IMG/VR virus record: IMGVR_UViG_3300001530_000192
Strand: one strand, 5' to 3'
Source of the DNA: a virus
Length of the DNA: 31,399 nucleotides
Below the pieces are notes generated by a model. That model saw nothing but the letters and a program-made list of their open reading frames with translations. It had not been told where the DNA came from and did no database searches. The position numbers and the translations under genes are program-made. Within the stretch, counting starts at the first letter, position 1. Each line of letters starts with the position of its first letter. Of this stretch, positions 1-31,399 are shown one piece after another.

Positions 1-150
1 CACTATTACCATAGCCGCCGACACCGCAGAAGCCCGAAGCAGACCATACATCTCTTAACCAATACCATTGTCTAGCATTACTATCATTAAATGCTATTTG
101 CTTACTCTTATCCAATCTAAATAAAGATAATTGTGACTTATCAATAGTAT
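1..150. repeat. Terminal direct repeat, left copy. It is identical to 31250..31399 and reflects the overlap of a circular or terminally redundant genome.
   Basis: Bases 1-150 (cactattaccatagccgccgacacc...caatagtat) recur base for base at 31250-31399. The unit length is therefore 31249 bp. Confidence 0.95.
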
Positions 151-766
151 AACTTGCAGGTGTATTTGTTCCATTTGTTATATTACTAAAGAAACTTGCA
201 CCATATACCATATATTCATTCATTAATTCGATTGTAGAGTCAGTCCATTCGCCATCACTTGCATATCCATTAGTTACAGTCTTTGTCAACCAACTTCTAT
301 GTCTTAAAATATGACTAGAGCCAAAATCATTATTTATGACAGTTTTAAAAGGTGCTAAATAAGTAGTATACATTTTACTACCTTTATAACCACCTGTAGA
401 AACATTACTATCATTCATTTTAGCAGTTCCCATACTTAATTCAGGTATCATTAAAACATGTGGTGTGGTACATTCTGTATCGCCACAATGAAGTCTATAA
501 TTAATATCTGCTACTAAATATTTTCTACCACTATTTCTACCTATAATATAATCACCGATAAATATATCATCAAATGTTCCATTAGCAATTTGAGTAGATA
601 AAGTACCATCATAGAATAAATCTGTGATATCTTTACCTCTATATATTGAATTATGAAATCCTGCATTTGGTCTATTCAATATATCGCTTAATTGTTCATC
701 TTTATAGTAAATAGAACTACTTTCTATTCCATTACCATTTTTTACTCTATATATTTTTTTACTCAT
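1..766 (-). CDS. DGR variable target protein, 5' part (candidate tail fibre / receptor-binding protein). The ORF runs off the left edge and continues 31249 -> 31194 across the circular seam, giving 273 aa in total.
   Basis: ATG at 766-764 is preceded by AGGAGG (775-780, minus sense). Hand translation MSKKIYRVKNGNGIESSSIYYKDEQLSDILNRPNAGFHNSIYRGKD...ARQWYWLRDVWSASGFCGVGGYGNS stays open to base 1. The frame is continuous with 31249..31194 once the overlap is removed (822 nt = 274 codons). The ORF is absent from the ORF track because the window edge splits it. Confidence 0.85.
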   Translation of the reverse strand, partial: MSKKIYRVKNGNGIESSSIYYKDEQLSDILNRPNAGFHNSIYRGKDITDLFYDGTLSTQIANGTFDDIFIGDYIIGRNSGRKYLVADINYRLHCGDTECTTPHVLMIPELSMGTAKMNDSNVSTGGYKGSKMYTTYLAPFKTVINNDFGSSHILRHRSWLTKTVTNGYASDGEWTDSTIELMNEYMVYGASFFSNITNGTNTPASYTIDKSQLSLFRLDKSKQIAFNDSNARQWYWLRDVWSASGFCGVGGYGNS

Positions 767-778
767 AGATTATTCCTC

Positions 779-1504
779 CTATTCTATTGTCCTTGATAAT
801 TCAAAATCTAATATATTTTCTTGAATTTCTGCGACATCTTCTAATAATTGGTCAACATTAGGTGTAATTTCATCAATTTCATTTTGTAAATGACCTGCGA
901 CATCTGTAGATAATTGACCTTTTACATGTTCGAACCATGTATCAAAGTCACCTGTCATTGTATCAATTGTATTATCAAATATTGCTTGAATTTGAATAAA
1001 TAATTGTTCTGTATCAGGTGTTTGTACTGTAGATATAACATTACCACAATCACTTGTTATAAATCTCGTATCAGTAACTAAATTTTGAGTTATTTCAGTA
1101 GTTCCTGCAGGAACACTAATTTTTGCAATTCTTAAATCATATATAGTAGATGTTCTAACTAAATCAGGAGCAACAGGGTTTTCTGCAAATGTACCTTTAA
1201 CTACCATTGCAGTTATAGTCCTTTCAGTTAAATTCCATCTAATTACAACATTATCAATACGATTTAAAACACCATCGGCATTCTCTACTGTTAGTGTTTT
1301 AATTGCATCATTATCATATCTATAACCATTTATATTTGCAGAACCTATACTTACATTAACAGACATATCATCATTATCTGCTAATACTTGGCAACCATTA
1401 TTAAATATACCATTAGTAAAATATGTGGCTAAATGTCTTGCAAAATCTTCTGCATAATAGACTCTATCGCCATCAACATCATTAAAAAAACTAAACTTTT
1501 CCAT
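779..1504 (-). CDS. Tail fibre / baseplate-associated structural protein (function inferred from position).
   Basis: ORF track, 241 aa. GGAGG lies upstream of ATG 1504. The gene lies between the Gp37-like tail protein and the DGR target. Its stop codon overlaps the RBS of the target gene. Confidence 0.55.
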   Translation of the reverse strand: MEKFSFFNDVDGDRVYYAEDFARHLATYFTNGIFNNGCQVLADNDDMSVNVSIGSANINGYRYDNDAIKTLTVENADGVLNRIDNVVIRWNLTERTITAMVVKGTFAENPVAPDLVRTSTIYDLRIAKISVPAGTTEITQNLVTDTRFITSDCGNVISTVQTPDTEQLFIQIQAIFDNTIDTMTGDFDTWFEHVKGQLSTDVAGHLQNEIDEITPNVDQLLEDVAEIQENILDFELSRTIE

Positions 1505-1518
1505 ATCATCATCCTCCT

Positions 1519-2565
1519 TTAAGAATTAATATCTATATTATCAACAAATGGTATTCCAAATGTGACATATATTTTTTGATTATTATTTTCAATAGTTTCT
1601 TCTATTTCAGTAATTCTTCTTTTTAGTGTTATTCCCCATGACTCTTTGTTGATATTAACAATGTCACCTAAATCCCATAATTTTTTATAGTCATCGGCAT
1701 ATACTGTTACCTCTAGAGTTATAGTTTGTTCTACTAAATTCTCATTACCTTTAGTTTTTAATACTTCTTTGTATTGTGCAAGTGTTAAATCACCTTGATT
1801 TTCAGATTTAGCATCTACAAATACCTCTCTTAAATCTAGGTCGGTATAAGTTCCACTTGTTACTTCTGCCATTATTCTTGCATCATCTTCACCTTGACCA
1901 CCTATTAATGCATAATTCTTTTCAGTTTTAGCACTATAAGTGTAATTGGCTACTTCTATATTTGATTTATCTTCACTAAATTCATATCTAGGATTTACTG
2001 ATTGTGTTTCAGTCCTATCTTTACCTTGATAATTTTCATAAATATACTTTTTATTTGGAATATCAATTGATATTCTATGTGCAATTGTTGATAACTTGGC
2101 TAAACTAACCAAATATTCATATACATTCTTATAACTTACTTGAAAAATAACATTATCTGAACTAATATCAGTATTTTTGATTTCTAAACGAGAAAAAGGA
2201 GTCATTGCATTCAATATTTTCCTTTCACCTGCTAAATATGTACCATTGTGATTAATTTTATTTTTTATTATTCTTCTTTCTAATATACTAGATAAGAACC
2301 TACCATAAATTATAACTTCAACACCTGCTTCACCTGCATCGTTGATTGTATAACTTTCAACAATTCCAACTTCTACTGCATCACTTCTAATTATTAAATT
2401 ATCTTTTTGTAGAAATTTATAAGTATTTTCATTTAATGGGATATGAAGTTCGAACTCACCTGCTTCAAAGTATTTTCTTCGCCATCTTAAAGACTTAAAA
2501 AAATCAATTATTCCGATGAGTTCGACATTTTTGTTATATACATATATTTCAAATTCTTCAATCAT
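1519..2565 (-). CDS. Tail-associated protein, siphovirus Gp37-like (tail tip / Tal position).
   Basis: 348 aa. The N-terminus MIEEFEIYVYNKN..LIGIID.F.SL.W.RKY.E.GEFELHIP resembles the Sipho_Gp37 family as I recall it. Its start overlaps the stop of the upstream Dit-like gene (TAATG). The call rests on synteny after the tape measure and Dit. Confidence 0.55.
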   Translation of the reverse strand: MIEEFEIYVYNKNVELIGIIDFFKSLRWRRKYFEAGEFELHIPLNENTYKFLQKDNLIIRSDAVEVGIVESYTINDAGEAGVEVIIYGRFLSSILERRIIKNKINHNGTYLAGERKILNAMTPFSRLEIKNTDISSDNVIFQVSYKNVYEYLVSLAKLSTIAHRISIDIPNKKYIYENYQGKDRTETQSVNPRYEFSEDKSNIEVANYTYSAKTEKNYALIGGQGEDDARIMAEVTSGTYTDLDLREVFVDAKSENQGDLTLAQYKEVLKTKGNENLVEQTITLEVTVYADDYKKLWDLGDIVNINKESWGITLKRRITEIEETIENNNQKIYVTFGIPFVDNIDINS

Positions 2566-3425
2566 TATACTGCCTCATATTCATTTGAATACTCAATTAC
2601 TGCTTCTAGATTATCTACACCTGTATCGGCATTATATCTAAAAGTATTACTTCCATGATGAACTTGTAAGAATTTACTACCATATACCATTAAATTATTT
2701 ATATTTTCTTCTATCCCTGTACTTATAGGAATATAAACTATATTTTTATTTTGCCTATATGTACTTACTATAATCTTGTCACCTGCAGACATAGTTTTTT
2801 CAATTTTCATTTCTTCCCTAGTATCTACATTAAATAATGATGGATTTTCAACTGTATCATTTGCAGTAAATGTTATTGTCATACCAAACTCAATATTTGT
2901 ATCATTTTGAATAGTAGCCATTGAAGTAGTATTTTTTCTACCAAATACAATACCACTATCACGAGGTATCCTTAATGCAAACTTAAATGCAGGTGACCAT
3001 GTTGCCATCTGCATTATAGTTGGTTCTAAATCAGTAAAATATGGATTTTGGCATATCAAAGATATTTGAAAATGTCTATATAATCCTTTTTCATTGACTC
3101 TAATACTCTCTACTTTATAATTTATCTTTCTCTTTAAATCACCCTCATAGTAATATAATGTTCCTGTGGATTTTAAAGGGAAAACACGATACAACTTTTG
3201 TCTATTAGCAATAATATCATTTCTAATAGCACCTTTTATAACAATATTTCGCTTTTCAATTGATGTTCCTACATAACTTTCACCAATTGCATAAGCACTT
3301 TTCATACCTGCAACTACACCTAATACTTCATGTAATCCATCGACACTTTCAAGGAAGAATGGAAATTTATAATCAAAGGTTATTTTTTCACCTAAATATG
3401 ACATACATACTATTCTTTTAGCCAT
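2565..3425 (-). CDS. Distal tail protein (Dit-like phage tail family protein).
   Basis: 286 aa, immediately downstream of the tape measure gene, which is the canonical siphovirus order. Confidence 0.65.
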   Translation of the reverse strand: MAKRIVCMSYLGEKITFDYKFPFFLESVDGLHEVLGVVAGMKSAYAIGESYVGTSIEKRNIVIKGAIRNDIIANRQKLYRVFPLKSTGTLYYYEGDLKRKINYKVESIRVNEKGLYRHFQISLICQNPYFTDLEPTIMQMATWSPAFKFALRIPRDSGIVFGRKNTTSMATIQNDTNIEFGMTITFTANDTVENPSLFNVDTREEMKIEKTMSAGDKIIVSTYRQNKNIVYIPISTGIEENINNLMVYGSKFLQVHHGSNTFRYNADTGVDNLEAVIEYSNEYEAV

Positions 3426-3437
3426 TTTCTATTCCTC

Positions 3438-5954
3438 CTATCCTACCATCTTTTGATATTGTAACTCTTGTCTTATTCTTCTAGCATACTCACTAGGTGA
3501 GTCTTTTGGTGAGTAAATATTGAATGTATTATTTTCAACACTACTAACAGGATTATTTGCACCTGTACCTAACGATAAACCATTAGTTCCAATGCTATTC
3601 AAATTAACTTTAGTATCTAAATCAAAGTCTGTTGGTAATGAATTTTGTATCATACTATTAACATCTTTCATTTCAGATGTAAAACCAACACCAATACCTT
3701 TTGCAAGATTACTACCAATTTCATCTCTAAATACTGTTGATGGTGAGTGAATACCAAATATTCCTTTTATACCTTTAACTATTGAACTACCAAAGCCTTT
3801 TATCTTATCCATTACCCAATCTTTAGCATTCTTAATACCATTCCATAATCCTTTAACCAAATCTTTACCTACATTAGCCATTCCACTTATTCCACTAACA
3901 ATACCATCTTTGACTTTTCCTAGTAATTCTTTACCTACACTCAACATTTTTCCAAAGTAATTTCCTATTCCTTTAACTAAAGAACCTATTATTTGAGGTA
4001 TTTTTGCAACAAGTTGAGGTATTGCTTGTACCAAACCTACTGCTAATTTAACAGTTAAGGTAATACCTGCTTCAATTATTTTTGGTAAATTATCAGTAAT
4101 TGCCATAATTAATTTATCAATTATTTCAGGTATTTTATCAATTAAATCAGGTAAGGCATTTATTAAACCATCTGCTAATCCTAATATCAATTGAATACCT
4201 GCATCAATAATTAAATCAATATTATCTAGTAATGTAGTTACCATAAGAACTAATGCATCAATCATTTGTGGAATTAATGTTGGTAATTGTTCTGCTATAC
4301 CTTGAACTAATGAAACTATTAATTGAATACCCATTTGCATTATTTGTGGAAGATTTTGTATGATAGTAGATACTAACATATTAATTATTTCCATTACTGC
4401 ACTCATTATCATAGGCATATTAGTAGTTAAACCATCTACTAATTTAGTAATAATCTTACTTCCTGACTCTAAAAATGCAGGTAATTGCTCTGAAATACCA
4501 TCTAATATCATAGGTAATGCTTCAAATACTGCATCTACAACTCTATCAACTGCTTTTAATACATTATTAACAACTCCACCATTGCCATCACCATCGCCTA
4601 CAAGAGATGAGAACAAATTCATTACCAATTGGCTTAAATCTGCACCATCTGTTGCTAAACCTGTTATTAAGTTACTCCATGCAGATTTTGTTGCTTTAAT
4701 AGAACCCTCAATTGTTCCCATTGCTTCTGCTTGTGTAGTTCCTGCAATATTACTTGCTACTTGGATTTCGTGGATTGCTTCTGTGATATCTGCAAAGTTA
4801 GAAACATCATATTTCTTTCCTGTCAATTTCTCGGCATCTTTAAGTAATCGTTCCATTTCGGTCTTAGTGCCTCCATATCCCAATTTTAGATTATCAAGCA
4901 TATTAAATTGACCTTTTGCAAAACCACTATATGCATTTTGAATTGATTGCATATCAGTACCGAATGTATTTGCATTATCAGACATATCTCGAAGTGCTTG
5001 GTCTGATAATTTCGCTGCCTTTTGAGTGTCGCCATTTAAAGAAACAATCATACTTTTACTAAATCCTGTAACTGTTTCCATATATTCATTAGCACTCATA
5101 CCTGCAGTAGAGAATGCATTATTGGCATTTGCTATAACTGTATTAGCAACATCATCACCAAATAATTTTTTAACACCACCCTCTAATTGTTCGAACTCAC
5201 CAAAACCTGCAACTGCATCTTTTCCTATATCTAACATTGCAGAACCAACAGATTTCATTGCACCTGCCAATCCTTTAATACCTGCAATAATACCCTCACT
5301 AATTAAGTTTCCTTTTATCAAATCACCTAATGTTAAGGTTTTTTGACCTGCATTTTCTTCTTCTTTAGCAAAGTCTTTTATAGATTTAGCATCACTATCA
5401 AAACTTTTACCTGCTTTATCTAATATTGAATTATTATCACCTATTTTCTTTGATAAATCACTACATTCAGATTTAGCATTATTCATTTTGATTTTGTAAT
5501 CATTAATCTTTTTATTATTGCTATCATAGGTACTTTCTGCTTTAGATAACTCTTTTTCAAGTTCTGCTACTACTTTTTCTTGTTTTGATATTTCAGAACT
5601 TGATGCAGTAGTGCTATTTTTCATCTTTTCTAATGCTTGTTTTTCACTATCTAATGAATTTTTAAGTTTATCTATTTCAGTTTTATTTTTTGTTTGTTGT
5701 TCAGTAAAATTCTTAATTGCATCGGCACATACTTTAACAACATTTTGTTCTTCTTTTAATTTTTTATTTAATGCATCATTTTGAGTTCTTAAATCACCTA
5801 TCTTTTGACCATTATTATTAAATTCAGTTGAGGCTAATTTTAATTCACTACTAACTGCTCTTAAATTACTATTAATGTTTCTTAATGCTTTAACATACTC
5901 ACTTTCACCTGATAATTTTACTGTACCACCAAATGAACTTGCCATAGATTTCAC
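3438..5954 (-). CDS. Tail tape measure protein.
   Basis: 838 aa. It has a coiled-coil K/E-rich N-terminus and long hydrophobic helical repeats (LPxIIxxLI...). It follows the frameshifted chaperone pair. RBS AGGAGGTG lies before ATG 5954. Confidence 0.9.
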   Translation of the reverse strand: MKSMASSFGGTVKLSGESEYVKALRNINSNLRAVSSELKLASTEFNNNGQKIGDLRTQNDALNKKLKEEQNVVKVCADAIKNFTEQQTKNKTEIDKLKNSLDSEKQALEKMKNSTTASSSEISKQEKVVAELEKELSKAESTYDSNNKKINDYKIKMNNAKSECSDLSKKIGDNNSILDKAGKSFDSDAKSIKDFAKEEENAGQKTLTLGDLIKGNLISEGIIAGIKGLAGAMKSVGSAMLDIGKDAVAGFGEFEQLEGGVKKLFGDDVANTVIANANNAFSTAGMSANEYMETVTGFSKSMIVSLNGDTQKAAKLSDQALRDMSDNANTFGTDMQSIQNAYSGFAKGQFNMLDNLKLGYGGTKTEMERLLKDAEKLTGKKYDVSNFADITEAIHEIQVASNIAGTTQAEAMGTIEGSIKATKSAWSNLITGLATDGADLSQLVMNLFSSLVGDGDGNGGVVNNVLKAVDRVVDAVFEALPMILDGISEQLPAFLESGSKIITKLVDGLTTNMPMIMSAVMEIINMLVSTIIQNLPQIMQMGIQLIVSLVQGIAEQLPTLIPQMIDALVLMVTTLLDNIDLIIDAGIQLILGLADGLINALPDLIDKIPEIIDKLIMAITDNLPKIIEAGITLTVKLAVGLVQAIPQLVAKIPQIIGSLVKGIGNYFGKMLSVGKELLGKVKDGIVSGISGMANVGKDLVKGLWNGIKNAKDWVMDKIKGFGSSIVKGIKGIFGIHSPSTVFRDEIGSNLAKGIGVGFTSEMKDVNSMIQNSLPTDFDLDTKVNLNSIGTNGLSLGTGANNPVSSVENNTFNIYSPKDSPSEYARRIRQELQYQKMVG

Positions 5955-5957
5955 CTC

Positions 5958-6637
5958 CTAATCTAGCCATTCATCATCTTTTTGTTGCTCTTTAGCAACT
6001 TCTTCATAAGTAGTTTTCTTTTCCAAATCGTGATAGAACTTATAAAGTTCCCATTGGCGATTAAACTTCTTAATTGTCATTCTAAAAACTTCTTTTTCTG
6101 AATAACCTAATTTGTTATGTCCTATAAACAAAAACCACGAGAAATCTATTGGTGTATTATCATCTTCCTCGTGGATTATTCGTTTTTTGAGTTTTCATCC
6201 TGTGTAGAGTCAATAACTGTTTGATTTAATTGATTTGTGGCATTTGCTATACCCATTGCAGTTATTAATCTACCTACTTGTTTTTCTGTTAATAAAGGTT
6301 GTTTTTCTGTTGCAGTTTCATTATCAATATCAATTGCTTCATTTATCATTTCTTTAATACCAAATATTAAAGCCTTGATATCAACTTCTCTTGTTTCATA
6401 TACATCTTGTTTTACAACATTACCATTTGCATCTTTAACTTCTTGTGTGATTGGTTTTCCTTTCTCATCTAATTTGACAACTCTATTTCCATCTTCATCG
6501 TAAACAAAGCCATCAGTCAACTCACCCCATTTTTGGAATGTGCCATATTCAATCTGAATTGATTGCATTACATTTAAGTTAAATATTGCTTTATATTCCT
6601 TTCCATTAACTGTAAAAACTGTTTCCTTTTCTTTCAT
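5958..6637 (-). CDS. Tail assembly chaperone G-T fusion, made by a programmed -1 ribosomal frameshift at 6182-6188.
   Basis: The -1 frame after the slippery site stays open for 74 more codons (RIIHEEDDNTPIDFSWFLFIGHNKLGYSEKEVFRMTIKKFNRQWELYKFYHDLEKKTTYEEVAKEQQKDDEWLD). It stops at TAG 5958-5960, just before the tape-measure RBS. Confidence 0.7.
6176..6637 (-). CDS. Tail assembly chaperone (G-like, zero-frame product).
   Basis: 153 aa acidic protein located between the major tail and tape measure genes. A slippery heptamer lies 2 codons before its stop. Confidence 0.75.
   Translation of the reverse strand: MKEKETVFTVNGKEYKAIFNLNVMQSIQIEYGTFQKWGELTDGFVYDEDGNRVVKLDEKGKPITQEVKDANGNVVKQDVYETREVDIKALIFGIKEMINEAIDIDNETATEKQPLLTEKQVGRLITAMGIANATNQLNQTVIDSTQDENSKNE
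6182..6188 (-). promoter_or_regulatory. -1 frameshift slippery heptamer A_AAA_AAC.
   Basis: The minus-strand sequence TCA AAA AAC GAA TAA has the heptamer in X_XXY_YYZ phase of the chaperone frame. Confidence 0.7.
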
Positions 6638-6657
6638 CTTAATTCCCTCCTATATAA

Positions 6658-6706
6658 TTAAAAAAAGGGTAAAGATACTAGACATTTTCTTCTAGTTCTT
6701 TACCCT
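6658..6706 (-). terminator. Rho-independent terminator after the major-tail / 60-aa ORF pair.
   Basis: Long hairpin: agggtaaaga (6666-6675) pairs with tctttaccct (6697-6706), and the inner stem actaga pairs with tctagt. On the minus strand it is followed by a T-run (plus-strand A-run at 6659-6665). Confidence 0.6.
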
Positions 6707-6860
6707 TTCTTCTATCAGATTTTTTCACTGTTTCTTCGAAAAGATTTACAAATTGTTTTATTTCTTTGTATCTTTCTTCTGATACTTCTATAACTTGATT
6801 TAACTTATAAAATTCTTTTGTATTTTTATCATTAAATCTTTTTATAACTTTGCACTTCAT
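6678..6860 (-). CDS. Hypothetical small protein (60 aa).
   Basis: ORF track. Its ATG overlaps the stop of the major tail gene (TAATG). Its 3' end is embedded in the terminator hairpin. Confidence 0.5.
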   Translation of the reverse strand: MKCKVIKRFNDKNTKEFYKLNQVIEVSEERYKEIKQFVNLFEETVKKSDRRKGKELEENV

Positions 6861-7405
6861 TATGCACTAGCAGTCAATAGACTATCTAAATATTCACTTG
6901 CTTCTGCATAAGTAGTAAATGTTTTAGATTTTGACCATTCTCCATTAGATTTTCTCATTACTGAACCCTCAATAGATACAGTAGTAAACTCAACAGACTC
7001 ACCTTTTGTTGCTTCATCAGGCATTGTGTCTTTGAATTTTACTTTTGATAAAAATTCAACTTTGTATTTATAAGTACCATTTACCACTTTAGTTAATATT
7101 CTACCAAATGCGATATATGGTGCTACATCAGTATCTTTTCTAACGATTTCACCCTTTTCACTAATATTATGTCCTAATAGTGGTGCTAGAACTGTGTCAT
7201 CATCATCATCAACAGTTATAGTAACTGTACCTTTATTAAAAGTATAATCACTTTCTGCCAATGCATCATCTGCATATAATTCTGCACTATTTAATTCTAA
7301 TGATACTTTACAATCAATAGCCTTACCTAGTGATTTAGGTTCAATTACTTCCTCATTATTGTCTAATAATGAATATCTAAAATTCTTTAAGCCAATTCTT
7401 GCCAT
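6860..7405 (-). CDS. Major tail protein (phi13-like family).
   Basis: 181 aa. The MARIGLKNFRYSLL N-terminus is typical of phi13-family major tail proteins as I recall them. It sits upstream of the chaperone pair. Confidence 0.75.
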   Translation of the reverse strand: MARIGLKNFRYSLLDNNEEVIEPKSLGKAIDCKVSLELNSAELYADDALAESDYTFNKGTVTITVDDDDDTVLAPLLGHNISEKGEIVRKDTDVAPYIAFGRILTKVVNGTYKYKVEFLSKVKFKDTMPDEATKGESVEFTTVSIEGSVMRKSNGEWSKSKTFTTYAEASEYLDSLLTASA

Positions 7406-7749
7406 TATATTACACTCCTCTCTTTAGCAAATGTTATTGTCTTATGGTATAGTCTTGTATCTTCTTCGAACATATCAGGACTATCCTCAATCCAAACATA
7501 ATCATTATTTATTAATATCTTTTTAACTTCTGAAACAATATTTAGATAATTACCATCAGTATAGATATCAAAATCAAATTCAGAAACACTATAAATTGGT
7601 TTATTGTCTGCTTCTACTCTTGGTTGATTATCTATCTCGTGATAGGTAATAAATGTTTTTAAGTTACCTCTATATCGAATAAATGCTATAGGTATATCTA
7701 CACCATCAACATTAAAATCATTAAATAATTGTTCTATTTCTCTATTCAT
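7405..7749 (-). CDS. Tail completion / head-tail joining protein (assigned by position).
   Basis: 114 aa ORF between the gp10-like protein and the major tail protein. Confidence 0.45.
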   Translation of the reverse strand: MNREIEQLFNDFNVDGVDIPIAFIRYRGNLKTFITYHEIDNQPRVEADNKPIYSVSEFDFDIYTDGNYLNIVSEVKKILINNDYVWIEDSPDMFEEDTRLYHKTITFAKERSVI

Positions 7750-7751
7750 AA

Positions 7752-8165
7752 CTACTCCTTTGGTAAGTATTTTTCTTGTATTTGTTTCATCGCATTTTCA
7801 ATTTCCTGTTTTTTAAACGATTTTCTAAAGAAAGGCTTTTTTGCCTCACCTCTACTCGTTCCATATTCTCTTGCCATTGCAACTAATGGTGCAGGATGTT
7901 TTTTTTGTGCATCTAAATAGCCATATATCATAACTTTGTTATTAATACTGTCATCAGATGGTGTTCTATATGTTTTTGAAACAAATAAGCACTTACTTAA
8001 TCTATCAGTAGATTTGAATGCCCTTGACAAATTGTTTTGAACAGTCCTTTTAACTGTTTCTGCACCTGCTTTGGTCATTTCACCCATCATTTTTGGAGTT
8101 GCTACTGCCAATTCCTCAAATGATTTAATTAAATCATTAGGTATCTCTGAATTAAAGTGTGCCAT
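7752..8165 (-). CDS. HK97 gp10-like head-tail joining protein.
   Basis: 137 aa. The call rests on position and general resemblance to the HK97 gp10 family (from memory). Confidence 0.5.
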   Translation of the reverse strand: MAHFNSEIPNDLIKSFEELAVATPKMMGEMTKAGAETVKRTVQNNLSRAFKSTDRLSKCLFVSKTYRTPSDDSINNKVMIYGYLDAQKKHPAPLVAMAREYGTSRGEAKKPFFRKSFKKQEIENAMKQIQEKYLPKE

Positions 8166-8506
8166 TACTTAACAACTACTTTCGCTTGAATTTCTAATTC
8201 AATAGAGTCCTCATTTATATTATTTAAGTATTCAATGGTATATTTTTTATTATTGTACTTAATAAACATATCTCTTGTTATTTCAGTTCTTGCAGGATAT
8301 CTAATAGTAAAATTGGTATATGCTTTTTCAAAATCGGTATTATTTTGAATTAAAGTATATCCTTTTGTAGTTTTTACATTAGCATAAGTGCTTAATATTA
8401 AAGTTTCTGTTGGCTTTGAAAAGCCATCTGCATCTTTAACATTAATAACTGAATAAATTCCAATAAGTTTATCATATTTACCTGCATTTTTAACAGTATT
8501 ACTCAT
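8165..8506 (-). CDS. Head closure / head-tail adaptor protein.
   Basis: 113 aa. Its start and stop overlap both neighbouring genes. The call rests on synteny. Confidence 0.5.
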   Translation of the reverse strand: MSNTVKNAGKYDKLIGIYSVINVKDADGFSKPTETLILSTYANVKTTKGYTLIQNNTDFEKAYTNFTIRYPARTEITRDMFIKYNNKKYTIEYLNNINEDSIELEIQAKVVVK

Positions 8507-8799
8507 AATAAATTCCTTGAATGCATATCTAATATAGTTTGAACTACTTTATTGACATTATTTCCATCAACATAGTATGACCTTGTATCATACATATCTT
8601 GACATAATACATAAACAACAATAATAAAATCGGCATATTGGTCGATTGTATCATCATCTACTCCTGTGTTATTTTTTATAAAGTCAATAGCAACATTTTT
8701 GATTGTTTCTAAATATGCTTCATCTGCTTTTGTTAGTTCAGATATTCTTAAATAATTTTGAATATCACTTACTGTGATATCACTTACTTTAGTAATCAT
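8503..8799 (-). CDS. gp6-like head-tail connector (DNA packaging) protein.
   Basis: 98 aa. It has the motif-like N-terminus ..DIQNYLRIS...DEAYLETIKNVAIDFIKNNTG. The call also rests on synteny. Confidence 0.6.
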   Translation of the reverse strand: MITKVSDITVSDIQNYLRISELTKADEAYLETIKNVAIDFIKNNTGVDDDTIDQYADFIIVVYVLCQDMYDTRSYYVDGNNVNKVVQTILDMHSRNLL

Positions 8800-8852
8800 A
8801 ACTATTCCTCCTTTCGGTTAGGAGTTTGCCTGAACAATTGAATTACTTACTC

Positions 8853-9278
8853 TTATTTTTTTGATGATTTTTTATCATCTGTGTTTTCATCATCAGTTTT
8901 TGACTCTTCACCATTATTTTCTTCATCTTCATTTGGTGTTAAGTCTTTATTTTCATCTAAATTACTATCTTTTTCCTTTTCTTTATCATCAGTTTCGTTA
9001 TCATCTGTAACTTCATCTGATGTATTATTTAATTCTGCTTCTAATTCAGTAATTTTATCTTTTAAAGATTGGATTTCAACATCTTTTTCTGCAAGTTGGC
9101 TTTGAAGTTTTGCAATTGTTTCTTTCGCTTCTTTATTAGATATTTCTTTTTCTGAATAAGGTGCAATAAAACCTGCATCTAAAAGGGCAGATGCTAATTT
9201 CTTATCTTCGATTTTAACAGTCTTGCCCTTTACTGCAGATATAGTATTATTTGCAAATCCTTTTAATACTAGATACAT
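8853..9278 (-). CDS. Hypothetical protein with a coiled coil and a highly acidic D/E/N-rich tail.
   Basis: 141 aa. RBS AAGAGG lies before ATG 9278. It is directly downstream of the major capsid gene, so it could be a decoration or scaffold-like protein, but this is unproven. Confidence 0.5.
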   Translation of the reverse strand: MYLVLKGFANNTISAVKGKTVKIEDKKLASALLDAGFIAPYSEKEISNKEAKETIAKLQSQLAEKDVEIQSLKDKITELEAELNNTSDEVTDDNETDDKEKEKDSNLDENKDLTPNEDEENNGEESKTDDENTDDKKSSKK

Positions 9279-9291
9279 TATTTACCTCTTA

Positions 9292-10473
9292 TTAAGCAGA
9301 TTTGATAGTTAATTTAGATAATTTTTGAAGATGTTCAATTTTAGCATCACATTCTAACCATGCAACTACACCTGTAGCATGTTGTGTAGCATATTTTTCT
9401 CTTAATACTTGGATTTCTAATTCTTTAGTAGTTTTAAGAGCGATACCACTAAAGTTACCAAAGATAATTGGTGATTTTCCACTTTCAATTCCAACCATAT
9501 TGTCTGAAACATATACAGGGTAACCTAAAACCATACCATCAAATTCACCTGTTGGGTCAGGTTGGAACATTGGTCTTTCATTACCATCTTTCATTGTTTC
9601 AAGAACTGTTTGAGTGTCTTGGTTCATTACCCATATAGAACCTTTTCTAAATGATTGAATTACTTTATTTTTAACTTTAACTAAATCATCATAAGAGATA
9701 GCACCTGCTACTTCACTTTCTACAGTTTGAGATGCAGGAATTTCACTACATCCTGTGATTTTTTTTTCAGTACCATTTAATACTTCACCTTCAAGGAATA
9801 ATTTTACATATTCTGCAATGATATTAATAACAATATTAACTAAATCAATATCAGTATTATTAACTAATGAATTACCTATTTTTGCTAATGCTCCAATTAA
9901 GTAATCTTCTAATGTTACTGATGAGAATTTACCTGCTTTTTCTACTAATTCAGTAAAATCAGTAGCATAATCAACAGTTATATCATCATCACCATTTTTA
10001 CCATATACAGGTATTTCTAATTTTCCTTTAGTGTTATATTTTGTTGCTTTATCTAATATTGGTGACATATTATAAGCAGTCATTATGATTTTATTTGCAA
10101 TTGTAGTTGGTACAATTACACCATTAGTTCCTTGTGAAAATGAACTACCATCTCTTGTTTCACTTAATACTTCATTTCTGATATATTTAGCAAAACTTTC
10201 GATATCTCTAGTTTCAATTTCTAATGCTCTTTCTTCTTCAGACATATTATCTTCCTCCTTTTTCTTATCTTCTTCTTTTTTAGCATCATCAACTAATTCT
10301 CTGCTTTGTTCAAAAGCCTCCATAGTTTTATTTATGGCATCTATTTCATCTTTTAATTGATTAAATAGTTTTTCTTCATCTTCTGTAAATGCTCTTTCTT
10401 CTGCCTTTACATCATTTAGTAACTTATCCATTTGAGTTACTTTTTCATTTTTTTGTTCTTCTAAACTTTTCAT
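9292..10473 (-). CDS. Major capsid protein, HK97 family, with an N-terminal coiled-coil delta domain.
   Basis: 393 aa. It has a K/E-rich, roughly 100-aa N-terminal domain followed by a typical HK97-fold region (..GVIVPTTIANKII..). It follows the prohead protease. Confidence 0.9.
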   Translation of the reverse strand: MKSLEEQKNEKVTQMDKLLNDVKAEERAFTEDEEKLFNQLKDEIDAINKTMEAFEQSRELVDDAKKEEDKKKEEDNMSEEERALEIETRDIESFAKYIRNEVLSETRDGSSFSQGTNGVIVPTTIANKIIMTAYNMSPILDKATKYNTKGKLEIPVYGKNGDDDITVDYATDFTELVEKAGKFSSVTLEDYLIGALAKIGNSLVNNTDIDLVNIVINIIAEYVKLFLEGEVLNGTEKKITGCSEIPASQTVESEVAGAISYDDLVKVKNKVIQSFRKGSIWVMNQDTQTVLETMKDGNERPMFQPDPTGEFDGMVLGYPVYVSDNMVGIESGKSPIIFGNFSGIALKTTKELEIQVLREKYATQHATGVVAWLECDAKIEHLQKLSKLTIKSA

Positions 10474-11360
10474 CTTTCTTTTCCTCCTTTTACTTCATTT
10501 AGAATATTCTCATATTTTGAGTAATTTATTTTTTCAACATCCACATTTTGTGGTTGTTCAGGCACTTCCTCATCTGCTCTTATTTCTTTATAACCTCCAC
10601 GAACTACTTTAACTTGATTTGTACTATCAATAGTAACAGTTCCATCAGTTATTGAATAAGGCATCTTATATAGTTGACTACCATTGTCAATTGTTCCATA
10701 AACAAATTCACCATCGTAATCTTCTAACCATCCATCTTTGAATAGTGTTCTATATGTACTACCTAACACTTCTCTTTTTTGTGATGCAGTCATATCACTA
10801 AAGTTTGGTGTTGACTCTTCACCATTATTTTCATCTACTGTGTAAGAATTATCTTCAAAATCCTCACTACGATATTCAATAACAGTTGCATCATCACCTC
10901 TTAATTCAATAGATGTTCCTATGTAAGCAGGTATTTTTTTATCATCTATAATAGATACTTCAAATAAATCAATATCTCTTACACTTCTTTCTCTTAAACC
11001 ATTTTTATTGATAACCTCTTCATCTTTATTACAAGAAAAACCAAAAGACCATCCTCTTAATTTTTTCTTTTTTGCTTTTTCAATTACATCAGAGTCAGTT
11101 ATTTCAACAATGGCTCTTAAACCAATATTATCTTCATAAAGTTCTGCAGTACCATCTTTGGTATTTGCTAATTCTTTATCGTAATCATGGTCTAATAAAA
11201 CTTTTACAGATGGATTTTTTTCAAGTGCCCTCCTAAATACTGTTGGTAATATTTTCTCTATAAATTGACCTTTCTTGTCATATAGAATTTTAGAAAATCT
11301 ATCAACTGCATTTACATAGCCATCAATTATGACTTTGTCGTTTCTTACTTCTATTTTCAT
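10470..11360 (-). CDS. Prohead serine protease (HK97 / S78 family).
   Basis: The LLDHDYDK... and ..LRGWSFGF.. motifs are present. I place the start at ATG 11360 (MKIEVRND). The six upstream codons in the ORF track (ATGGAGGAGGTGAAAAAA) are themselves the GGAGGAGGTG Shine-Dalgarno sequence. Confidence 0.85.
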   Translation of the reverse strand: MKIEVRNDKVIIDGYVNAVDRFSKILYDKKGQFIEKILPTVFRRALEKNPSVKVLLDHDYDKELANTKDGTAELYEDNIGLRAIVEITDSDVIEKAKKKKLRGWSFGFSCNKDEEVINKNGLRERSVRDIDLFEVSIIDDKKIPAYIGTSIELRGDDATVIEYRSEDFEDNSYTVDENNGEESTPNFSDMTASQKREVLGSTYRTLFKDGWLEDYDGEFVYGTIDNGSQLYKMPYSITDGTVTIDSTNQVKVVRGGYKEIRADEEVPEQPQNVDVEKINYSKYENILNEVKGGKER

Positions 11361-12591
11361 TTTTTTCACCTCCTCCATCGTTCATATTCATTACTGAACC
11401 TGTATTTGGTGTGTAATATTTACCTGTGTCAATATCATATAAGACATTAGCAAGGTTCATACTTACAACATCTAGTCCATCAATTGAATAATAATCTTCT
11501 GCATCTCTTATTTCATTCTTTGTCATCCAACCTGTATCAGATGCAATTTTATATGCTTCATATCTTTCTTTTAATGAACCTCTTGTTATTTTCTTTGTAT
11601 CAAATGCAAAATAAAAGAGTCCTTTTTCTGACTCTAACAAGAAATTCTTATTTAATGCATATTCAATTGCACTAATAATTGGCATAACACCATCTTTAAT
11701 TGTATTATTATAATCTGAATAAATATGAAATACATCATTTATATCATCTTTCAATGTCTTTTTTCTTTCATTAATTTGTAATTCTACAGAGGAATTTGCA
11801 CCCTCTTTAAAATCCAAACCATCATTTAAAATGATTACATTATCTTCACTATTATTTCCATAATATTTATTCCATGCATCTTTTAAGGCTTTTATTTCTT
11901 CTTTACCTAGTTTTTTAGTAGCAGTAAGAAAACCTTTTTTTGCTCCACCCTTTTTAACTAATCCTAATTCATAAAGAATAGTTGTAAAAGCAGTTTCTAT
12001 TGATTTTGATATTTCATCAATAGCACTTATTCCTTTAACTCCATCTTTGGTATTTCTTAAAACTGTAATAAAATTATACAATTCATAATCTTTACCATAG
12101 ACATTGTATTTTGCATCTTTAAATATTGGGTCATAATTTGTTTGTGGTGATACATAACTTGGTTCAACATATTTCAATGCTTTAAATTCATTTCTATATT
12201 TTTCAATATAAACATAAGCACCTTTGTCTGTAAGGTAATCATTTACAATTGATTTTTTTAATTGAAATGGGTCAAGTAAATCACCTGTATCTTGATTTAA
12301 AATATATAATCTATTATCATCAAGAACTTCTTCAATTTTTCTATTACCTTTATCATCTGTAACATATTTATACATTCGAATAGGTAACATTGCAATCAAG
12401 TTTGATATTCTATCAACTGCACTTGATACTGCAGGAACTGAAAGTGCTTTATCTCTTGTTATTTTTTCGCCTCTTAATAAACTTTTTAAAAGTAAATCTT
12501 GAGGTGTATCTGTTGTTTGTTCAGTTGTTTCATTTGATGTTGACTCTGCACTTGGTTCTTCTCTTTTAAATATTAAATCTATGATTGACAT
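11323..12591 (-). CDS. Portal protein (HK97 family).
   Basis: 422 aa. Placed between the large terminase and the prohead protease. Confidence 0.85.
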   Translation of the reverse strand: MSIIDLIFKREEPSAESTSNETTEQTTDTPQDLLLKSLLRGEKITRDKALSVPAVSSAVDRISNLIAMLPIRMYKYVTDDKGNRKIEEVLDDNRLYILNQDTGDLLDPFQLKKSIVNDYLTDKGAYVYIEKYRNEFKALKYVEPSYVSPQTNYDPIFKDAKYNVYGKDYELYNFITVLRNTKDGVKGISAIDEISKSIETAFTTILYELGLVKKGGAKKGFLTATKKLGKEEIKALKDAWNKYYGNNSEDNVIILNDGLDFKEGANSSVELQINERKKTLKDDINDVFHIYSDYNNTIKDGVMPIISAIEYALNKNFLLESEKGLFYFAFDTKKITRGSLKERYEAYKIASDTGWMTKNEIRDAEDYYSIDGLDVVSMNLANVLYDIDTGKYYTPNTGSVMNMNDGGGEKNENRSKKRQSHN

Positions 12592-12613
12592 GTTTTCACC
12601 TCTTTTCTTTCAA

Positions 12614-12641
12614 AAGTAAAAACAGACATTTCTGCCTGTTT
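12614..12641 (-). terminator. Terminator-like hairpin plus T-run between terL and portal.
   Basis: The minus-strand RNA forms aaacaggc-agaaat-gtctgttt (an 8-bp stem with one G-U pair that only forms on the minus strand), followed by ttttt. Confidence 0.5.
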
Positions 12642-12665
12642 CATTTTATTTCATTATCTCACATT

Positions 12666-12701
12666 TACATTATAACATAATATGAGTGTGAAAAATGTGA
12701 A
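12666..12701 (-). promoter_or_regulatory. Conserved late-promoter-like motif, copy 1: TTCACA-N4-TCACACT-N7-TGTTATAATGTA (minus sense).
   Basis: Plus strand reads tacattataaca-taatatg-agtgtga-aaaa-tgtgaa. The same blocks and spacing occur at 15638-15673 and 29133-29168. It contains an extended -10 (TGnTATAAT). Confidence 0.5.
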
Positions 12702-12703
12702 AG

Positions 12704-14449
12704 TTAAGCAACTTGAACAAAAAAGTTTCCATTTTCAAGAAATACTTCTTGTTGCAATAAATAAATACTATTTATAAGTGCTACAACCATATCTATTTTT
12801 CCATTGGATTTCTTTTTATTAACATATCTATTCATATTTGTATCAAAAACACATCTTGCATTTTGAAAATTAATTTCAAGTAATTTATTATCTTCATATC
12901 TGAACTTACCATCCATTATTTTTTCATACAATAATTTTGTAGGTGGATGTAATGTATCAGAGTGTTGTCTAATTTGAACTGTCTGATATTTTTCATCCCA
13001 TTTTTGAGCAGATGATAATGCATTATATCTATCATATCCTATAGCCATAACAACAACATCATATTTTTCTTCTATTGCAAACACAAAATCTTCAATAACT
13101 TTATAATCAACTGTTTTATCACCACAAGCGATACATTTCATAGCATTAATAAAATCATAATAATTAACTTTTTCAAATTGATTTTTTTCTTCTATTCTTC
13201 CCTCTGGAATAAATGATATTGCTTCTGCTAATATTACATCATCATCATTACTTGTCATTGCTACTGCACAGTTGTCATTAGTCATAGCAAGGTCAACACC
13301 AATATATACTTCTTTACCTGACCAATCAATTTTATCAACTTTGCATTTTTGTACTTCTGTTACATCTACAAAACTTTCAGTTCCTGCACCTTGATAAATA
13401 ATATTACAATGTTTTGTAAGAAAGTTTTCTCTCTTACTTTCCATTTCAATTGCTTTAGTTCTTTTATCTAATAAATCTCTAAATACTGCCTCAACTTCAA
13501 TTGCTAATGGATTTGATTGTAAAATAATATTATCATCATTAGTCCAATTTTTAGTTTCATTAGGTTCAAATAACAATGCAAATACTTTTTCATCATCGAT
13601 GATATCATCTAATACTTTTTTTGCATAAGTTGTTTCAGTTTCCATCGGATTATCTACTGTAGGATATTTAGTGGAAATAATAAAACCTAATTTATTAAAT
13701 ACCAATAATTGTCCTGACCTCATCGCTTCAATGGCATAATCTGTTGGTAATGCACCAACCTCATCTGCAACAAATACATTTGGTTCTTTACCATCCATTC
13801 TATCTTTTGAATAATTTAAAGGTGTATAAATTGTTTCAGTTAAACTATGTCTGATACAATCTCTTAATATTTTAAATTCACCCTCTTCAAAGACACTTGT
13901 ATTTGCTTTGATTAATGGTTCTAGTGCTTTTTTAATTTCTTTAGCCAATGCTCCATCAGGTGCAACTGAATAGAATTGAGAATATTTTGGTTCAAGGTAA
14001 AATAACAATAATATTACAAGTGCAACTATAAATGTTTTACCATTCTTTCTGCATATTTCTAATATTATTGTTTCATATCTTCTTTTATTTTTATTATCTC
14101 TATACACAGTACAAAGACTAGCAACTATAATAAGCCATTGATATCCTGCCAATGCTTCATATATTTTTCGACCTCTTTTTATACCTTTTGCCATTACTAA
14201 TATTTTTAATATTTTATCTATTCTTTTCAATCTGCTAATATCGATTATATATTTACTAGATTTATTATCTGCAATATCTAAAAATATCTTACATTGTTTT
14301 TTAACATACTTTGGCGATATAAATTGCTTTTCACCATTTAATTCATAATACAATGGTGGTGGTTGTAATGTTCCATCAACTATCTTTTTAGCATAAATAT
14401 AACTTGGATGAAGTTCTATATTATTGTTCTTCATTGTCATCATCTTCAT
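12704..14449 (-). CDS. terL: Terminase large subunit.
   Basis: 581 aa. It has a Walker A-like motif (CRKNGKT). It lies downstream of the small subunit and overlaps it. Several in-frame ATGs at 14434-14449 leave the exact start uncertain. Confidence 0.9.
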   Translation of the reverse strand: MKMMTMKNNNIELHPSYIYAKKIVDGTLQPPPLYYELNGEKQFISPKYVKKQCKIFLDIADNKSSKYIIDISRLKRIDKILKILVMAKGIKRGRKIYEALAGYQWLIIVASLCTVYRDNKNKRRYETIILEICRKNGKTFIVALVILLLFYLEPKYSQFYSVAPDGALAKEIKKALEPLIKANTSVFEEGEFKILRDCIRHSLTETIYTPLNYSKDRMDGKEPNVFVADEVGALPTDYAIEAMRSGQLLVFNKLGFIISTKYPTVDNPMETETTYAKKVLDDIIDDEKVFALLFEPNETKNWTNDDNIILQSNPLAIEVEAVFRDLLDKRTKAIEMESKRENFLTKHCNIIYQGAGTESFVDVTEVQKCKVDKIDWSGKEVYIGVDLAMTNDNCAVAMTSNDDDVILAEAISFIPEGRIEEKNQFEKVNYYDFINAMKCIACGDKTVDYKVIEDFVFAIEEKYDVVVMAIGYDRYNALSSAQKWDEKYQTVQIRQHSDTLHPPTKLLYEKIMDGKFRYEDNKLLEINFQNARCVFDTNMNRYVNKKKSNGKIDMVVALINSIYLLQQEVFLENGNFFVQVA

Positions 14450-14921
14450 TCAATATATCCATCAAAGTTTTCTTCTTTGTTGGAGTCGCATTGATTGATA
14501 TTTTCGCTCTTGCTTGTGGTGATAATGACAATTCATTACAACATCTAAAAAAGTCTTTAGAGTACATATCCCTAACAGACTTTAGATTTATAATAGTTTT
14601 AACATCTAACTTATCTTTTACTTTACCATCTTCATCAGTTATCTTACTAGACTCATTTATCTCTTTTTCAAGACTCTCTAATCGTTCAATTGTGATTGCA
14701 GTTTGATTTAATAAATAAGTATCTAAATTACTTAAAATATCTTGATTAAGATTATTTAAGATATCTTTAAAAATTGCTTTTTGTCTTTTGTTAAGATACT
14801 TAAATGGTTTTATTTTATCATTAGCACCTCTTAATTTTTTTTCGCTTTCTTCTCTTTCTTTTCTTTCCTTTTTACTCATTTTCATTGAGTTTGTATCAAT
14901 CGCTTTTGCAGGTCTTGCCAT
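14421..14921 (-). CDS. terS: Terminase small subunit (P27-like).
   Basis: The MARPAKAIDTN... N-terminus is typical of P27-family small terminases. The start is reset to ATG 14921, which is preceded by AGGAGGTG. The GTG used by the ORF track lies inside that SD sequence. Confidence 0.75.
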   Translation of the reverse strand: MARPAKAIDTNSMKMSKKERKEREESEKKLRGANDKIKPFKYLNKRQKAIFKDILNNLNQDILSNLDTYLLNQTAITIERLESLEKEINESSKITDEDGKVKDKLDVKTIINLKSVRDMYSKDFFRCCNELSLSPQARAKISINATPTKKKTLMDILNEDDDNEEQ

Positions 14922-15029
14922 GATTATCACCTCCTATTTTTTTCAACAATTGATGGAAAATTTTCATTTTAGGCATTTTTTACACTTTTAGGGGATGCGT
15001 AGGTTTTGAAAGTTTTGTAAAATCCTTAA

Positions 15030-15467
15030 TTAAAAGGCAGGGGGGATGGTTGCTCCACCCTCTACTGCCTCTACTTCTGCTTTTATTTTCTTTAAATCAC
15101 AATCTTCTTTAATTAATTCTTGCAATATTTTTCTTGGTATGACATTATTATCACTTAATTTATGATGATAACAACACAAAGTTATAAGGTTTTCATCATC
15201 TAATCTTCGGGAATAATCTTCTTCTAATGGAATTATGTGATGAACTTCTAACTTGTTGAAGTTATAAATACTAGAGGTGTTATAGATATCTGCGATGCAA
15301 CATCTACATAAATGTTTATCTCTATTTCTTATATCTTCACTCTTTTTATGCCATTTATAAGTCTTTCTGAACTTATCTGCATCTGTTAAACCTCTAACCT
15401 GTCTATTCTTATAGCATGTCTTATTAAAATCGTGTATCTTTCCACACCTACTACAACTCTTTAGCAT
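15030..15467 (-). CDS. hnh: HNH endonuclease (terminase-associated).
   Basis: It has the HNH motif EVHHIIPLEED...NLITLCCYHH plus CxxC pairs. It lies immediately upstream of terS, as in HK97-like cos phages. Confidence 0.85.
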   Translation of the reverse strand: MLKSCSRCGKIHDFNKTCYKNRQVRGLTDADKFRKTYKWHKKSEDIRNRDKHLCRCCIADIYNTSSIYNFNKLEVHHIIPLEEDYSRRLDDENLITLCCYHHKLSDNNVIPRKILQELIKEDCDLKKIKAEVEAVEGGATIPPAF

Positions 15468-15597
15468 AAAAACATCTCCCTACCTAAAATTAAGCATAGC
15501 ACCTTTCTATGCTTATATGAGAGTACGATAGGAGATAATTGATACACAGAAAGGAAAAAAAGGTGCTATATTTTTTCTCATACTCTCATATAAACAC

Positions 15598-15626
15598 AGA
15601 AAAAAAGACAACATATTAGTTGCCTT
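15598..15626 (-). terminator. Terminator-like hairpin plus T-run downstream of late motif copy 2.
   Basis: The minus-strand RNA forms aaggcaac-taatat-gttgtctt (an 8-bp stem with one minus-strand-only G-U pair) running into ttttttt. Confidence 0.5.
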
Positions 15627-15637
15627 ACTATTCACCA

Positions 15638-15673
15638 TACATTATACCACTAATTTAGTGTGAGTTTTGTGAA
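15638..15673 (-). promoter_or_regulatory. Conserved late-promoter-like motif, copy 2 (TTCACA-N4-TCACACT-N7-TGGTATAATGTA).
   Basis: Plus strand reads tacattatacca-ctaattt-agtgtga-gttt-tgtgaa. The 27-mer 15654-15680 is identical to 29149-29175. Confidence 0.5.
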
Positions 15674-15676
15674 TTA

Positions 15677-16171
15677 TTAACATATATCAAATAAAGATAA
15701 TTGCATTTGTGGTTGTATATTTTTTGCTTCAATAAAGTCTTTTAAAAAGTCATCTATATTTGAATAATCATTTTGATTAAATCCATCACTAAAACCTCCA
15801 CCATGCCAATTTAATTCATTTCTATATTTTTTATTAGCATTATAATCAAAATATAAAACATAATCGTATTTGTTAAATAAATAATGTTTTTCATCAGTTT
15901 TTTCTATTGCTATTGTCAAATCATATTTTTCTGATTTGATTAGTAATTGATGTTCATGGATAGAGTCTAATAATTCTTGTATTTCAACATTATACTTAAC
16001 TTGAATATAATCCATTATGGATTTAAAAAAATTAACTTCCATATTATCTTCCTTTCTTGATTTTATACAATCAGGACATAAACACTTATTATCTATACCT
16101 TTTAAATAATCAAATTTCCCACATTCATCACATTTATCTTTAAAATTATTCTTGTGGCATTTCATATACAT
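15677..16171 (-). CDS. Hypothetical protein with an N-terminal Cys-rich (zinc-finger-like) segment.
   Basis: 164 aa. CDECGK...CLCPDC motifs are present. Confidence 0.55.
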   Translation of the reverse strand: MYMKCHKNNFKDKCDECGKFDYLKGIDNKCLCPDCIKSRKEDNMEVNFFKSIMDYIQVKYNVEIQELLDSIHEHQLLIKSEKYDLTIAIEKTDEKHYLFNKYDYVLYFDYNANKKYRNELNWHGGGFSDGFNQNDYSNIDDFLKDFIEAKNIQPQMQLSLFDIC

Positions 16172-16499
16172 AACAATCTGCTAATTCTATTTTTTCTAAT
16201 CTACTATCGCCGACAATATAATCTTCTTTAAAATATTTTTTCACCTGTTGCATCGTTTCTGCATTTACTATGCCATTAAACTTGATTATTCCTCTTGGTG
16301 AATGAATTTTTTGTATTTCATCTAATATTTCTAATGCTCTTTCTTTTGTTTTATATACACCTACAACATCACTTATACTATTATTATTCAAAATAAAATA
16401 TTCTTTTTTGCCATCTTCAAAAGTATGTTCTCTAATTTTTAATCTATTAATTTTAAATAAATCCATTTTATCTTGACTTCTAATCAATAAATCCATCAA
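16146..16499 (-). CDS. Hypothetical early protein.
   Basis: 117 aa. AAGGAGG lies upstream. The start is either TTG 16499 or ATG 16496. Confidence 0.55.
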   Translation of the reverse strand: MMDLLIRSQDKMDLFKINRLKIREHTFEDGKKEYFILNNNSISDVVGVYKTKERALEILDEIQKIHSPRGIIKFNGIVNAETMQQVKKYFKEDYIVGDSRLEKIELADCYVYEMPQE

Positions 16500-16513
16500 T
16501 ATCTAATCCTCCT

Positions 16514-16855
16514 TTATTCGTAATAGTCTAAATATTCTCTTATTGCTTGAATAATTTCATCATAAGACATATCTTTTGTTATTACTGTATTAATTAAATC
16601 ATCTGCACATACTTCTTTATCAATAAATAAATCGTGGAAAATACCCTCTACTTCAAAAAACATTGTATTTTGTTTTGATATCCTTTGGTGAGTCATTAAG
16701 CAATATGCTCTAGCACAATTATCCATAACCATAGAATAATCGCTTAATTCTCTCATAACTTGGTCTTTATTAAGAGTTCCATCTTCATTCTCAACTATAT
16801 CTTTCCAAAAATCCTCATATTCTTCTTGATATGTTTTTGGTCTATCATAAACCAT
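16514..16855 (-). CDS. Hypothetical early protein.
   Basis: The start is reset to ATG 16855 (MVYDRPKTY...), which is preceded by GGAGG. The 21-codon extension in the ORF track has no SD sequence. Confidence 0.55.
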   Translation of the reverse strand: MVYDRPKTYQEEYEDFWKDIVENEDGTLNKDQVMRELSDYSMVMDNCARAYCLMTHQRISKQNTMFFEVEGIFHDLFIDKEVCADDLINTVITKDMSYDEIIQAIREYLDYYE

Positions 16856-17067
16856 ATTTTTACCTCCATTCCCTACTATAATGAATTTAACAAAATGACA
16901 TAAGTCGGTTAAATTCACTTTTTTAATTCAAAATGTCATTTTTTCCTAGATTTTACAATCATTTTCCTGTTGTCAGGAAAGTGTTATTTTTTATTTGAAT
17001 TTACAAACTCTCATTTTGTAAAATTAGTAGTTTTTAATTTAAGTGATATGCTATTGCATACCACCAT

Positions 17068-17697
17068 TTAACTTCCTAAATAAAAGTTCTTTCTTTTAGT
17101 ATTTTTATCATTATTATCCCAACATATATATAATAATGTGACTCTTTCGTTAGAGTGATTTAACATTTCTTTTAATCCTATGATATCGCCTGTTTCTTCA
17201 TAGTATGACCTAGCAAAATATTTTCTTAATGAGTGGCATCCAACAGGATATCCTACTTTTACCTCATCTGATAATTGTTTTATAACCTGCCATGCTCTTT
17301 GCCTTGTAATTGGCATATTAATACCTTTTCTACTCTTAAATAAATATTCACCCTCAATTAATTCATTTCTATTAATATAATCTGCTATATCCTTTGCTAA
17401 TGATGGATGTAATTCAAATGATTGTTCTTTATTTGTTTTAAATTCTCTTGTATATACAGAACCATTCTTAAAATTATCAACTTTTAATTGTAAAATATCC
17501 TCAATTCTAAAGGCAAGGTTCATGCCAATAACTAATATCATATAGTTTCTATCCCATAGATATTGTTGTTCTTCATTGCCATCATCTTCTGCTTGGTTTC
17601 TTCTTTTTTTACAATTGATTATCATATTATCAATATCTGCTTTTTTAAATGGTTGCACTGTCTTTCTACCGAACTTAATTCTAAAAGTCCTACTCAT
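17068..17697 (-). CDS. Short tyrosine recombinase consisting of the catalytic domain only (second recombinase in this genome).
   Basis: 209 aa. It carries an R (AFRIEDIL), an HxxR box (CHSLRK), LNHSN and a terminal tyrosine (VTLLYI). There is no N-terminal core-binding domain. RBS AGGAGGTG precedes the start. Confidence 0.7.
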   Translation of the reverse strand: MSRTFRIKFGRKTVQPFKKADIDNMIINCKKRRNQAEDDGNEEQQYLWDRNYMILVIGMNLAFRIEDILQLKVDNFKNGSVYTREFKTNKEQSFELHPSLAKDIADYINRNELIEGEYLFKSRKGINMPITRQRAWQVIKQLSDEVKVGYPVGCHSLRKYFARSYYEETGDIIGLKEMLNHSNERVTLLYICWDNNDKNTKRKNFYLGS

Positions 17698-17708
17698 TTC
17701 ATCACCTC

Positions 17709-17843
17709 CTATTTTTTATCTATTTCAAGTTTTTTAACACCTTGCAAATCTATAATTTGCTTAATTATTTCTTTAACTTTATCTAAATTATAATCATATT
17801 CAATAATTACATTAATTGATATTTCTTTCTTATTGTTATACAT
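17709..17843 (-). CDS. Small hypothetical protein (44 aa), not in the ORF track.
   Basis: ATG 17843 overlaps the upstream stop (ATGTATAA), and AAGAGG lies 6 nt upstream. Translation: MYNNKKEISINVIIEYDYNLDKVKEIIKQIIDLQGVKKLEIDKK. Its TAG stop is embedded in the RBS of the recombinase gene. Confidence 0.5.
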   Translation of the reverse strand: MYNNKKEISINVIIEYDYNLDKVKEIIKQIIDLQGVKKLEIDKK

Positions 17844-18072
17844 AATTAACCTCTTTCCATGCTTTGATTAATTTGTTTCTTAATGTATAAGTATCATCAT
17901 CCATATTTTTTCTGATTATTTCCATAAATGATAATTTAGTTACATCATCAAGTTCATGTTTATATATTTCAGTATCTCTTATTAATGAATACATACACAA
18001 TTCTAATAATCTATTATATTGTTTTCTTAAATCATCCATTGTGGACTCTAAATTTCTAAAACTTTCCATCAA
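17836..18072 (-). CDS. Hypothetical early protein.
   Basis: ORF track, 78 aa, with GGAGG upstream. Confidence 0.55.
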   Translation of the reverse strand: MMESFRNLESTMDDLRKQYNRLLELCMYSLIRDTEIYKHELDDVTKLSFMEIIRKNMDDDTYTLRNKLIKAWKEVNYV

Positions 18073-18083
18073 TACCTCCTAAT

Positions 18084-18284
18084 TTATAAAACATCAAAAA
18101 TATGATTTTCTATAGTTTCTTTATTATCTTTAATATTAACTTTCAACATATCTTTATCTGCTATACCTTTATCACCTAATGGATGCATTGTTTTTACTTC
18201 AAATAAGATATGTTTCAAATTGTATTTTTTAATAATTTTTATTGTTTCTTTTAACCAATCTATATATTCTTTGTCATTTAACAT
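18084..18284 (-). CDS. Hypothetical early protein.
   Basis: The start is reset to ATG 18284 (MLNDKEY...), which is preceded by AAAGAGGTG. Confidence 0.5.
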   Translation of the reverse strand: MLNDKEYIDWLKETIKIIKKYNLKHILFEVKTMHPLGDKGIADKDMLKVNIKDNKETIENHIFDVL

Positions 18285-18549
18285 TACAAGCACCTCTTTT
18301 TCTTTCATTATTCAAGTAATTTAGAAATTTTATCATTTCTAATAAACATTTGTCATCAAATACTGTTTCATCATCAGGATAAAAACAATATTTCCTCCAT
18401 CGAGAGTTGTATTTGACATATCCTAGTTTTATAAATTCATTTTGTTGATTTGTTATTTCATATATTGGTGTTTTTCTTCCATCAATATATTCAGGGAAAG
18501 CAGTCATATATTTACCTAACTTCATAAATGTTATTCCAATACTACTCAT
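18274..18549 (-). CDS. Hypothetical early protein.
   Basis: ORF track, 91 aa, with an ATGA start/stop overlap with the upstream gene. Confidence 0.55.
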   Translation of the reverse strand: MSSIGITFMKLGKYMTAFPEYIDGRKTPIYEITNQQNEFIKLGYVKYNSRWRKYCFYPDDETVFDDKCLLEMIKFLNYLNNERKRGACNVK

Positions 18550-18803
18550 TTCATCACCCCATTATCTAATTTTCTACCACAAAAAGGACAATAATTAATA
18601 TCAATATATCTTGCACCATCTAAAGTATCTATCATTAACCCTGCTTTTTTATCTGCTTTGCCTTTTAATATAAATAATTGAAGATAGTCTTGTAATAAAC
18701 AACTTCTGCTTTTATAACCTGCAGTTGGTTTTAATTCTGCTTGAGTGATTGGTTTTCCTGAAATATGATTATTAGACTCTTGGCAATAATTACATTTATT
18801 CAT
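18546..18803 (-). CDS. Small zinc-ribbon protein.
   Basis: CNYCQ...CPFCG motifs are present. The ATG at 18803 follows AAGAGGTG. Confidence 0.55.
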   Translation of the reverse strand: MNKCNYCQESNNHISGKPITQAELKPTAGYKSRSCLLQDYLQLFILKGKADKKAGLMIDTLDGARYIDINYCPFCGRKLDNGVMK

Positions 18804-19107
18804 ATTCACCTCTTAATAATTTATCTAAGTATTTTTCATCAGTATTTTTATAATCTACTTGTCTGCCGGTTTCAAAAAAATATTGAAGCATCGCTTTTGC
18901 ACAAGCACAAGGTAAATCACTACCATCACAATAATCACATGCATACCAATAACCACAAGCATTAAGTCCTGTTAAATCACTTTCTTTTCTAATTTTGTCA
19001 CTATCACAATAATTTTGAAATGCCTCTTTCCATTTCTTTTTATCATAATCAGTAACTACTGTTTTATCTATATATGGTGTATCATCAAACAATTTATTTT
19101 TATCCAA
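18796..19107 (-). CDS. Cys-rich hypothetical protein with a TTG start.
   Basis: 103 aa. TTG 19107 is preceded by AGGAGGT. The cysteine cluster CGYWYACDYCDGSDLPCACAK is present. Confidence 0.55.
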   Translation of the reverse strand: MDKNKLFDDTPYIDKTVVTDYDKKKWKEAFQNYCDSDKIRKESDLTGLNACGYWYACDYCDGSDLPCACAKAMLQYFFETGRQVDYKNTDEKYLDKLLRGEYE

Positions 19108-19118
19108 ATTGTTACCTC

Positions 19119-19217
19119 CTATCGATTATCAAAATATAAATAAACTATTAATCCTATTAAACCAATTAACCATCCAATATCAAACCAAATTATAAATTTT
19201 ACTACTTCTGCATCCAT
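19119..19217 (-). CDS. Possible 32-aa membrane peptide (not in the ORF track).
   Basis: Translation: MDAEVVKFIIWFDIGWLIGLIGLIVYLYFDNR. Its ATG lies 2 nt after the upstream stop. There is no clear SD sequence. Confidence 0.3.
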   Translation of the reverse strand: MDAEVVKFIIWFDIGWLIGLIGLIVYLYFDNR

Positions 19218-19218
19218 A

Positions 19219-19767
19219 TTAAATACTGTGTGGAGTTTCTACATATACAAATATTGCTTTTTTATAAGGAAGATTATTAGTTATTCTTGTTGCATCCTCT
19301 TCTGACATATCATCATTATTATCTAATAAATACTCTATATAATCTTCTTGTTCATCTTTATAAACAATATTCATATCATTCCACCCATAAGGTTCAACTG
19401 TGGCATATTCTTTAATTTTTGCTTTTCCAAACTCACCCATCCAATAGCCACAATCACCACCTACTATTTCATAATCAACATAAGCATATATTGGTAAATT
19501 AGGATTATTTTTAATTAATTCTATAAGATTATTATTATTTATATCATTGTTTATATTTTCAACAAGTTCCATAGTAAATTTAATATTTTTACTTTGATTT
19601 TCATAGTTAAGTGTATTACAATAATATTTCGCTTTATCTTCTTCATAAATACCTGCTTCTTCTATTTCCATAGTTGGTATAACTCTTAAAGTAGGTTCTA
19701 TATCAAATACTATTGCTTTAACATAACCATAATTATCAATTCTAATTCTATATAATTTATTTTTCAT
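19219..19767 (-). CDS. Hypothetical early protein.
   Basis: ORF track, 182 aa. Confidence 0.6.
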   Translation of the reverse strand: MKNKLYRIRIDNYGYVKAIVFDIEPTLRVIPTMEIEEAGIYEEDKAKYYCNTLNYENQSKNIKFTMELVENINNDINNNNLIELIKNNPNLPIYAYVDYEIVGGDCGYWMGEFGKAKIKEYATVEPYGWNDMNIVYKDEQEDYIEYLLDNNDDMSEEDATRITNNLPYKKAIFVYVETPHSI

Positions 19768-19790
19768 TTTATTTTCCTTTCTTATATATC

Positions 19791-20036
19791 TTAAAATGGT
19801 ATAGTTGTTGCTAATATTTCTATAATTTGTATATCAGAGTTATTTTTATGTACTAAATCATCAGTATATGTTTTTTGATAATACTCTAATTTAGTATCAA
19901 TACTTTTGTTGTAATTCATAATGATTTCAGGTTCTTCTTGATTAGGCATTTTTAATTTAATAACCATATCTAATCCTTTTTCTTTAACATCTTTAAAAAA
20001 TTGAACCATTTCTTTCATTGTTAGTTTATCTTCCAT
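19791..20036 (-). CDS. Hypothetical early protein.
   Basis: ORF track, 81 aa, abutting the upstream gene. Confidence 0.55.
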   Translation of the reverse strand: MEDKLTMKEMVQFFKDVKEKGLDMVIKLKMPNQEEPEIIMNYNKSIDTKLEYYQKTYTDDLVHKNNSDIQIIEILATTIPF

Positions 20037-20321
20037 CTATTTCACCTCGATTTCTTGATATGTTTTTAATATTTCATCAAATTCTTTAGATGTTTCTTTT
20101 AAATTACATAAATAATAAATAGATGCATCTTTATTAAATGAAAATACTTCTTTATATAAATTTTCAGTAAATCTTCTATCTTTTGCATATACTGTTACTT
20201 TATCTTTTCTAGGTATAATATGTAAATCAATACCTCTTATCAATGCTCTACCTTTAAAAATGTGTATAACTTTTTTATATAAATAATTATTAATAATCTT
20301 TTCTATTTTTCTTTCTATCAT
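20037..20321 (-). CDS. Hypothetical early protein.
   Basis: ORF track, 94 aa, with GGAGG upstream. Confidence 0.55.
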   Translation of the reverse strand: MIERKIEKIINNYLYKKVIHIFKGRALIRGIDLHIIPRKDKVTVYAKDRRFTENLYKEVFSFNKDASIYYLCNLKETSKEFDEILKTYQEIEVK

Positions 20322-20323
20322 TA

Positions 20324-20497
20324 TCTATACCTCCAATATTTTTGACACATTTCATTATCAAAAAACTCATTTAATGGCATTGTTGAACACTTATAATCAA
20401 TAATAAAATCATTCACCTCATAGATTATGAAACACACAAAGGCAAATATAAATAAAATCAATAATATTAATAATATATTTTTAATCTTTTTGTTCAT
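20324..20497 (-). CDS. Small membrane protein (57 aa), not in the ORF track.
   Basis: AAGGAGGATAAAA precedes ATG 20497. Hand translation: MNKKIKNILLILLILFIFAFVCFIIYEVNDFIIDYKCSTMPLNEFFDNEMCQKILEV, ending at TAG 20324-20326. One TM helix is predicted. Confidence 0.6.
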
Positions 20498-20702
20498 TTT
20501 TATCCTCCTTTGGTTTTACATAGGTAATTCCTTTACCATTCTTATCTCTTGAAGTAAATGATATTTTACATAGTTTACTTTTGGCTTTAAAATATTTTTG
20601 TTTTTCTTTAAAATCCAATTTTGCAACTTCTTCTTCTGATATGTTAGTTATTTTTAATAATTCTTGTAATTTCTTTTCTCTTTTAATAGCATCATTTATC
20701 AT
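20481..20702 (-). CDS. Hypothetical K/E-rich small protein.
   Basis: ORF track, 73 aa. Confidence 0.5.
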   Translation of the reverse strand: MINDAIKREKKLQELLKITNISEEEVAKLDFKEKQKYFKAKSKLCKISFTSRDKNGKGITYVKPKEDKNEQKD

Positions 20703-21048
20703 TTTTGCTTACCTCCTCATTAATTCTTTCTATTTGTCTATCAACTTTAAATTTCATAACTTCCTTAACATCTGCATCAGAAATGTTATAGTATAATTGC
20801 ATTTGTTTTAACATCACCATTACATCTGCAATTTCTTCTTTAATAGCATCTGTACTACTAACTGCTTTTCTATTATTTAAACTAGCCATAATTGGCTCTA
20901 ATGCATTACATACAATATCAATAGGGTTTCTTTTCCTTTCTTCATATTGAATAACTGCTTCATTTAATTCAAATATTTCACTTTGAAAATACTTTAATTG
21001 TTTTTTTATTCCATAGTAATTAATTATTTTTCGTAATCTCTTATTCAT
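20692..21048 (-). CDS. MazG-like nucleotide pyrophosphohydrolase (tentative).
   Basis: 118 aa. It has ..QSEIFELNEA.. and ..EEIADVMVMLKQ.. helices resembling the MazG-like family (from memory). Confidence 0.45.
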   Translation of the reverse strand: MNKRLRKIINYYGIKKQLKYFQSEIFELNEAVIQYEERKRNPIDIVCNALEPIMASLNNRKAVSSTDAIKEEIADVMVMLKQMQLYYNISDADVKEVMKFKVDRQIERINEEVSKNDK

Positions 21049-21416
21049 ATAGCATAGTCCTTTCTTTTCATCTGCATAATTAAATCAATTTTAAATTTAT
21101 CTTTATTATCTCTATAACAAATACCTTTATAGGTATCTAGACTAGACATATAACCATCTAAAAGGAATTGTGAGGGTTCAATGTTTTCCATAATGATTTC
21201 ACCTTTATAGACTCTATAAACTAATTCAATTGTTCCATAAACAAATTTAAACTCTTTTGATGCTTTTAATTCTCTACGATATATACCATCAGGAACTGAT
21301 GCATCTAATTCTTTTTTAACTTTAAATATTAATTGTTTATAGGCAATAGGACAATATGTTTTTAGACTCCTTAACTTTTTATTAAAATCATTCTCATTTA
21401 TATATAAAAGTCGCAT
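21045..21416 (-). CDS. Hypothetical protein.
   Basis: The start is reset to ATG 21416 (MRLLYINEND), which is preceded by AAAGGAGGG. Confidence 0.55.
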   Translation of the reverse strand: MRLLYINENDFNKKLRSLKTYCPIAYKQLIFKVKKELDASVPDGIYRRELKASKEFKFVYGTIELVYRVYKGEIIMENIEPSQFLLDGYMSSLDTYKGICYRDNKDKFKIDLIMQMKRKDYAI

Positions 21417-21433
21417 TGTATTCCCTCCTTTCA

Positions 21434-21673
21434 CTACTTTTCACCTCTTAATAAAGATTTCAAAGTCTTATTTTTGGCTCTTAAATTCTTATTTTCCTTT
21501 CTTAATCGTGATATCTCACTTGGTTCTTGTAATTTTTCCATAAATGTTTTAAATAATTCATCTTTGATTGTATCTTCTAATGCACCTTTTTCTACCTCTA
21601 ATGAATTTATCTTATGGATTAATTGAATTTTACTGAAACTAAAGATGTCTTTGATTTTCATTTTCTTCGCCAT
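21434..21673 (-). CDS. Hypothetical coiled-coil protein.
   Basis: ORF track, 79 aa. The start is uncertain (21673 or 21661). Confidence 0.45.
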   Translation of the reverse strand: MAKKMKIKDIFSFSKIQLIHKINSLEVEKGALEDTIKDELFKTFMEKLQEPSEISRLRKENKNLRAKNKTLKSLLRGEK

Positions 21674-22070
21674 CTTCTCTTAACCTACCTTTCAAATATT
21701 TTTTTAAATGATAATATGGGGTAGTTCTTTCAAAATTAAGTTCTTTACCTATTTGATGCCAATTCTTACCATCTATAAATCTTGCTCGGATAATTACTCT
21801 GACATTACTATCCTCGATTGTTTCAAGAAAGTTTTCTATCTTTAATTGTTCATCTAATAACTTATCTTGTTTCTTTTTAAGTATCATTTCTAATTTTGAT
21901 TTTTTAATAACTAAACTTTCAACAGGATTACCAACATGTCCTGAACCTTGTGGCATTCCTGATATTTTTGGACTTCCAATCGTTGTATCATCTAATTCTT
22001 TTAAATTTGCCTTTATTTGCTCTATTTCAAGTTTTATTACATGATACTTTGATAATTCATCTATTGTCAT
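21639..22070 (-). CDS. Sigma-70 region-4-like / DUF1492-type phage transcriptional regulator (candidate late-gene regulator).
   Basis: 143 aa. The IKLEIEQIK..L...........ISGMPQGSG pattern and the C-terminal HTH-like segment (RVIIRARFIDGKNWHQIGKELNFERTTPYYHLKK) support the call. The family assignment is from memory. Confidence 0.5.
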   Translation of the reverse strand: MTIDELSKYHVIKLEIEQIKANLKELDDTTIGSPKISGMPQGSGHVGNPVESLVIKKSKLEMILKKKQDKLLDEQLKIENFLETIEDSNVRVIIRARFIDGKNWHQIGKELNFERTTPYYHLKKYLKGRLREDGEENENQRHL

Positions 22071-22486
22071 TTCATCACCTCTTTATATTCAATTTCTTTT
22101 ATTTGATTGTAATTTAATGCTTTAATATCAGATATAACATCATTTGGTATATTTTCAGGAAATTCTTTGTGTAATGAATACCAATCAACCATATCTAATA
22201 AGTATTTTTTATTTTTAGGATTACTATTTTCAATTACTTCAATATAATAATTTTTTAGACTCTTTCTATATTCATCTATAATATCTGCTAATGTAGGCAT
22301 AAACTTATTATTTCTAATAATTACTTTAATAGCATTTAGTAAGGCAATAGGATGAAAACTACCTAATTCTTCCTGATACATACTTACTAATCCTAGAAAC
22401 TCTTCATCGGTCAAATCTTTAAAATAGTAAGGATATGCAATTTTAAATTTTGCTATAACAATACTAATTAACTTTGATTGTTCCAT
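22067..22486 (-). CDS. Possible helicase loader (SPP1 G39P-like).
   Basis: 139 aa, downstream of the replisome organizer. The pattern ..KIAYPYYFKDLTDEEF......Y.........P..L..AI......N.FMPTLADII recalls G39P-type loaders. Confidence 0.4.
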   Translation of the reverse strand: MEQSKLISIVIAKFKIAYPYYFKDLTDEEFLGLVSMYQEELGSFHPIALLNAIKVIIRNNKFMPTLADIIDEYRKSLKNYYIEVIENSNPKNKKYLLDMVDWYSLHKEFPENIPNDVISDIKALNYNQIKEIEYKEVMK

Positions 22487-23261
22487 TATGAATACCTTTT
22501 AATATTTCCATTTGACTATCAACCTTGACCGATTTATTAGTAGAATAATCATCATTCCAACATTTCTGATTGAACCATGTTGAACCATGTTTTATAAACT
22601 TACTATCAACTTTTTCTAATTTAATATAATTAATATAATTCTTTAAACCTTGTGCAACTTCTTCATAAGTTGTTCCTTGTTTTCTAGCGAGTATATATTT
22701 ATTTTTGGCTTGGTCTTTTCCTTTTTTATTAGGATAATGTGACCATAGTTTTTCAAATTCTTCTTCATATTGTTTTTTTAATTCGTTGCTATCAGAAATA
22801 GGTAAAAGTGATTGCTCATTATATTTATCCTCATCTATACTATCCTGACTTATCCTATCCTGTCCTATCCTATCCTGTGTATCCATTTGGTATCCATTTG
22901 GTATACCACCACTTGAATTTTTCAATACATAACCATCATTAGGTTTTAAATCTAACATTGCCTTTTCTTCTGTATATACAGTAGGTTTATATCTATCATT
23001 TCTAATATAGTTGTGAATTTTCCAATGCTTAATAACCACAATTCCTTTATCAAATGGAATTATAAATTTTCTTAAAATTAAGATGTTCATATCATCATTT
23101 GAAGCACCACATATCTTCATTATTTTTTTAGGACTATTTACAAAGCCATCATCATCGGCTCTCATTCCTAAATCATAGTAAAGTAGTCTTGCACTCATTG
23201 GCATTTCTAAAAATGCATCACTATCTATTATTGTTTTTGCAAACATTCTTCTTTCTGCCAT
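22464..23261 (-). CDS. Phage replisome organizer (DnaD-like, Phage_rep_org_N type).
   Basis: The N-terminus MAERRMFAKTIIDSDAFLEMPMSARLLYYDLGMRADDDGFVNSPKKIM is the characteristic replisome-organizer N-domain. The gene contains an internal iteron cluster. Confidence 0.8.
   Translation of the reverse strand: MAERRMFAKTIIDSDAFLEMPMSARLLYYDLGMRADDDGFVNSPKKIMKICGASNDDMNILILRKFIIPFDKGIVVIKHWKIHNYIRNDRYKPTVYTEEKAMLDLKPNDGYVLKNSSGGIPNGYQMDTQDRIGQDRISQDSIDEDKYNEQSLLPISDSNELKKQYEEEFEKLWSHYPNKKGKDQAKNKYILARKQGTTYEEVAQGLKNYINYIKLEKVDSKFIKHGSTWFNQKCWNDDYSTNKSVKVDSQMEILKGIHNGTIKVN
22826..22902. repeat. Iteron cluster (candidate origin of replication) inside the replisome-organizer gene.
   Basis: TATCC occurs 8 times. 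tatcctatcctgt occurs twice (22851-22863 and 22866-22878). atccatttggt occurs twice in tandem (22881-22902). Confidence 0.6.
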
Positions 23262-23269
23262 TGTGCCAC

Positions 23270-23389
23270 CTACTTTCCAATCATTTTTTTAATTTCTTTA
23301 TACATTGAAATAAGTAAAATACTTAATATAAACACCCCTAAACTAATTAAAATTACTGCTCCAAAAAACTTTAAAATACTTATAATCAT
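23270..23389 (-). CDS. Small membrane peptide (39 aa), not in the ORF track.
   Basis: It has an ATGA start/stop overlap with the upstream gene. Translation: MIISILKFFGAVILISLGVFILSILLISMYKEIKKMIGK, ending at TAG 23270-23272. Confidence 0.45.
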   Translation of the reverse strand: MIISILKFFGAVILISLGVFILSILLISMYKEIKKMIGK

Positions 23390-23628
23390 ATATCTTCCAC
23401 CTCCTCTAAATCCTTTACAAGGTGATAGATTGCATAACTTGTAGTATGACCATATCTATTTTTGCCTTGAACCATTTCAGTTTCTATTCCAAAACCTCTT
23501 TCTCGTAAAATAAATATTATTCCTGATAATCTAGTTGCTCCAAATCTTTTGATTGCCTCATAAGAAGTGATTTGTTTATGTTTTCTTAAATATGCGATTA
23601 TTTCGGATGTTTGACTCTTTTTACTCAT
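23386..23628 (-). CDS. Winged-helix DNA-binding protein.
   Basis: 80 aa. The pattern ..IIAYLRKHKQITSYEAIKRFGATRLSGIIFILRERGF.. is typical of small phage wHTH proteins. Confidence 0.5.
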   Translation of the reverse strand: MSKKSQTSEIIAYLRKHKQITSYEAIKRFGATRLSGIIFILRERGFGIETEMVQGKNRYGHTTSYAIYHLVKDLEEVEDI

Positions 23629-23630
23629 AA

Positions 23631-23828
23631 CTACACCCCCAAATAATCTGCAACTTCTTTACTACCTGTACAAACTTGGATAATTCCACCTTTACATGTG
23701 TAATTTCCTGCAGGTGTAGTTTTAGTTGTTTCTAAAGTAAATAATTGATATATAGCGATTGATACAATTGCACTTACAATTGCTACTAATGTATATTTAA
23801 CCCATGGTCTTAATCTTCTTTTAGTCAT
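23631..23828 (-). CDS. Small membrane protein.
   Basis: 65 aa with one TM helix (YTLVAIVSAIVSIAIYQLF). Confidence 0.5.
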   Translation of the reverse strand: MTKRRLRPWVKYTLVAIVSAIVSIAIYQLFTLETTKTTPAGNYTCKGGIIQVCTGSKEVADYLGV

Positions 23829-24012
23829 TTTTTTCTGCCTCCTTTATTCCTAAATATTGATAAAACATATCAGGGTAAATAATATAGTTCCATCTTTTAT
23901 TTACCTTTACTGCCGAACCAAATGGCAATCTTCCTGTTTGTAATCCAACTCGAATAAATTGAGCAGATTTATGCATCAATGCAGATGCTTCTTTAATTGT
24001 AATTTTCTTCAT
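23821..24012 (-). CDS. Excisionase-family / MerR-like HTH DNA-binding protein.
   Basis: 63 aa. The ITIKEASALMHKSAQFIRVGLQTGRLPFG pattern is present. Confidence 0.45.
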   Translation of the reverse strand: MKKITIKEASALMHKSAQFIRVGLQTGRLPFGSAVKVNKRWNYIIYPDMFYQYLGIKEAEKND

Positions 24013-24042
24013 AAAAAATCCATTCCTTTCTTATAATTTGTT

Positions 24043-24070
24043 TTTTGTTTTTTAGTTTGTCAGACTAATT
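24043..24070. repeat. Left arm of the perfect 28-bp inverted repeat bracketing the immunity region.
   Basis: ttttgttttttagtttgtcagactaatt is the exact reverse complement of 25431-25458. Confidence 0.9.
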
Positions 24071-24305
24071 ATTGAGTTTTCTCAACTTTTTCTGTAAAAA
24101 AATATAATGGGATATCATGTGCTTCAATATTTAATAACTTACTTGATTTAATGATTTCAGTTTGAGTAAATGAAACACCTTTAGATAATTTCTTGTATAA
24201 ACTATAAGTAGATATTCCTAACTGCTCTGCAAATGATGATTGTGTATTAAATACTTCACGAATTTTACCTTTTAATTTACTATAATCAAATTCTAGTTTC
24301 ATCAT
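24069..24305 (-). CDS. Cro-like XRE-family HTH regulator.
   Basis: 78 aa. The HTH segment is SSFAEQLGISTYSLYKKLSKG. It is divergent from the CI-like repressor across the operator region. Confidence 0.75.
   Translation of the reverse strand: MMKLEFDYSKLKGKIREVFNTQSSFAEQLGISTYSLYKKLSKGVSFTQTEIIKSSKLLNIEAHDIPLYFFTEKVEKTQ
24071..24086. promoter_or_regulatory. Operator palindrome copy (15/16 match), lying in the 3' end of the cro-like gene.
   Basis: attgagttttctcaac compared with the consensus GTTGAG-TTTT-CTCAAC. Confidence 0.55.
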
Positions 24306-24325
24306 CTTTCACCTCCCTCTATCTT

Positions 24326-24341
24326 GTTGAGTTTTCTCAAC
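24326..24341. promoter_or_regulatory. Operator palindrome, perfect copy.
   Basis: gttgagttttctcaac has perfect 6-bp inverted arms and a 4-nt spacer. It lies just downstream of the cro-side -10 element. Confidence 0.65.
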
Positions 24342-24350
24342 TACAATAAA

Positions 24351-24379
24351 AGTATAGCAAAATAATTTTTAAATTGCAA
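24351..24379 (-). promoter_or_regulatory. Early lytic promoter for the cro-like operon.
   Basis: Minus strand reads TTGCAA (24379-24374), a 17-nt spacer, then TATACT (24356-24351). Confidence 0.55.
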
Positions 24380-24387
24380 TAGAAAAA

Positions 24388-24403
24388 AATGATTTTTCTC
24401 AAC
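24388..24403. promoter_or_regulatory. Operator palindrome, degenerate copy (13/16).
   Basis: aatgatttttctcaac. Confidence 0.45.
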
Positions 24404-24428
24404 TTTTTTATTTTTTTTGACATCTTTT

Positions 24429-24444
24429 GTTGATTTTTCTTAAT
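24429..24444. promoter_or_regulatory. Operator palindrome, degenerate copy (13/16), overlapping the repressor-side -35 element.
   Basis: gttgatttttcttaat. Confidence 0.4.
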
Positions 24445-24458
24445 TTTATGTTTATAAT
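24430..24458 (+). promoter_or_regulatory. Candidate repressor (maintenance) promoter.
   Basis: TTGATT (24430-24435), a 17-nt spacer, then TATAAT (24453-24458), upstream of the RBS AGAGGTGG and GTG 24484. Confidence 0.45.
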
Positions 24459-24483
24459 AATTAATGTAAAGAGGTGGTATTTT

Positions 24484-25173
24484 GTGATTGTAGATACATT
24501 TGCAAGTAGGCTAAATATTGCAATGAAAGAATGTAAAATGAAGCAAGTTGACTTGGCAAATAAGACAGGAATAGATAAATCTCTTATAAGTAACTATTTG
24601 TCAGGAAACTATCAAGCCAAACAAAACAACATTTATAAATTAGCGAAAGCATTAAATGTCAGTGAGAGTTGGTTGATGGGATACGATGTTGACATGGATA
24701 GAGAATGGTTTGATGATAAAGAACCATCTGAAATATCAATTGACAATGCTATATATCTAGAAGCAACTACAAAGACAGTTAAAATACCTCTACTTGGCAA
24801 AGTTCCTGCAGGTGTACCTATTGAGGCAATAGAAGATATAATTGGTTATGAAGATATTCCTTATAAATGGGTACAAAATGGCACTAGATACTTTGCTCTT
24901 AAAGTTGATGGAAATAGTATGTATCCTGATTATCATACAGGCGATACAATAATAATTAGACAACAACCTGATTGCGAGTCTGGTGATGATTGTGTTGTTA
25001 TGGTAAATGGTGATGATGCAACATTTAAAAGAGTTATCAAACAAGAAAAGAGTATAATATTGAAGCCATTAAACAATGAATATGAACCATATTTATTTAA
25101 TGAATACGATATATTAACAAAACCTGTTAAAATCGTAGGTGTAGCAGTAGAAGTAAGAAGAAAGTTGAGGTAA
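24484..25173 (+). CDS. CI/LexA-like repressor (XRE HTH plus S24 peptidase domain).
   Basis: The HTH is KMKQVDLANKTGIDKSLISNYLSG. The C-terminal S24-like region contains ..ALKVDGNSMYPDY..GD.....FKRV. The start is reset to GTG 24484 after AGAGGTGG. The ORF-track N-terminus (MLIFLNF...) lies in the promoter region. Confidence 0.85.
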   Translation: MIVDTFASRLNIAMKECKMKQVDLANKTGIDKSLISNYLSGNYQAKQNNIYKLAKALNVSESWLMGYDVDMDREWFDDKEPSEISIDNAIYLEATTKTVKIPLLGKVPAGVPIEAIEDIIGYEDIPYKWVQNGTRYFALKVDGNSMYPDYHTGDTIIIRQQPDCESGDDCVVMVNGDDATFKRVIKQEKSIILKPLNNEYEPYLFNEYDILTKPVKIVGVAVEVRRKLR

Positions 25174-25177
25174 TTAT

Positions 25178-25387
25178 ATGGGTGCTAGAGTAAGAACAAT
25201 TAATAAAATTGGAAATGGTAGATATTTTACTACAAGTTGGAAAGTAAGCGACTACTTAATATGTAATATATTATATTTTGTATTCTTCTACTCTTATTTT
25301 TTAATTTTTAAATATTTATTCTATGTTCCAATTAAATGGTGTGTAGTAAAGATAATTGATATTTTTAAATCCAAAAAACAATCATAA
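25178..25387 (+). CDS. Small membrane protein co-transcribed with the repressor (possible superinfection exclusion protein).
   Basis: 69 aa. GAGG lies 7 nt before the ATG. The core is hydrophobic. The functional call rests on position only. Confidence 0.45.
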   Translation: MGARVRTINKIGNGRYFTTSWKVSDYLICNILYFVFFYSYFLIFKYLFYVPIKWCVVKIIDIFKSKKQS

Positions 25388-25430
25388 AAAAAGACCTACT
25401 GCTCGAACAGTAAGTCAAATGAAAAATCAC

Positions 25431-25458
25431 AATTAGTCTGACAAACTAAAAAACAAAA
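25431..25458. repeat. Right arm of the perfect 28-bp inverted repeat bracketing the immunity region.
   Basis: aattagtctgacaaactaaaaaacaaaa is the exact reverse complement of 24043-24070. Confidence 0.9.
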
Positions 25459-25542
25459 TATAAGATATAATGTTATGGATTTTTCTATTTCATTATATCA
25501 AATATTCACCGAAAATACAATGGAAATGGAGGATTTTGATAG

Positions 25543-26586
25543 ATGAAATTACCTAATTCTTTCGGCTCTGTACAGAAGTTGAGTGGTAATAGAAGAAAAC
25601 CTTATCGAGTAGTCAAAACTGTTGGATGGGATGAAAATGGAAAACAAATCAGAAAGACTATTGGATATTATGAAACTAGAACCCTCGCATTACAGGAATT
25701 AGCCTTATTTAATGAAAAACCTTATGATATAGATGCAAGAAATATTACAGTAGATGAATTACATCAAAAATGGCAAAATGAGAAATATCCTAAAATAGCA
25801 TATAAGACTCAACAAGTATATAATATGTGTTGGAATTATTGTCAAGATGTTAAGAATATGGCATTTGTAGATATCAGATTAAATCATTTACAAGCAATCG
25901 TTGATGGTATGGGTAATAAATGGTCTGCTAAAAAGGCATTTAAGATATTATGGCATCAGATGTACGATTATGCGATTAAAAATGATATGGATGTAAGAAA
26001 GTATTCAGAATACATCGATATAGGCAAAAAAACCACTAAATTAGTGCGAATACCATTTGAAGAGGATGAAATAGACAAGTTATGGGATAATGTTGCTAGA
26101 ATGGACTTTATTGACACGATATTAATACTTATTTATACAGGAATGAGAGTCGGCGAACTTTTAGATATTAAAGTAGAAAATGTTCATATAAACGAAAAAT
26201 ACATGGTTGGTGGCTCTAAAACCGAAGCAGGTAAAGATAGAGTCATACCATTCCATGAACGAATAGTACCATTAGTAAAGAAATGGTATGATAATGCAAT
26301 TAAAAATGGTAGTGAATACCTAATATATAATCACGAATATAAACAAATGAAATATTGGAACTATTATCATGAGAAATGGGAAAAGATTATAGAACAATTA
26401 GAGTTTAGTCCTGAACATAAGCCTCACGATACTAGACATACATTCTCTACTCGTATGGATAGAACCAATGCTAATAAATTATGTATAAAAAGAATACTAG
26501 GACATGCTAGTAAGGATATTACTGATAAAGTTTATACACATAAAGACATTGATGACCTATTAGAAGCAGTTAATATGTTAAAATAA
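25543..26586 (+). CDS. int: Tyrosine integrase.
   Basis: 347 aa. It has ..TGMRVGELL.., HDTRHTFSTR and LGHAS...T..VYTH (the R-H-R-Y catalytic set), plus an N-terminal arm/core-binding region. Confidence 0.9.
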   Translation: MKLPNSFGSVQKLSGNRRKPYRVVKTVGWDENGKQIRKTIGYYETRTLALQELALFNEKPYDIDARNITVDELHQKWQNEKYPKIAYKTQQVYNMCWNYCQDVKNMAFVDIRLNHLQAIVDGMGNKWSAKKAFKILWHQMYDYAIKNDMDVRKYSEYIDIGKKTTKLVRIPFEEDEIDKLWDNVARMDFIDTILILIYTGMRVGELLDIKVENVHINEKYMVGGSKTEAGKDRVIPFHERIVPLVKKWYDNAIKNGSEYLIYNHEYKQMKYWNYYHEKWEKIIEQLEFSPEHKPHDTRHTFSTRMDRTNANKLCIKRILGHASKDITDKVYTHKDIDDLLEAVNMLK

Positions 26587-26598
26587 CTGCTTTTTTTA
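26565..26598 (+). terminator. Rho-independent terminator of int.
   Basis: agcagtta (26565-26572) pairs with taactgct (26584-26591), followed by ttttttt. The stem includes the int stop codon. Confidence 0.6.
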
Positions 26599-26639
26599 TG
26601 AAAAAATTAAAAAAATTCACTTAAATTATCACTTTATAC

Positions 26640-26669
26640 TTGACAACTACCTAGGTAGTATGATACAAT
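26640..26669 (+). promoter_or_regulatory. Strong sigma-70-type promoter with a 14-bp perfect palindrome in the spacer.
   Basis: TTGACA (26640-26645), an 18-nt spacer, then TGaTACAAT (extended -10, 26661-26669). The palindrome actacctaggtagt lies at 26646-26659. Confidence 0.6.
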
Positions 26670-26718
26670 TAGTATGTAATCAAGAAAGATTACAAATAAA
26701 AAAAGAAAGGAGGTCAAG

Positions 26719-26823
26719 ATGACAATTTCATTAAAGGTTATCAATATAAAGATAACAAAAAAAGGAATAACCTTAAAACTCGAGTTAGGCATTCCCTTTG
26801 GTATTAGCAAGAGTGGTAAATAA
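26719..26823 (+). CDS. Small ORF (34 aa) with a strong RBS, not in the ORF track.
   Basis: AAAGGAGG lies 7 nt before ATG 26719. Translation: MTISLKVINIKITKKGITLKLELGIPFGISKSGK. It lies downstream of the promoter at 26640. Confidence 0.4.
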   Translation: MTISLKVINIKITKKGITLKLELGIPFGISKSGK

Positions 26824-26877
26824 ACCACTCCTCCTGCTAATAATAATACCATAAATAATGAGATTTGTCAAAAGTCT

Positions 26878-27246
26878 ATGGAAAAGTCAAAGAAAACTAA
26901 ATACGATATAGAGTATCGTAAAAAACACAAAGTGCAATTTAATGTAGATTTAAACAAAGAAGAAATGCAATCTCTTAATGAAGCACTTAAAGCATCAGGA
27001 ACTAGAAAAGCAGACTTTTTAAGAAAAGCAATTAGAAAAGAATGCAGAGAAAATAATATCTTATACTTTGATAGAGTCGCTAATTGTGATTGGTGTGGTA
27101 AAAGAGATTATGTATCTATTACTCACTATGGAACATCACACTATAACAGATTAATATGTAGTGATTGTGCTAATGATATTATCCAACATCATAAGAATAT
27201 AGATGGCACTACTCCATCATGGTATAGACCTGATGATGAGGACTAA
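26878..27246 (+). CDS. Ribbon-helix-helix (CopG/MobC-like) protein with a C-terminal Cys4 zinc ribbon.
   Basis: 122 aa. The RHH-like segment is KVQFNVDLNKEEMQSLNEALKASGTRKADFLRKAI. The Cys4 motif is CDWCGK...CSDC. Confidence 0.5.
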   Translation: MEKSKKTKYDIEYRKKHKVQFNVDLNKEEMQSLNEALKASGTRKADFLRKAIRKECRENNILYFDRVANCDWCGKRDYVSITHYGTSHYNRLICSDCANDIIQHHKNIDGTTPSWYRPDDED

Positions 27247-27254
27247 TTAAAAAT

Positions 27255-27289
27255 GGCTAGGAATATATCCTAGCCTTTTTATTTTTTTT
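27255..27289 (+). terminator. Rho-independent terminator of the plus-strand moron cassette.
   Basis: ggctagga-atata-tcctagcc, followed by tttttatttttttt. Confidence 0.7.
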
Positions 27290-27322
27290 GTGTGTGCTAC
27301 TTGTGTGCTACTTGTGTGCTAC
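27290..27322 (+). repeat. Three tandem 11-bp iterons (t/g)TGTGTGCTAC.
   Basis: gtgtgtgctac ttgtgtgctac ttgtgtgctac. Confidence 0.85.
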
Positions 27323-27360
27323 ATACTAGATTTAACGAGGTTTATCGAGTATCTTAATAT

Positions 27361-27393
27361 AAGAAAAACCCCATAAACATTGAGTTTATAGGG
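27361..27393 (-). terminator. Hairpin plus T-run (minus sense) in the centre of the iteron-flanked noncoding region.
   Basis: ccccataaac (27369-27378) pairs with gtttataggg (27384-27393) at 9 of 10 positions. On the minus strand it is followed by TTTTTCTT. Confidence 0.45.
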
Positions 27394-27463
27394 TTCGTAA
27401 TAGGTATGTTTCCTATCTCTTTGTAAATTGATGTCCTTTATATTTCAAGGAAAAAAAGGGTAT

Positions 27464-27485
27464 TTGTGTGCTACCTGTGTGTTAC
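27464..27485 (+). repeat. Two further tandem iterons of the same 11-bp family.
   Basis: ttgtgtgctac ctgtgtgttac, in the same orientation as the copies at 27290-27322. Confidence 0.8.
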
Positions 27486-27525
27486 TGAATAGACTTTATA
27501 AGTACTTTATTTTATTAAATAGACA

Positions 27526-27559
27526 TAAAAAAAGAGGTAAGGACATTAATATCCTTACC
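27526..27559 (-). terminator. Rho-independent terminator of the lysis operon.
   Basis: ggtaagga (27536-27543) pairs with tccttacc (27552-27559). On the minus strand it is followed by tcttttttt, 9 nt after the endolysin stop. Confidence 0.7.
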
Positions 27560-27567
27560 AATTTTAA

Positions 27568-28428
27568 TTAAAATAATTTAATATTATCCCATCTAGTAAG
27601 ACCTGCATTTAAGTTCTTATTTACTTGATTTTGAACTTCATCATATCTTGAACCTAATGCTTTTCTACGAGCATCACCATTACCAAAATCACCTCTAATA
27701 GTTTTTTTAACTAATGTTAATAGGTCATCAGATGGTTGTGATGGTGTGCTAGGTGTTGATGGTTGACTTGGTGCAGGTTTTCCAACACCTTTATCAACTA
27801 ATGCTTGAACTGCATTATATCTAGAACCTAATTTTGCCTTTCTAGTATCGCCATTACCAAATTCACCTGTCCATACTCTTCTAGCAAGTTCTTCATCGCT
27901 TACACCTTTAAATGGGTCATCTTGACTAGGTGTTCCTGCATGAACATCACCAATAGCAGGGTTAACAATACAACCTCTGAATTTGTAACCACTACTTAAT
28001 CCCCATCTTCCATTTGAATTTGTTCTTATACTATTCCAAAATGCACTAGAACCATATCCACTTTCAGATGTATAGATTTGATTAGCACTATCAATTCTTT
28101 CTACTACTGCAACATGTCCTGCACCATCAGAGCCATTTAAGGTATTTCCTTTTTGCCATACCATAATACCACCTAATGTTGGATATGATACAACTTGTAA
28201 TCCTAAACTTTTTGCTCTTTCGATAAAGTTTTCTGCATTACAATTTAGAGCAGGATATTTCATGCTTCCAATTATTTCATTAAATCTACCACAAGCATAC
28301 CCTACACAGTTAGCAAGTACATTTGCATTTGCATCTGTTGGATATCCTTGAATACAAGTTGAATAACCACCTCTAGATTTAGTGATATAGAACTTATTGC
28401 CACTAGGCTTACTTGTTCTCATTTGCAT
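27568..28428 (-). CDS. Endolysin: N-terminal CHAP domain plus two CW_7 (Cpl-7-like) cell-wall-binding repeats.
   Basis: The CHAP Cys lies in NCVGYACGRF and the His in GHVAVVE. The two repeats are GEFGNGDTRKAKLGSRYNAVQALV and GDFGNGDARRKALGSRYDEVQNQV, separated by a P/S/T linker. The start is reset to ATG 28428 (MQMRTSKP) after GAGGAGGTGG. Confidence 0.85.
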   Translation of the reverse strand: MQMRTSKPSGNKFYITKSRGGYSTCIQGYPTDANANVLANCVGYACGRFNEIIGSMKYPALNCNAENFIERAKSLGLQVVSYPTLGGIMVWQKGNTLNGSDGAGHVAVVERIDSANQIYTSESGYGSSAFWNSIRTNSNGRWGLSSGYKFRGCIVNPAIGDVHAGTPSQDDPFKGVSDEELARRVWTGEFGNGDTRKAKLGSRYNAVQALVDKGVGKPAPSQPSTPSTPSQPSDDLLTLVKKTIRGDFGNGDARRKALGSRYDEVQNQVNKNLNAGLTRWDNIKLF

Positions 28429-28567
28429 CTTCTTCCACCTCCTCTTTGTTTTCAACTGTACAATCATCACCCTCTACTAATGCATCAATTCCATCAGTAT
28501 TGAATACTGTTTGTACTTCTTGTTCTTCTGTTACTTCTTCTGTAACATTTGTTTCCTTTTCTTCCAT
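28409..28567 (-). CDS. Small, highly acidic protein (52 aa) between the holin and the endolysin.
   Basis: AAAGGAGGG precedes ATG 28567. The protein begins MEEKETNVTEEVTEEQEVQ... The longer ORF-track N-terminus has no SD sequence. Confidence 0.5.
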   Translation of the reverse strand: MEEKETNVTEEVTEEQEVQTVFNTDGIDALVEGDDCTVENKEEVEEDANENK

Positions 28568-28610
28568 CTTTATCCCTCCTTTTGAAGAAAAATATATATA
28601 AAAAAGAGAA

Positions 28611-28814
28611 CTATTTGTTCTCTTTCTTACTATAATTTGCACTAGATATACCTAGTATTACACCTAAAGCAGTATCAATAGCAGTAATTGTAGCACCTAT
28701 TTCTTCGCCATAAGGTATATTCCATATCTTAAATACAGTTATTACCAATGTAGCGATTGCAGGTAATACATACATTGCTATTTTCTTTAAAGTATCATAA
28801 GTTTTATTACTCAT
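28611..28814 (-). CDS. Holin (phage_holin_1 / phiLC3-like).
   Basis: 67 aa. The pattern MSNKTYDTLKKIAMYVLPAIATLV....IW.IPYGEEI..TI.AI...LG..LGIS is typical of this family. Two TM helices are predicted. Confidence 0.8.
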   Translation of the reverse strand: MSNKTYDTLKKIAMYVLPAIATLVITVFKIWNIPYGEEIGATITAIDTALGVILGISSANYSKKENK

Positions 28815-28833
28815 ACTACCACCTCTTTTCTAT

Positions 28834-29073
28834 TTATTTAGGACTTATTTGTATTAATGCAAATATTAAACCTACAATTCCTGCAATAATTGCACCTACA
28901 ATAGTCCTTGATAACCATTTGATTTTGTCTTTTATTTCATCAATATCCCTTTCATTCTGAATAGATAAATTATGGGCATCATCAGTTTTTTCTTTCATGG
29001 TATTGTAATCATCTAATTTTGTTTCAATTTTAGTAAGTCTATCTAAAACTTCCCTCTCAAAACCTTTTTCCAT
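28834..29073 (-). CDS. xhlA: XhlA-family lysis-associated membrane protein.
   Basis: 79 aa with an N-terminal coiled coil (LDRLTKIETKLDD...) and a C-terminal TM helix, located upstream of the holin. Confidence 0.7.
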   Translation of the reverse strand: MEKGFEREVLDRLTKIETKLDDYNTMKEKTDDAHNLSIQNERDIDEIKDKIKWLSRTIVGAIIAGIVGLIFALIQISPK

Positions 29074-29091
29074 CTTTATCCTCCCTCTAGC

Positions 29092-29122
29092 ATAAAAAAA
29101 GACAACTTCGTTTTGTTGCCTT
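29092..29122 (-). terminator. Terminator-like hairpin plus T-run downstream of late motif copy 3 and the RT gene.
   Basis: The minus-strand RNA forms aaggcaac-aaaacgaa-gttgtctt running into ttttttt, homologous to 15598-15626. Confidence 0.5.
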
Positions 29123-29132
29123 ATTATCTATA

Positions 29133-29168
29133 TACATTATAACACGATTTTAGTGTGAGTTTTGTGAA
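29133..29168 (-). promoter_or_regulatory. Conserved late-promoter-like motif, copy 3 (TTCACA-N4-TCACACT-N7-TGTTATAATGTA), overlapping the RT stop codon.
   Basis: Plus strand reads tacattataaca-cgatttt-agtgtga-gttt-tgtgaa. Confidence 0.5.
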
Positions 29169-30286
29169 TTATTAAGAAATAAATCATTGAATAATTTATC
29201 CATATTTAATAATGTTCTATGACAGTCATATTTAGCAATATTTCCTCGCCATGATTTGTATTGCTCTTCTATTTCATTAAATGTCATCTCATTATTATCT
29301 AACATTTTCTTAAAACTCTTTAATTTTCTTCTTTCTCTAACTATATTGCTCTTTACAGGTATTCTAACAAGATGTCCTGTATCAGTTAAACGATATTTTA
29401 TCTTTAAAAATGTAAAACCTTTATCTATTCTAAATATTTGTGTTTTCTTTTTATTGATAAATATACCTAATTTATCACATATAACAACAATATCTTCTAA
29501 TAATTGTTTTAACTCTTCTTTATTGTTACTTAAAATATAGGTATCATCCATATATCTTCCATAATATTTCATTTTTTTAACTATTTTACAATAATTATCC
29601 ATCCTAGTAGGATAATAAATGCCTGAAATTTGCGATATTTGGCTACCTATACCTAATGACTTATGAATGTATCTTTCGCCTGTCCTAGCACCTGTTTTTT
29701 TAGCATAAGTCAAAGAGTCAAATAAGTCTTTTTCTGTTGCATCATAATTTGATACATCTATTGAAAAACTATCTATAAGATGAGCAATTAAATTTAATAT
29801 ATCCTCATCATCAATGATTTCTTTATACATATCCATTAATGGCTTATGTAAAATATTATCATAAAACTTGCTAAAATCGATAATGAGTGCATATCCACGA
29901 TTTCCATACTTTCTATAATACTTGTGTAAGTGAGTTTCAACTCTCTTACGAGCAAAATCAATACCTTTATTCTTTATACTTGCACCATTATCATAAGTTA
30001 GATATGGTGTAACTATGGGAGTCAATTGGTCGCATAATGCTCTTTGTACAACTCTATCATAGAAACTAATGGAGCGAACATATCTCTCTTTACCTCTTTC
30101 ACACAAAAAGAAGTTATCAAATGCACCTTGCTTATAGGTTTTATTCCTTAACTCTATTTGTGTTTTTCTTATATTTTTAAGTAAATTGGCTTCATATTGT
30201 TGAACACTATTTTTCCATATACTATTTTTTCTTGTTTTATAGAAACTATCAACTAAAACATTGGCATTACTAATCTTATCAATCAT
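29150..30286 (-). CDS. rt: DGR-type reverse transcriptase.
   Basis: 378 aa. The RT motifs are IIDFSKFYDNI, SLGIGSQISQ (the DGR-diagnostic [LIV]GxxxSQ motif 4) and RYMDDTYIL (YMDD). The N-terminal ..FYDRVVQRALCDQL.. is typical of DGR RTs. The TR lies 122 nt upstream. Confidence 0.93.
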   Translation of the reverse strand: MIDKISNANVLVDSFYKTRKNSIWKNSVQQYEANLLKNIRKTQIELRNKTYKQGAFDNFFLCERGKERYVRSISFYDRVVQRALCDQLTPIVTPYLTYDNGASIKNKGIDFARKRVETHLHKYYRKYGNRGYALIIDFSKFYDNILHKPLMDMYKEIIDDEDILNLIAHLIDSFSIDVSNYDATEKDLFDSLTYAKKTGARTGERYIHKSLGIGSQISQISGIYYPTRMDNYCKIVKKMKYYGRYMDDTYILSNNKEELKQLLEDIVVICDKLGIFINKKKTQIFRIDKGFTFLKIKYRLTDTGHLVRIPVKSNIVRERRKLKSFKKMLDNNEMTFNEIEEQYKSWRGNIAKYDCHRTLLNMDKLFNDLFLNNSQNSH

Positions 30287-30407
30287 ATTTTGTTCCTAAC
30301 TCTAATTGACTTATCAAAGAGTATCAAAATATCTATTTGCCTCTCGGACAGGATAAAGTTTCCTTTTAATTCTTGCAACGGTACTTAACCTAATCATTGT
30401 GCAAGTT
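30287..30407 (-). ncRNA. DGR spacer region between the TR and the RT start (the noncoding part of the TR-containing RNA).
   Basis: It has no ORF. It contains the stem cttgca/tgcaag (minus sense: CTTGCAcaatgattaggttaagtaccgtTGCAAG) immediately 3' of the TR. Its role is inferred by analogy with the BPP-1 DGR RNA. Confidence 0.4.
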
Positions 30408-30492
30408 AAAATCAGGGGCGAACACCACCAGAGTTGGAAGCATTGTTGTAGTTACTATTACCATTGTTGTTGACATTGCAGAAGCCCGAAGC
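30408..30492 (-). repeat. DGR template repeat (TR).
   Basis: 85 bp align without gaps to 31205-31289 (offset 797). All differences lie at plus-strand T, which is coding-strand A, in this copy. In the VR frame it reads ASGFCNVNNNGNSNYNNASNSGGVRP, with 9 AAY codons. It lies in the noncoding gap between the avd-like gene and the RT. Confidence 0.9.
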
Positions 30493-30513
30493 CCTAATAA
30501 TTTTGAACAAACC

Positions 30514-31074
30514 TTACCCTTTGTTTTCTTCTTCTTTTTTATCTATTTCTTTTATTATTCTATTATCAGATTTTCGCCAACCTTTTAACAACACAATCTC
30601 TTTTTCAATCATATCAACATATCTCATGTATTTCTCTACATTCGGATGACATACATATATAACATATTGCATTTCTTGAAGAAGATTTTCACAATCAATA
30701 ATTGCTTGTGTTTGATAATTTCTTCGCAAATAGTATTCTTCTTTATTAGTTATATGAATTGTATTTGCAGAGCAAATATTCTTCATCATATCTCTCAATA
30801 AATCCATGAAATAATCTCGTTCTTTGTCTATTAGCCATGATGGAAAATTATCAATGAAACTATTTTTGATATCGTATGCAGAGAGAATATCTTCTATTTG
30901 TTCAATATCTTCTTCATCAATATCATATACTTCTTGAGCAAATTCCAAATTTCTTCTTCTTGACTTTATTCCGAAATCTTTCAAAAGAAATTCAGTCATC
31001 ATCAATCTTAATTTTATAGCATTATGATAAAACTCCATCTTTGAAATGTTTCTTTTCCTTTTCAACACACTCAA
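30514..31074 (-). CDS. avd: Avd-like accessory variability determinant candidate (helical, basic termini, atypically long).
   Basis: It lies between the VR and the TR, exactly where avd sits in canonical DGRs. It is 186 aa with predicted helical heptad-like segments and K/R-rich ends. The start is uncertain (TTG 31074 or ATG 31038). I did not see the canonical Avd family motif. Confidence 0.5.
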   Translation of the reverse strand: MSVLKRKRNISKMEFYHNAIKLRLMMTEFLLKDFGIKSRRRNLEFAQEVYDIDEEDIEQIEDILSAYDIKNSFIDNFPSWLIDKERDYFMDLLRDMMKNICSANTIHITNKEEYYLRRNYQTQAIIDCENLLQEMQYVIYVCHPNVEKYMRYVDMIEKEIVLLKGWRKSDNRIIKEIDKKEEENKG

Positions 31075-31095
31075 TATCTATCAACTCCCTATTAT

Positions 31096-31124
31096 ATTCT
31101 ATCTGTTTATTATTTTTATGTCAA
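31096..31124 (-). promoter_or_regulatory. Near-consensus promoter for the avd-TR-RT transcript.
   Basis: Minus strand reads TTGACA (31124-31119), a 17-nt spacer, then TAGAAT (31101-31096), about 20 nt upstream of the avd-like ORF. Confidence 0.5.
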
Positions 31125-31158
31125 TTCATTACAGGAAATTTGATATTTATTTAATCTA

Positions 31159-31196
31159 TAATCTGCCACCCCATAAAGGGGTGTGATTGCAGATTA
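31159..31196 (-). promoter_or_regulatory. Hairpin/cruciform element immediately 3' of the VR (DGR homing-associated structure). It overlaps the target stop codon.
   Basis: The outer stem taatctgc (31159-31166) pairs with gcagatta (31189-31196). The inner GC stem cacccc (31167-31172) pairs with ggggtg (31178-31183). The loop is 5 nt and there is a 5-nt bulge. Confidence 0.6.
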
Positions 31197-31399
31197 ATAG
31201 ATTAAAAAGCAGGGGCGAACACCACCAGAGTCGGAAGCATTGGGGTAGGCACTATTACCATAGCCGCCGACACCGCAGAAGCCCGAAGCAGACCATACAT
31301 CTCTTAACCAATACCATTGTCTAGCATTACTATCATTAAATGCTATTTGCTTACTCTTATCCAATCTAAATAAAGATAATTGTGACTTATCAATAGTAT
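31194..31399 (-). CDS. DGR variable target protein, 3' part (C-terminal variable region). This is the same gene as 1..766 joined through the circular seam.
   Basis: The frame is continuous with 766..1. The C-terminus reads ...WYWLRDVWSASGFCGVGGYGNSAYPNASDSGGVRPCFLIY, ending at TAA 31194-31196. Confidence 0.85.
   Translation of the reverse strand, partial: TIDKSQLSLFRLDKSKQIAFNDSNARQWYWLRDVWSASGFCGVGGYGNSAYPNASDSGGVRPCFLIY
31205..31289 (-). repeat. DGR variable repeat (VR) at the 3' end of the target gene. Positions 31250-31289 are duplicated at 1-40.
   Basis: It aligns to TR 30408-30492. There are 12 substitutions in the 80-bp core plus 1 at the 3' boundary, and every one lies opposite a TR adenine. 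Confidence 0.9.
31250..31399. repeat. Terminal direct repeat, right copy (identical to 1..150).
   Basis: See the left copy (1..150). Confidence 0.95.

What the first reader, a model, noticed from the sequence alone, without database searches (positions are those of the whole stretch)
1..766. The diversified protein is the last gene of the tail module, with a C-terminal C-type-lectin-like variable region, so it is probably the receptor-binding protein
The 273-aa target follows the tape measure, Dit, the Gp37-like protein and a fibre-like ORF directly, and its RBS overlaps the preceding stop codon. Its C-terminus (QWYWLRDVWSASGFCGVGGYGNSAYPNASDSGGVRPCFLIY) has the W-rich / G-rich ...GVRP... ending recalled from DGR variable proteins with the Mtd/TvpA-type CLec fold. 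All variable residues cluster in the last ~25 residues. This predicts host-range or tropism switching for a gut- or Firmicutes-type temperate phage. The N-terminal ~230 residues have no motif I can name.
Basis: partly seen in the sequence, partly recalled or inferred. Interest (0 to 1): 0.7.

Follow-up and report, generated by a model that had tools for sequence, protein, structure and literature searches.

The report
DGR-diversified receptor-binding head of a phage tail
The 273-residue protein is a real target of a diversity-generating retroelement and most likely the separately encoded receptor-binding head of a temperate gut phage's tail tip; this kind of system has already been described.

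Summary
The window is a circular 31,249-bp temperate siphovirus genome. A 273-aa gene spans the junction and is the last tail gene. Next come an Avd-like ORF, a template repeat (TR), a Brt-like reverse transcriptase (RT), holins and an endolysin.

All 14 differences between TR and the variable region (VR) fall on TR adenines. Nine AAY codons map to residues 248-262. In two sets of 15 near-identical natural variants, almost only these positions vary, so the element is active.

An AlphaFold model (pLDDT 92) shows residues 34-273 as one globular domain of the DUF6273 type. Published work already lists DUF6273 as a DGR target and calls it C-type-lectin-like. The model matches the Thomasclavelia ramosa IgA-peptidase N-terminal domain. 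It gives only weak, though numerous, C-type-lectin hits. It shows no similarity to Mtd.

The upstream 241-aa gene matches the shoulder and helical neck of lactococcal P335 group III receptor-binding proteins but has no head. Seven homologues fuse that shoulder-neck directly to this domain. The target is therefore most likely the detachable head of a two-piece receptor-binding protein.

This is a new member of a known kind. Interest is modest.

The parts
1..766 (-). DGR target gene, codons 1-255 (start ATG at 766..764). Residues 1-33 are the variable adaptor and residues 34 onward the DUF6273-type head domain. Bases 1-40 are the 5' part of VR in the left-hand copy.
   Evidence: Translation across the circle junction gives 273 aa. 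AlphaFold model pLDDT 92.1. 2,948 homologues found.
31194..31399 (-). 3' end of the same target gene as read in the right-hand copy (31250-31399 duplicates 1-150). It encodes the C-terminal residues and the stop codon (31196..31194).
31203..31289 (-). Variable region (VR), codons 243-271, ending in the G+C-rich run GGTGGTGTTCGCCCCTG.
   Evidence: 87 nt aligned to TR with 14 mismatches, all at TR adenines. Natural variants differ at the nine AAY positions.
31150..31206 (-). Strong hairpin that begins in the last codons of the target gene, just 3' of VR. It may be the DGR target-recognition hairpin, a terminator, or both.
   Evidence: DNA fold -18.1 kcal/mol, z = -6.6 against shuffles. A hairpin/cruciform 3' of VR as a target-recognition element in BPP-1 is my recollection of PMC3240598, seen here only as title and abstract.
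30514..31074 (-). 186-aa Avd-like accessory ORF between VR and TR.
   Evidence: Weak PHROG 'Avd protein of DGR' hit, E 7e-4. No Pfam or NCBIfam hit. A homologue (24-100% identity) lies between the target and the RT in about 36 of the 60 related loci examined.
30406..30492 (-). Template repeat (TR), with nine AAY codons in the frame of VR.
29150..30286 (-). DGR reverse transcriptase, 378 aa, with IGSQISQ and YMDD motifs.
   Evidence: Pfam RVT_1 E 2.9e-22. PHROG 1423 E 4.8e-75. 25% identity to BPP-1 Brt, E 4e-25.
779..1504 (-). 241-aa headless receptor-binding-protein homologue (shoulder plus helical neck), the proposed docking partner of the target.
   Evidence: 34% identity, E 2e-31, to residues 1-205 of the 343-aa RBP of Lactococcus phage 63301. 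Also matches phiLC3 and r1t. Seven homologues fuse this module to the target's domain.
1519..2565 (-). Short Tal-like protein (Sipho_Gp37 family).
   Evidence: Pfam E 1.1e-62. 25% identity, E 4e-13, to phage 63301 Tal.
2565..3425 (-). Distal tail protein, Dit.
   Evidence: Pfam Sipho_tail and SPP1_Dit. E 6e-11 to phage 63301 Dit.
3438..5954 (-). Tape measure protein.
   Evidence: PHROG 58, E 1.6e-77.
27568..29073 (-). Lysis module (two holins and a CHAP + CW_7 endolysin). It follows the DGR cassette and marks the end of the virion genes.

Best explanation
The 273-aa protein is the receptor-binding head of a two-piece receptor-binding protein (RBP) at the tail tip of a temperate gut-Firmicutes siphovirus. 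Its binding surface is rewritten by a DGR.

Shown:
- The tail-tip genes Dit, short Tal and a 241-aa protein are collinear with, and homologous to, the Dit-Tal-RBP device of lactococcal P335 group III phages.
- The 241-aa protein has only the shoulder and helical neck of that RBP.
- The next gene, whose ribosome-binding site overlaps the preceding stop codon, encodes a 33-residue adaptor followed by a roughly 240-residue DUF6273-type domain.
- Some relatives fuse shoulder-neck and this domain in one chain, joined exactly at target residue 34.
- The DGR cassette is complete. Natural variants differ almost only at the nine AAY-derived residues 248-262, plus A-to-G changes in the AGT codon (255) and the TAC codon (257).

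Inferred:
- The head docks on the neck of the 241-aa protein through residues 1-33, probably as a trimer.
- TR RNA is copied by the RT with errors at adenines, and the cDNA replaces VR, as in BPP-1.
- The diversified loop (about 6e11 possible peptides) contacts a variable cell-surface receptor, so phage progeny sample new host variants.
For: DGR anatomy.
- TR and VR differ at 14 positions, all at TR adenines, and TR has nine AAY codons.
- The RT is homologous to Brt, with IGSQISQ and YMDD motifs.
- An Avd-like ORF is conserved at this position in related loci.
- A hairpin lies just 3' of VR.

Activity.
- In two sets of 15 near-identical variants (91-98% identity to the reference of each set), entropy is 2.2-3.4 bits at exactly the nine AAY positions. 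Y257 also appears as C, and S255 as G. Other columns are almost all invariant.
- 37 of 46 related loci carry a TR with at least 80% of mismatches at adenines.

Fold.
- The AlphaFold model has pLDDT 92.1 and pTM 0.88.
- Its one significant PDB match is 9qa6, E 7.9e-6. The N-terminal domain of that protein is DUF6273 (PMC12402451).
- It has 28 significant matches among predicted viral structures, including proteins named DUF6273, 'Receptor Binding Protein' and 'Tail-collar fiber'.
- 20 of the other 49 PDB hits are C-type-lectin-like domains.

Tail-tip role.
- The domain is C-terminal in nearly all of 150 representative proteins of 187-977 aa.
- Relatives carry N-terminal tail-collar fibre, collagen, phage-fibre-repeat or BppU_N modules.
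- In Lactobacillus phage JCL1032 ORF23, annotated as a structural/tail fibre protein, the domain follows a collagen-like stalk.
- The 241-aa protein matches RBP shoulder and neck. The domain layout is described in PMC9692632.
- Seven fused homologues exist.
- Dit and Tal are homologous to those of phage 63301.
- All 13 related loci whose target N-terminus aligns from residues 1-5 also have the 241-aa homologue, against 19 of 38 for the others.
Against: - No experiment places this protein or a close relative in virions or shows that it binds a receptor.
- Docking of the head on the 241-aa protein was not modelled.
- The Pfam DUF6273 score is just below the curated cut-off (22.9 against 23.5 bits).
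- There is no significant sequence or Foldseek similarity to Mtd or TvpA.
- The Avd assignment is weak.
- In JCL1032 the experimentally implicated anti-receptor is a different gene, ORF20. A DUF6273 fibre can therefore coexist with another adhesin.
Confidence: 0.72

Rival explanations
1. The protein is in the virion but is an accessory adhesin, not the primary receptor-binding module. It would bind a variable secondary ligand, such as a cell-wall glycan or gut mucus or host glycoprotein. The essential receptor would be recognised by another tail-tip protein.
For: JCL1032 carries a homologous fibre (ORF23) alongside a separate Gp71-like anti-receptor, ORF20. The same fold is the N-terminal domain of a secreted T. 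ramosa IgA peptidase (PMC12402451). Accessory adhesion modules are known in P335 phages (PMC9692632).
Against: This phage has no other head-bearing RBP candidate. The 241-aa protein lacks a head, and the Tal is of the short type. Fused homologues put this domain exactly where the RBP head sits.
Confidence: 0.18
2. The protein is not part of the virion. It would be a prophage-expressed or otherwise cellular variable ligand-binding protein that happens to be encoded next to the tail genes.
For: Many DGR targets in bacteria are cellular proteins (established knowledge of DGRs). No virion proteomics exists for this phage.
Against: The gene is translationally coupled to the last tail gene, in the same orientation as the late genes. 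Pfam and NCBIfam scans gave no hit other than DUF6273; signal peptides and anchors were not specifically tested. Relatives are fused to tail-fibre and RBP-shoulder modules.
Confidence: 0.04
3. The cassette is an inactive relic, and the TR/VR differences are old.
For: Activity was not observed directly in this one contig.
Against: Independent, otherwise near-identical copies each carry a different VR, with changes restricted to TR-adenine positions. The RT reading frame is intact and keeps YMDD.
Confidence: 0.02

Closest known systems
Bordetella phage BPP-1 DGR (Mtd, Avd, TR, Brt)
   Same: Same gene order: tail fibre, target with VR at its 3' end, avd, TR, RT, then lysis genes. Adenine-specific TR/VR differences are concentrated in AAY codons. 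The RT is homologous.
   Different: No detectable sequence similarity between the target and Mtd (hhalign 0.8%), and none between the Avd-like ORF and Bbp7. BPP-1 has a short tail, whereas this phage has a siphovirus tail module. Mtd has N-terminal beta-prism and beta-sandwich domains (PMC10743442), whereas this protein has a 33-residue adaptor.
DUF6273-type DGR targets: tgt2 of phages nd4 and nd12, and targets of Faecalibacterium prophages Lelie, CP11, Roos and Pioen
   Different: The proteins are divergent. Those papers do not describe the link to a P335-type RBP shoulder and neck, or the fused and split forms.
Acutalibacter phage Fontainebleau (ON453893), a cultured mouse-gut phage
   Same: Same synteny: tape measure, two minor tail proteins, homologue of the 241-aa protein, target homologue (49% identity over residues 80-273), Avd-like ORF, RT, holin, amidase. 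TR/VR pair with 16 of 19 mismatches at adenines.
   Different: Its target is 311 aa with a longer N-terminal part. Its host is an Oscillospiraceae species with higher G+C.
RBP of lactococcal P335 group III phages (phiLC3, r1t, 63301)
   Same: Collinear, homologous Dit, short Tal and RBP shoulder plus helical neck (PMC9692632).
   Different: The lactococcal RBP is one 343-aa chain with a beta-sandwich head and no DGR. Here the head is a DUF6273-type domain encoded by a separate gene and diversified.
Lactobacillus phage JCL1032 ORF23 (annotated structural / tail fibre protein)
   Same: 41.6% identity over residues 32-272. The domain sits at the C-terminus of a fibre with a collagen-like repeat.
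   Different: No RT homologue was found in the 18.7-kb region examined around the gene. The protein is 474 aa and a single chain.
N-terminal domain of the Thomasclavelia ramosa IgA peptidase (PDB 9qa6)
   Same: The only significant match among solved structures (E 7.9e-6). The domain is annotated DUF6273 (PMC12402451).
   Different: It is part of a secreted bacterial protease, is not diversified, and its function is unknown.

Membership tests
Diversity-generating retroelement (DGR) | Reverse transcriptase of the DGR type, homologous to Brt, with the [I/L/V]GxxxSQ motif and YMDD | tested here: met
   E 4e-25 to Brt. IGSQISQ aligns with Brt IGSLTSQ, and RYMDD is present. PHROG 1423 E 4.8e-75.
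Diversity-generating retroelement (DGR) | TR/VR pair whose differences fall at TR adenines, with VR at the 3' end of an ORF | tested here: met
   87 nt, 14 of 14 mismatches at TR adenines. VR covers codons 243-271 of 273.
Diversity-generating retroelement (DGR) | Avd accessory protein | tested here: inconclusive
   Only a weak PHROG Avd hit (E 7e-4). No Pfam or NCBIfam hit and no BLAST similarity to Bbp7. The position between VR and TR is conserved in related loci.
Diversity-generating retroelement (DGR) | Ongoing adenine-directed diversification | tested here: met
   Natural near-identical copies vary at the nine AAY positions, plus the A-bearing TAC codon and, in one variant, the AGT codon.
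Diversity-generating retroelement (DGR) | G+C-rich end of VR and a hairpin 3' of VR that function in target recognition | not testable with these tools
   The sequence features are present. Their function needs homing assays.
DUF6273 (Pfam PF19789) | Pfam profile score at or above the gathering cut-off | tested here: inconclusive
   22.9 bits against a cut-off of 23.5 for this protein. 70 of 110 aligned family members match at E <= 0.001, and most close homologues carry the precomputed PF19789 annotation.
DUF6273 (Pfam PF19789) | Same fold as a solved or predicted DUF6273 domain | tested here: met
   9qa6, E 7.9e-6, probability 1.00. Ten DUF6273-named viral models match at E <= 2e-4.
Mtd/TvpA-type C-type-lectin-fold DGR variable proteins | Detectable homology to Mtd | tested here: not met
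   hhalign probability 0.8%. Profile searches of PDB sequences found no relative.
Mtd/TvpA-type C-type-lectin-fold DGR variable proteins | C-type-lectin fold by structure comparison | tested here: inconclusive
Mtd/TvpA-type C-type-lectin-fold DGR variable proteins | Variable residues form a solvent-exposed binding face | not testable with these tools
   No model coordinates were available. Exposure is only inferred: 14 different residues, including Pro and Arg, are seen at these positions in the natural variants sampled.
p2/phiLC3-type lactococcal RBP (shoulder, neck, head) | Shoulder and helical neck homologous, encoded after Dit and a short Tal | tested here: met
   Met by the 241-aa upstream protein. 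Dit and Tal are homologous.
p2/phiLC3-type lactococcal RBP (shoulder, neck, head) | Head domain in the same polypeptide, with the beta-sandwich fold | tested here: not met
   The head is a separate gene of a different fold. Single-chain versions with this fold exist in relatives.

The most novel reading that the evidence does not exclude
The RBP of a P335/p2-type baseplate has been split. A headless shoulder-neck trimer stays on Dit. A separately encoded, DGR-diversified, C-type-lectin-like head docks on it non-covalently through a 33-residue adaptor. Heads could then be diversified, and perhaps exchanged, without touching the baseplate anchor. Single-chain and split versions coexist in nature.
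Probability: 0.55. Interest if true: 0.4.

Novelty: new member of a known kind. Interest (0 to 1): 0.3.

Why it matters
This is a clean, complete and demonstrably active DGR in a small (31 kb) temperate phage of uncultured low-G+C gut Firmicutes. Homology also ties the DUF6273 class of DGR targets to a structurally understood adhesion device, the lactococcal Dit-Tal-RBP baseplate. That gives a concrete, testable picture of where the diversified domain sits.

The system has a cultured relative, Acutalibacter phage Fontainebleau, in which the prediction could be tested. It does not change what is known about DGRs.

Tried and rejected
1. A first AlphaFold run used only close homologues (53 sequences at 64-98% identity). 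It gave a poor model (pLDDT 67.6) and meaningless Foldseek hits. A diverse 110-sequence alignment was needed.

2. Sequence and profile searches of PDB chains with the protein and with both alignments found nothing relevant.

3. I suspected that JCL1032 'ORF474' was the homologue of this protein. ORF474 was implicated by host-range genetics, together with LL-H Gp71, in a paper cited in PMC3870949. This is wrong. Gp71 matches ORF20, which is also 474 aa (63% identity). It does not match ORF23 or the family profile. That experimental evidence therefore does not transfer.

4. The T. ramosa IgA-peptidase paper assigns no function to the DUF6273 N-terminal domain; substrate recognition is attributed to the catalytic domain. 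It gives no functional lead.

5. There is no second VR or second target in the genome, and no Rfam family.

6. NCBIfam gave no useful hit for the target, the 241-aa protein or the Avd-like ORF.

7. The PHROG label 'head protein' for the 241-aa protein was rejected in favour of RBP shoulder and neck.

Full report
**What is in the sequence**

The first 150 bases of the window recur at its end, so it is a circular contig of 31,249 bp with 28% G+C. Nearly all virion genes lie on the minus strand.

The gene in question starts at 766, runs to base 1 and continues at 31249..31194. The stated span 1-766 holds only codons 1-255, and the variable region straddles the junction.

The stop codon of the preceding ORF overlaps the ribosome-binding site: the minus strand reads TAGGAGGAATAATCTATG.

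Upstream lie the tape measure protein, Dit, a Sipho_Gp37 protein and a 241-aa ORF. Downstream lie a 186-aa ORF, a repeat, a reverse transcriptase, two holins and a CHAP/CW_7 endolysin. The protein is therefore the last gene of the tail module.

An integrase and a CI-like repressor are present. A 96%-identical copy of the protein lies in a prophage beside tilS and ftsH on a 95-kb metagenomic contig. The homology between window and prophage ends at window position about 27424.

**The retroelement**

TR (30492..30406) and VR (31289..31203) align over 87 nt with 14 mismatches, all at TR adenines. In the frame of the gene, TR carries nine AAY codons, at residues 248, 250, 251, 252, 254, 256, 258, 259 and 262. 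With the AGT and TAC codons this gives 20 adenines in the core, or about 6e11 possible peptides by arithmetic.

- The RT is 25% identical to BPP-1 Brt (E 4e-25) and carries IGSQISQ and YMDD motifs.
- The 186-aa ORF gives only a weak Avd hit. A homologue lies between the target and the RT in many related loci.
- A strong hairpin (z = -6.6) begins in the last codons of the gene.
- The gene order matches BPP-1: fibre, target, avd, TR, RT, lysis.
- No second VR exists in the genome.

**The element is active**

The protein lies in a cluster of 31 sequences at 90% identity, and a sister cluster has 493. In 15 sequences from each (for the first, 14 cluster members plus P0002), entropy is 2.2-3.4 bits at exactly the nine AAY positions. 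Y257 also appears as Cys (TAC to TGC), and in one variant S255 appears as Gly (AGT to GGT). Other columns are almost all invariant.

In 37 of 46 related genomic loci a TR lies downstream of the target, with at least 80% of mismatches at adenines.

**Fold**

A shallow alignment gave a poor model. A diverse alignment of 110 representatives gave pLDDT 92.1 and pTM 0.88. Residues 1-33 have low confidence and include a short helix. Residues 34-273 form one domain.

- Pfam places residues 209-272 on the C-terminal third of DUF6273, just under the cut-off. Seventy of 110 relatives match at E <= 0.001.
- Foldseek against the PDB gives one significant match, 9qa6 (E 7.9e-6), whose N-terminal domain is DUF6273 (PMC12402451).
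- Twenty of the other 49 hits are C-type-lectin-like domains, but none is individually significant. Neither Mtd nor TvpA appears.
- A profile comparison with Mtd gives 0.8% probability.
- Predicted viral structures give 28 significant matches, several named DUF6273, Receptor Binding Protein or Tail-collar fiber.

**Where the protein sits**

The family is large: 3,346 representative clusters at E <= 0.001. The domain is C-terminal in nearly all of the 150 listed representatives, which range from 187 to 977 aa. N-terminal partners in relatives include tail-collar fibre, collagen, phage-fibre-repeat and BppU_N modules.

In Lactobacillus phage JCL1032 ORF23, annotated as a structural or tail fibre protein, the domain follows a collagen-like repeat. 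That arrangement implies a trimeric stalk.

The upstream 241-aa protein is 34% identical (E 2e-31) to residues 1-205 of the 343-aa RBP of Lactococcus phage 63301, and it also matches phiLC3 and r1t. In phiLC3 this region forms the shoulders, which clamp onto Dit, and the helical neck. A beta-helix and the head follow (PMC9692632). The window protein ends before any head. Dit and the short Tal are also homologous to those of phage 63301.

Seven representative homologues (P0131, P0204, P0126, P0163, P0229, P0194, P0212) are single chains. Their N-terminal ~170-255 residues match the 241-aa protein and their C-terminal ~235-270 residues match the target. In P0131 the junction falls immediately before NAGAHN, which is target residue 34.

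All 13 related loci whose target N-terminus aligns from residues 1-5 also encode the 241-aa homologue. Among loci with other N-termini, 19 of 38 do.

**Interpretation**

The protein is most likely the detachable head of a two-piece RBP. It is shown that the cassette is complete and active, that the fold is of the DUF6273 type, and that relatives fuse this domain to an RBP shoulder and neck. It is inferred that residues 1-33 dock the head on the 241-aa protein, that the head is trimeric, that residues 248-262 are exposed, and that they contact a variable host receptor.

The main rival is an accessory adhesin. JCL1032 has a separate Gp71-like anti-receptor, ORF20, and the experimental evidence for that gene does not transfer to ORF23.

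**Novelty**

DGR-diversified DUF6273 tail proteins in gut Firmicutes phages are published. A cultured relative with the same synteny exists, Acutalibacter phage Fontainebleau. This is a new member of a known kind. The split-RBP anatomy is a modest addition that remains to be tested.

Noticed in passing
window 1-150 and 31250-31399: A 150-bp terminal direct repeat shows the contig is circular. The assembly break falls inside the DGR variable region, perhaps because VR heterogeneity in the sample broke the assembly graph there.
   Followed up: partly
window 31150-31206 (minus strand): A strong hairpin begins in the last codons of the target gene, just after the G+C-rich end of VR (-18.1 kcal/mol, z = -6.6). 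It could be a DGR target-recognition element, a terminator, or both.
   Followed up: partly
window 15637-15686 and 29132-29181; weaker copy at 12640-12701: A 50-nt intergenic element is repeated at 90% identity. Read on the minus strand it contains TGTTATAAT, an extended -10-like box. The copies overlap the end of the RT gene, upstream of the holin genes; overlap the end of ORF 16171..15677, upstream of ORF 15467..15030; and lie between the terminase and portal genes. It may be a repeated late promoter.
   Followed up: no
window about 27287-27496; prophage junction near 27424: Homology to the integrated copy (L003) ends at about 27424, downstream of the endolysin gene, so the attachment site lies there. 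Short TGTGTGCTAC-type repeats flank the spot. In L003 the host genes beyond the junction are tilS, ftsH and parA/parB.
   Followed up: partly
window 17068-17697 (minus strand): A second, small (209 aa) tyrosine-recombinase-family ORF lies among the early genes, in addition to the 347-aa integrase at 25543-26586.
   Followed up: no
window 30406-30414 versus 31203-31211 (minus strand): Two further A-to-N differences lie 3' of the G+C-rich run. TR reads TGA and TAA where VR reads TGC (Cys269) and TTA (Leu271). These residues are fixed in all natural variants examined, so they probably lie outside the tract that is copied.
   Followed up: partly
L001 (Lactobacillus phage JCL1032) 6400-7824 and 8299-9723: ORF20 and ORF23 are both exactly 474 aa, which makes the literature name 'ORF474' ambiguous. 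Only ORF20 matches the LL-H anti-receptor Gp71. ORF23 is the homologue of the window protein.
   Followed up: yes
PDB 9qa6 (Thomasclavelia ramosa IgA peptidase), N-terminal domain: [quoted passage not shown] The same domain therefore occurs in phage tail tips and in a bacterial protein that acts on a host molecule.
   Followed up: partly
L007, L057, L058 (related loci): Some related prophage loci sit in genome bins labelled Muribaculaceae, Collinsella or Synergistales. Given the Firmicutes-type lysis genes, these are more likely binning errors than real hosts.
   Followed up: no

What the first reader, a model, noticed from the sequence alone, without database searches (positions are those of the whole stretch)
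15598..15680. Three copies of a conserved promoter-like motif, each followed within 15-27 nt by a terminator-like hairpin, precede the late operons
In minus sense, the motif TTCACA-N4-TCACACT-N7-TG(T/G)TATAATGTA occurs three times with identical block spacing:
- 12666-12701, upstream of portal
- 15638-15673, upstream of hnh-terS-terL
- 29133-29168, upstream of xhlA-holin-endolysin

The motif has an extended -10 element but no properly spaced -35. In its place is a TCACA direct repeat, which is typical of activator-dependent late promoters.

Each copy is followed, not preceded, by an 8-bp hairpin plus T-run. The single wobble pair in each hairpin is G-U only on the minus strand. Transcripts starting at the motif would therefore terminate after about 35-55 nt unless termination is suppressed. 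This resembles lambda PR'-tR' / Q-type antitermination, repeated three times.

The sigma-region-4-like protein (21639..22070) is a candidate regulator. I am not aware of this arrangement being described for this phage type.
Basis: partly seen in the sequence, partly recalled or inferred. Interest (0 to 1): 0.7.

Follow-up and report, generated by a model that had tools for sequence, protein, structure and literature searches.

The report
Late phage promoters with built-in terminators
A gut-bacterial phage starts each of its three late gene blocks (DNA packaging, particle building, cell lysis) from the same unusual promoter, and a transcription stop signal follows immediately; this layout is conserved in over a hundred related phages, which suggests their small late regulator lets RNA polymerase read through the stop.

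Summary
The 36-nt motif occurs exactly three times on the minus strand (0 expected by chance). Each copy is followed by a strand-specific hairpin plus T-run, upstream of HNH-terS-terL, of portal, and of xhlA-holin-endolysin.

- **Conservation:** Relatives from gut metagenomes give 52 distinct motif copies in the same three contexts, all with a hairpin and T-run. Stems covary: 106 of 108 cells pair, against 63 with permuted arms.
- **No bypass:** At two sites there is no room for a promoter after the terminator, so read-through is obligatory.
- **Regulator:** The 143-aa DUF1492 (Ltr/RinA-like) protein is very likely the regulator. Distant homologues sit 4 nt upstream of promoters with identical geometry (6-mer, N3, 6-mer, N9, TGnTAnnnT) but different 6-mers, and their recognition helices differ accordingly.
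- **Wider clade:** Terminators lie downstream of the promoter in 58 of 102 cases and upstream in 1 of 102.

Activator-type late promoters are established for this protein superfamily. Promoter-coupled antitermination, the Q-like analogy, is the best explanation for the terminators but remains an inference. There is no Q homologue and no clear sigma-dependent pause element, and the hairpins are only moderately strong. No paper found describes this.

Verdict: real, and a new variant of a known kind.

The parts
15659..15673 (-). Site 2, direct repeats TTCACA-AAA-CTCACA (9-bp period, about -39 to -25): proposed binding site of the DUF1492 regulator
   Evidence: The TCACA cores are invariant in 47 distinct relatives. 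Homologous regulators have other 6-mers at the same positions.
15641..15649 (-). Site 2, extended -10 TGGTATAAT, followed by invariant GTA (15640-15638)
15600..15626 (-). Site 2, leader terminator: AAGGCAAC-TAATAT-GTTGTCTT plus a run of 7 T in all; it also ends the early operon
   Evidence: -8.4 kcal/mol. Conserved with covariation.
12687..12701 (-). Site 1, direct repeats TTCACA-TTT-TTCACA, starting 3 nt after the terL stop codon
12669..12677 (-). Site 1, extended -10 TGTTATAAT
12618..12642 (-). Site 1, leader terminator GAAACAGGCA-GAAA-TGTCTGTTTT(T); 26 nt further on is the portal ATG (12591), leaving room only for the ribosome-binding site
   Evidence: -10.7 kcal/mol.
29154..29168 (-). Site 3, direct repeats TTCACA-AAA-CTCACA, overlapping the end of the reverse-transcriptase gene (stop at 29150)
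29136..29144 (-). Site 3, extended -10 TGTTATAAT
29094..29122 (-). Site 3, leader terminator AAGGCAAC-AAAACGAA-GTTGTCTT plus T-run; 20 nt further on is the xhlA ATG (29073)
   Evidence: -7.7 kcal/mol.
21639..22070 (-). Candidate regulator: 143-aa DUF1492 (LtrB/RinA-like) protein, with a helical hairpin plus a C-terminal three-helix HTH resembling sigma region 4
   Evidence: Pfam DUF1492 25 bits (cut-off 21.5) and phrog_36 3e-20. RinA TIGR01636 below cut-off. AF2 model pLDDT 82. BFVD matches are DUF1492 and sigma70_r4 proteins. The recognition helix ERTTPYYHLKKYL is conserved in 27 homologues.
12704..15467 (-). Late block 1 downstream of site 2: HNH (15467-15030), terS (14930-14421), terL (14449-12704)
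11323..12591 (-). First gene of late block 2 downstream of site 1: portal. Head, tail and DGR genes follow on the same strand.
27568..29073 (-). Late block 3 downstream of site 3: XhlA, Dp-1-type holin, a 77-aa ORF, and the CHAP/CW_7 endolysin

Best explanation
The three sites are late promoters read by the host primary-sigma RNA polymerase through a perfect extended -10. They have no -35. In its place, two TCACA 6-mers with a 9-bp period (about -39 to -25) are bound by the phage's 143-aa DUF1492 (Ltr/RinA-like) protein, which is made from the early operon.

Each promoter is followed at about +7 to +45 by an intrinsic terminator. At the early/late junction, this terminator stops polymerases arriving from upstream. 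At all three sites it would also stop any polymerase that starts at the promoter in an unmodified state. Portal and xhlA have no room for another promoter, so late expression requires read-through.

The most likely mechanism is promoter-coupled antitermination. The DNA-bound regulator both recruits the polymerase and leaves it resistant to the hairpin. This is functionally like lambda Q at PR'-tR', but it uses an unrelated protein and is repeated three times along the late region, so that resistance is re-established at each block.

What is shown:
- the anatomy and its conservation;
- covariation of the hairpins;
- the link between the regulator family and the promoter geometry;
- the systematic placement of terminators downstream, not upstream, of the promoter.

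What is inferred:
- binding of the regulator to the repeats;
- dependence of the promoter on the activator;
- termination at the hairpins;
- suppression of that termination.
For: **Chance excluded.** Three exact motif copies with 0 expected. Terminator-like sites are enriched on this strand.

**Conservation.** The exact motif is in 33 IMG/VR stretches and 18 MAG stretches, in the same three contexts. All 52 distinct copies have a hairpin abutting a T-run. 85 of 87 copies have a strict terminator within 45 nt, against 0 of 44 other TGnTATAAT sites on the same strand.

**RNA-level selection.** There are 36 distinct hairpins. The inner six pairs are paired in 106 of 108 cells, against 62.7 +/- 7.5 when arms are permuted (0 of 10000 permutations reach the observed value). 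19 G-U cells make the structure strand-specific.

**Read-through is obligatory.** Only 26 nt (site 1) and 20 nt (site 3) separate the T-run from the ATG. In relative L060 the lysis cassette has a terminator-like hairpin with no motif. In the window a -14.7 kcal/mol hairpin sits between holin and lysin.

**Regulator link.**
- Family hits.
- The same geometry X6-N3-X6-N9-TGnTAnnnT follows homologues in L064, L072 and L073 (TGTTCG) and L074 (TGTCCG).
- 91 of 102 distinct TGTTCG-type promoters in IMG/VR have a homologue encoded in the 600 nt upstream, and the gap from stop codon to promoter has a median of 4 nt.
- Recognition helices differ by site type: TTPYYxLKKY, TxDGxRMxxxRY and TMDSVRKRAKRF.

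**Terminator placement in that clade.** 58 of 102 lie downstream and 1 of 102 upstream; random positions give 5%.

**RNA-loaded mechanisms are unlikely.** Only 6-24 nt of RNA precede the hairpin, which leaves no room for a nut-, put- or RAT-like RNA element and favours a DNA-loaded factor.

**Literature.** Ltr proteins bind direct repeats and are required for late transcription (PMC3753634). For RinA, a terminator lies between the binding site and terS, and the site is more than 155 bp from the mapped 5' end. The authors called this 'more complex' than direct activation (PMC3152322; sequence).
Against: - No transcript data exist for this phage, and its hosts are uncultured MAG lineages.
- No Q or N family protein is present, and the regulator model has no significant PDB match, Q included.
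- The initially transcribed region shows only weak conservation (A at +6 in 44 of 47), not a convincing -10-like pause element.
- The motif-linked hairpins (-7.7 to -10.7 kcal/mol) are weaker than the operon-end terminators of the same phage (-12 to -16), so part of the read-through may be intrinsic.
- In the wider clade about 40% of leaders lack a canonical T-run terminator.
- For 80alpha, 5' RACE after Terminator-exonuclease treatment (which degrades 5'-monophosphate RNA) placed the late 5' end downstream of the terminator (PMC3152322). That fits plain activation there.
Confidence: 0.5

Rival explanations
1. Plain activation plus leaky terminators. The DUF1492 protein only recruits polymerase. 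The hairpins are partial terminators that lower basal read-through into toxic late genes from upstream transcription, and that set expression ratios between blocks. A strong activated promoter simply outruns them. No polymerase modification is involved.
For: Ltr proteins are described as activators only (PMC3753634, PMC3152322). The hairpins are modest, -7.7 to -10.7 kcal/mol against -12 to -16 for operon-end terminators. Site 1 in the window has only 5 T. About 40% of distant relatives lack a canonical leader terminator.
Against: A terminator placed upstream of the promoter would block read-through at no cost to late expression. Yet the downstream position is found in 85 of 87 copies and 58 of 102, against 1 of 102 upstream. 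This includes sites 1 and 3, where the promoter is not tied to the regulator gene. A leaky terminator attenuates early and late transcripts alike, so it gives no discrimination. Stems and T-runs are kept by compensatory change.
Confidence: 0.3
2. Antitermination by another phage factor. One of the many unassigned early proteins, or a host factor, acts on the nascent hairpin RNA or on the polymerase. The DUF1492 protein only activates initiation.
For: About 20 early ORFs have no assignable function. The stem sequence AAGGCAA(C/T) is more conserved than structure alone requires.
Against: Only 6-24 nt of RNA precede the hairpin, and that stretch is poorly conserved. The ORF directly upstream of site 2 (164 aa, Cys-rich) has no family match and is missing in L060-type relatives that keep the arrangement. 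Terminator position is tightly coupled to the promoter, not to any gene.
Confidence: 0.08
3. The hairpins act mainly as RNA stability or processing elements. They would serve as 5' stem-loops protecting late mRNAs and 3' stem-loops protecting the upstream mRNA, rather than as terminators.
For: 5'-proximal stem-loops stabilise mRNAs in Firmicutes (general knowledge). The hairpins lie within 6-24 nt of the predicted 5' end.
Against: A run of 5-8 T directly abutting the stem is kept in all 52 distinct copies. A stabiliser does not need this. A-rich 5' shoulders and G-U strand specificity are typical of intrinsic terminators.
Confidence: 0.05
4. The units are genes for short regulatory RNAs (about 31-49 nt), and the downstream genes are transcribed from elsewhere.
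For: The anatomy of promoter plus terminator 31-49 nt apart is that of a small RNA gene.
Against: The RNA sequences are not conserved between the three sites beyond the hairpin shape. There is no Rfam match. There is no alternative promoter for portal or xhlA.
Confidence: 0.04

Closest known systems
Ltr superfamily of late transcriptional regulators of Gram-positive siphophages (RinA, ArpU, LtrA sigma70_r4, LtrB DUF1492, LtrC; Alt of TP901-1); PMC3753634, PMC3152322
   Same: A small early protein with a C-terminal HTH that determines specificity. It binds direct repeats in front of the packaging genes and controls packaging, morphogenesis and lysis. A terminator separates the early and late regions. 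The window's protein hits DUF1492 above the Pfam cut-off and RinA/Alt-like profiles remotely.
   Different: There are three promoters here, not one. The regulator gene lies 6 kb upstream of the first site instead of next to terS. The repeats occupy the -35 and spacer region at a fixed distance from an extended -10. The terminator lies inside the late transcript. Antitermination has not been proposed for this superfamily in any paper I could find.
Lambda Q / PR' / tR' (also Q82, Q21): promoter-loaded processive antitermination of late genes
   Same: A DNA site within the promoter, a terminator shortly downstream that would give a short RNA, and all late genes beyond it. The regulator is made from the early operon.
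   Different: No sequence or fold similarity to any Q family. PR' has a -35 and is constitutive. A sigma-dependent pause element is not evident here. The terminator is at about +35-45 rather than +194. The unit is repeated three times.
Multi-copy activator-dependent late promoters (P2 Ogr / P4 Delta, Mu C, P1 Lpa)
   Same: Several late operons, each preceded by the same activator site, at a promoter that lacks a good -35.
   Different: Those have no leader terminators. The activators are unrelated proteins with dyad-symmetric sites.
RNA-loaded antitermination (lambda N-nut, HK022 put, BglG/LicT RAT)
   Same: Read-through of intrinsic terminators within phage or operon leaders.
   Different: These need a structured or specific RNA upstream of the terminator. 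Here only 6-24 poorly conserved nucleotides precede the hairpin.

Membership tests
Ltr superfamily, LtrB (DUF1492) branch | Protein matches Pfam DUF1492 (PF07374) | tested here: met
   25 bits against a cut-off of 21.5, E 2.2e-5. Also phrog_36 3e-20, phrog_248, and Alt-like phrog_2198. The RinA TIGR01636 hit is below its cut-off.
Ltr superfamily, LtrB (DUF1492) branch | Small protein with a C-terminal DNA-binding HTH resembling sigma region 4 | tested here: met
   AF2 model with pLDDT 82: helices 3-32 and 49-84 plus a three-helix C-terminal domain. BFVD matches are DUF1492 and sigma70_r4 proteins, E down to 4.5e-6. PDB matches to sigma region 4 are only weak.
Ltr superfamily, LtrB (DUF1492) branch | [quoted passage not shown] | tested here: not met
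   In the window the gene (22070-21639) is followed by about 20 more early ORFs, and the first late site is 6 kb away. The feature is met in distant homologues, where the gap has a median of 4 nt.
Ltr superfamily, LtrB (DUF1492) branch | Direct repeats in front of the late genes that the protein binds and that are required for late transcription | tested here: inconclusive
   The repeats are present, and their sequence varies together with the recognition helix of the homologue. Binding and requirement cannot be tested here.
Lambda-type Q antitermination | A Q-family protein (lambda, 82 or 21 type) | tested here: not met
   No Pfam or PHROG antiterminator family in the 21 early ORFs scanned; five small ORFs were not scanned in Pfam: 21434-21673 (scanned in PHROGs only) and four at 23386-24305. 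The regulator model has no Q-like PDB match.
Lambda-type Q antitermination | Protein-binding DNA element within the late promoter | tested here: inconclusive
   The TCACA repeats at about -39 to -25 are in the right place. Binding was not tested.
Lambda-type Q antitermination | Sigma-dependent promoter-proximal pause element (-10-like sequence in the initially transcribed region) | tested here: inconclusive
   Some copies have TAGAAT, GATAAT or TACAAT at about +1 to +10. Across 47 distinct copies only A at +6 is near-invariant, and the position equivalent to T-7 is not conserved.
Lambda-type Q antitermination | Terminator between the late promoter and the late genes | tested here: met
Lambda-type Q antitermination | Processive resistance to further terminators downstream | not testable with these tools
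   Hints only: motif-less terminator-like hairpins before the lysis genes in L060 and between holin and lysin in the window, 28630-28598.
Intrinsic (factor-independent) terminator | Stable stem-loop directly followed by a U-run, on the transcribed strand | tested here: met
   All 52 distinct copies qualify, at -4.9 to -11.4 kcal/mol with 5-8 T. Covariation and G-U strand specificity are shown. Actual termination is not testable here.
Primary-sigma promoter | -35 TTGACA and -10 TATAAT, 16-18 bp apart | tested here: not met
   The -10 with its TG extension is perfect, but no -35 lies at 16-18 bp. Other promoters in the window do have TTGACA.

The most novel reading that the evidence does not exclude
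DUF1492/RinA-like 'late transcriptional regulators' of Firmicutes phages may not be mere activators. They may be a new, widespread family of promoter-loaded antiterminators: functional analogues of lambda Q built on a sigma-region-4-like fold. On this reading, the terminator that is systematically placed just downstream of their promoters is the gate they open. This would also explain the long-standing oddity that RinA binds upstream of a terminator and far from the mapped late 5' end.
Probability: 0.4. Interest if true: 0.8.

Novelty: new variant of a known kind. Interest (0 to 1): 0.62.

Why it matters
Late-gene control decides when temperate phages of Gram-positive bacteria package DNA and lyse the cell. 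It also governs transduction and the mobilisation of pathogenicity islands.

The Ltr regulators that control it are treated as simple activators, and their mechanism is unresolved. This phage family offers an unusually clean anatomy: a fixed-geometry promoter, a terminator 10-25 nt later, and no alternative promoter. The wider clade shows the terminator downstream rather than upstream of the promoter, 58 to 1.

This turns a vague question into a direct test: does the regulator make RNA polymerase terminator-resistant? If so, it defines a new antiterminator family and a compact, portable promoter-terminator-regulator switch. If not, it still defines the DNA recognition rule for a large class of gut-phage late promoters (two 6-mers with a 9-bp period, placed 9 bp from TGnTAnnnT).

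Tried and rejected
- **Close phage relatives:** a megablast of 5 kb around the site against INPHARED phages found nothing. A tblastn with the regulator gave only 4 weak hits.
- **Rfam:** nothing at gathering score over the whole window. Only chance-level matches with the permissive search on 15400-15700.
- **Solved structures:** sequence searches for the regulator and for the 164-aa ORF gave nothing useful. The fold search of the regulator model against PDB had no match with E below 0.3.
- **The 164-aa Cys-rich ORF directly upstream of site 2 (the position Q holds in lambda):** considered as an antiterminator candidate. It has no family match, and it is absent from L060-type relatives that keep the arrangement, so it was dropped as a general factor.
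- **The 209-aa tyrosine-recombinase-like protein:** conserved in synteny, but direct rather than inverted repeats and the absence of co-variation argue against a role at the motif.
- **Sigma-dependent pause element:** inconclusive.
- **MAFFT alignment of the hairpin arms (A2):** it shifted the register and was unusable for the count of structure pairs. I replaced it with a permutation test in Python.
- **80alpha and Taranis:** these do not share the exact 9-bp-period geometry, so the geometry rule applies to the DUF1492-like clade studied here, not to all Ltr families.
- **Other TCACA-N4-TCACA sites:** the only other exact one (18926-18939, plus strand) is at the level expected by chance.
Full report
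**1. The observation**

Read on the minus strand, the 36-nt motif TTCACA-N4-TCACACT-N7-TG(G/T)TATAATGTA is present at 12666-12701, 15638-15673 and 29133-29168 without a mismatch. No fourth copy appears even with three mismatches allowed, and 100 dinucleotide-preserving shuffles gave none.

TATAAT with its TG extension is a perfect extended -10. Neither TCACA block lies 16-18 bp upstream of it, while other promoter-like sites in the window do carry TTGACA.

Each motif is followed by a hairpin and a T-run on the same strand: 12642-12619, 15626-15605 and 29122-29099. Their energies are -10.7, -8.4 and -7.7 kcal/mol. Each has one G-T wobble that would be a mismatch on the other strand.

With a start 7 nt after the -10, the terminated RNAs would be about 34-45 nt.

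**2. Gene context**

The window is a temperate siphophage-like genome. All genes below are on the minus strand unless marked.
- Lysogeny module (plus strand): S24/HTH repressor (24427-25173) and integrase (25543-26586).
- Early operon: 24305 to 15677, with a DnaD-like loader, a G39P-like protein, the DUF1492 protein, a MazG-like protein and many unassigned ORFs.
- Late genes: HNH, terS, terL, portal, head and tail genes, a diversity-generating retroelement, then XhlA, a Dp-1 holin and a CHAP/CW_7 lysin.

Site 2 starts 3 nt after the last early ORF, so its terminator is also the only terminator between early and late genes. Site 1 starts 3 nt after the terL stop. Site 3 overlaps the stop codon of the reverse-transcriptase gene.

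Between the T-run and the start codon there are 26 nt at site 1 and 20 nt at site 3. That is room for a ribosome-binding site only. Portal and everything after it, and the lysis genes, can therefore be transcribed only through these hairpins.

**3. Relatives**

No sequenced, named phage is close. The exact motif occurs in 33 IMG/VR stretches and 18 stretches of gut MAGs labelled Bacilli, Mycoplasmatota/Tenericutes or Clostridia. These encode TerL proteins 71-100% identical to the window's.

The motif always sits in one of the same three contexts: before HNH, between terL and portal, or before the lysis cassette.

- All 52 distinct copies are followed by a hairpin abutting a T-run, at -4.9 to -11.4 kcal/mol, with predicted RNAs of 31-49 nt.
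- With a stricter terminator definition, 85 of 87 copies qualify, against 0 of 44 other TGnTATAAT sites on the same strand of the same loci.
- The 36 distinct hairpins use several unrelated stems: GGCAAC/GTTGTC, GGCAAT/ATTGTC, GGCGACTG/CAGTTGTC, AACAGGCA/TGCTTGTT, CAAACA/TGTTTG, ACAGATA/TATCTGT and ACGAGG/CCTTGT.
- Across 18 distinct arm pairs, the inner six positions pair in 106 of 108 cells. When 3' arms are permuted among sequences the figure is 62.7 +/- 7.5, and none of 10000 permutations reached the observed value. Nineteen cells are G-U.

One caveat applies: the arms were picked by folding each sequence, and the sequences are related. Even so, the structure is clearly maintained at the RNA level on the coding strand.

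**4. The regulator**

The 143-aa protein at 22070-21639 matches several families:
- Pfam DUF1492 above its cut-off, which is the LtrB branch of the Ltr superfamily;
- PHROG families annotated as transcriptional regulator, activator and Alt-like;
- RinA and sigma-70 region 4 profiles, below their cut-offs.

Its AlphaFold model (pLDDT 82) is a long helical hairpin with a poorly predicted, conserved loop (GMP), followed by a three-helix DNA-binding domain. Predicted viral structures annotated DUF1492 or sigma-70 region 4 match it. No solved structure does so significantly, and none is a Q protein.

In 27 homologues 51-84% identical to the window protein (drawn from database hits at 53-98%), the last helix ERTTPYYHLKKYL is almost invariant. 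This agrees with the invariant TCACA cores in their phages.

The decisive evidence comes from distant homologues (22-34% identity). In L064, L072, L073 and L074, the gene is followed within 2-12 nt by a promoter with exactly the window's geometry: 6-mer, N3, the same 6-mer, N9, TGnTAnnnT. The 6-mers are TGTTCG or TGTCCG, and in L064 the next gene is terS.

Among 102 distinct usable copies:
- 91 have a homologue of the regulator encoded in the 600 nt upstream on the same strand;
- the gap between that ORF's stop and the first 6-mer has a median of 4 nt.

The recognition helices sort by site type:

| Repeat 6-mer | Recognition helix |
|---|---|
| TTCACA | T(T/S)PYYxLKKY |
| TGTTCG | T(A/E)DGxRMxxxRY |
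| TGTCCG | TMDSVRKRAKRF |

I take this as strong comparative evidence that the DUF1492-like protein reads the repeats. It agrees with published work showing that Ltr proteins bind direct repeats through their C-terminal part (PMC3753634).

**5. What the terminators mean**

In the TGTTCG clade a hairpin plus T-run lies within 200 nt downstream of the -10 in about 59% of the 102 cases (60 by the count, 58 by the count), and within 100 nt in 44. At random same-strand positions the figures are 5.4% and 2.5%. In the 200 nt upstream of the promoter there is one terminator-like site in 102.

So across this regulator family, the terminator that separates early from late genes is placed inside the late transcript, not before the late promoter. 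In the window's clade this holds in every case. It holds even at sites 1 and 3, where the promoter is nowhere near the regulator gene, so a need for the promoter to abut that gene cannot be the reason.

A terminator upstream of the promoter would insulate late genes at no cost. A terminator downstream makes sense only if polymerases that start at this promoter pass it better than polymerases arriving from upstream.

Only 6-24 poorly conserved nucleotides precede the hairpin. An RNA-loaded mechanism of the nut, put or RAT type is therefore unlikely, and a factor loaded from promoter DNA is the simplest solution. That is the logic of lambda Q.

Two further hints point to resistance lasting beyond the first hairpin:
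- a terminator-like hairpin without a motif in front of the lysis genes of L060;
- a -14.7 kcal/mol hairpin plus T-run between holin and lysin in the window.

**6. Why this remains a hypothesis**

- There are no transcript data, and the hosts are uncultured.
- There is no Q or N homologue.
- A -10-like pause element in the first transcribed bases is not convincingly conserved.
- The motif-linked hairpins are weaker than the phage's operon-end terminators.
- Four in ten distant leaders have no canonical T-run; L072 and L073, for example, have only strong hairpins.
- For 80alpha, published 5' RACE places the RinA-dependent 5' end downstream of the terminator (PMC3152322).

The main rival is therefore plain activation plus partial terminators. 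I give promoter-coupled antitermination about 0.5 and the leaky-terminator model about 0.3.

**7. Comparison with what is known**

*Ltr superfamily.* Its members are known as activators that bind repeats upstream of terS and control packaging and lysis from one late promoter (PMC3753634). The RinA paper already noted a terminator between rinA and terS. [quoted passage not shown]

I confirmed that anatomy in three phages:
- 80alpha: repeats TGGCAGT-N4-TGGCAGT, then a 10-bp hairpin plus T6, then terS.
- Faecalibacterium phage Taranis: repeats, then ATGACA-17-TG-TATGAT, then a 13-bp hairpin plus T-run.
- TP901-1: a terminator-like hairpin just before terS, at the end of a roughly 490-nt leader.

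No paper in the searchable library links RinA, ArpU, DUF1492 or late transcriptional regulators with antitermination.

*Lambda Q.* The system works like lambda Q/PR'/tR' but is not a member of that family.

**8. Verdict**

The feature is real, strongly conserved and functionally constrained. Four things appear to be new: the triplicated promoter, the fixed promoter geometry for this regulator clade, the obligatory leader terminator, and the antitermination hypothesis that follows. Together they make a new variant of two known kinds of late-gene control.

Noticed in passing
window 29150-31289 (minus strand): A diversity-generating retroelement. The ORF at 30286-29150 is a reverse transcriptase (Pfam RVT_1 2.9e-22). 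An 85-nt direct repeat at 30408-30492 (template-like) and 31205-31289 (variable-like) is 85% identical. By my reading of the two copies, the differences fall at T on the plus strand (A on the coding strand), which is the adenine-mutagenesis signature. GGTGGTGTTCGCC hairpins lie at both repeat ends.
   Followed up: partly
window 15468-15604 (minus strand), between the site-2 terminator and the HNH start: A leader segment of about 105-135 nt with a long inverted repeat (CTGTGTTTATATGAGAGTA ... TACTCTCATATAAGCATAG) and a second, interleaved complementary pair (ATAGCACCTTT / AAAGGTGCTAT). Its fold z-score is -6. It is present in about half of the relatives and cleanly absent in the others. One compensatory G-C to A-U change is seen in L013. 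There is no Rfam match. It could be a small insertion element or a regulatory RNA for HNH/terS.
   Followed up: partly
window 17068-17697 (minus strand): A 209-aa protein consisting of the tyrosine-recombinase catalytic domain only (Pfam Phage_integrase 7e-19, phrog_216), about the size of FimB/FimE-type invertases. It is separate from the real integrase at 25543-26586. It is conserved at the same place, just upstream of the late genes, in relatives including L060-L062. Its function is unknown.
   Followed up: partly
window 28598-28630 (minus strand): A 14-bp hairpin (-14.7 kcal/mol) followed by a T-rich tail at the holin/endolysin junction, with no motif upstream. If it terminates, endolysin expression needs read-through.
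   Followed up: no
Many have a third GTTCG repeat 9 bp further upstream. They begin a median of 4 nt after the stop codon of a DUF1492-like gene.
   Followed up: partly
L041 1722-1907 (80alpha); L063 7540-7720 (Faecalibacterium phage Taranis); L079 990-1560 (TP901-1): In three named phages with RinA- or Alt-type regulators, a terminator-like hairpin lies between the regulator's repeat region and terS. In TP901-1 the roughly 490-nt stretch between the Alt repeats and terS also contains two ARAGORN-predicted tRNA genes (Lys-ttt, Ala-cgc).
   Followed up: partly
loci L042, L050, L051, L058 (genome contigs): Some MAGs that carry this Firmicute-type prophage family are labelled Muribaculaceae (Bacteroidota). 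Most others are labelled Bacilli, Mycoplasmatota/Tenericutes or Clostridia. These are possibly mis-binned phage contigs.
   Followed up: no
window 15677-16171 (minus strand): A 164-aa ORF with an N-terminal Cys-rich (zinc-ribbon-like) segment directly upstream of site 2. It has no Pfam, PHROG or NCBIfam match. Its only similarity is a weak one to RNA 2'-phosphotransferase (E 0.014). It is conserved at 61-75% in several relatives but absent in L060-type phages.
   Followed up: partly

What the first reader, a model, noticed from the sequence alone, without database searches (positions are those of the whole stretch)
30408..30492. TR/VR pair shows strictly adenine-specific differences concentrated in AAY codons
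The ungapped alignment TR 30413-30492 against VR 31210-31289 has 12 mismatches. The mismatched TR positions are 30435, 30446, 30447, 30452, 30453, 30465, 30467, 30468, 30470, 30471, 30476 and 30477. Every one is a plus-strand T, that is a coding-strand A, in the TR, and no non-A position differs.

The TR core has 20 adenines, of which 12 are changed and 8 are unchanged. In the VR reading frame the TR carries 9 AAY codons, and 7 of them are altered in the VR:
- AAC -> GAC (D)
- AAC -> CCC (P)
- AAC -> GCC (A)
- AAT -> TAT (Y)
- AAC -> GGC (G)
- AAC -> GGC (G)
- AAT -> GGT (G)

The TR encodes ASGFCNVNNNGNSNYNNASNSGGVRP and the VR encodes ASGFCGVGGYGNSAYPNASDSGGVRP. In principle 20 variable adenines allow 4^20 (about 10^12) DNA variants.

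A thirteenth T/G difference at 30412/31209 lies at the 3' boundary. The TR would read TGA there, where the VR reads TGC. This may be an IMH versus IMH* difference rather than a mutagenesis product.
Basis: seen in the sequence. Interest (0 to 1): 0.9.

Follow-up and report, generated by a model that had tools for sequence, protein, structure and literature searches.

The report
Active diversity-generating retroelement in gut phage
This is a complete and evidently working diversity-generating retroelement, a reverse-transcriptase cassette that rewrites the tip of a phage tail-fibre gene at adenine-templated positions, in a small temperate phage of an uncultured gut Firmicute; it is a clean new example of a well-known kind of system.

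Summary
TR 30408-30492 and VR 31205-31289 align without gaps and differ at 13 positions, and every one is a coding-strand adenine in the TR (P = 2e-9 for 12/12; 3e-10 for 13/13).

On the minus strand the order is target gene, avd-like gene, TR, structured spacer, reverse transcriptase, which is the classic DGR layout.

- **Accessory protein:** the 186-aa ORF is an enlarged Avd relative.
- **Target:** a 273-aa DUF6273 tail-fibre-like protein that wraps across the circular contig junction.

The decisive evidence is comparative. Two contigs from other samples match the window over 21,137 and 12,873 nt apart from 8 and 10 mismatches. All 18 lie inside the VR at TR-adenine positions. Across 15 VR alleles and 4 TR versions, 161 of 162 differences fall at TR adenines.

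The 13th difference (TGA in TR, TGC in VR) is fixed in all 15 alleles, so it marks the IMH/IMH* boundary. A GC-rich hairpin follows every VR, and the TR-RT spacer RNA fold shows strong covariation.

DUF6273-targeting DGRs in gut phages are already published. Verdict: real and recently active, a new member of a known kind, of modest interest.

The parts
1..766 (-). 5' part of the DGR target gene. The ATG is at 764-766. Bases 1-150 duplicate 31250-31399 because the contig is circular. The gene continues at 31399 and runs down to 31194, giving 273 aa in total.
   Evidence: A 150-nt terminal overlap and an in-frame read-through across the junction. The same 273-aa gene is called on L001-L003 directly after the tail genes. 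DUF6273 is hit by 31/31 family members, and some relatives are fused to the PF12571 tail-collar fibre domain. Lactobacillus phage JCL1032 ORF23, annotated 'tail fiber protein', is 41.6% identical.
31194..31399 (-). 3' end of the target gene. It encodes the C-terminal DUF6273 segment and the VR, with the stop codon at 31194-31196.
   Evidence: The ORF listing shows ...WYWLRDVWSASGFCGVGGYGNSAYPNASDSGGVRPCFLIY*. Pfam DUF6273 E = 1.2e-5, 25.7 bits against a cut-off of 23.5.
31205..31289 (-). Variable repeat (VR). The adenine-templated, variable tract is 31231-31274.
   Evidence: 85% identical to the TR without gaps. All inter-sample differences lie in 31232-31274. There are 15 distinct alleles in relatives.
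31205..31230 (-). IMH-like 3' end of the VR, coding strand CTCTGGTGGTGTTCGCCCCTGCTTTT. It is an A-free, GC-rich segment followed by the fixed C (31209) that distinguishes it from the TR.
   Evidence: The segment is identical between TR and VR except for 31209/30412. That position is C in 15/15 VR alleles and A in all TRs. IMH function is inferred by analogy with BPP-1 (PMC5758913).
31150..31206 (-). Inverted repeat (hairpin or cruciform) immediately 3' of the VR. The apical GC stem is CACCCC/GGGGTG (31178-31183 / 31167-31172). The target gene's stop codon lies in the 5' arm.
   Evidence: DNA fold -18.1 kcal/mol, z = -5.6, 0/200 shuffles as good. A GC-rich hairpin with a different stem sequence follows the VR in every family member examined, including those whose RT is only 26-50% identical.
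31096..31124 (-). Promoter-like site (TTGACA-17-TAGAAT) upstream of avd-TR-RT.
   Evidence: Best-scoring site in the region, 11 of 12 matches. This is a consensus match only, and the total number of sites does not exceed that in shuffles.
30514..31074 (-). Accessory gene: an Avd-family protein of 186 aa with a TTG start. It has an N-terminal extension of roughly 55-85 residues, basic at 1-40 and acidic at 41-85.
   Evidence: PHROG 3206 'Avd protein of DGR' is hit by 29/30 family members, best E = 6.8e-12. hhalign against Roseburia phage Shimadzu 'Avd' gives prob 97.9%, E = 3.4e-13. Against the Acutalibacter phage Fontainebleau 184-aa ORF it gives 99.3%. The AF2 model is all-helical, and the top BFVD hits are 'Avd-like protein'. 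There is no Pfam hit and no detectable similarity to BPP-1 Avd. pI is 5.6.
30408..30492 (-). Template repeat (TR). It is non-coding, begins 22 nt after the avd stop codon, and has 21 adenines, 18 of them in 9 AAY codons. It ends in an IMH*-like segment with A at 30412.
   Evidence: It is identical in L001-L004 from other samples, and only 4 TR versions exist against 15 VR alleles.
30287..30407 (-). TR-RT spacer, which encodes a conserved structured RNA of six helices.
   Evidence: RNAalifold predicts 28 pairs. 94.6% of cells are paired against 41-47% in slid controls, 18 pairs have compensatory changes against 2-5 in controls, and 0/500 shuffles reach the observed value. There is no Rfam match.
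29150..30286 (-). DGR reverse transcriptase, 378 aa.
   Evidence: RVT_1 2.9e-22. PHROG 1423 4.8e-75. The best PDB match is 8ub7_A, which is BPP-1 Brt. Full-length BLASTP against Brt gives 25% identity, E = 4e-25, with R68 aligned to Brt R74 and I213 to Brt I181. IGSQISQ is at 213 and YMDD at 245.
29099..29122 (-). Terminator-like hairpin with a T-run after the RT gene.
   Evidence: Consensus scan only.

Best explanation
[quoted passage not shown] The cassette order is target-avd-TR-RT. It sits in a temperate siphovirus-like phage of about 31.2 kb that infects an uncultured low-GC gut Firmicute.

Inferred mechanism, by homology with Bordetella phage BPP-1:
1. The avd-TR-spacer-RT unit is transcribed.
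2. The structured spacer RNA recruits the RT-Avd complex and primes cDNA synthesis into the 3' end of the TR.
3. The RT copies C, G and U faithfully but inserts any nucleotide opposite template adenines.
4. The cDNA replaces the VR at the 3' end of the tail-fibre-like DUF6273 gene. Targeting is by the GC-rich IMH segment and the hairpin downstream of the VR.

The result is randomisation of up to 11 codons (9 AAY codons plus AGT and TAC) in the presumed receptor-binding surface. AAY codons cannot mutate to a stop codon.

What is shown here: the anatomy, the adenine-only substitution pattern, the invariance of the TR against the hypervariability of the VR in nature, the fixed boundary, the conserved hairpin, and the conserved spacer RNA fold.

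What is inferred: the priming chemistry, the role of IMH and the hairpin in homing, and receptor binding by the target.
For: - **Mismatch pattern in the window:** 13/13 mismatches are at TR adenines, P = 2e-9 to 3e-10.
- **Contigs from other samples:** L001 and L002 are identical to the window over 21,137 and 12,873 nt except for 8 and 10 mismatches. All of these lie in 31232-31274, at TR-adenine sites, while the TR is unchanged.
- **Whole family:** across 15 VR alleles and 4 TR versions, 161/162 differences are at TR adenines. The changes are A>G 78, A>C 44 (15 of them the fixed boundary position) and A>T 39. All 20 core adenines vary in at least one allele.
- **More distant RT relatives:** relatives with 26-50% RT identity also have A-specific TR/VR pairs. 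The CW_7 repeats in the endolysin, an internal control, differ at all four bases.
- **RT:** it is the DGR type.
- **Accessory protein:** it belongs to the Avd family.
- **Target:** it carries DUF6273, a published C-lectin-like DGR target domain with a C-terminal VR (PMC10743442, PMC11792537, bioRxiv 10.1101/2024.10.15.618418).
- **Cis elements:** a GC-rich hairpin follows the VR throughout the family, and the spacer RNA shows covariation.
- **Single target:** only one VR-like copy exists in the window.
Against: Nothing contradicts the reading. The caveats are as follows.
- No reads were available, so heterogeneity within a sample and the physical reality of this exact VR allele are untested. 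L003 carries the identical allele but may come from the same sample as the window.
- The target's C-type-lectin fold could not be confirmed here. The AF2 model scored pLDDT 60.6, with the VR region below 50, and the Foldseek hits were meaningless.
- On the full-length window protein DUF6273 scores 22.9 bits, just under the 23.5 cut-off.
- The accessory protein has no detectable similarity to BPP-1 Avd or Pfam PF05635, and unlike typical Avd it is net acidic.
- The promoter and terminator calls are consensus matches only.
Confidence: 0.96

Rival explanations
1. Fossil DGR. The cassette was active in the past but is now inert, and the TR/VR differences are relics.
For: A single TR/VR pair cannot distinguish past from present activity.
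Against: Genomes identical over 12.9-21.1 kb carry three different VR alleles that differ at 8-10 TR-adenine sites, with no other substitution anywhere. VR turnover is therefore much faster than the background mutation rate. The RT ORF is intact with its catalytic YMDD, and the TR, spacer and avd are all conserved.
Confidence: 0.03
2. Ordinary duplicated segment or recombinational cassette. This would be gene conversion or a shufflon-like exchange between a silent copy and the expressed copy, with divergence by chance or selection and no reverse transcription.
For: There are two 85-nt direct repeats 797 nt apart, one of them in a surface-protein gene.
Against: Chance divergence would hit all four bases, yet here 161/162 differences are at adenines of one copy only (P = 2e-9 for the window pair). 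Gene conversion from the TR would erase differences rather than create A-to-N changes. A DGR-type RT and an Avd relative sit next to the silent copy.
Confidence: 0.005
3. Adenine deamination or editing (A-to-I type) of the VR, not error-prone reverse transcription.
For: The changes are adenine-specific, and A>G is the commonest class (78 of 161).
Against: Deamination gives only A>G. Here A>C (29 within the variable tract) and A>T (39) together are almost as common as A>G. The unchanged donor copy and the adjacent RT and Avd genes have no role in a deaminase model.
Confidence: 0.005
4. The specific VR sequence in the window is an assembly consensus or chimera of several co-existing alleles, not one real molecule. 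The element would still be a DGR.
For: The contig's circular junction (1-150 = 31250-31399) falls inside the VR, which is where an assembly graph would break if the VR were polymorphic in the sample.
Against: An independently assembled contig (L003, Logan SRR873602) has exactly the same VR allele across a 10-kb identical stretch. It may, however, come from the same sample as the window.
Confidence: 0.1

Closest known systems
Bordetella phage BPP-1 DGR (mtd-avd-TR-brt), the prototype
   Same: - The gene order is the same: target, accessory gene, TR, spacer, RT.
- The VR is at the 3' end of a tail receptor-binding gene.
- TR/VR differences are adenine-only in the variable tract. The BPP-1 pair analysed the same way gives 17 A-site changes.
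- The TR is rich in AAY codons.
- The repeats end in a GC-rich segment, followed by a TR/VR-distinguishing difference and then an inverted repeat after the VR only (PMC5758913, PMC12875486).
- The RT aligns full-length with Brt and keeps the residues equivalent to Brt R74 and I181, plus IGSxxSQ and YMDD.
- The spacer is a structured RNA (PMC12875486).
   Different: - RT identity is only 25%.
- The TR is shorter (85 against 134 nt).
- IMH and IMH* differ at one position against five in BPP-1, and homology ends 4 nt later.
- The accessory protein is 186 aa and net acidic, with an N-terminal extension. It has no detectable similarity to the 128-aa, pI 9.6 BPP-1 Avd.
- The target is a 273-aa DUF6273 protein, not Mtd.
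- The host is a Gram-positive gut anaerobe and the phage is a siphovirus-like temperate phage.
DGRs of Roseburia phage Shimadzu and Acutalibacter phage Fontainebleau, the closest deposited phages
   Same: - The cassette sits in the same place: tail fibre, Avd, TR, RT, then lysis genes.
- RT identity is 38% and 37%.
- The Avd-family match is 97.9% and 99.3% hhalign probability. The C-terminal LKGWRK(S/N)D motif is shared with Shimadzu Avd, and the long N-terminal extension is shared with Fontainebleau.
- The Fontainebleau target is 49% identical over 71% of the window's target.
   Different: They belong to different phage lineages. No nucleotide-level similarity was found by megablast of 28800-31399 against 50,697 phage records, and every RT hit is below 60% identity. 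The window's lineage is known only from metagenomes and MAGs.
DUF6273-targeting DGRs of gut phages: nd4/nd12 'tentaclin' phages, Faecalibacterium prophages Lelie, Roos, Pioen and CP11, and Toutatisvirus
   Same: The target carries DUF6273 with the VR at the C-terminus of the domain. The literature reports the domain as C-type-lectin-like and as a likely receptor-binding protein (PMC10743442, PMC11792537, bioRxiv 10.1101/2024.10.15.618418).
   Different: The window has a single small target with no Ig-like or Fn3 domains and no second target. RT identity to phage nd12 is about 29%.

Membership tests
Diversity-generating retroelement (DGR) | A reverse transcriptase of the DGR clade: closest to Brt, with the motif-4 signature [I/L/V]GxxxSQ and a catalytic YxDD. 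| tested here: met
   The best solved-structure match is 8ub7_A, which is BPP-1 Brt. Full-length alignment to Brt gives E = 4e-25. IGSQISQ is at 213 and YMDD at 245. Group II intron, retron and Drt models score far below their cut-offs.
Diversity-generating retroelement (DGR) | A TR/VR near-repeat pair whose differences are confined to adenines of the TR. | tested here: met
   13/13 in the window. 161/162 across 15 alleles.
Diversity-generating retroelement (DGR) | The VR lies inside (usually at the 3' end of) a protein-coding target gene, and the TR is a non-coding copy next to the RT. | tested here: met
   The VR encodes residues about 243-269 of the 273-aa target. The TR lies between the avd stop and the RT start, and in the VR frame it would read a TGA stop.
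Diversity-generating retroelement (DGR) | IMH at the 3' end of the VR and a non-identical IMH* at the 3' end of the TR, beginning with a GC-rich segment and marking the 3' limit of mutagenesis. | tested here: met
   A 21-nt A-free, GC-rich segment is followed by a difference that is fixed in 15/15 alleles (C in the VR, A in the TR), and homology ends 4 nt later. Whether it functions in homing cannot be tested here.
Diversity-generating retroelement (DGR) | A GC-rich inverted repeat downstream of IMH. It is present in 34% of DGRs (PMC5758913) and required for efficient homing in BPP-1. | tested here: met
   z = -5.6. It is present after the VR in all family members, with different stem sequences.
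Diversity-generating retroelement (DGR) | An accessory variability determinant (Avd), found in 74% of DGRs. It is a small, basic four-helix-bundle protein. | tested here: inconclusive
   Family membership is met: PHROG 'Avd protein of DGR' in 29/30 members, hhalign 97.9% to an annotated phage Avd, and top BFVD fold hits named 'Avd-like protein'. The protein is nevertheless atypical. It is 186 aa with pI 5.6, has no PF05635 hit, and gives hhalign probability 0.07 to BPP-1 Avd. Pentamer formation and RT binding cannot be tested here.
Diversity-generating retroelement (DGR) | Ongoing mutagenic retrohoming: the VR turns over while the TR is stable. | tested here: met
   This is comparative evidence only. 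Genomes 100% identical outside the VR carry different VR alleles, and the TR is identical. It has not been shown experimentally.
Diversity-generating retroelement (DGR) | A structured spacer RNA between the TR and the RT that recruits RT-Avd and self-primes (BPP-1; PMC12875486). | tested here: inconclusive
   A conserved fold is strongly supported by covariation. Its equivalence to the BPP-1 spacer and the identity of the priming adenine were not established.
DUF6273 / C-type-lectin-fold DGR variable proteins | A match to Pfam DUF6273 with the VR at the C-terminus of the domain. | tested here: met
   The C-terminal fragment scores 25.7 bits against a cut-off of 23.5. The full-length protein scores 22.9 bits, just under the cut-off. 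31/31 family members match, best E = 4.6e-9.
DUF6273 / C-type-lectin-fold DGR variable proteins | A C-type-lectin fold that displays the variable residues on one surface. | tested here: inconclusive
   The AF2 model scored pLDDT 60.6, with the VR region below 50. The Foldseek PDB hits are meaningless, and a profile search of PDB finds nothing. The fold assignment rests on the literature for other DUF6273 proteins (PMC10743442).

The most novel reading that the evidence does not exclude
This lineage may operate a DGR ribonucleoprotein that differs from the BPP-1 paradigm. Its Avd relative is about 50% larger, with a conserved basic-then-acidic N-terminal extension. It is net acidic in this phage, whereas Avd proteins are typically basic nucleic-acid binders. 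It is paired with a lineage-specific six-helix spacer RNA that is in no RNA family database. The RT may also spare particular adenines: a synonymous GCA adenine is unchanged in 7/7 alleles. That would point to template-context or RNA-structure control over which adenines are mutagenised.
Probability: 0.25. Interest if true: 0.45.

Novelty: new member of a known kind. Interest (0 to 1): 0.3.

Why it matters
This is a textbook-clean natural demonstration that a DGR is working in the human gut. Phage genomes identical over up to 21 kb differ only at template-adenine positions in about 45 nt of a tail-fibre gene. That gives a compact (about 2.2 kb), apparently self-contained avd-TR-RT unit from a Gram-positive phage, with defined cis elements: an IMH-like boundary, a hairpin and a structured spacer. 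It could serve as a comparator to BPP-1 for mechanistic work or for engineering targeted mutagenesis in Firmicutes. It does not change what is known about DGRs.

Tried and rejected
- **Exact pattern in IMG/VR.** The full A-masked TR pattern found nothing. A shorter core pattern and a protein-based locus search then succeeded.
- **Megablast of 28800-31399 against deposited phages.** No match.
- **Pfam and NCBIfam on the 186-aa ORF.** No meaningful hit.
- **PDB searches with the 186-aa ORF.** The single sequence gave only chance-level hits. The family profile found nothing.
- **hhalign of the 186-aa family against BPP-1 Avd.** Probability 0.07. The Avd assignment had to come from PHROGs, from phage Avd homologues and from fold search.
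- **Foldseek of the Avd model against PDB.** Only weak hits (E about 1) to the four-helix-bundle proteins 2rld and 2gsc, so it was not decisive alone.
- **Structure of the target.** The model was too poor for fold assignment, and a profile search against PDB was empty.
- **Whole TR-plus-spacer RNA fold of the single sequence.** No better than shuffles, z = 0.32. Only the comparative analysis revealed the structure.
- **Rfam scan.** No family.
- **tRNA scan for an integration site in six prophage-bearing loci.** None found.
- **Host identification.** Not pursued with a database-wide protein search. The MAG labels disagree (Bacilli, Clostridia, Muribaculaceae).
- **Rejected explanations.** Chance duplication, a recombination cassette, deaminase editing and a fossil DGR were all considered and rejected (see rival explanations).
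Full report
**1. The observation**

An ungapped comparison at an offset of 797 nt gives an 85-nt repeat, 30408-30492 against 31205-31289. It has 13 mismatches at precisely the listed coordinates. In every case the TR copy has a plus-strand T, which is an A on the minus (coding) strand.

The 80-nt core contains 20 such adenines, 12 of them changed. The probability that 12 random mismatches all fall on that one base is 2.1e-9. Including the boundary position, 13/13 in 85 nt, it is 2.8e-10.

The translations, the nine AAY codons with seven altered, and the TGA/TGC boundary difference are all as stated. One claim is weaker than it sounds. 'Concentrated in AAY codons' is trivial for this one pair, because 18 of the 20 adenines are in AAY codons (P = 0.15). 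Across the family it does become significant: 141/270 changed at AAY adenines against 5/30 at the others, P = 1.9e-4.

**2. What surrounds it**

The first and last 150 nt of the window are identical, so the contig closes into a circle of about 31,249 bp. The gene that carries the VR reads in frame across that junction. It runs on the minus strand from 766 down to 151, then from 31399 down to 31194, and encodes 273 aa. The same 273-aa gene is called on related contigs directly after the tail genes (Dit, Sipho_Gp37-like, and a 241-aa structural protein).

Reading the minus strand, the order is:
- target gene with the VR at its 3' end;
- a strong inverted repeat (31150-31206);
- the best promoter-like site of the region (31124-31096, 11/12 matches);
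- a 186-aa ORF (30514-31074);
- the TR (30408-30492);
- a 121-nt spacer;
- a 378-aa reverse transcriptase (29150-30286);
- a terminator-like hairpin;
- XhlA, a Dp-1-type holin and a CHAP+CW_7 endolysin, with an integrase on the other strand.

This is a small temperate siphovirus-like phage. Several related contigs of 64-176 kb lose homology to the window at about 27414, between the endolysin and the integrase, so they are integrated prophages. The MAG labels are 'uncultured Bacilli bacterium' and 'uncultured Clostridia bacterium', and one contig is from a human gut metagenome. GC content is about 28%.

**3. The proteins**

*Reverse transcriptase.* The RT hits RVT_1 (2.9e-22) and the phage RT PHROG (4.8e-75). 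Its closest solved structure is 8ub7_A, which I confirmed to be BPP-1 Brt. It aligns with Brt over its whole length (25% identity, E = 4e-25). Residues R68 and I213 align with Brt R74 and I181, and it has IGSQISQ and YMDD. From my own knowledge, the [I/L]GxxxSQ motif and those two residues are DGR-RT hallmarks tied to adenine mutagenesis. Models for group II intron, retron and Drt RTs score far below their cut-offs.

*The 186-aa ORF.* This was the least obvious part. It has no Pfam or NCBIfam hit, the family profile finds nothing in PDB, and hhalign gives probability 0.07 against BPP-1 Avd. The evidence that it is nonetheless an Avd relative is:
- 29 of 30 family members hit PHROG 3206 'Avd protein of DGR', best E = 6.8e-12;
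- the family profile matches the annotated Avd of Roseburia phage Shimadzu at 97.9% probability (E = 3.4e-13), including a shared C-terminal LKGWRK(S/N)D motif;
- it matches the 184-aa ORF in the same slot of Acutalibacter phage Fontainebleau at 99.3% over its full length;
- the AF2 model (pLDDT 73) is all-helical;
- its two best matches among viral predicted structures are 'Avd-like protein' (prob 1.00, TM 0.64-0.68 on the target), and its best natural PDB matches are the four-helix-bundle proteins 2rld and 2gsc.

I conclude it is an Avd-family protein with an N-terminal extension, basic at residues 1-40 and acidic at 41-85. In this phage it is net acidic (pI 5.6, against a family mean of 8.2 and about 9.5 for typical Avd; PMC5758913).

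*The target.* It hits DUF6273, at borderline score for this protein (25.7 bits for the C-terminal fragment and 22.9 bits for the full length, against a cut-off of 23.5) but in 31/31 relatives (best E = 4.6e-9). Some relatives are fused to the phage tail-collar fibre domain PF12571. Lactobacillus phage JCL1032 ORF23, annotated as a tail fibre protein, is 41.6% identical. My structure model was too poor (pLDDT 60.6, VR region below 50) to assign a fold. Published work reports DUF6273 domains as C-type-lectin-like DGR targets with the VR at the C-terminus of the domain (PMC10743442, PMC11792537, bioRxiv 10.1101/2024.10.15.618418).

**4. The decisive test: related sequences**

An exact-protein look-up found five contigs from other assemblies with the identical RT. 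A protein-based scan found 22 viral contigs with 26-99% RT identity. Pattern scans with every TR adenine masked found eight more loci in genomes and metagenomes.

The results were as follows.
- **Near-identical genomes.** L001 (ERZ12302813) equals the window over 21,137 nt except for 8 mismatches. L002 (ERZ12302819) equals it over 12,873 nt except for 10. All 18 mismatches lie in window 31232-31274, inside the VR, at positions templated by TR adenines. The TR is identical in both.
- **The close family.** There are 15 distinct VR alleles but only 4 TR versions. Of 162 TR/VR differences, 161 are at TR adenines (A>G 78, A>C 44, A>T 39, and one G>T). All 20 core adenines vary in at least one allele.
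- **Distant relatives.** De novo repeat detection in the more distant loci also finds A-specific TR/VR pairs upstream of the RT. The CW_7 repeats of the endolysin, an internal control, differ at all four bases.

The VR therefore turns over much faster than the rest of the genome accumulates any substitution. The element is recently and probably currently active.

**5. The boundary and the cis elements**

The 13th difference (TR A, VR C; window 30412/31209) is also at a TR adenine, but it behaves differently. It is C in 15/15 VR alleles. If it were mutagenised and merely selected to encode Cys, TGT should appear as often as TGC (P about 3e-5). It is therefore a fixed TR/VR difference that lies just after a 21-nt A-free, GC-rich segment (CTCTGGTGGTGTTCGCCCCTG), and homology ends 4 nt further on. 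BPP-1 analysed the same way shows five IMH/IMH* differences.

Immediately downstream of the VR, and not of the TR, is an imperfect inverted repeat with a GC apical stem. As DNA it folds at -18.1 kcal/mol, z = -5.6, with 0/200 shuffles as good. A GC-rich hairpin occupies this place in every family member, with different stem sequences in different lineages. This matches the stem-loop that promotes homing in BPP-1 (PMC12875486, PMC5758913).

The TR-RT spacer folds no better than shuffles as a single sequence. An alignment of 11 relatives, however, supports six helices. 94.6% of cells are paired against 41-47% when partners are slid, 18 pairs have compensatory changes against 2-5, and 0/500 shuffles reach the observed value. 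This is consistent with the structured spacer that recruits RT-Avd in BPP-1 (PMC12875486). No Rfam family matches.

**6. Mechanism**

Shown here:
- the complete cassette anatomy;
- the adenine-only, three-way substitution spectrum;
- a stable TR against a hypervariable VR in nature;
- a fixed 3' boundary;
- a conserved hairpin and a conserved spacer RNA fold;
- a single target.

Inferred from BPP-1:
- transcription of avd-TR-spacer-RT;
- recruitment of RT-Avd by the spacer RNA and self-priming;
- adenine-mutagenic cDNA synthesis through the TR;
- replacement of the VR, guided by IMH and the hairpin;
- diversification of a receptor-binding surface.

Nine AAY codons plus AGT and TAC give at most 15^9 x 16 = 6.2e11 proteins from 4^20 = 1.1e12 DNA sequences.

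**7. Rivals**

- **Fossil DGR.** Excluded by the inter-sample data.
- **Chance duplication or a recombination cassette.** Excluded by the adenine specificity.
- **Deaminase editing.** Excluded by the abundant A>C and A>T changes.
- **Chimeric VR allele.** The one live caveat is that the exact VR allele in the window could be an assembly consensus of a mixed population, because the contig junction falls inside the VR. L003 has the same allele but may come from the same sample.

**8. Comparison and novelty**

This is a member of the DGR family with the common target-avd-TR-RT architecture (architecture B in PMC5758913). It is closest functionally to BPP-1. Among deposited phages it is closest to the DGRs of Roseburia phage Shimadzu and Acutalibacter phage Fontainebleau (RT 37-38% identity, same cassette position). 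Its target domain has already been reported as a DGR target in gut phages.

No deposited phage resembles it at nucleotide level, so the phage lineage itself is known only from metagenomes. It is a new member of a known kind. The enlarged, acidic Avd relative and the lineage-specific spacer RNA are the only mildly unusual features.

I score interest at 0.3. It is a clean and well-supported case, but a specialist would not be surprised by it.

Noticed in passing
window 1-150 and 31250-31399: The first and last 150 nt are identical, so the contig is a closed circle of about 31,249 bp. The junction lies inside the VR (31250-31289). That is where an assembler would break if the VR were polymorphic in the sample.
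   Followed up: partly
window about 27414, with repeats at 27287-27333 and 27461-27496: Five related long contigs (L002, L006, L031, L033, L034) lose homology to the window at about 27414, between the endolysin and the integrase. This is the probable attP crossover. It is flanked on both sides by GTAGCACACAA-type direct repeats that may be integrase arm sites. No tRNA gene was found in the six prophage-bearing loci scanned.
   Followed up: partly
L008-L012, L028-L030, L032, L035; TR core position 45, equivalent to window 30448: These TR variants read GCA (Ala) where the window has GCT, which adds an adenine at a synonymous site. That adenine is unchanged in 7 of 7 VR alleles, although the mean per-adenine change rate is 0.49 (P about 0.009). 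This may reflect context-dependent fidelity of the RT.
   Followed up: partly
L033:7095-7200 and 7890-7990: This locus is a mosaic. The VR 5' flank is of the window type but the TR is of the L006 type, so TR/VR homology starts later. This illustrates a movable 5' boundary, or recombination between phages. It also carries the only non-adenine TR/VR difference seen, a G>T in the GC-rich 3' segment.
   Followed up: no
window 31214-31226 and 30417-30429 (minus strand): The IMH-like segment GGTGGTGTTCGCC followed by CCTG[C/A]TTTT scores as a small terminator-like hairpin plus T-run in both the VR and the TR. Its significance is unknown.
   Followed up: no
window 30514-31074 (minus strand): The Avd relative belongs to a family of more than 200 proteins with no Pfam domain. 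The family has an invariant C-terminal LLKGWRKSDN motif and a conserved N-terminal extension. The window's copy is the most acidic of the 30 examined (pI 5.6 against a mean of 8.2).
   Followed up: yes
window 27631-27694 and 27805-27868: The direct repeats inside the endolysin gene are the two CW_7 cell-wall-binding repeats. Their mismatches fall on all four bases, so they served as an internal negative control for adenine specificity.
   Followed up: yes
L030 (CAYLJU010000001.1): A prophage-bearing contig of 100 kb is labelled 'uncultured Muribaculaceae bacterium', whereas sister contigs are labelled Bacilli or Clostridia. The phage itself has Gram-positive-type lysis genes (CHAP+CW_7 endolysin, Dp-1 holin, XhlA). 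The label is probably a mis-binned contig or a wrong MAG assignment.
   Followed up: no
Lactobacillus phages JCL1032, CR28 and T280 (hits H16-H20): These phages have homologues of the DGR target (35-42% identity over 86-88% of its length), annotated as a tail fibre or structural protein. None of them appears among the 15 listed RT hits (48 more records were not listed), so the same receptor-binding module may be used there without a DGR.
   Followed up: no
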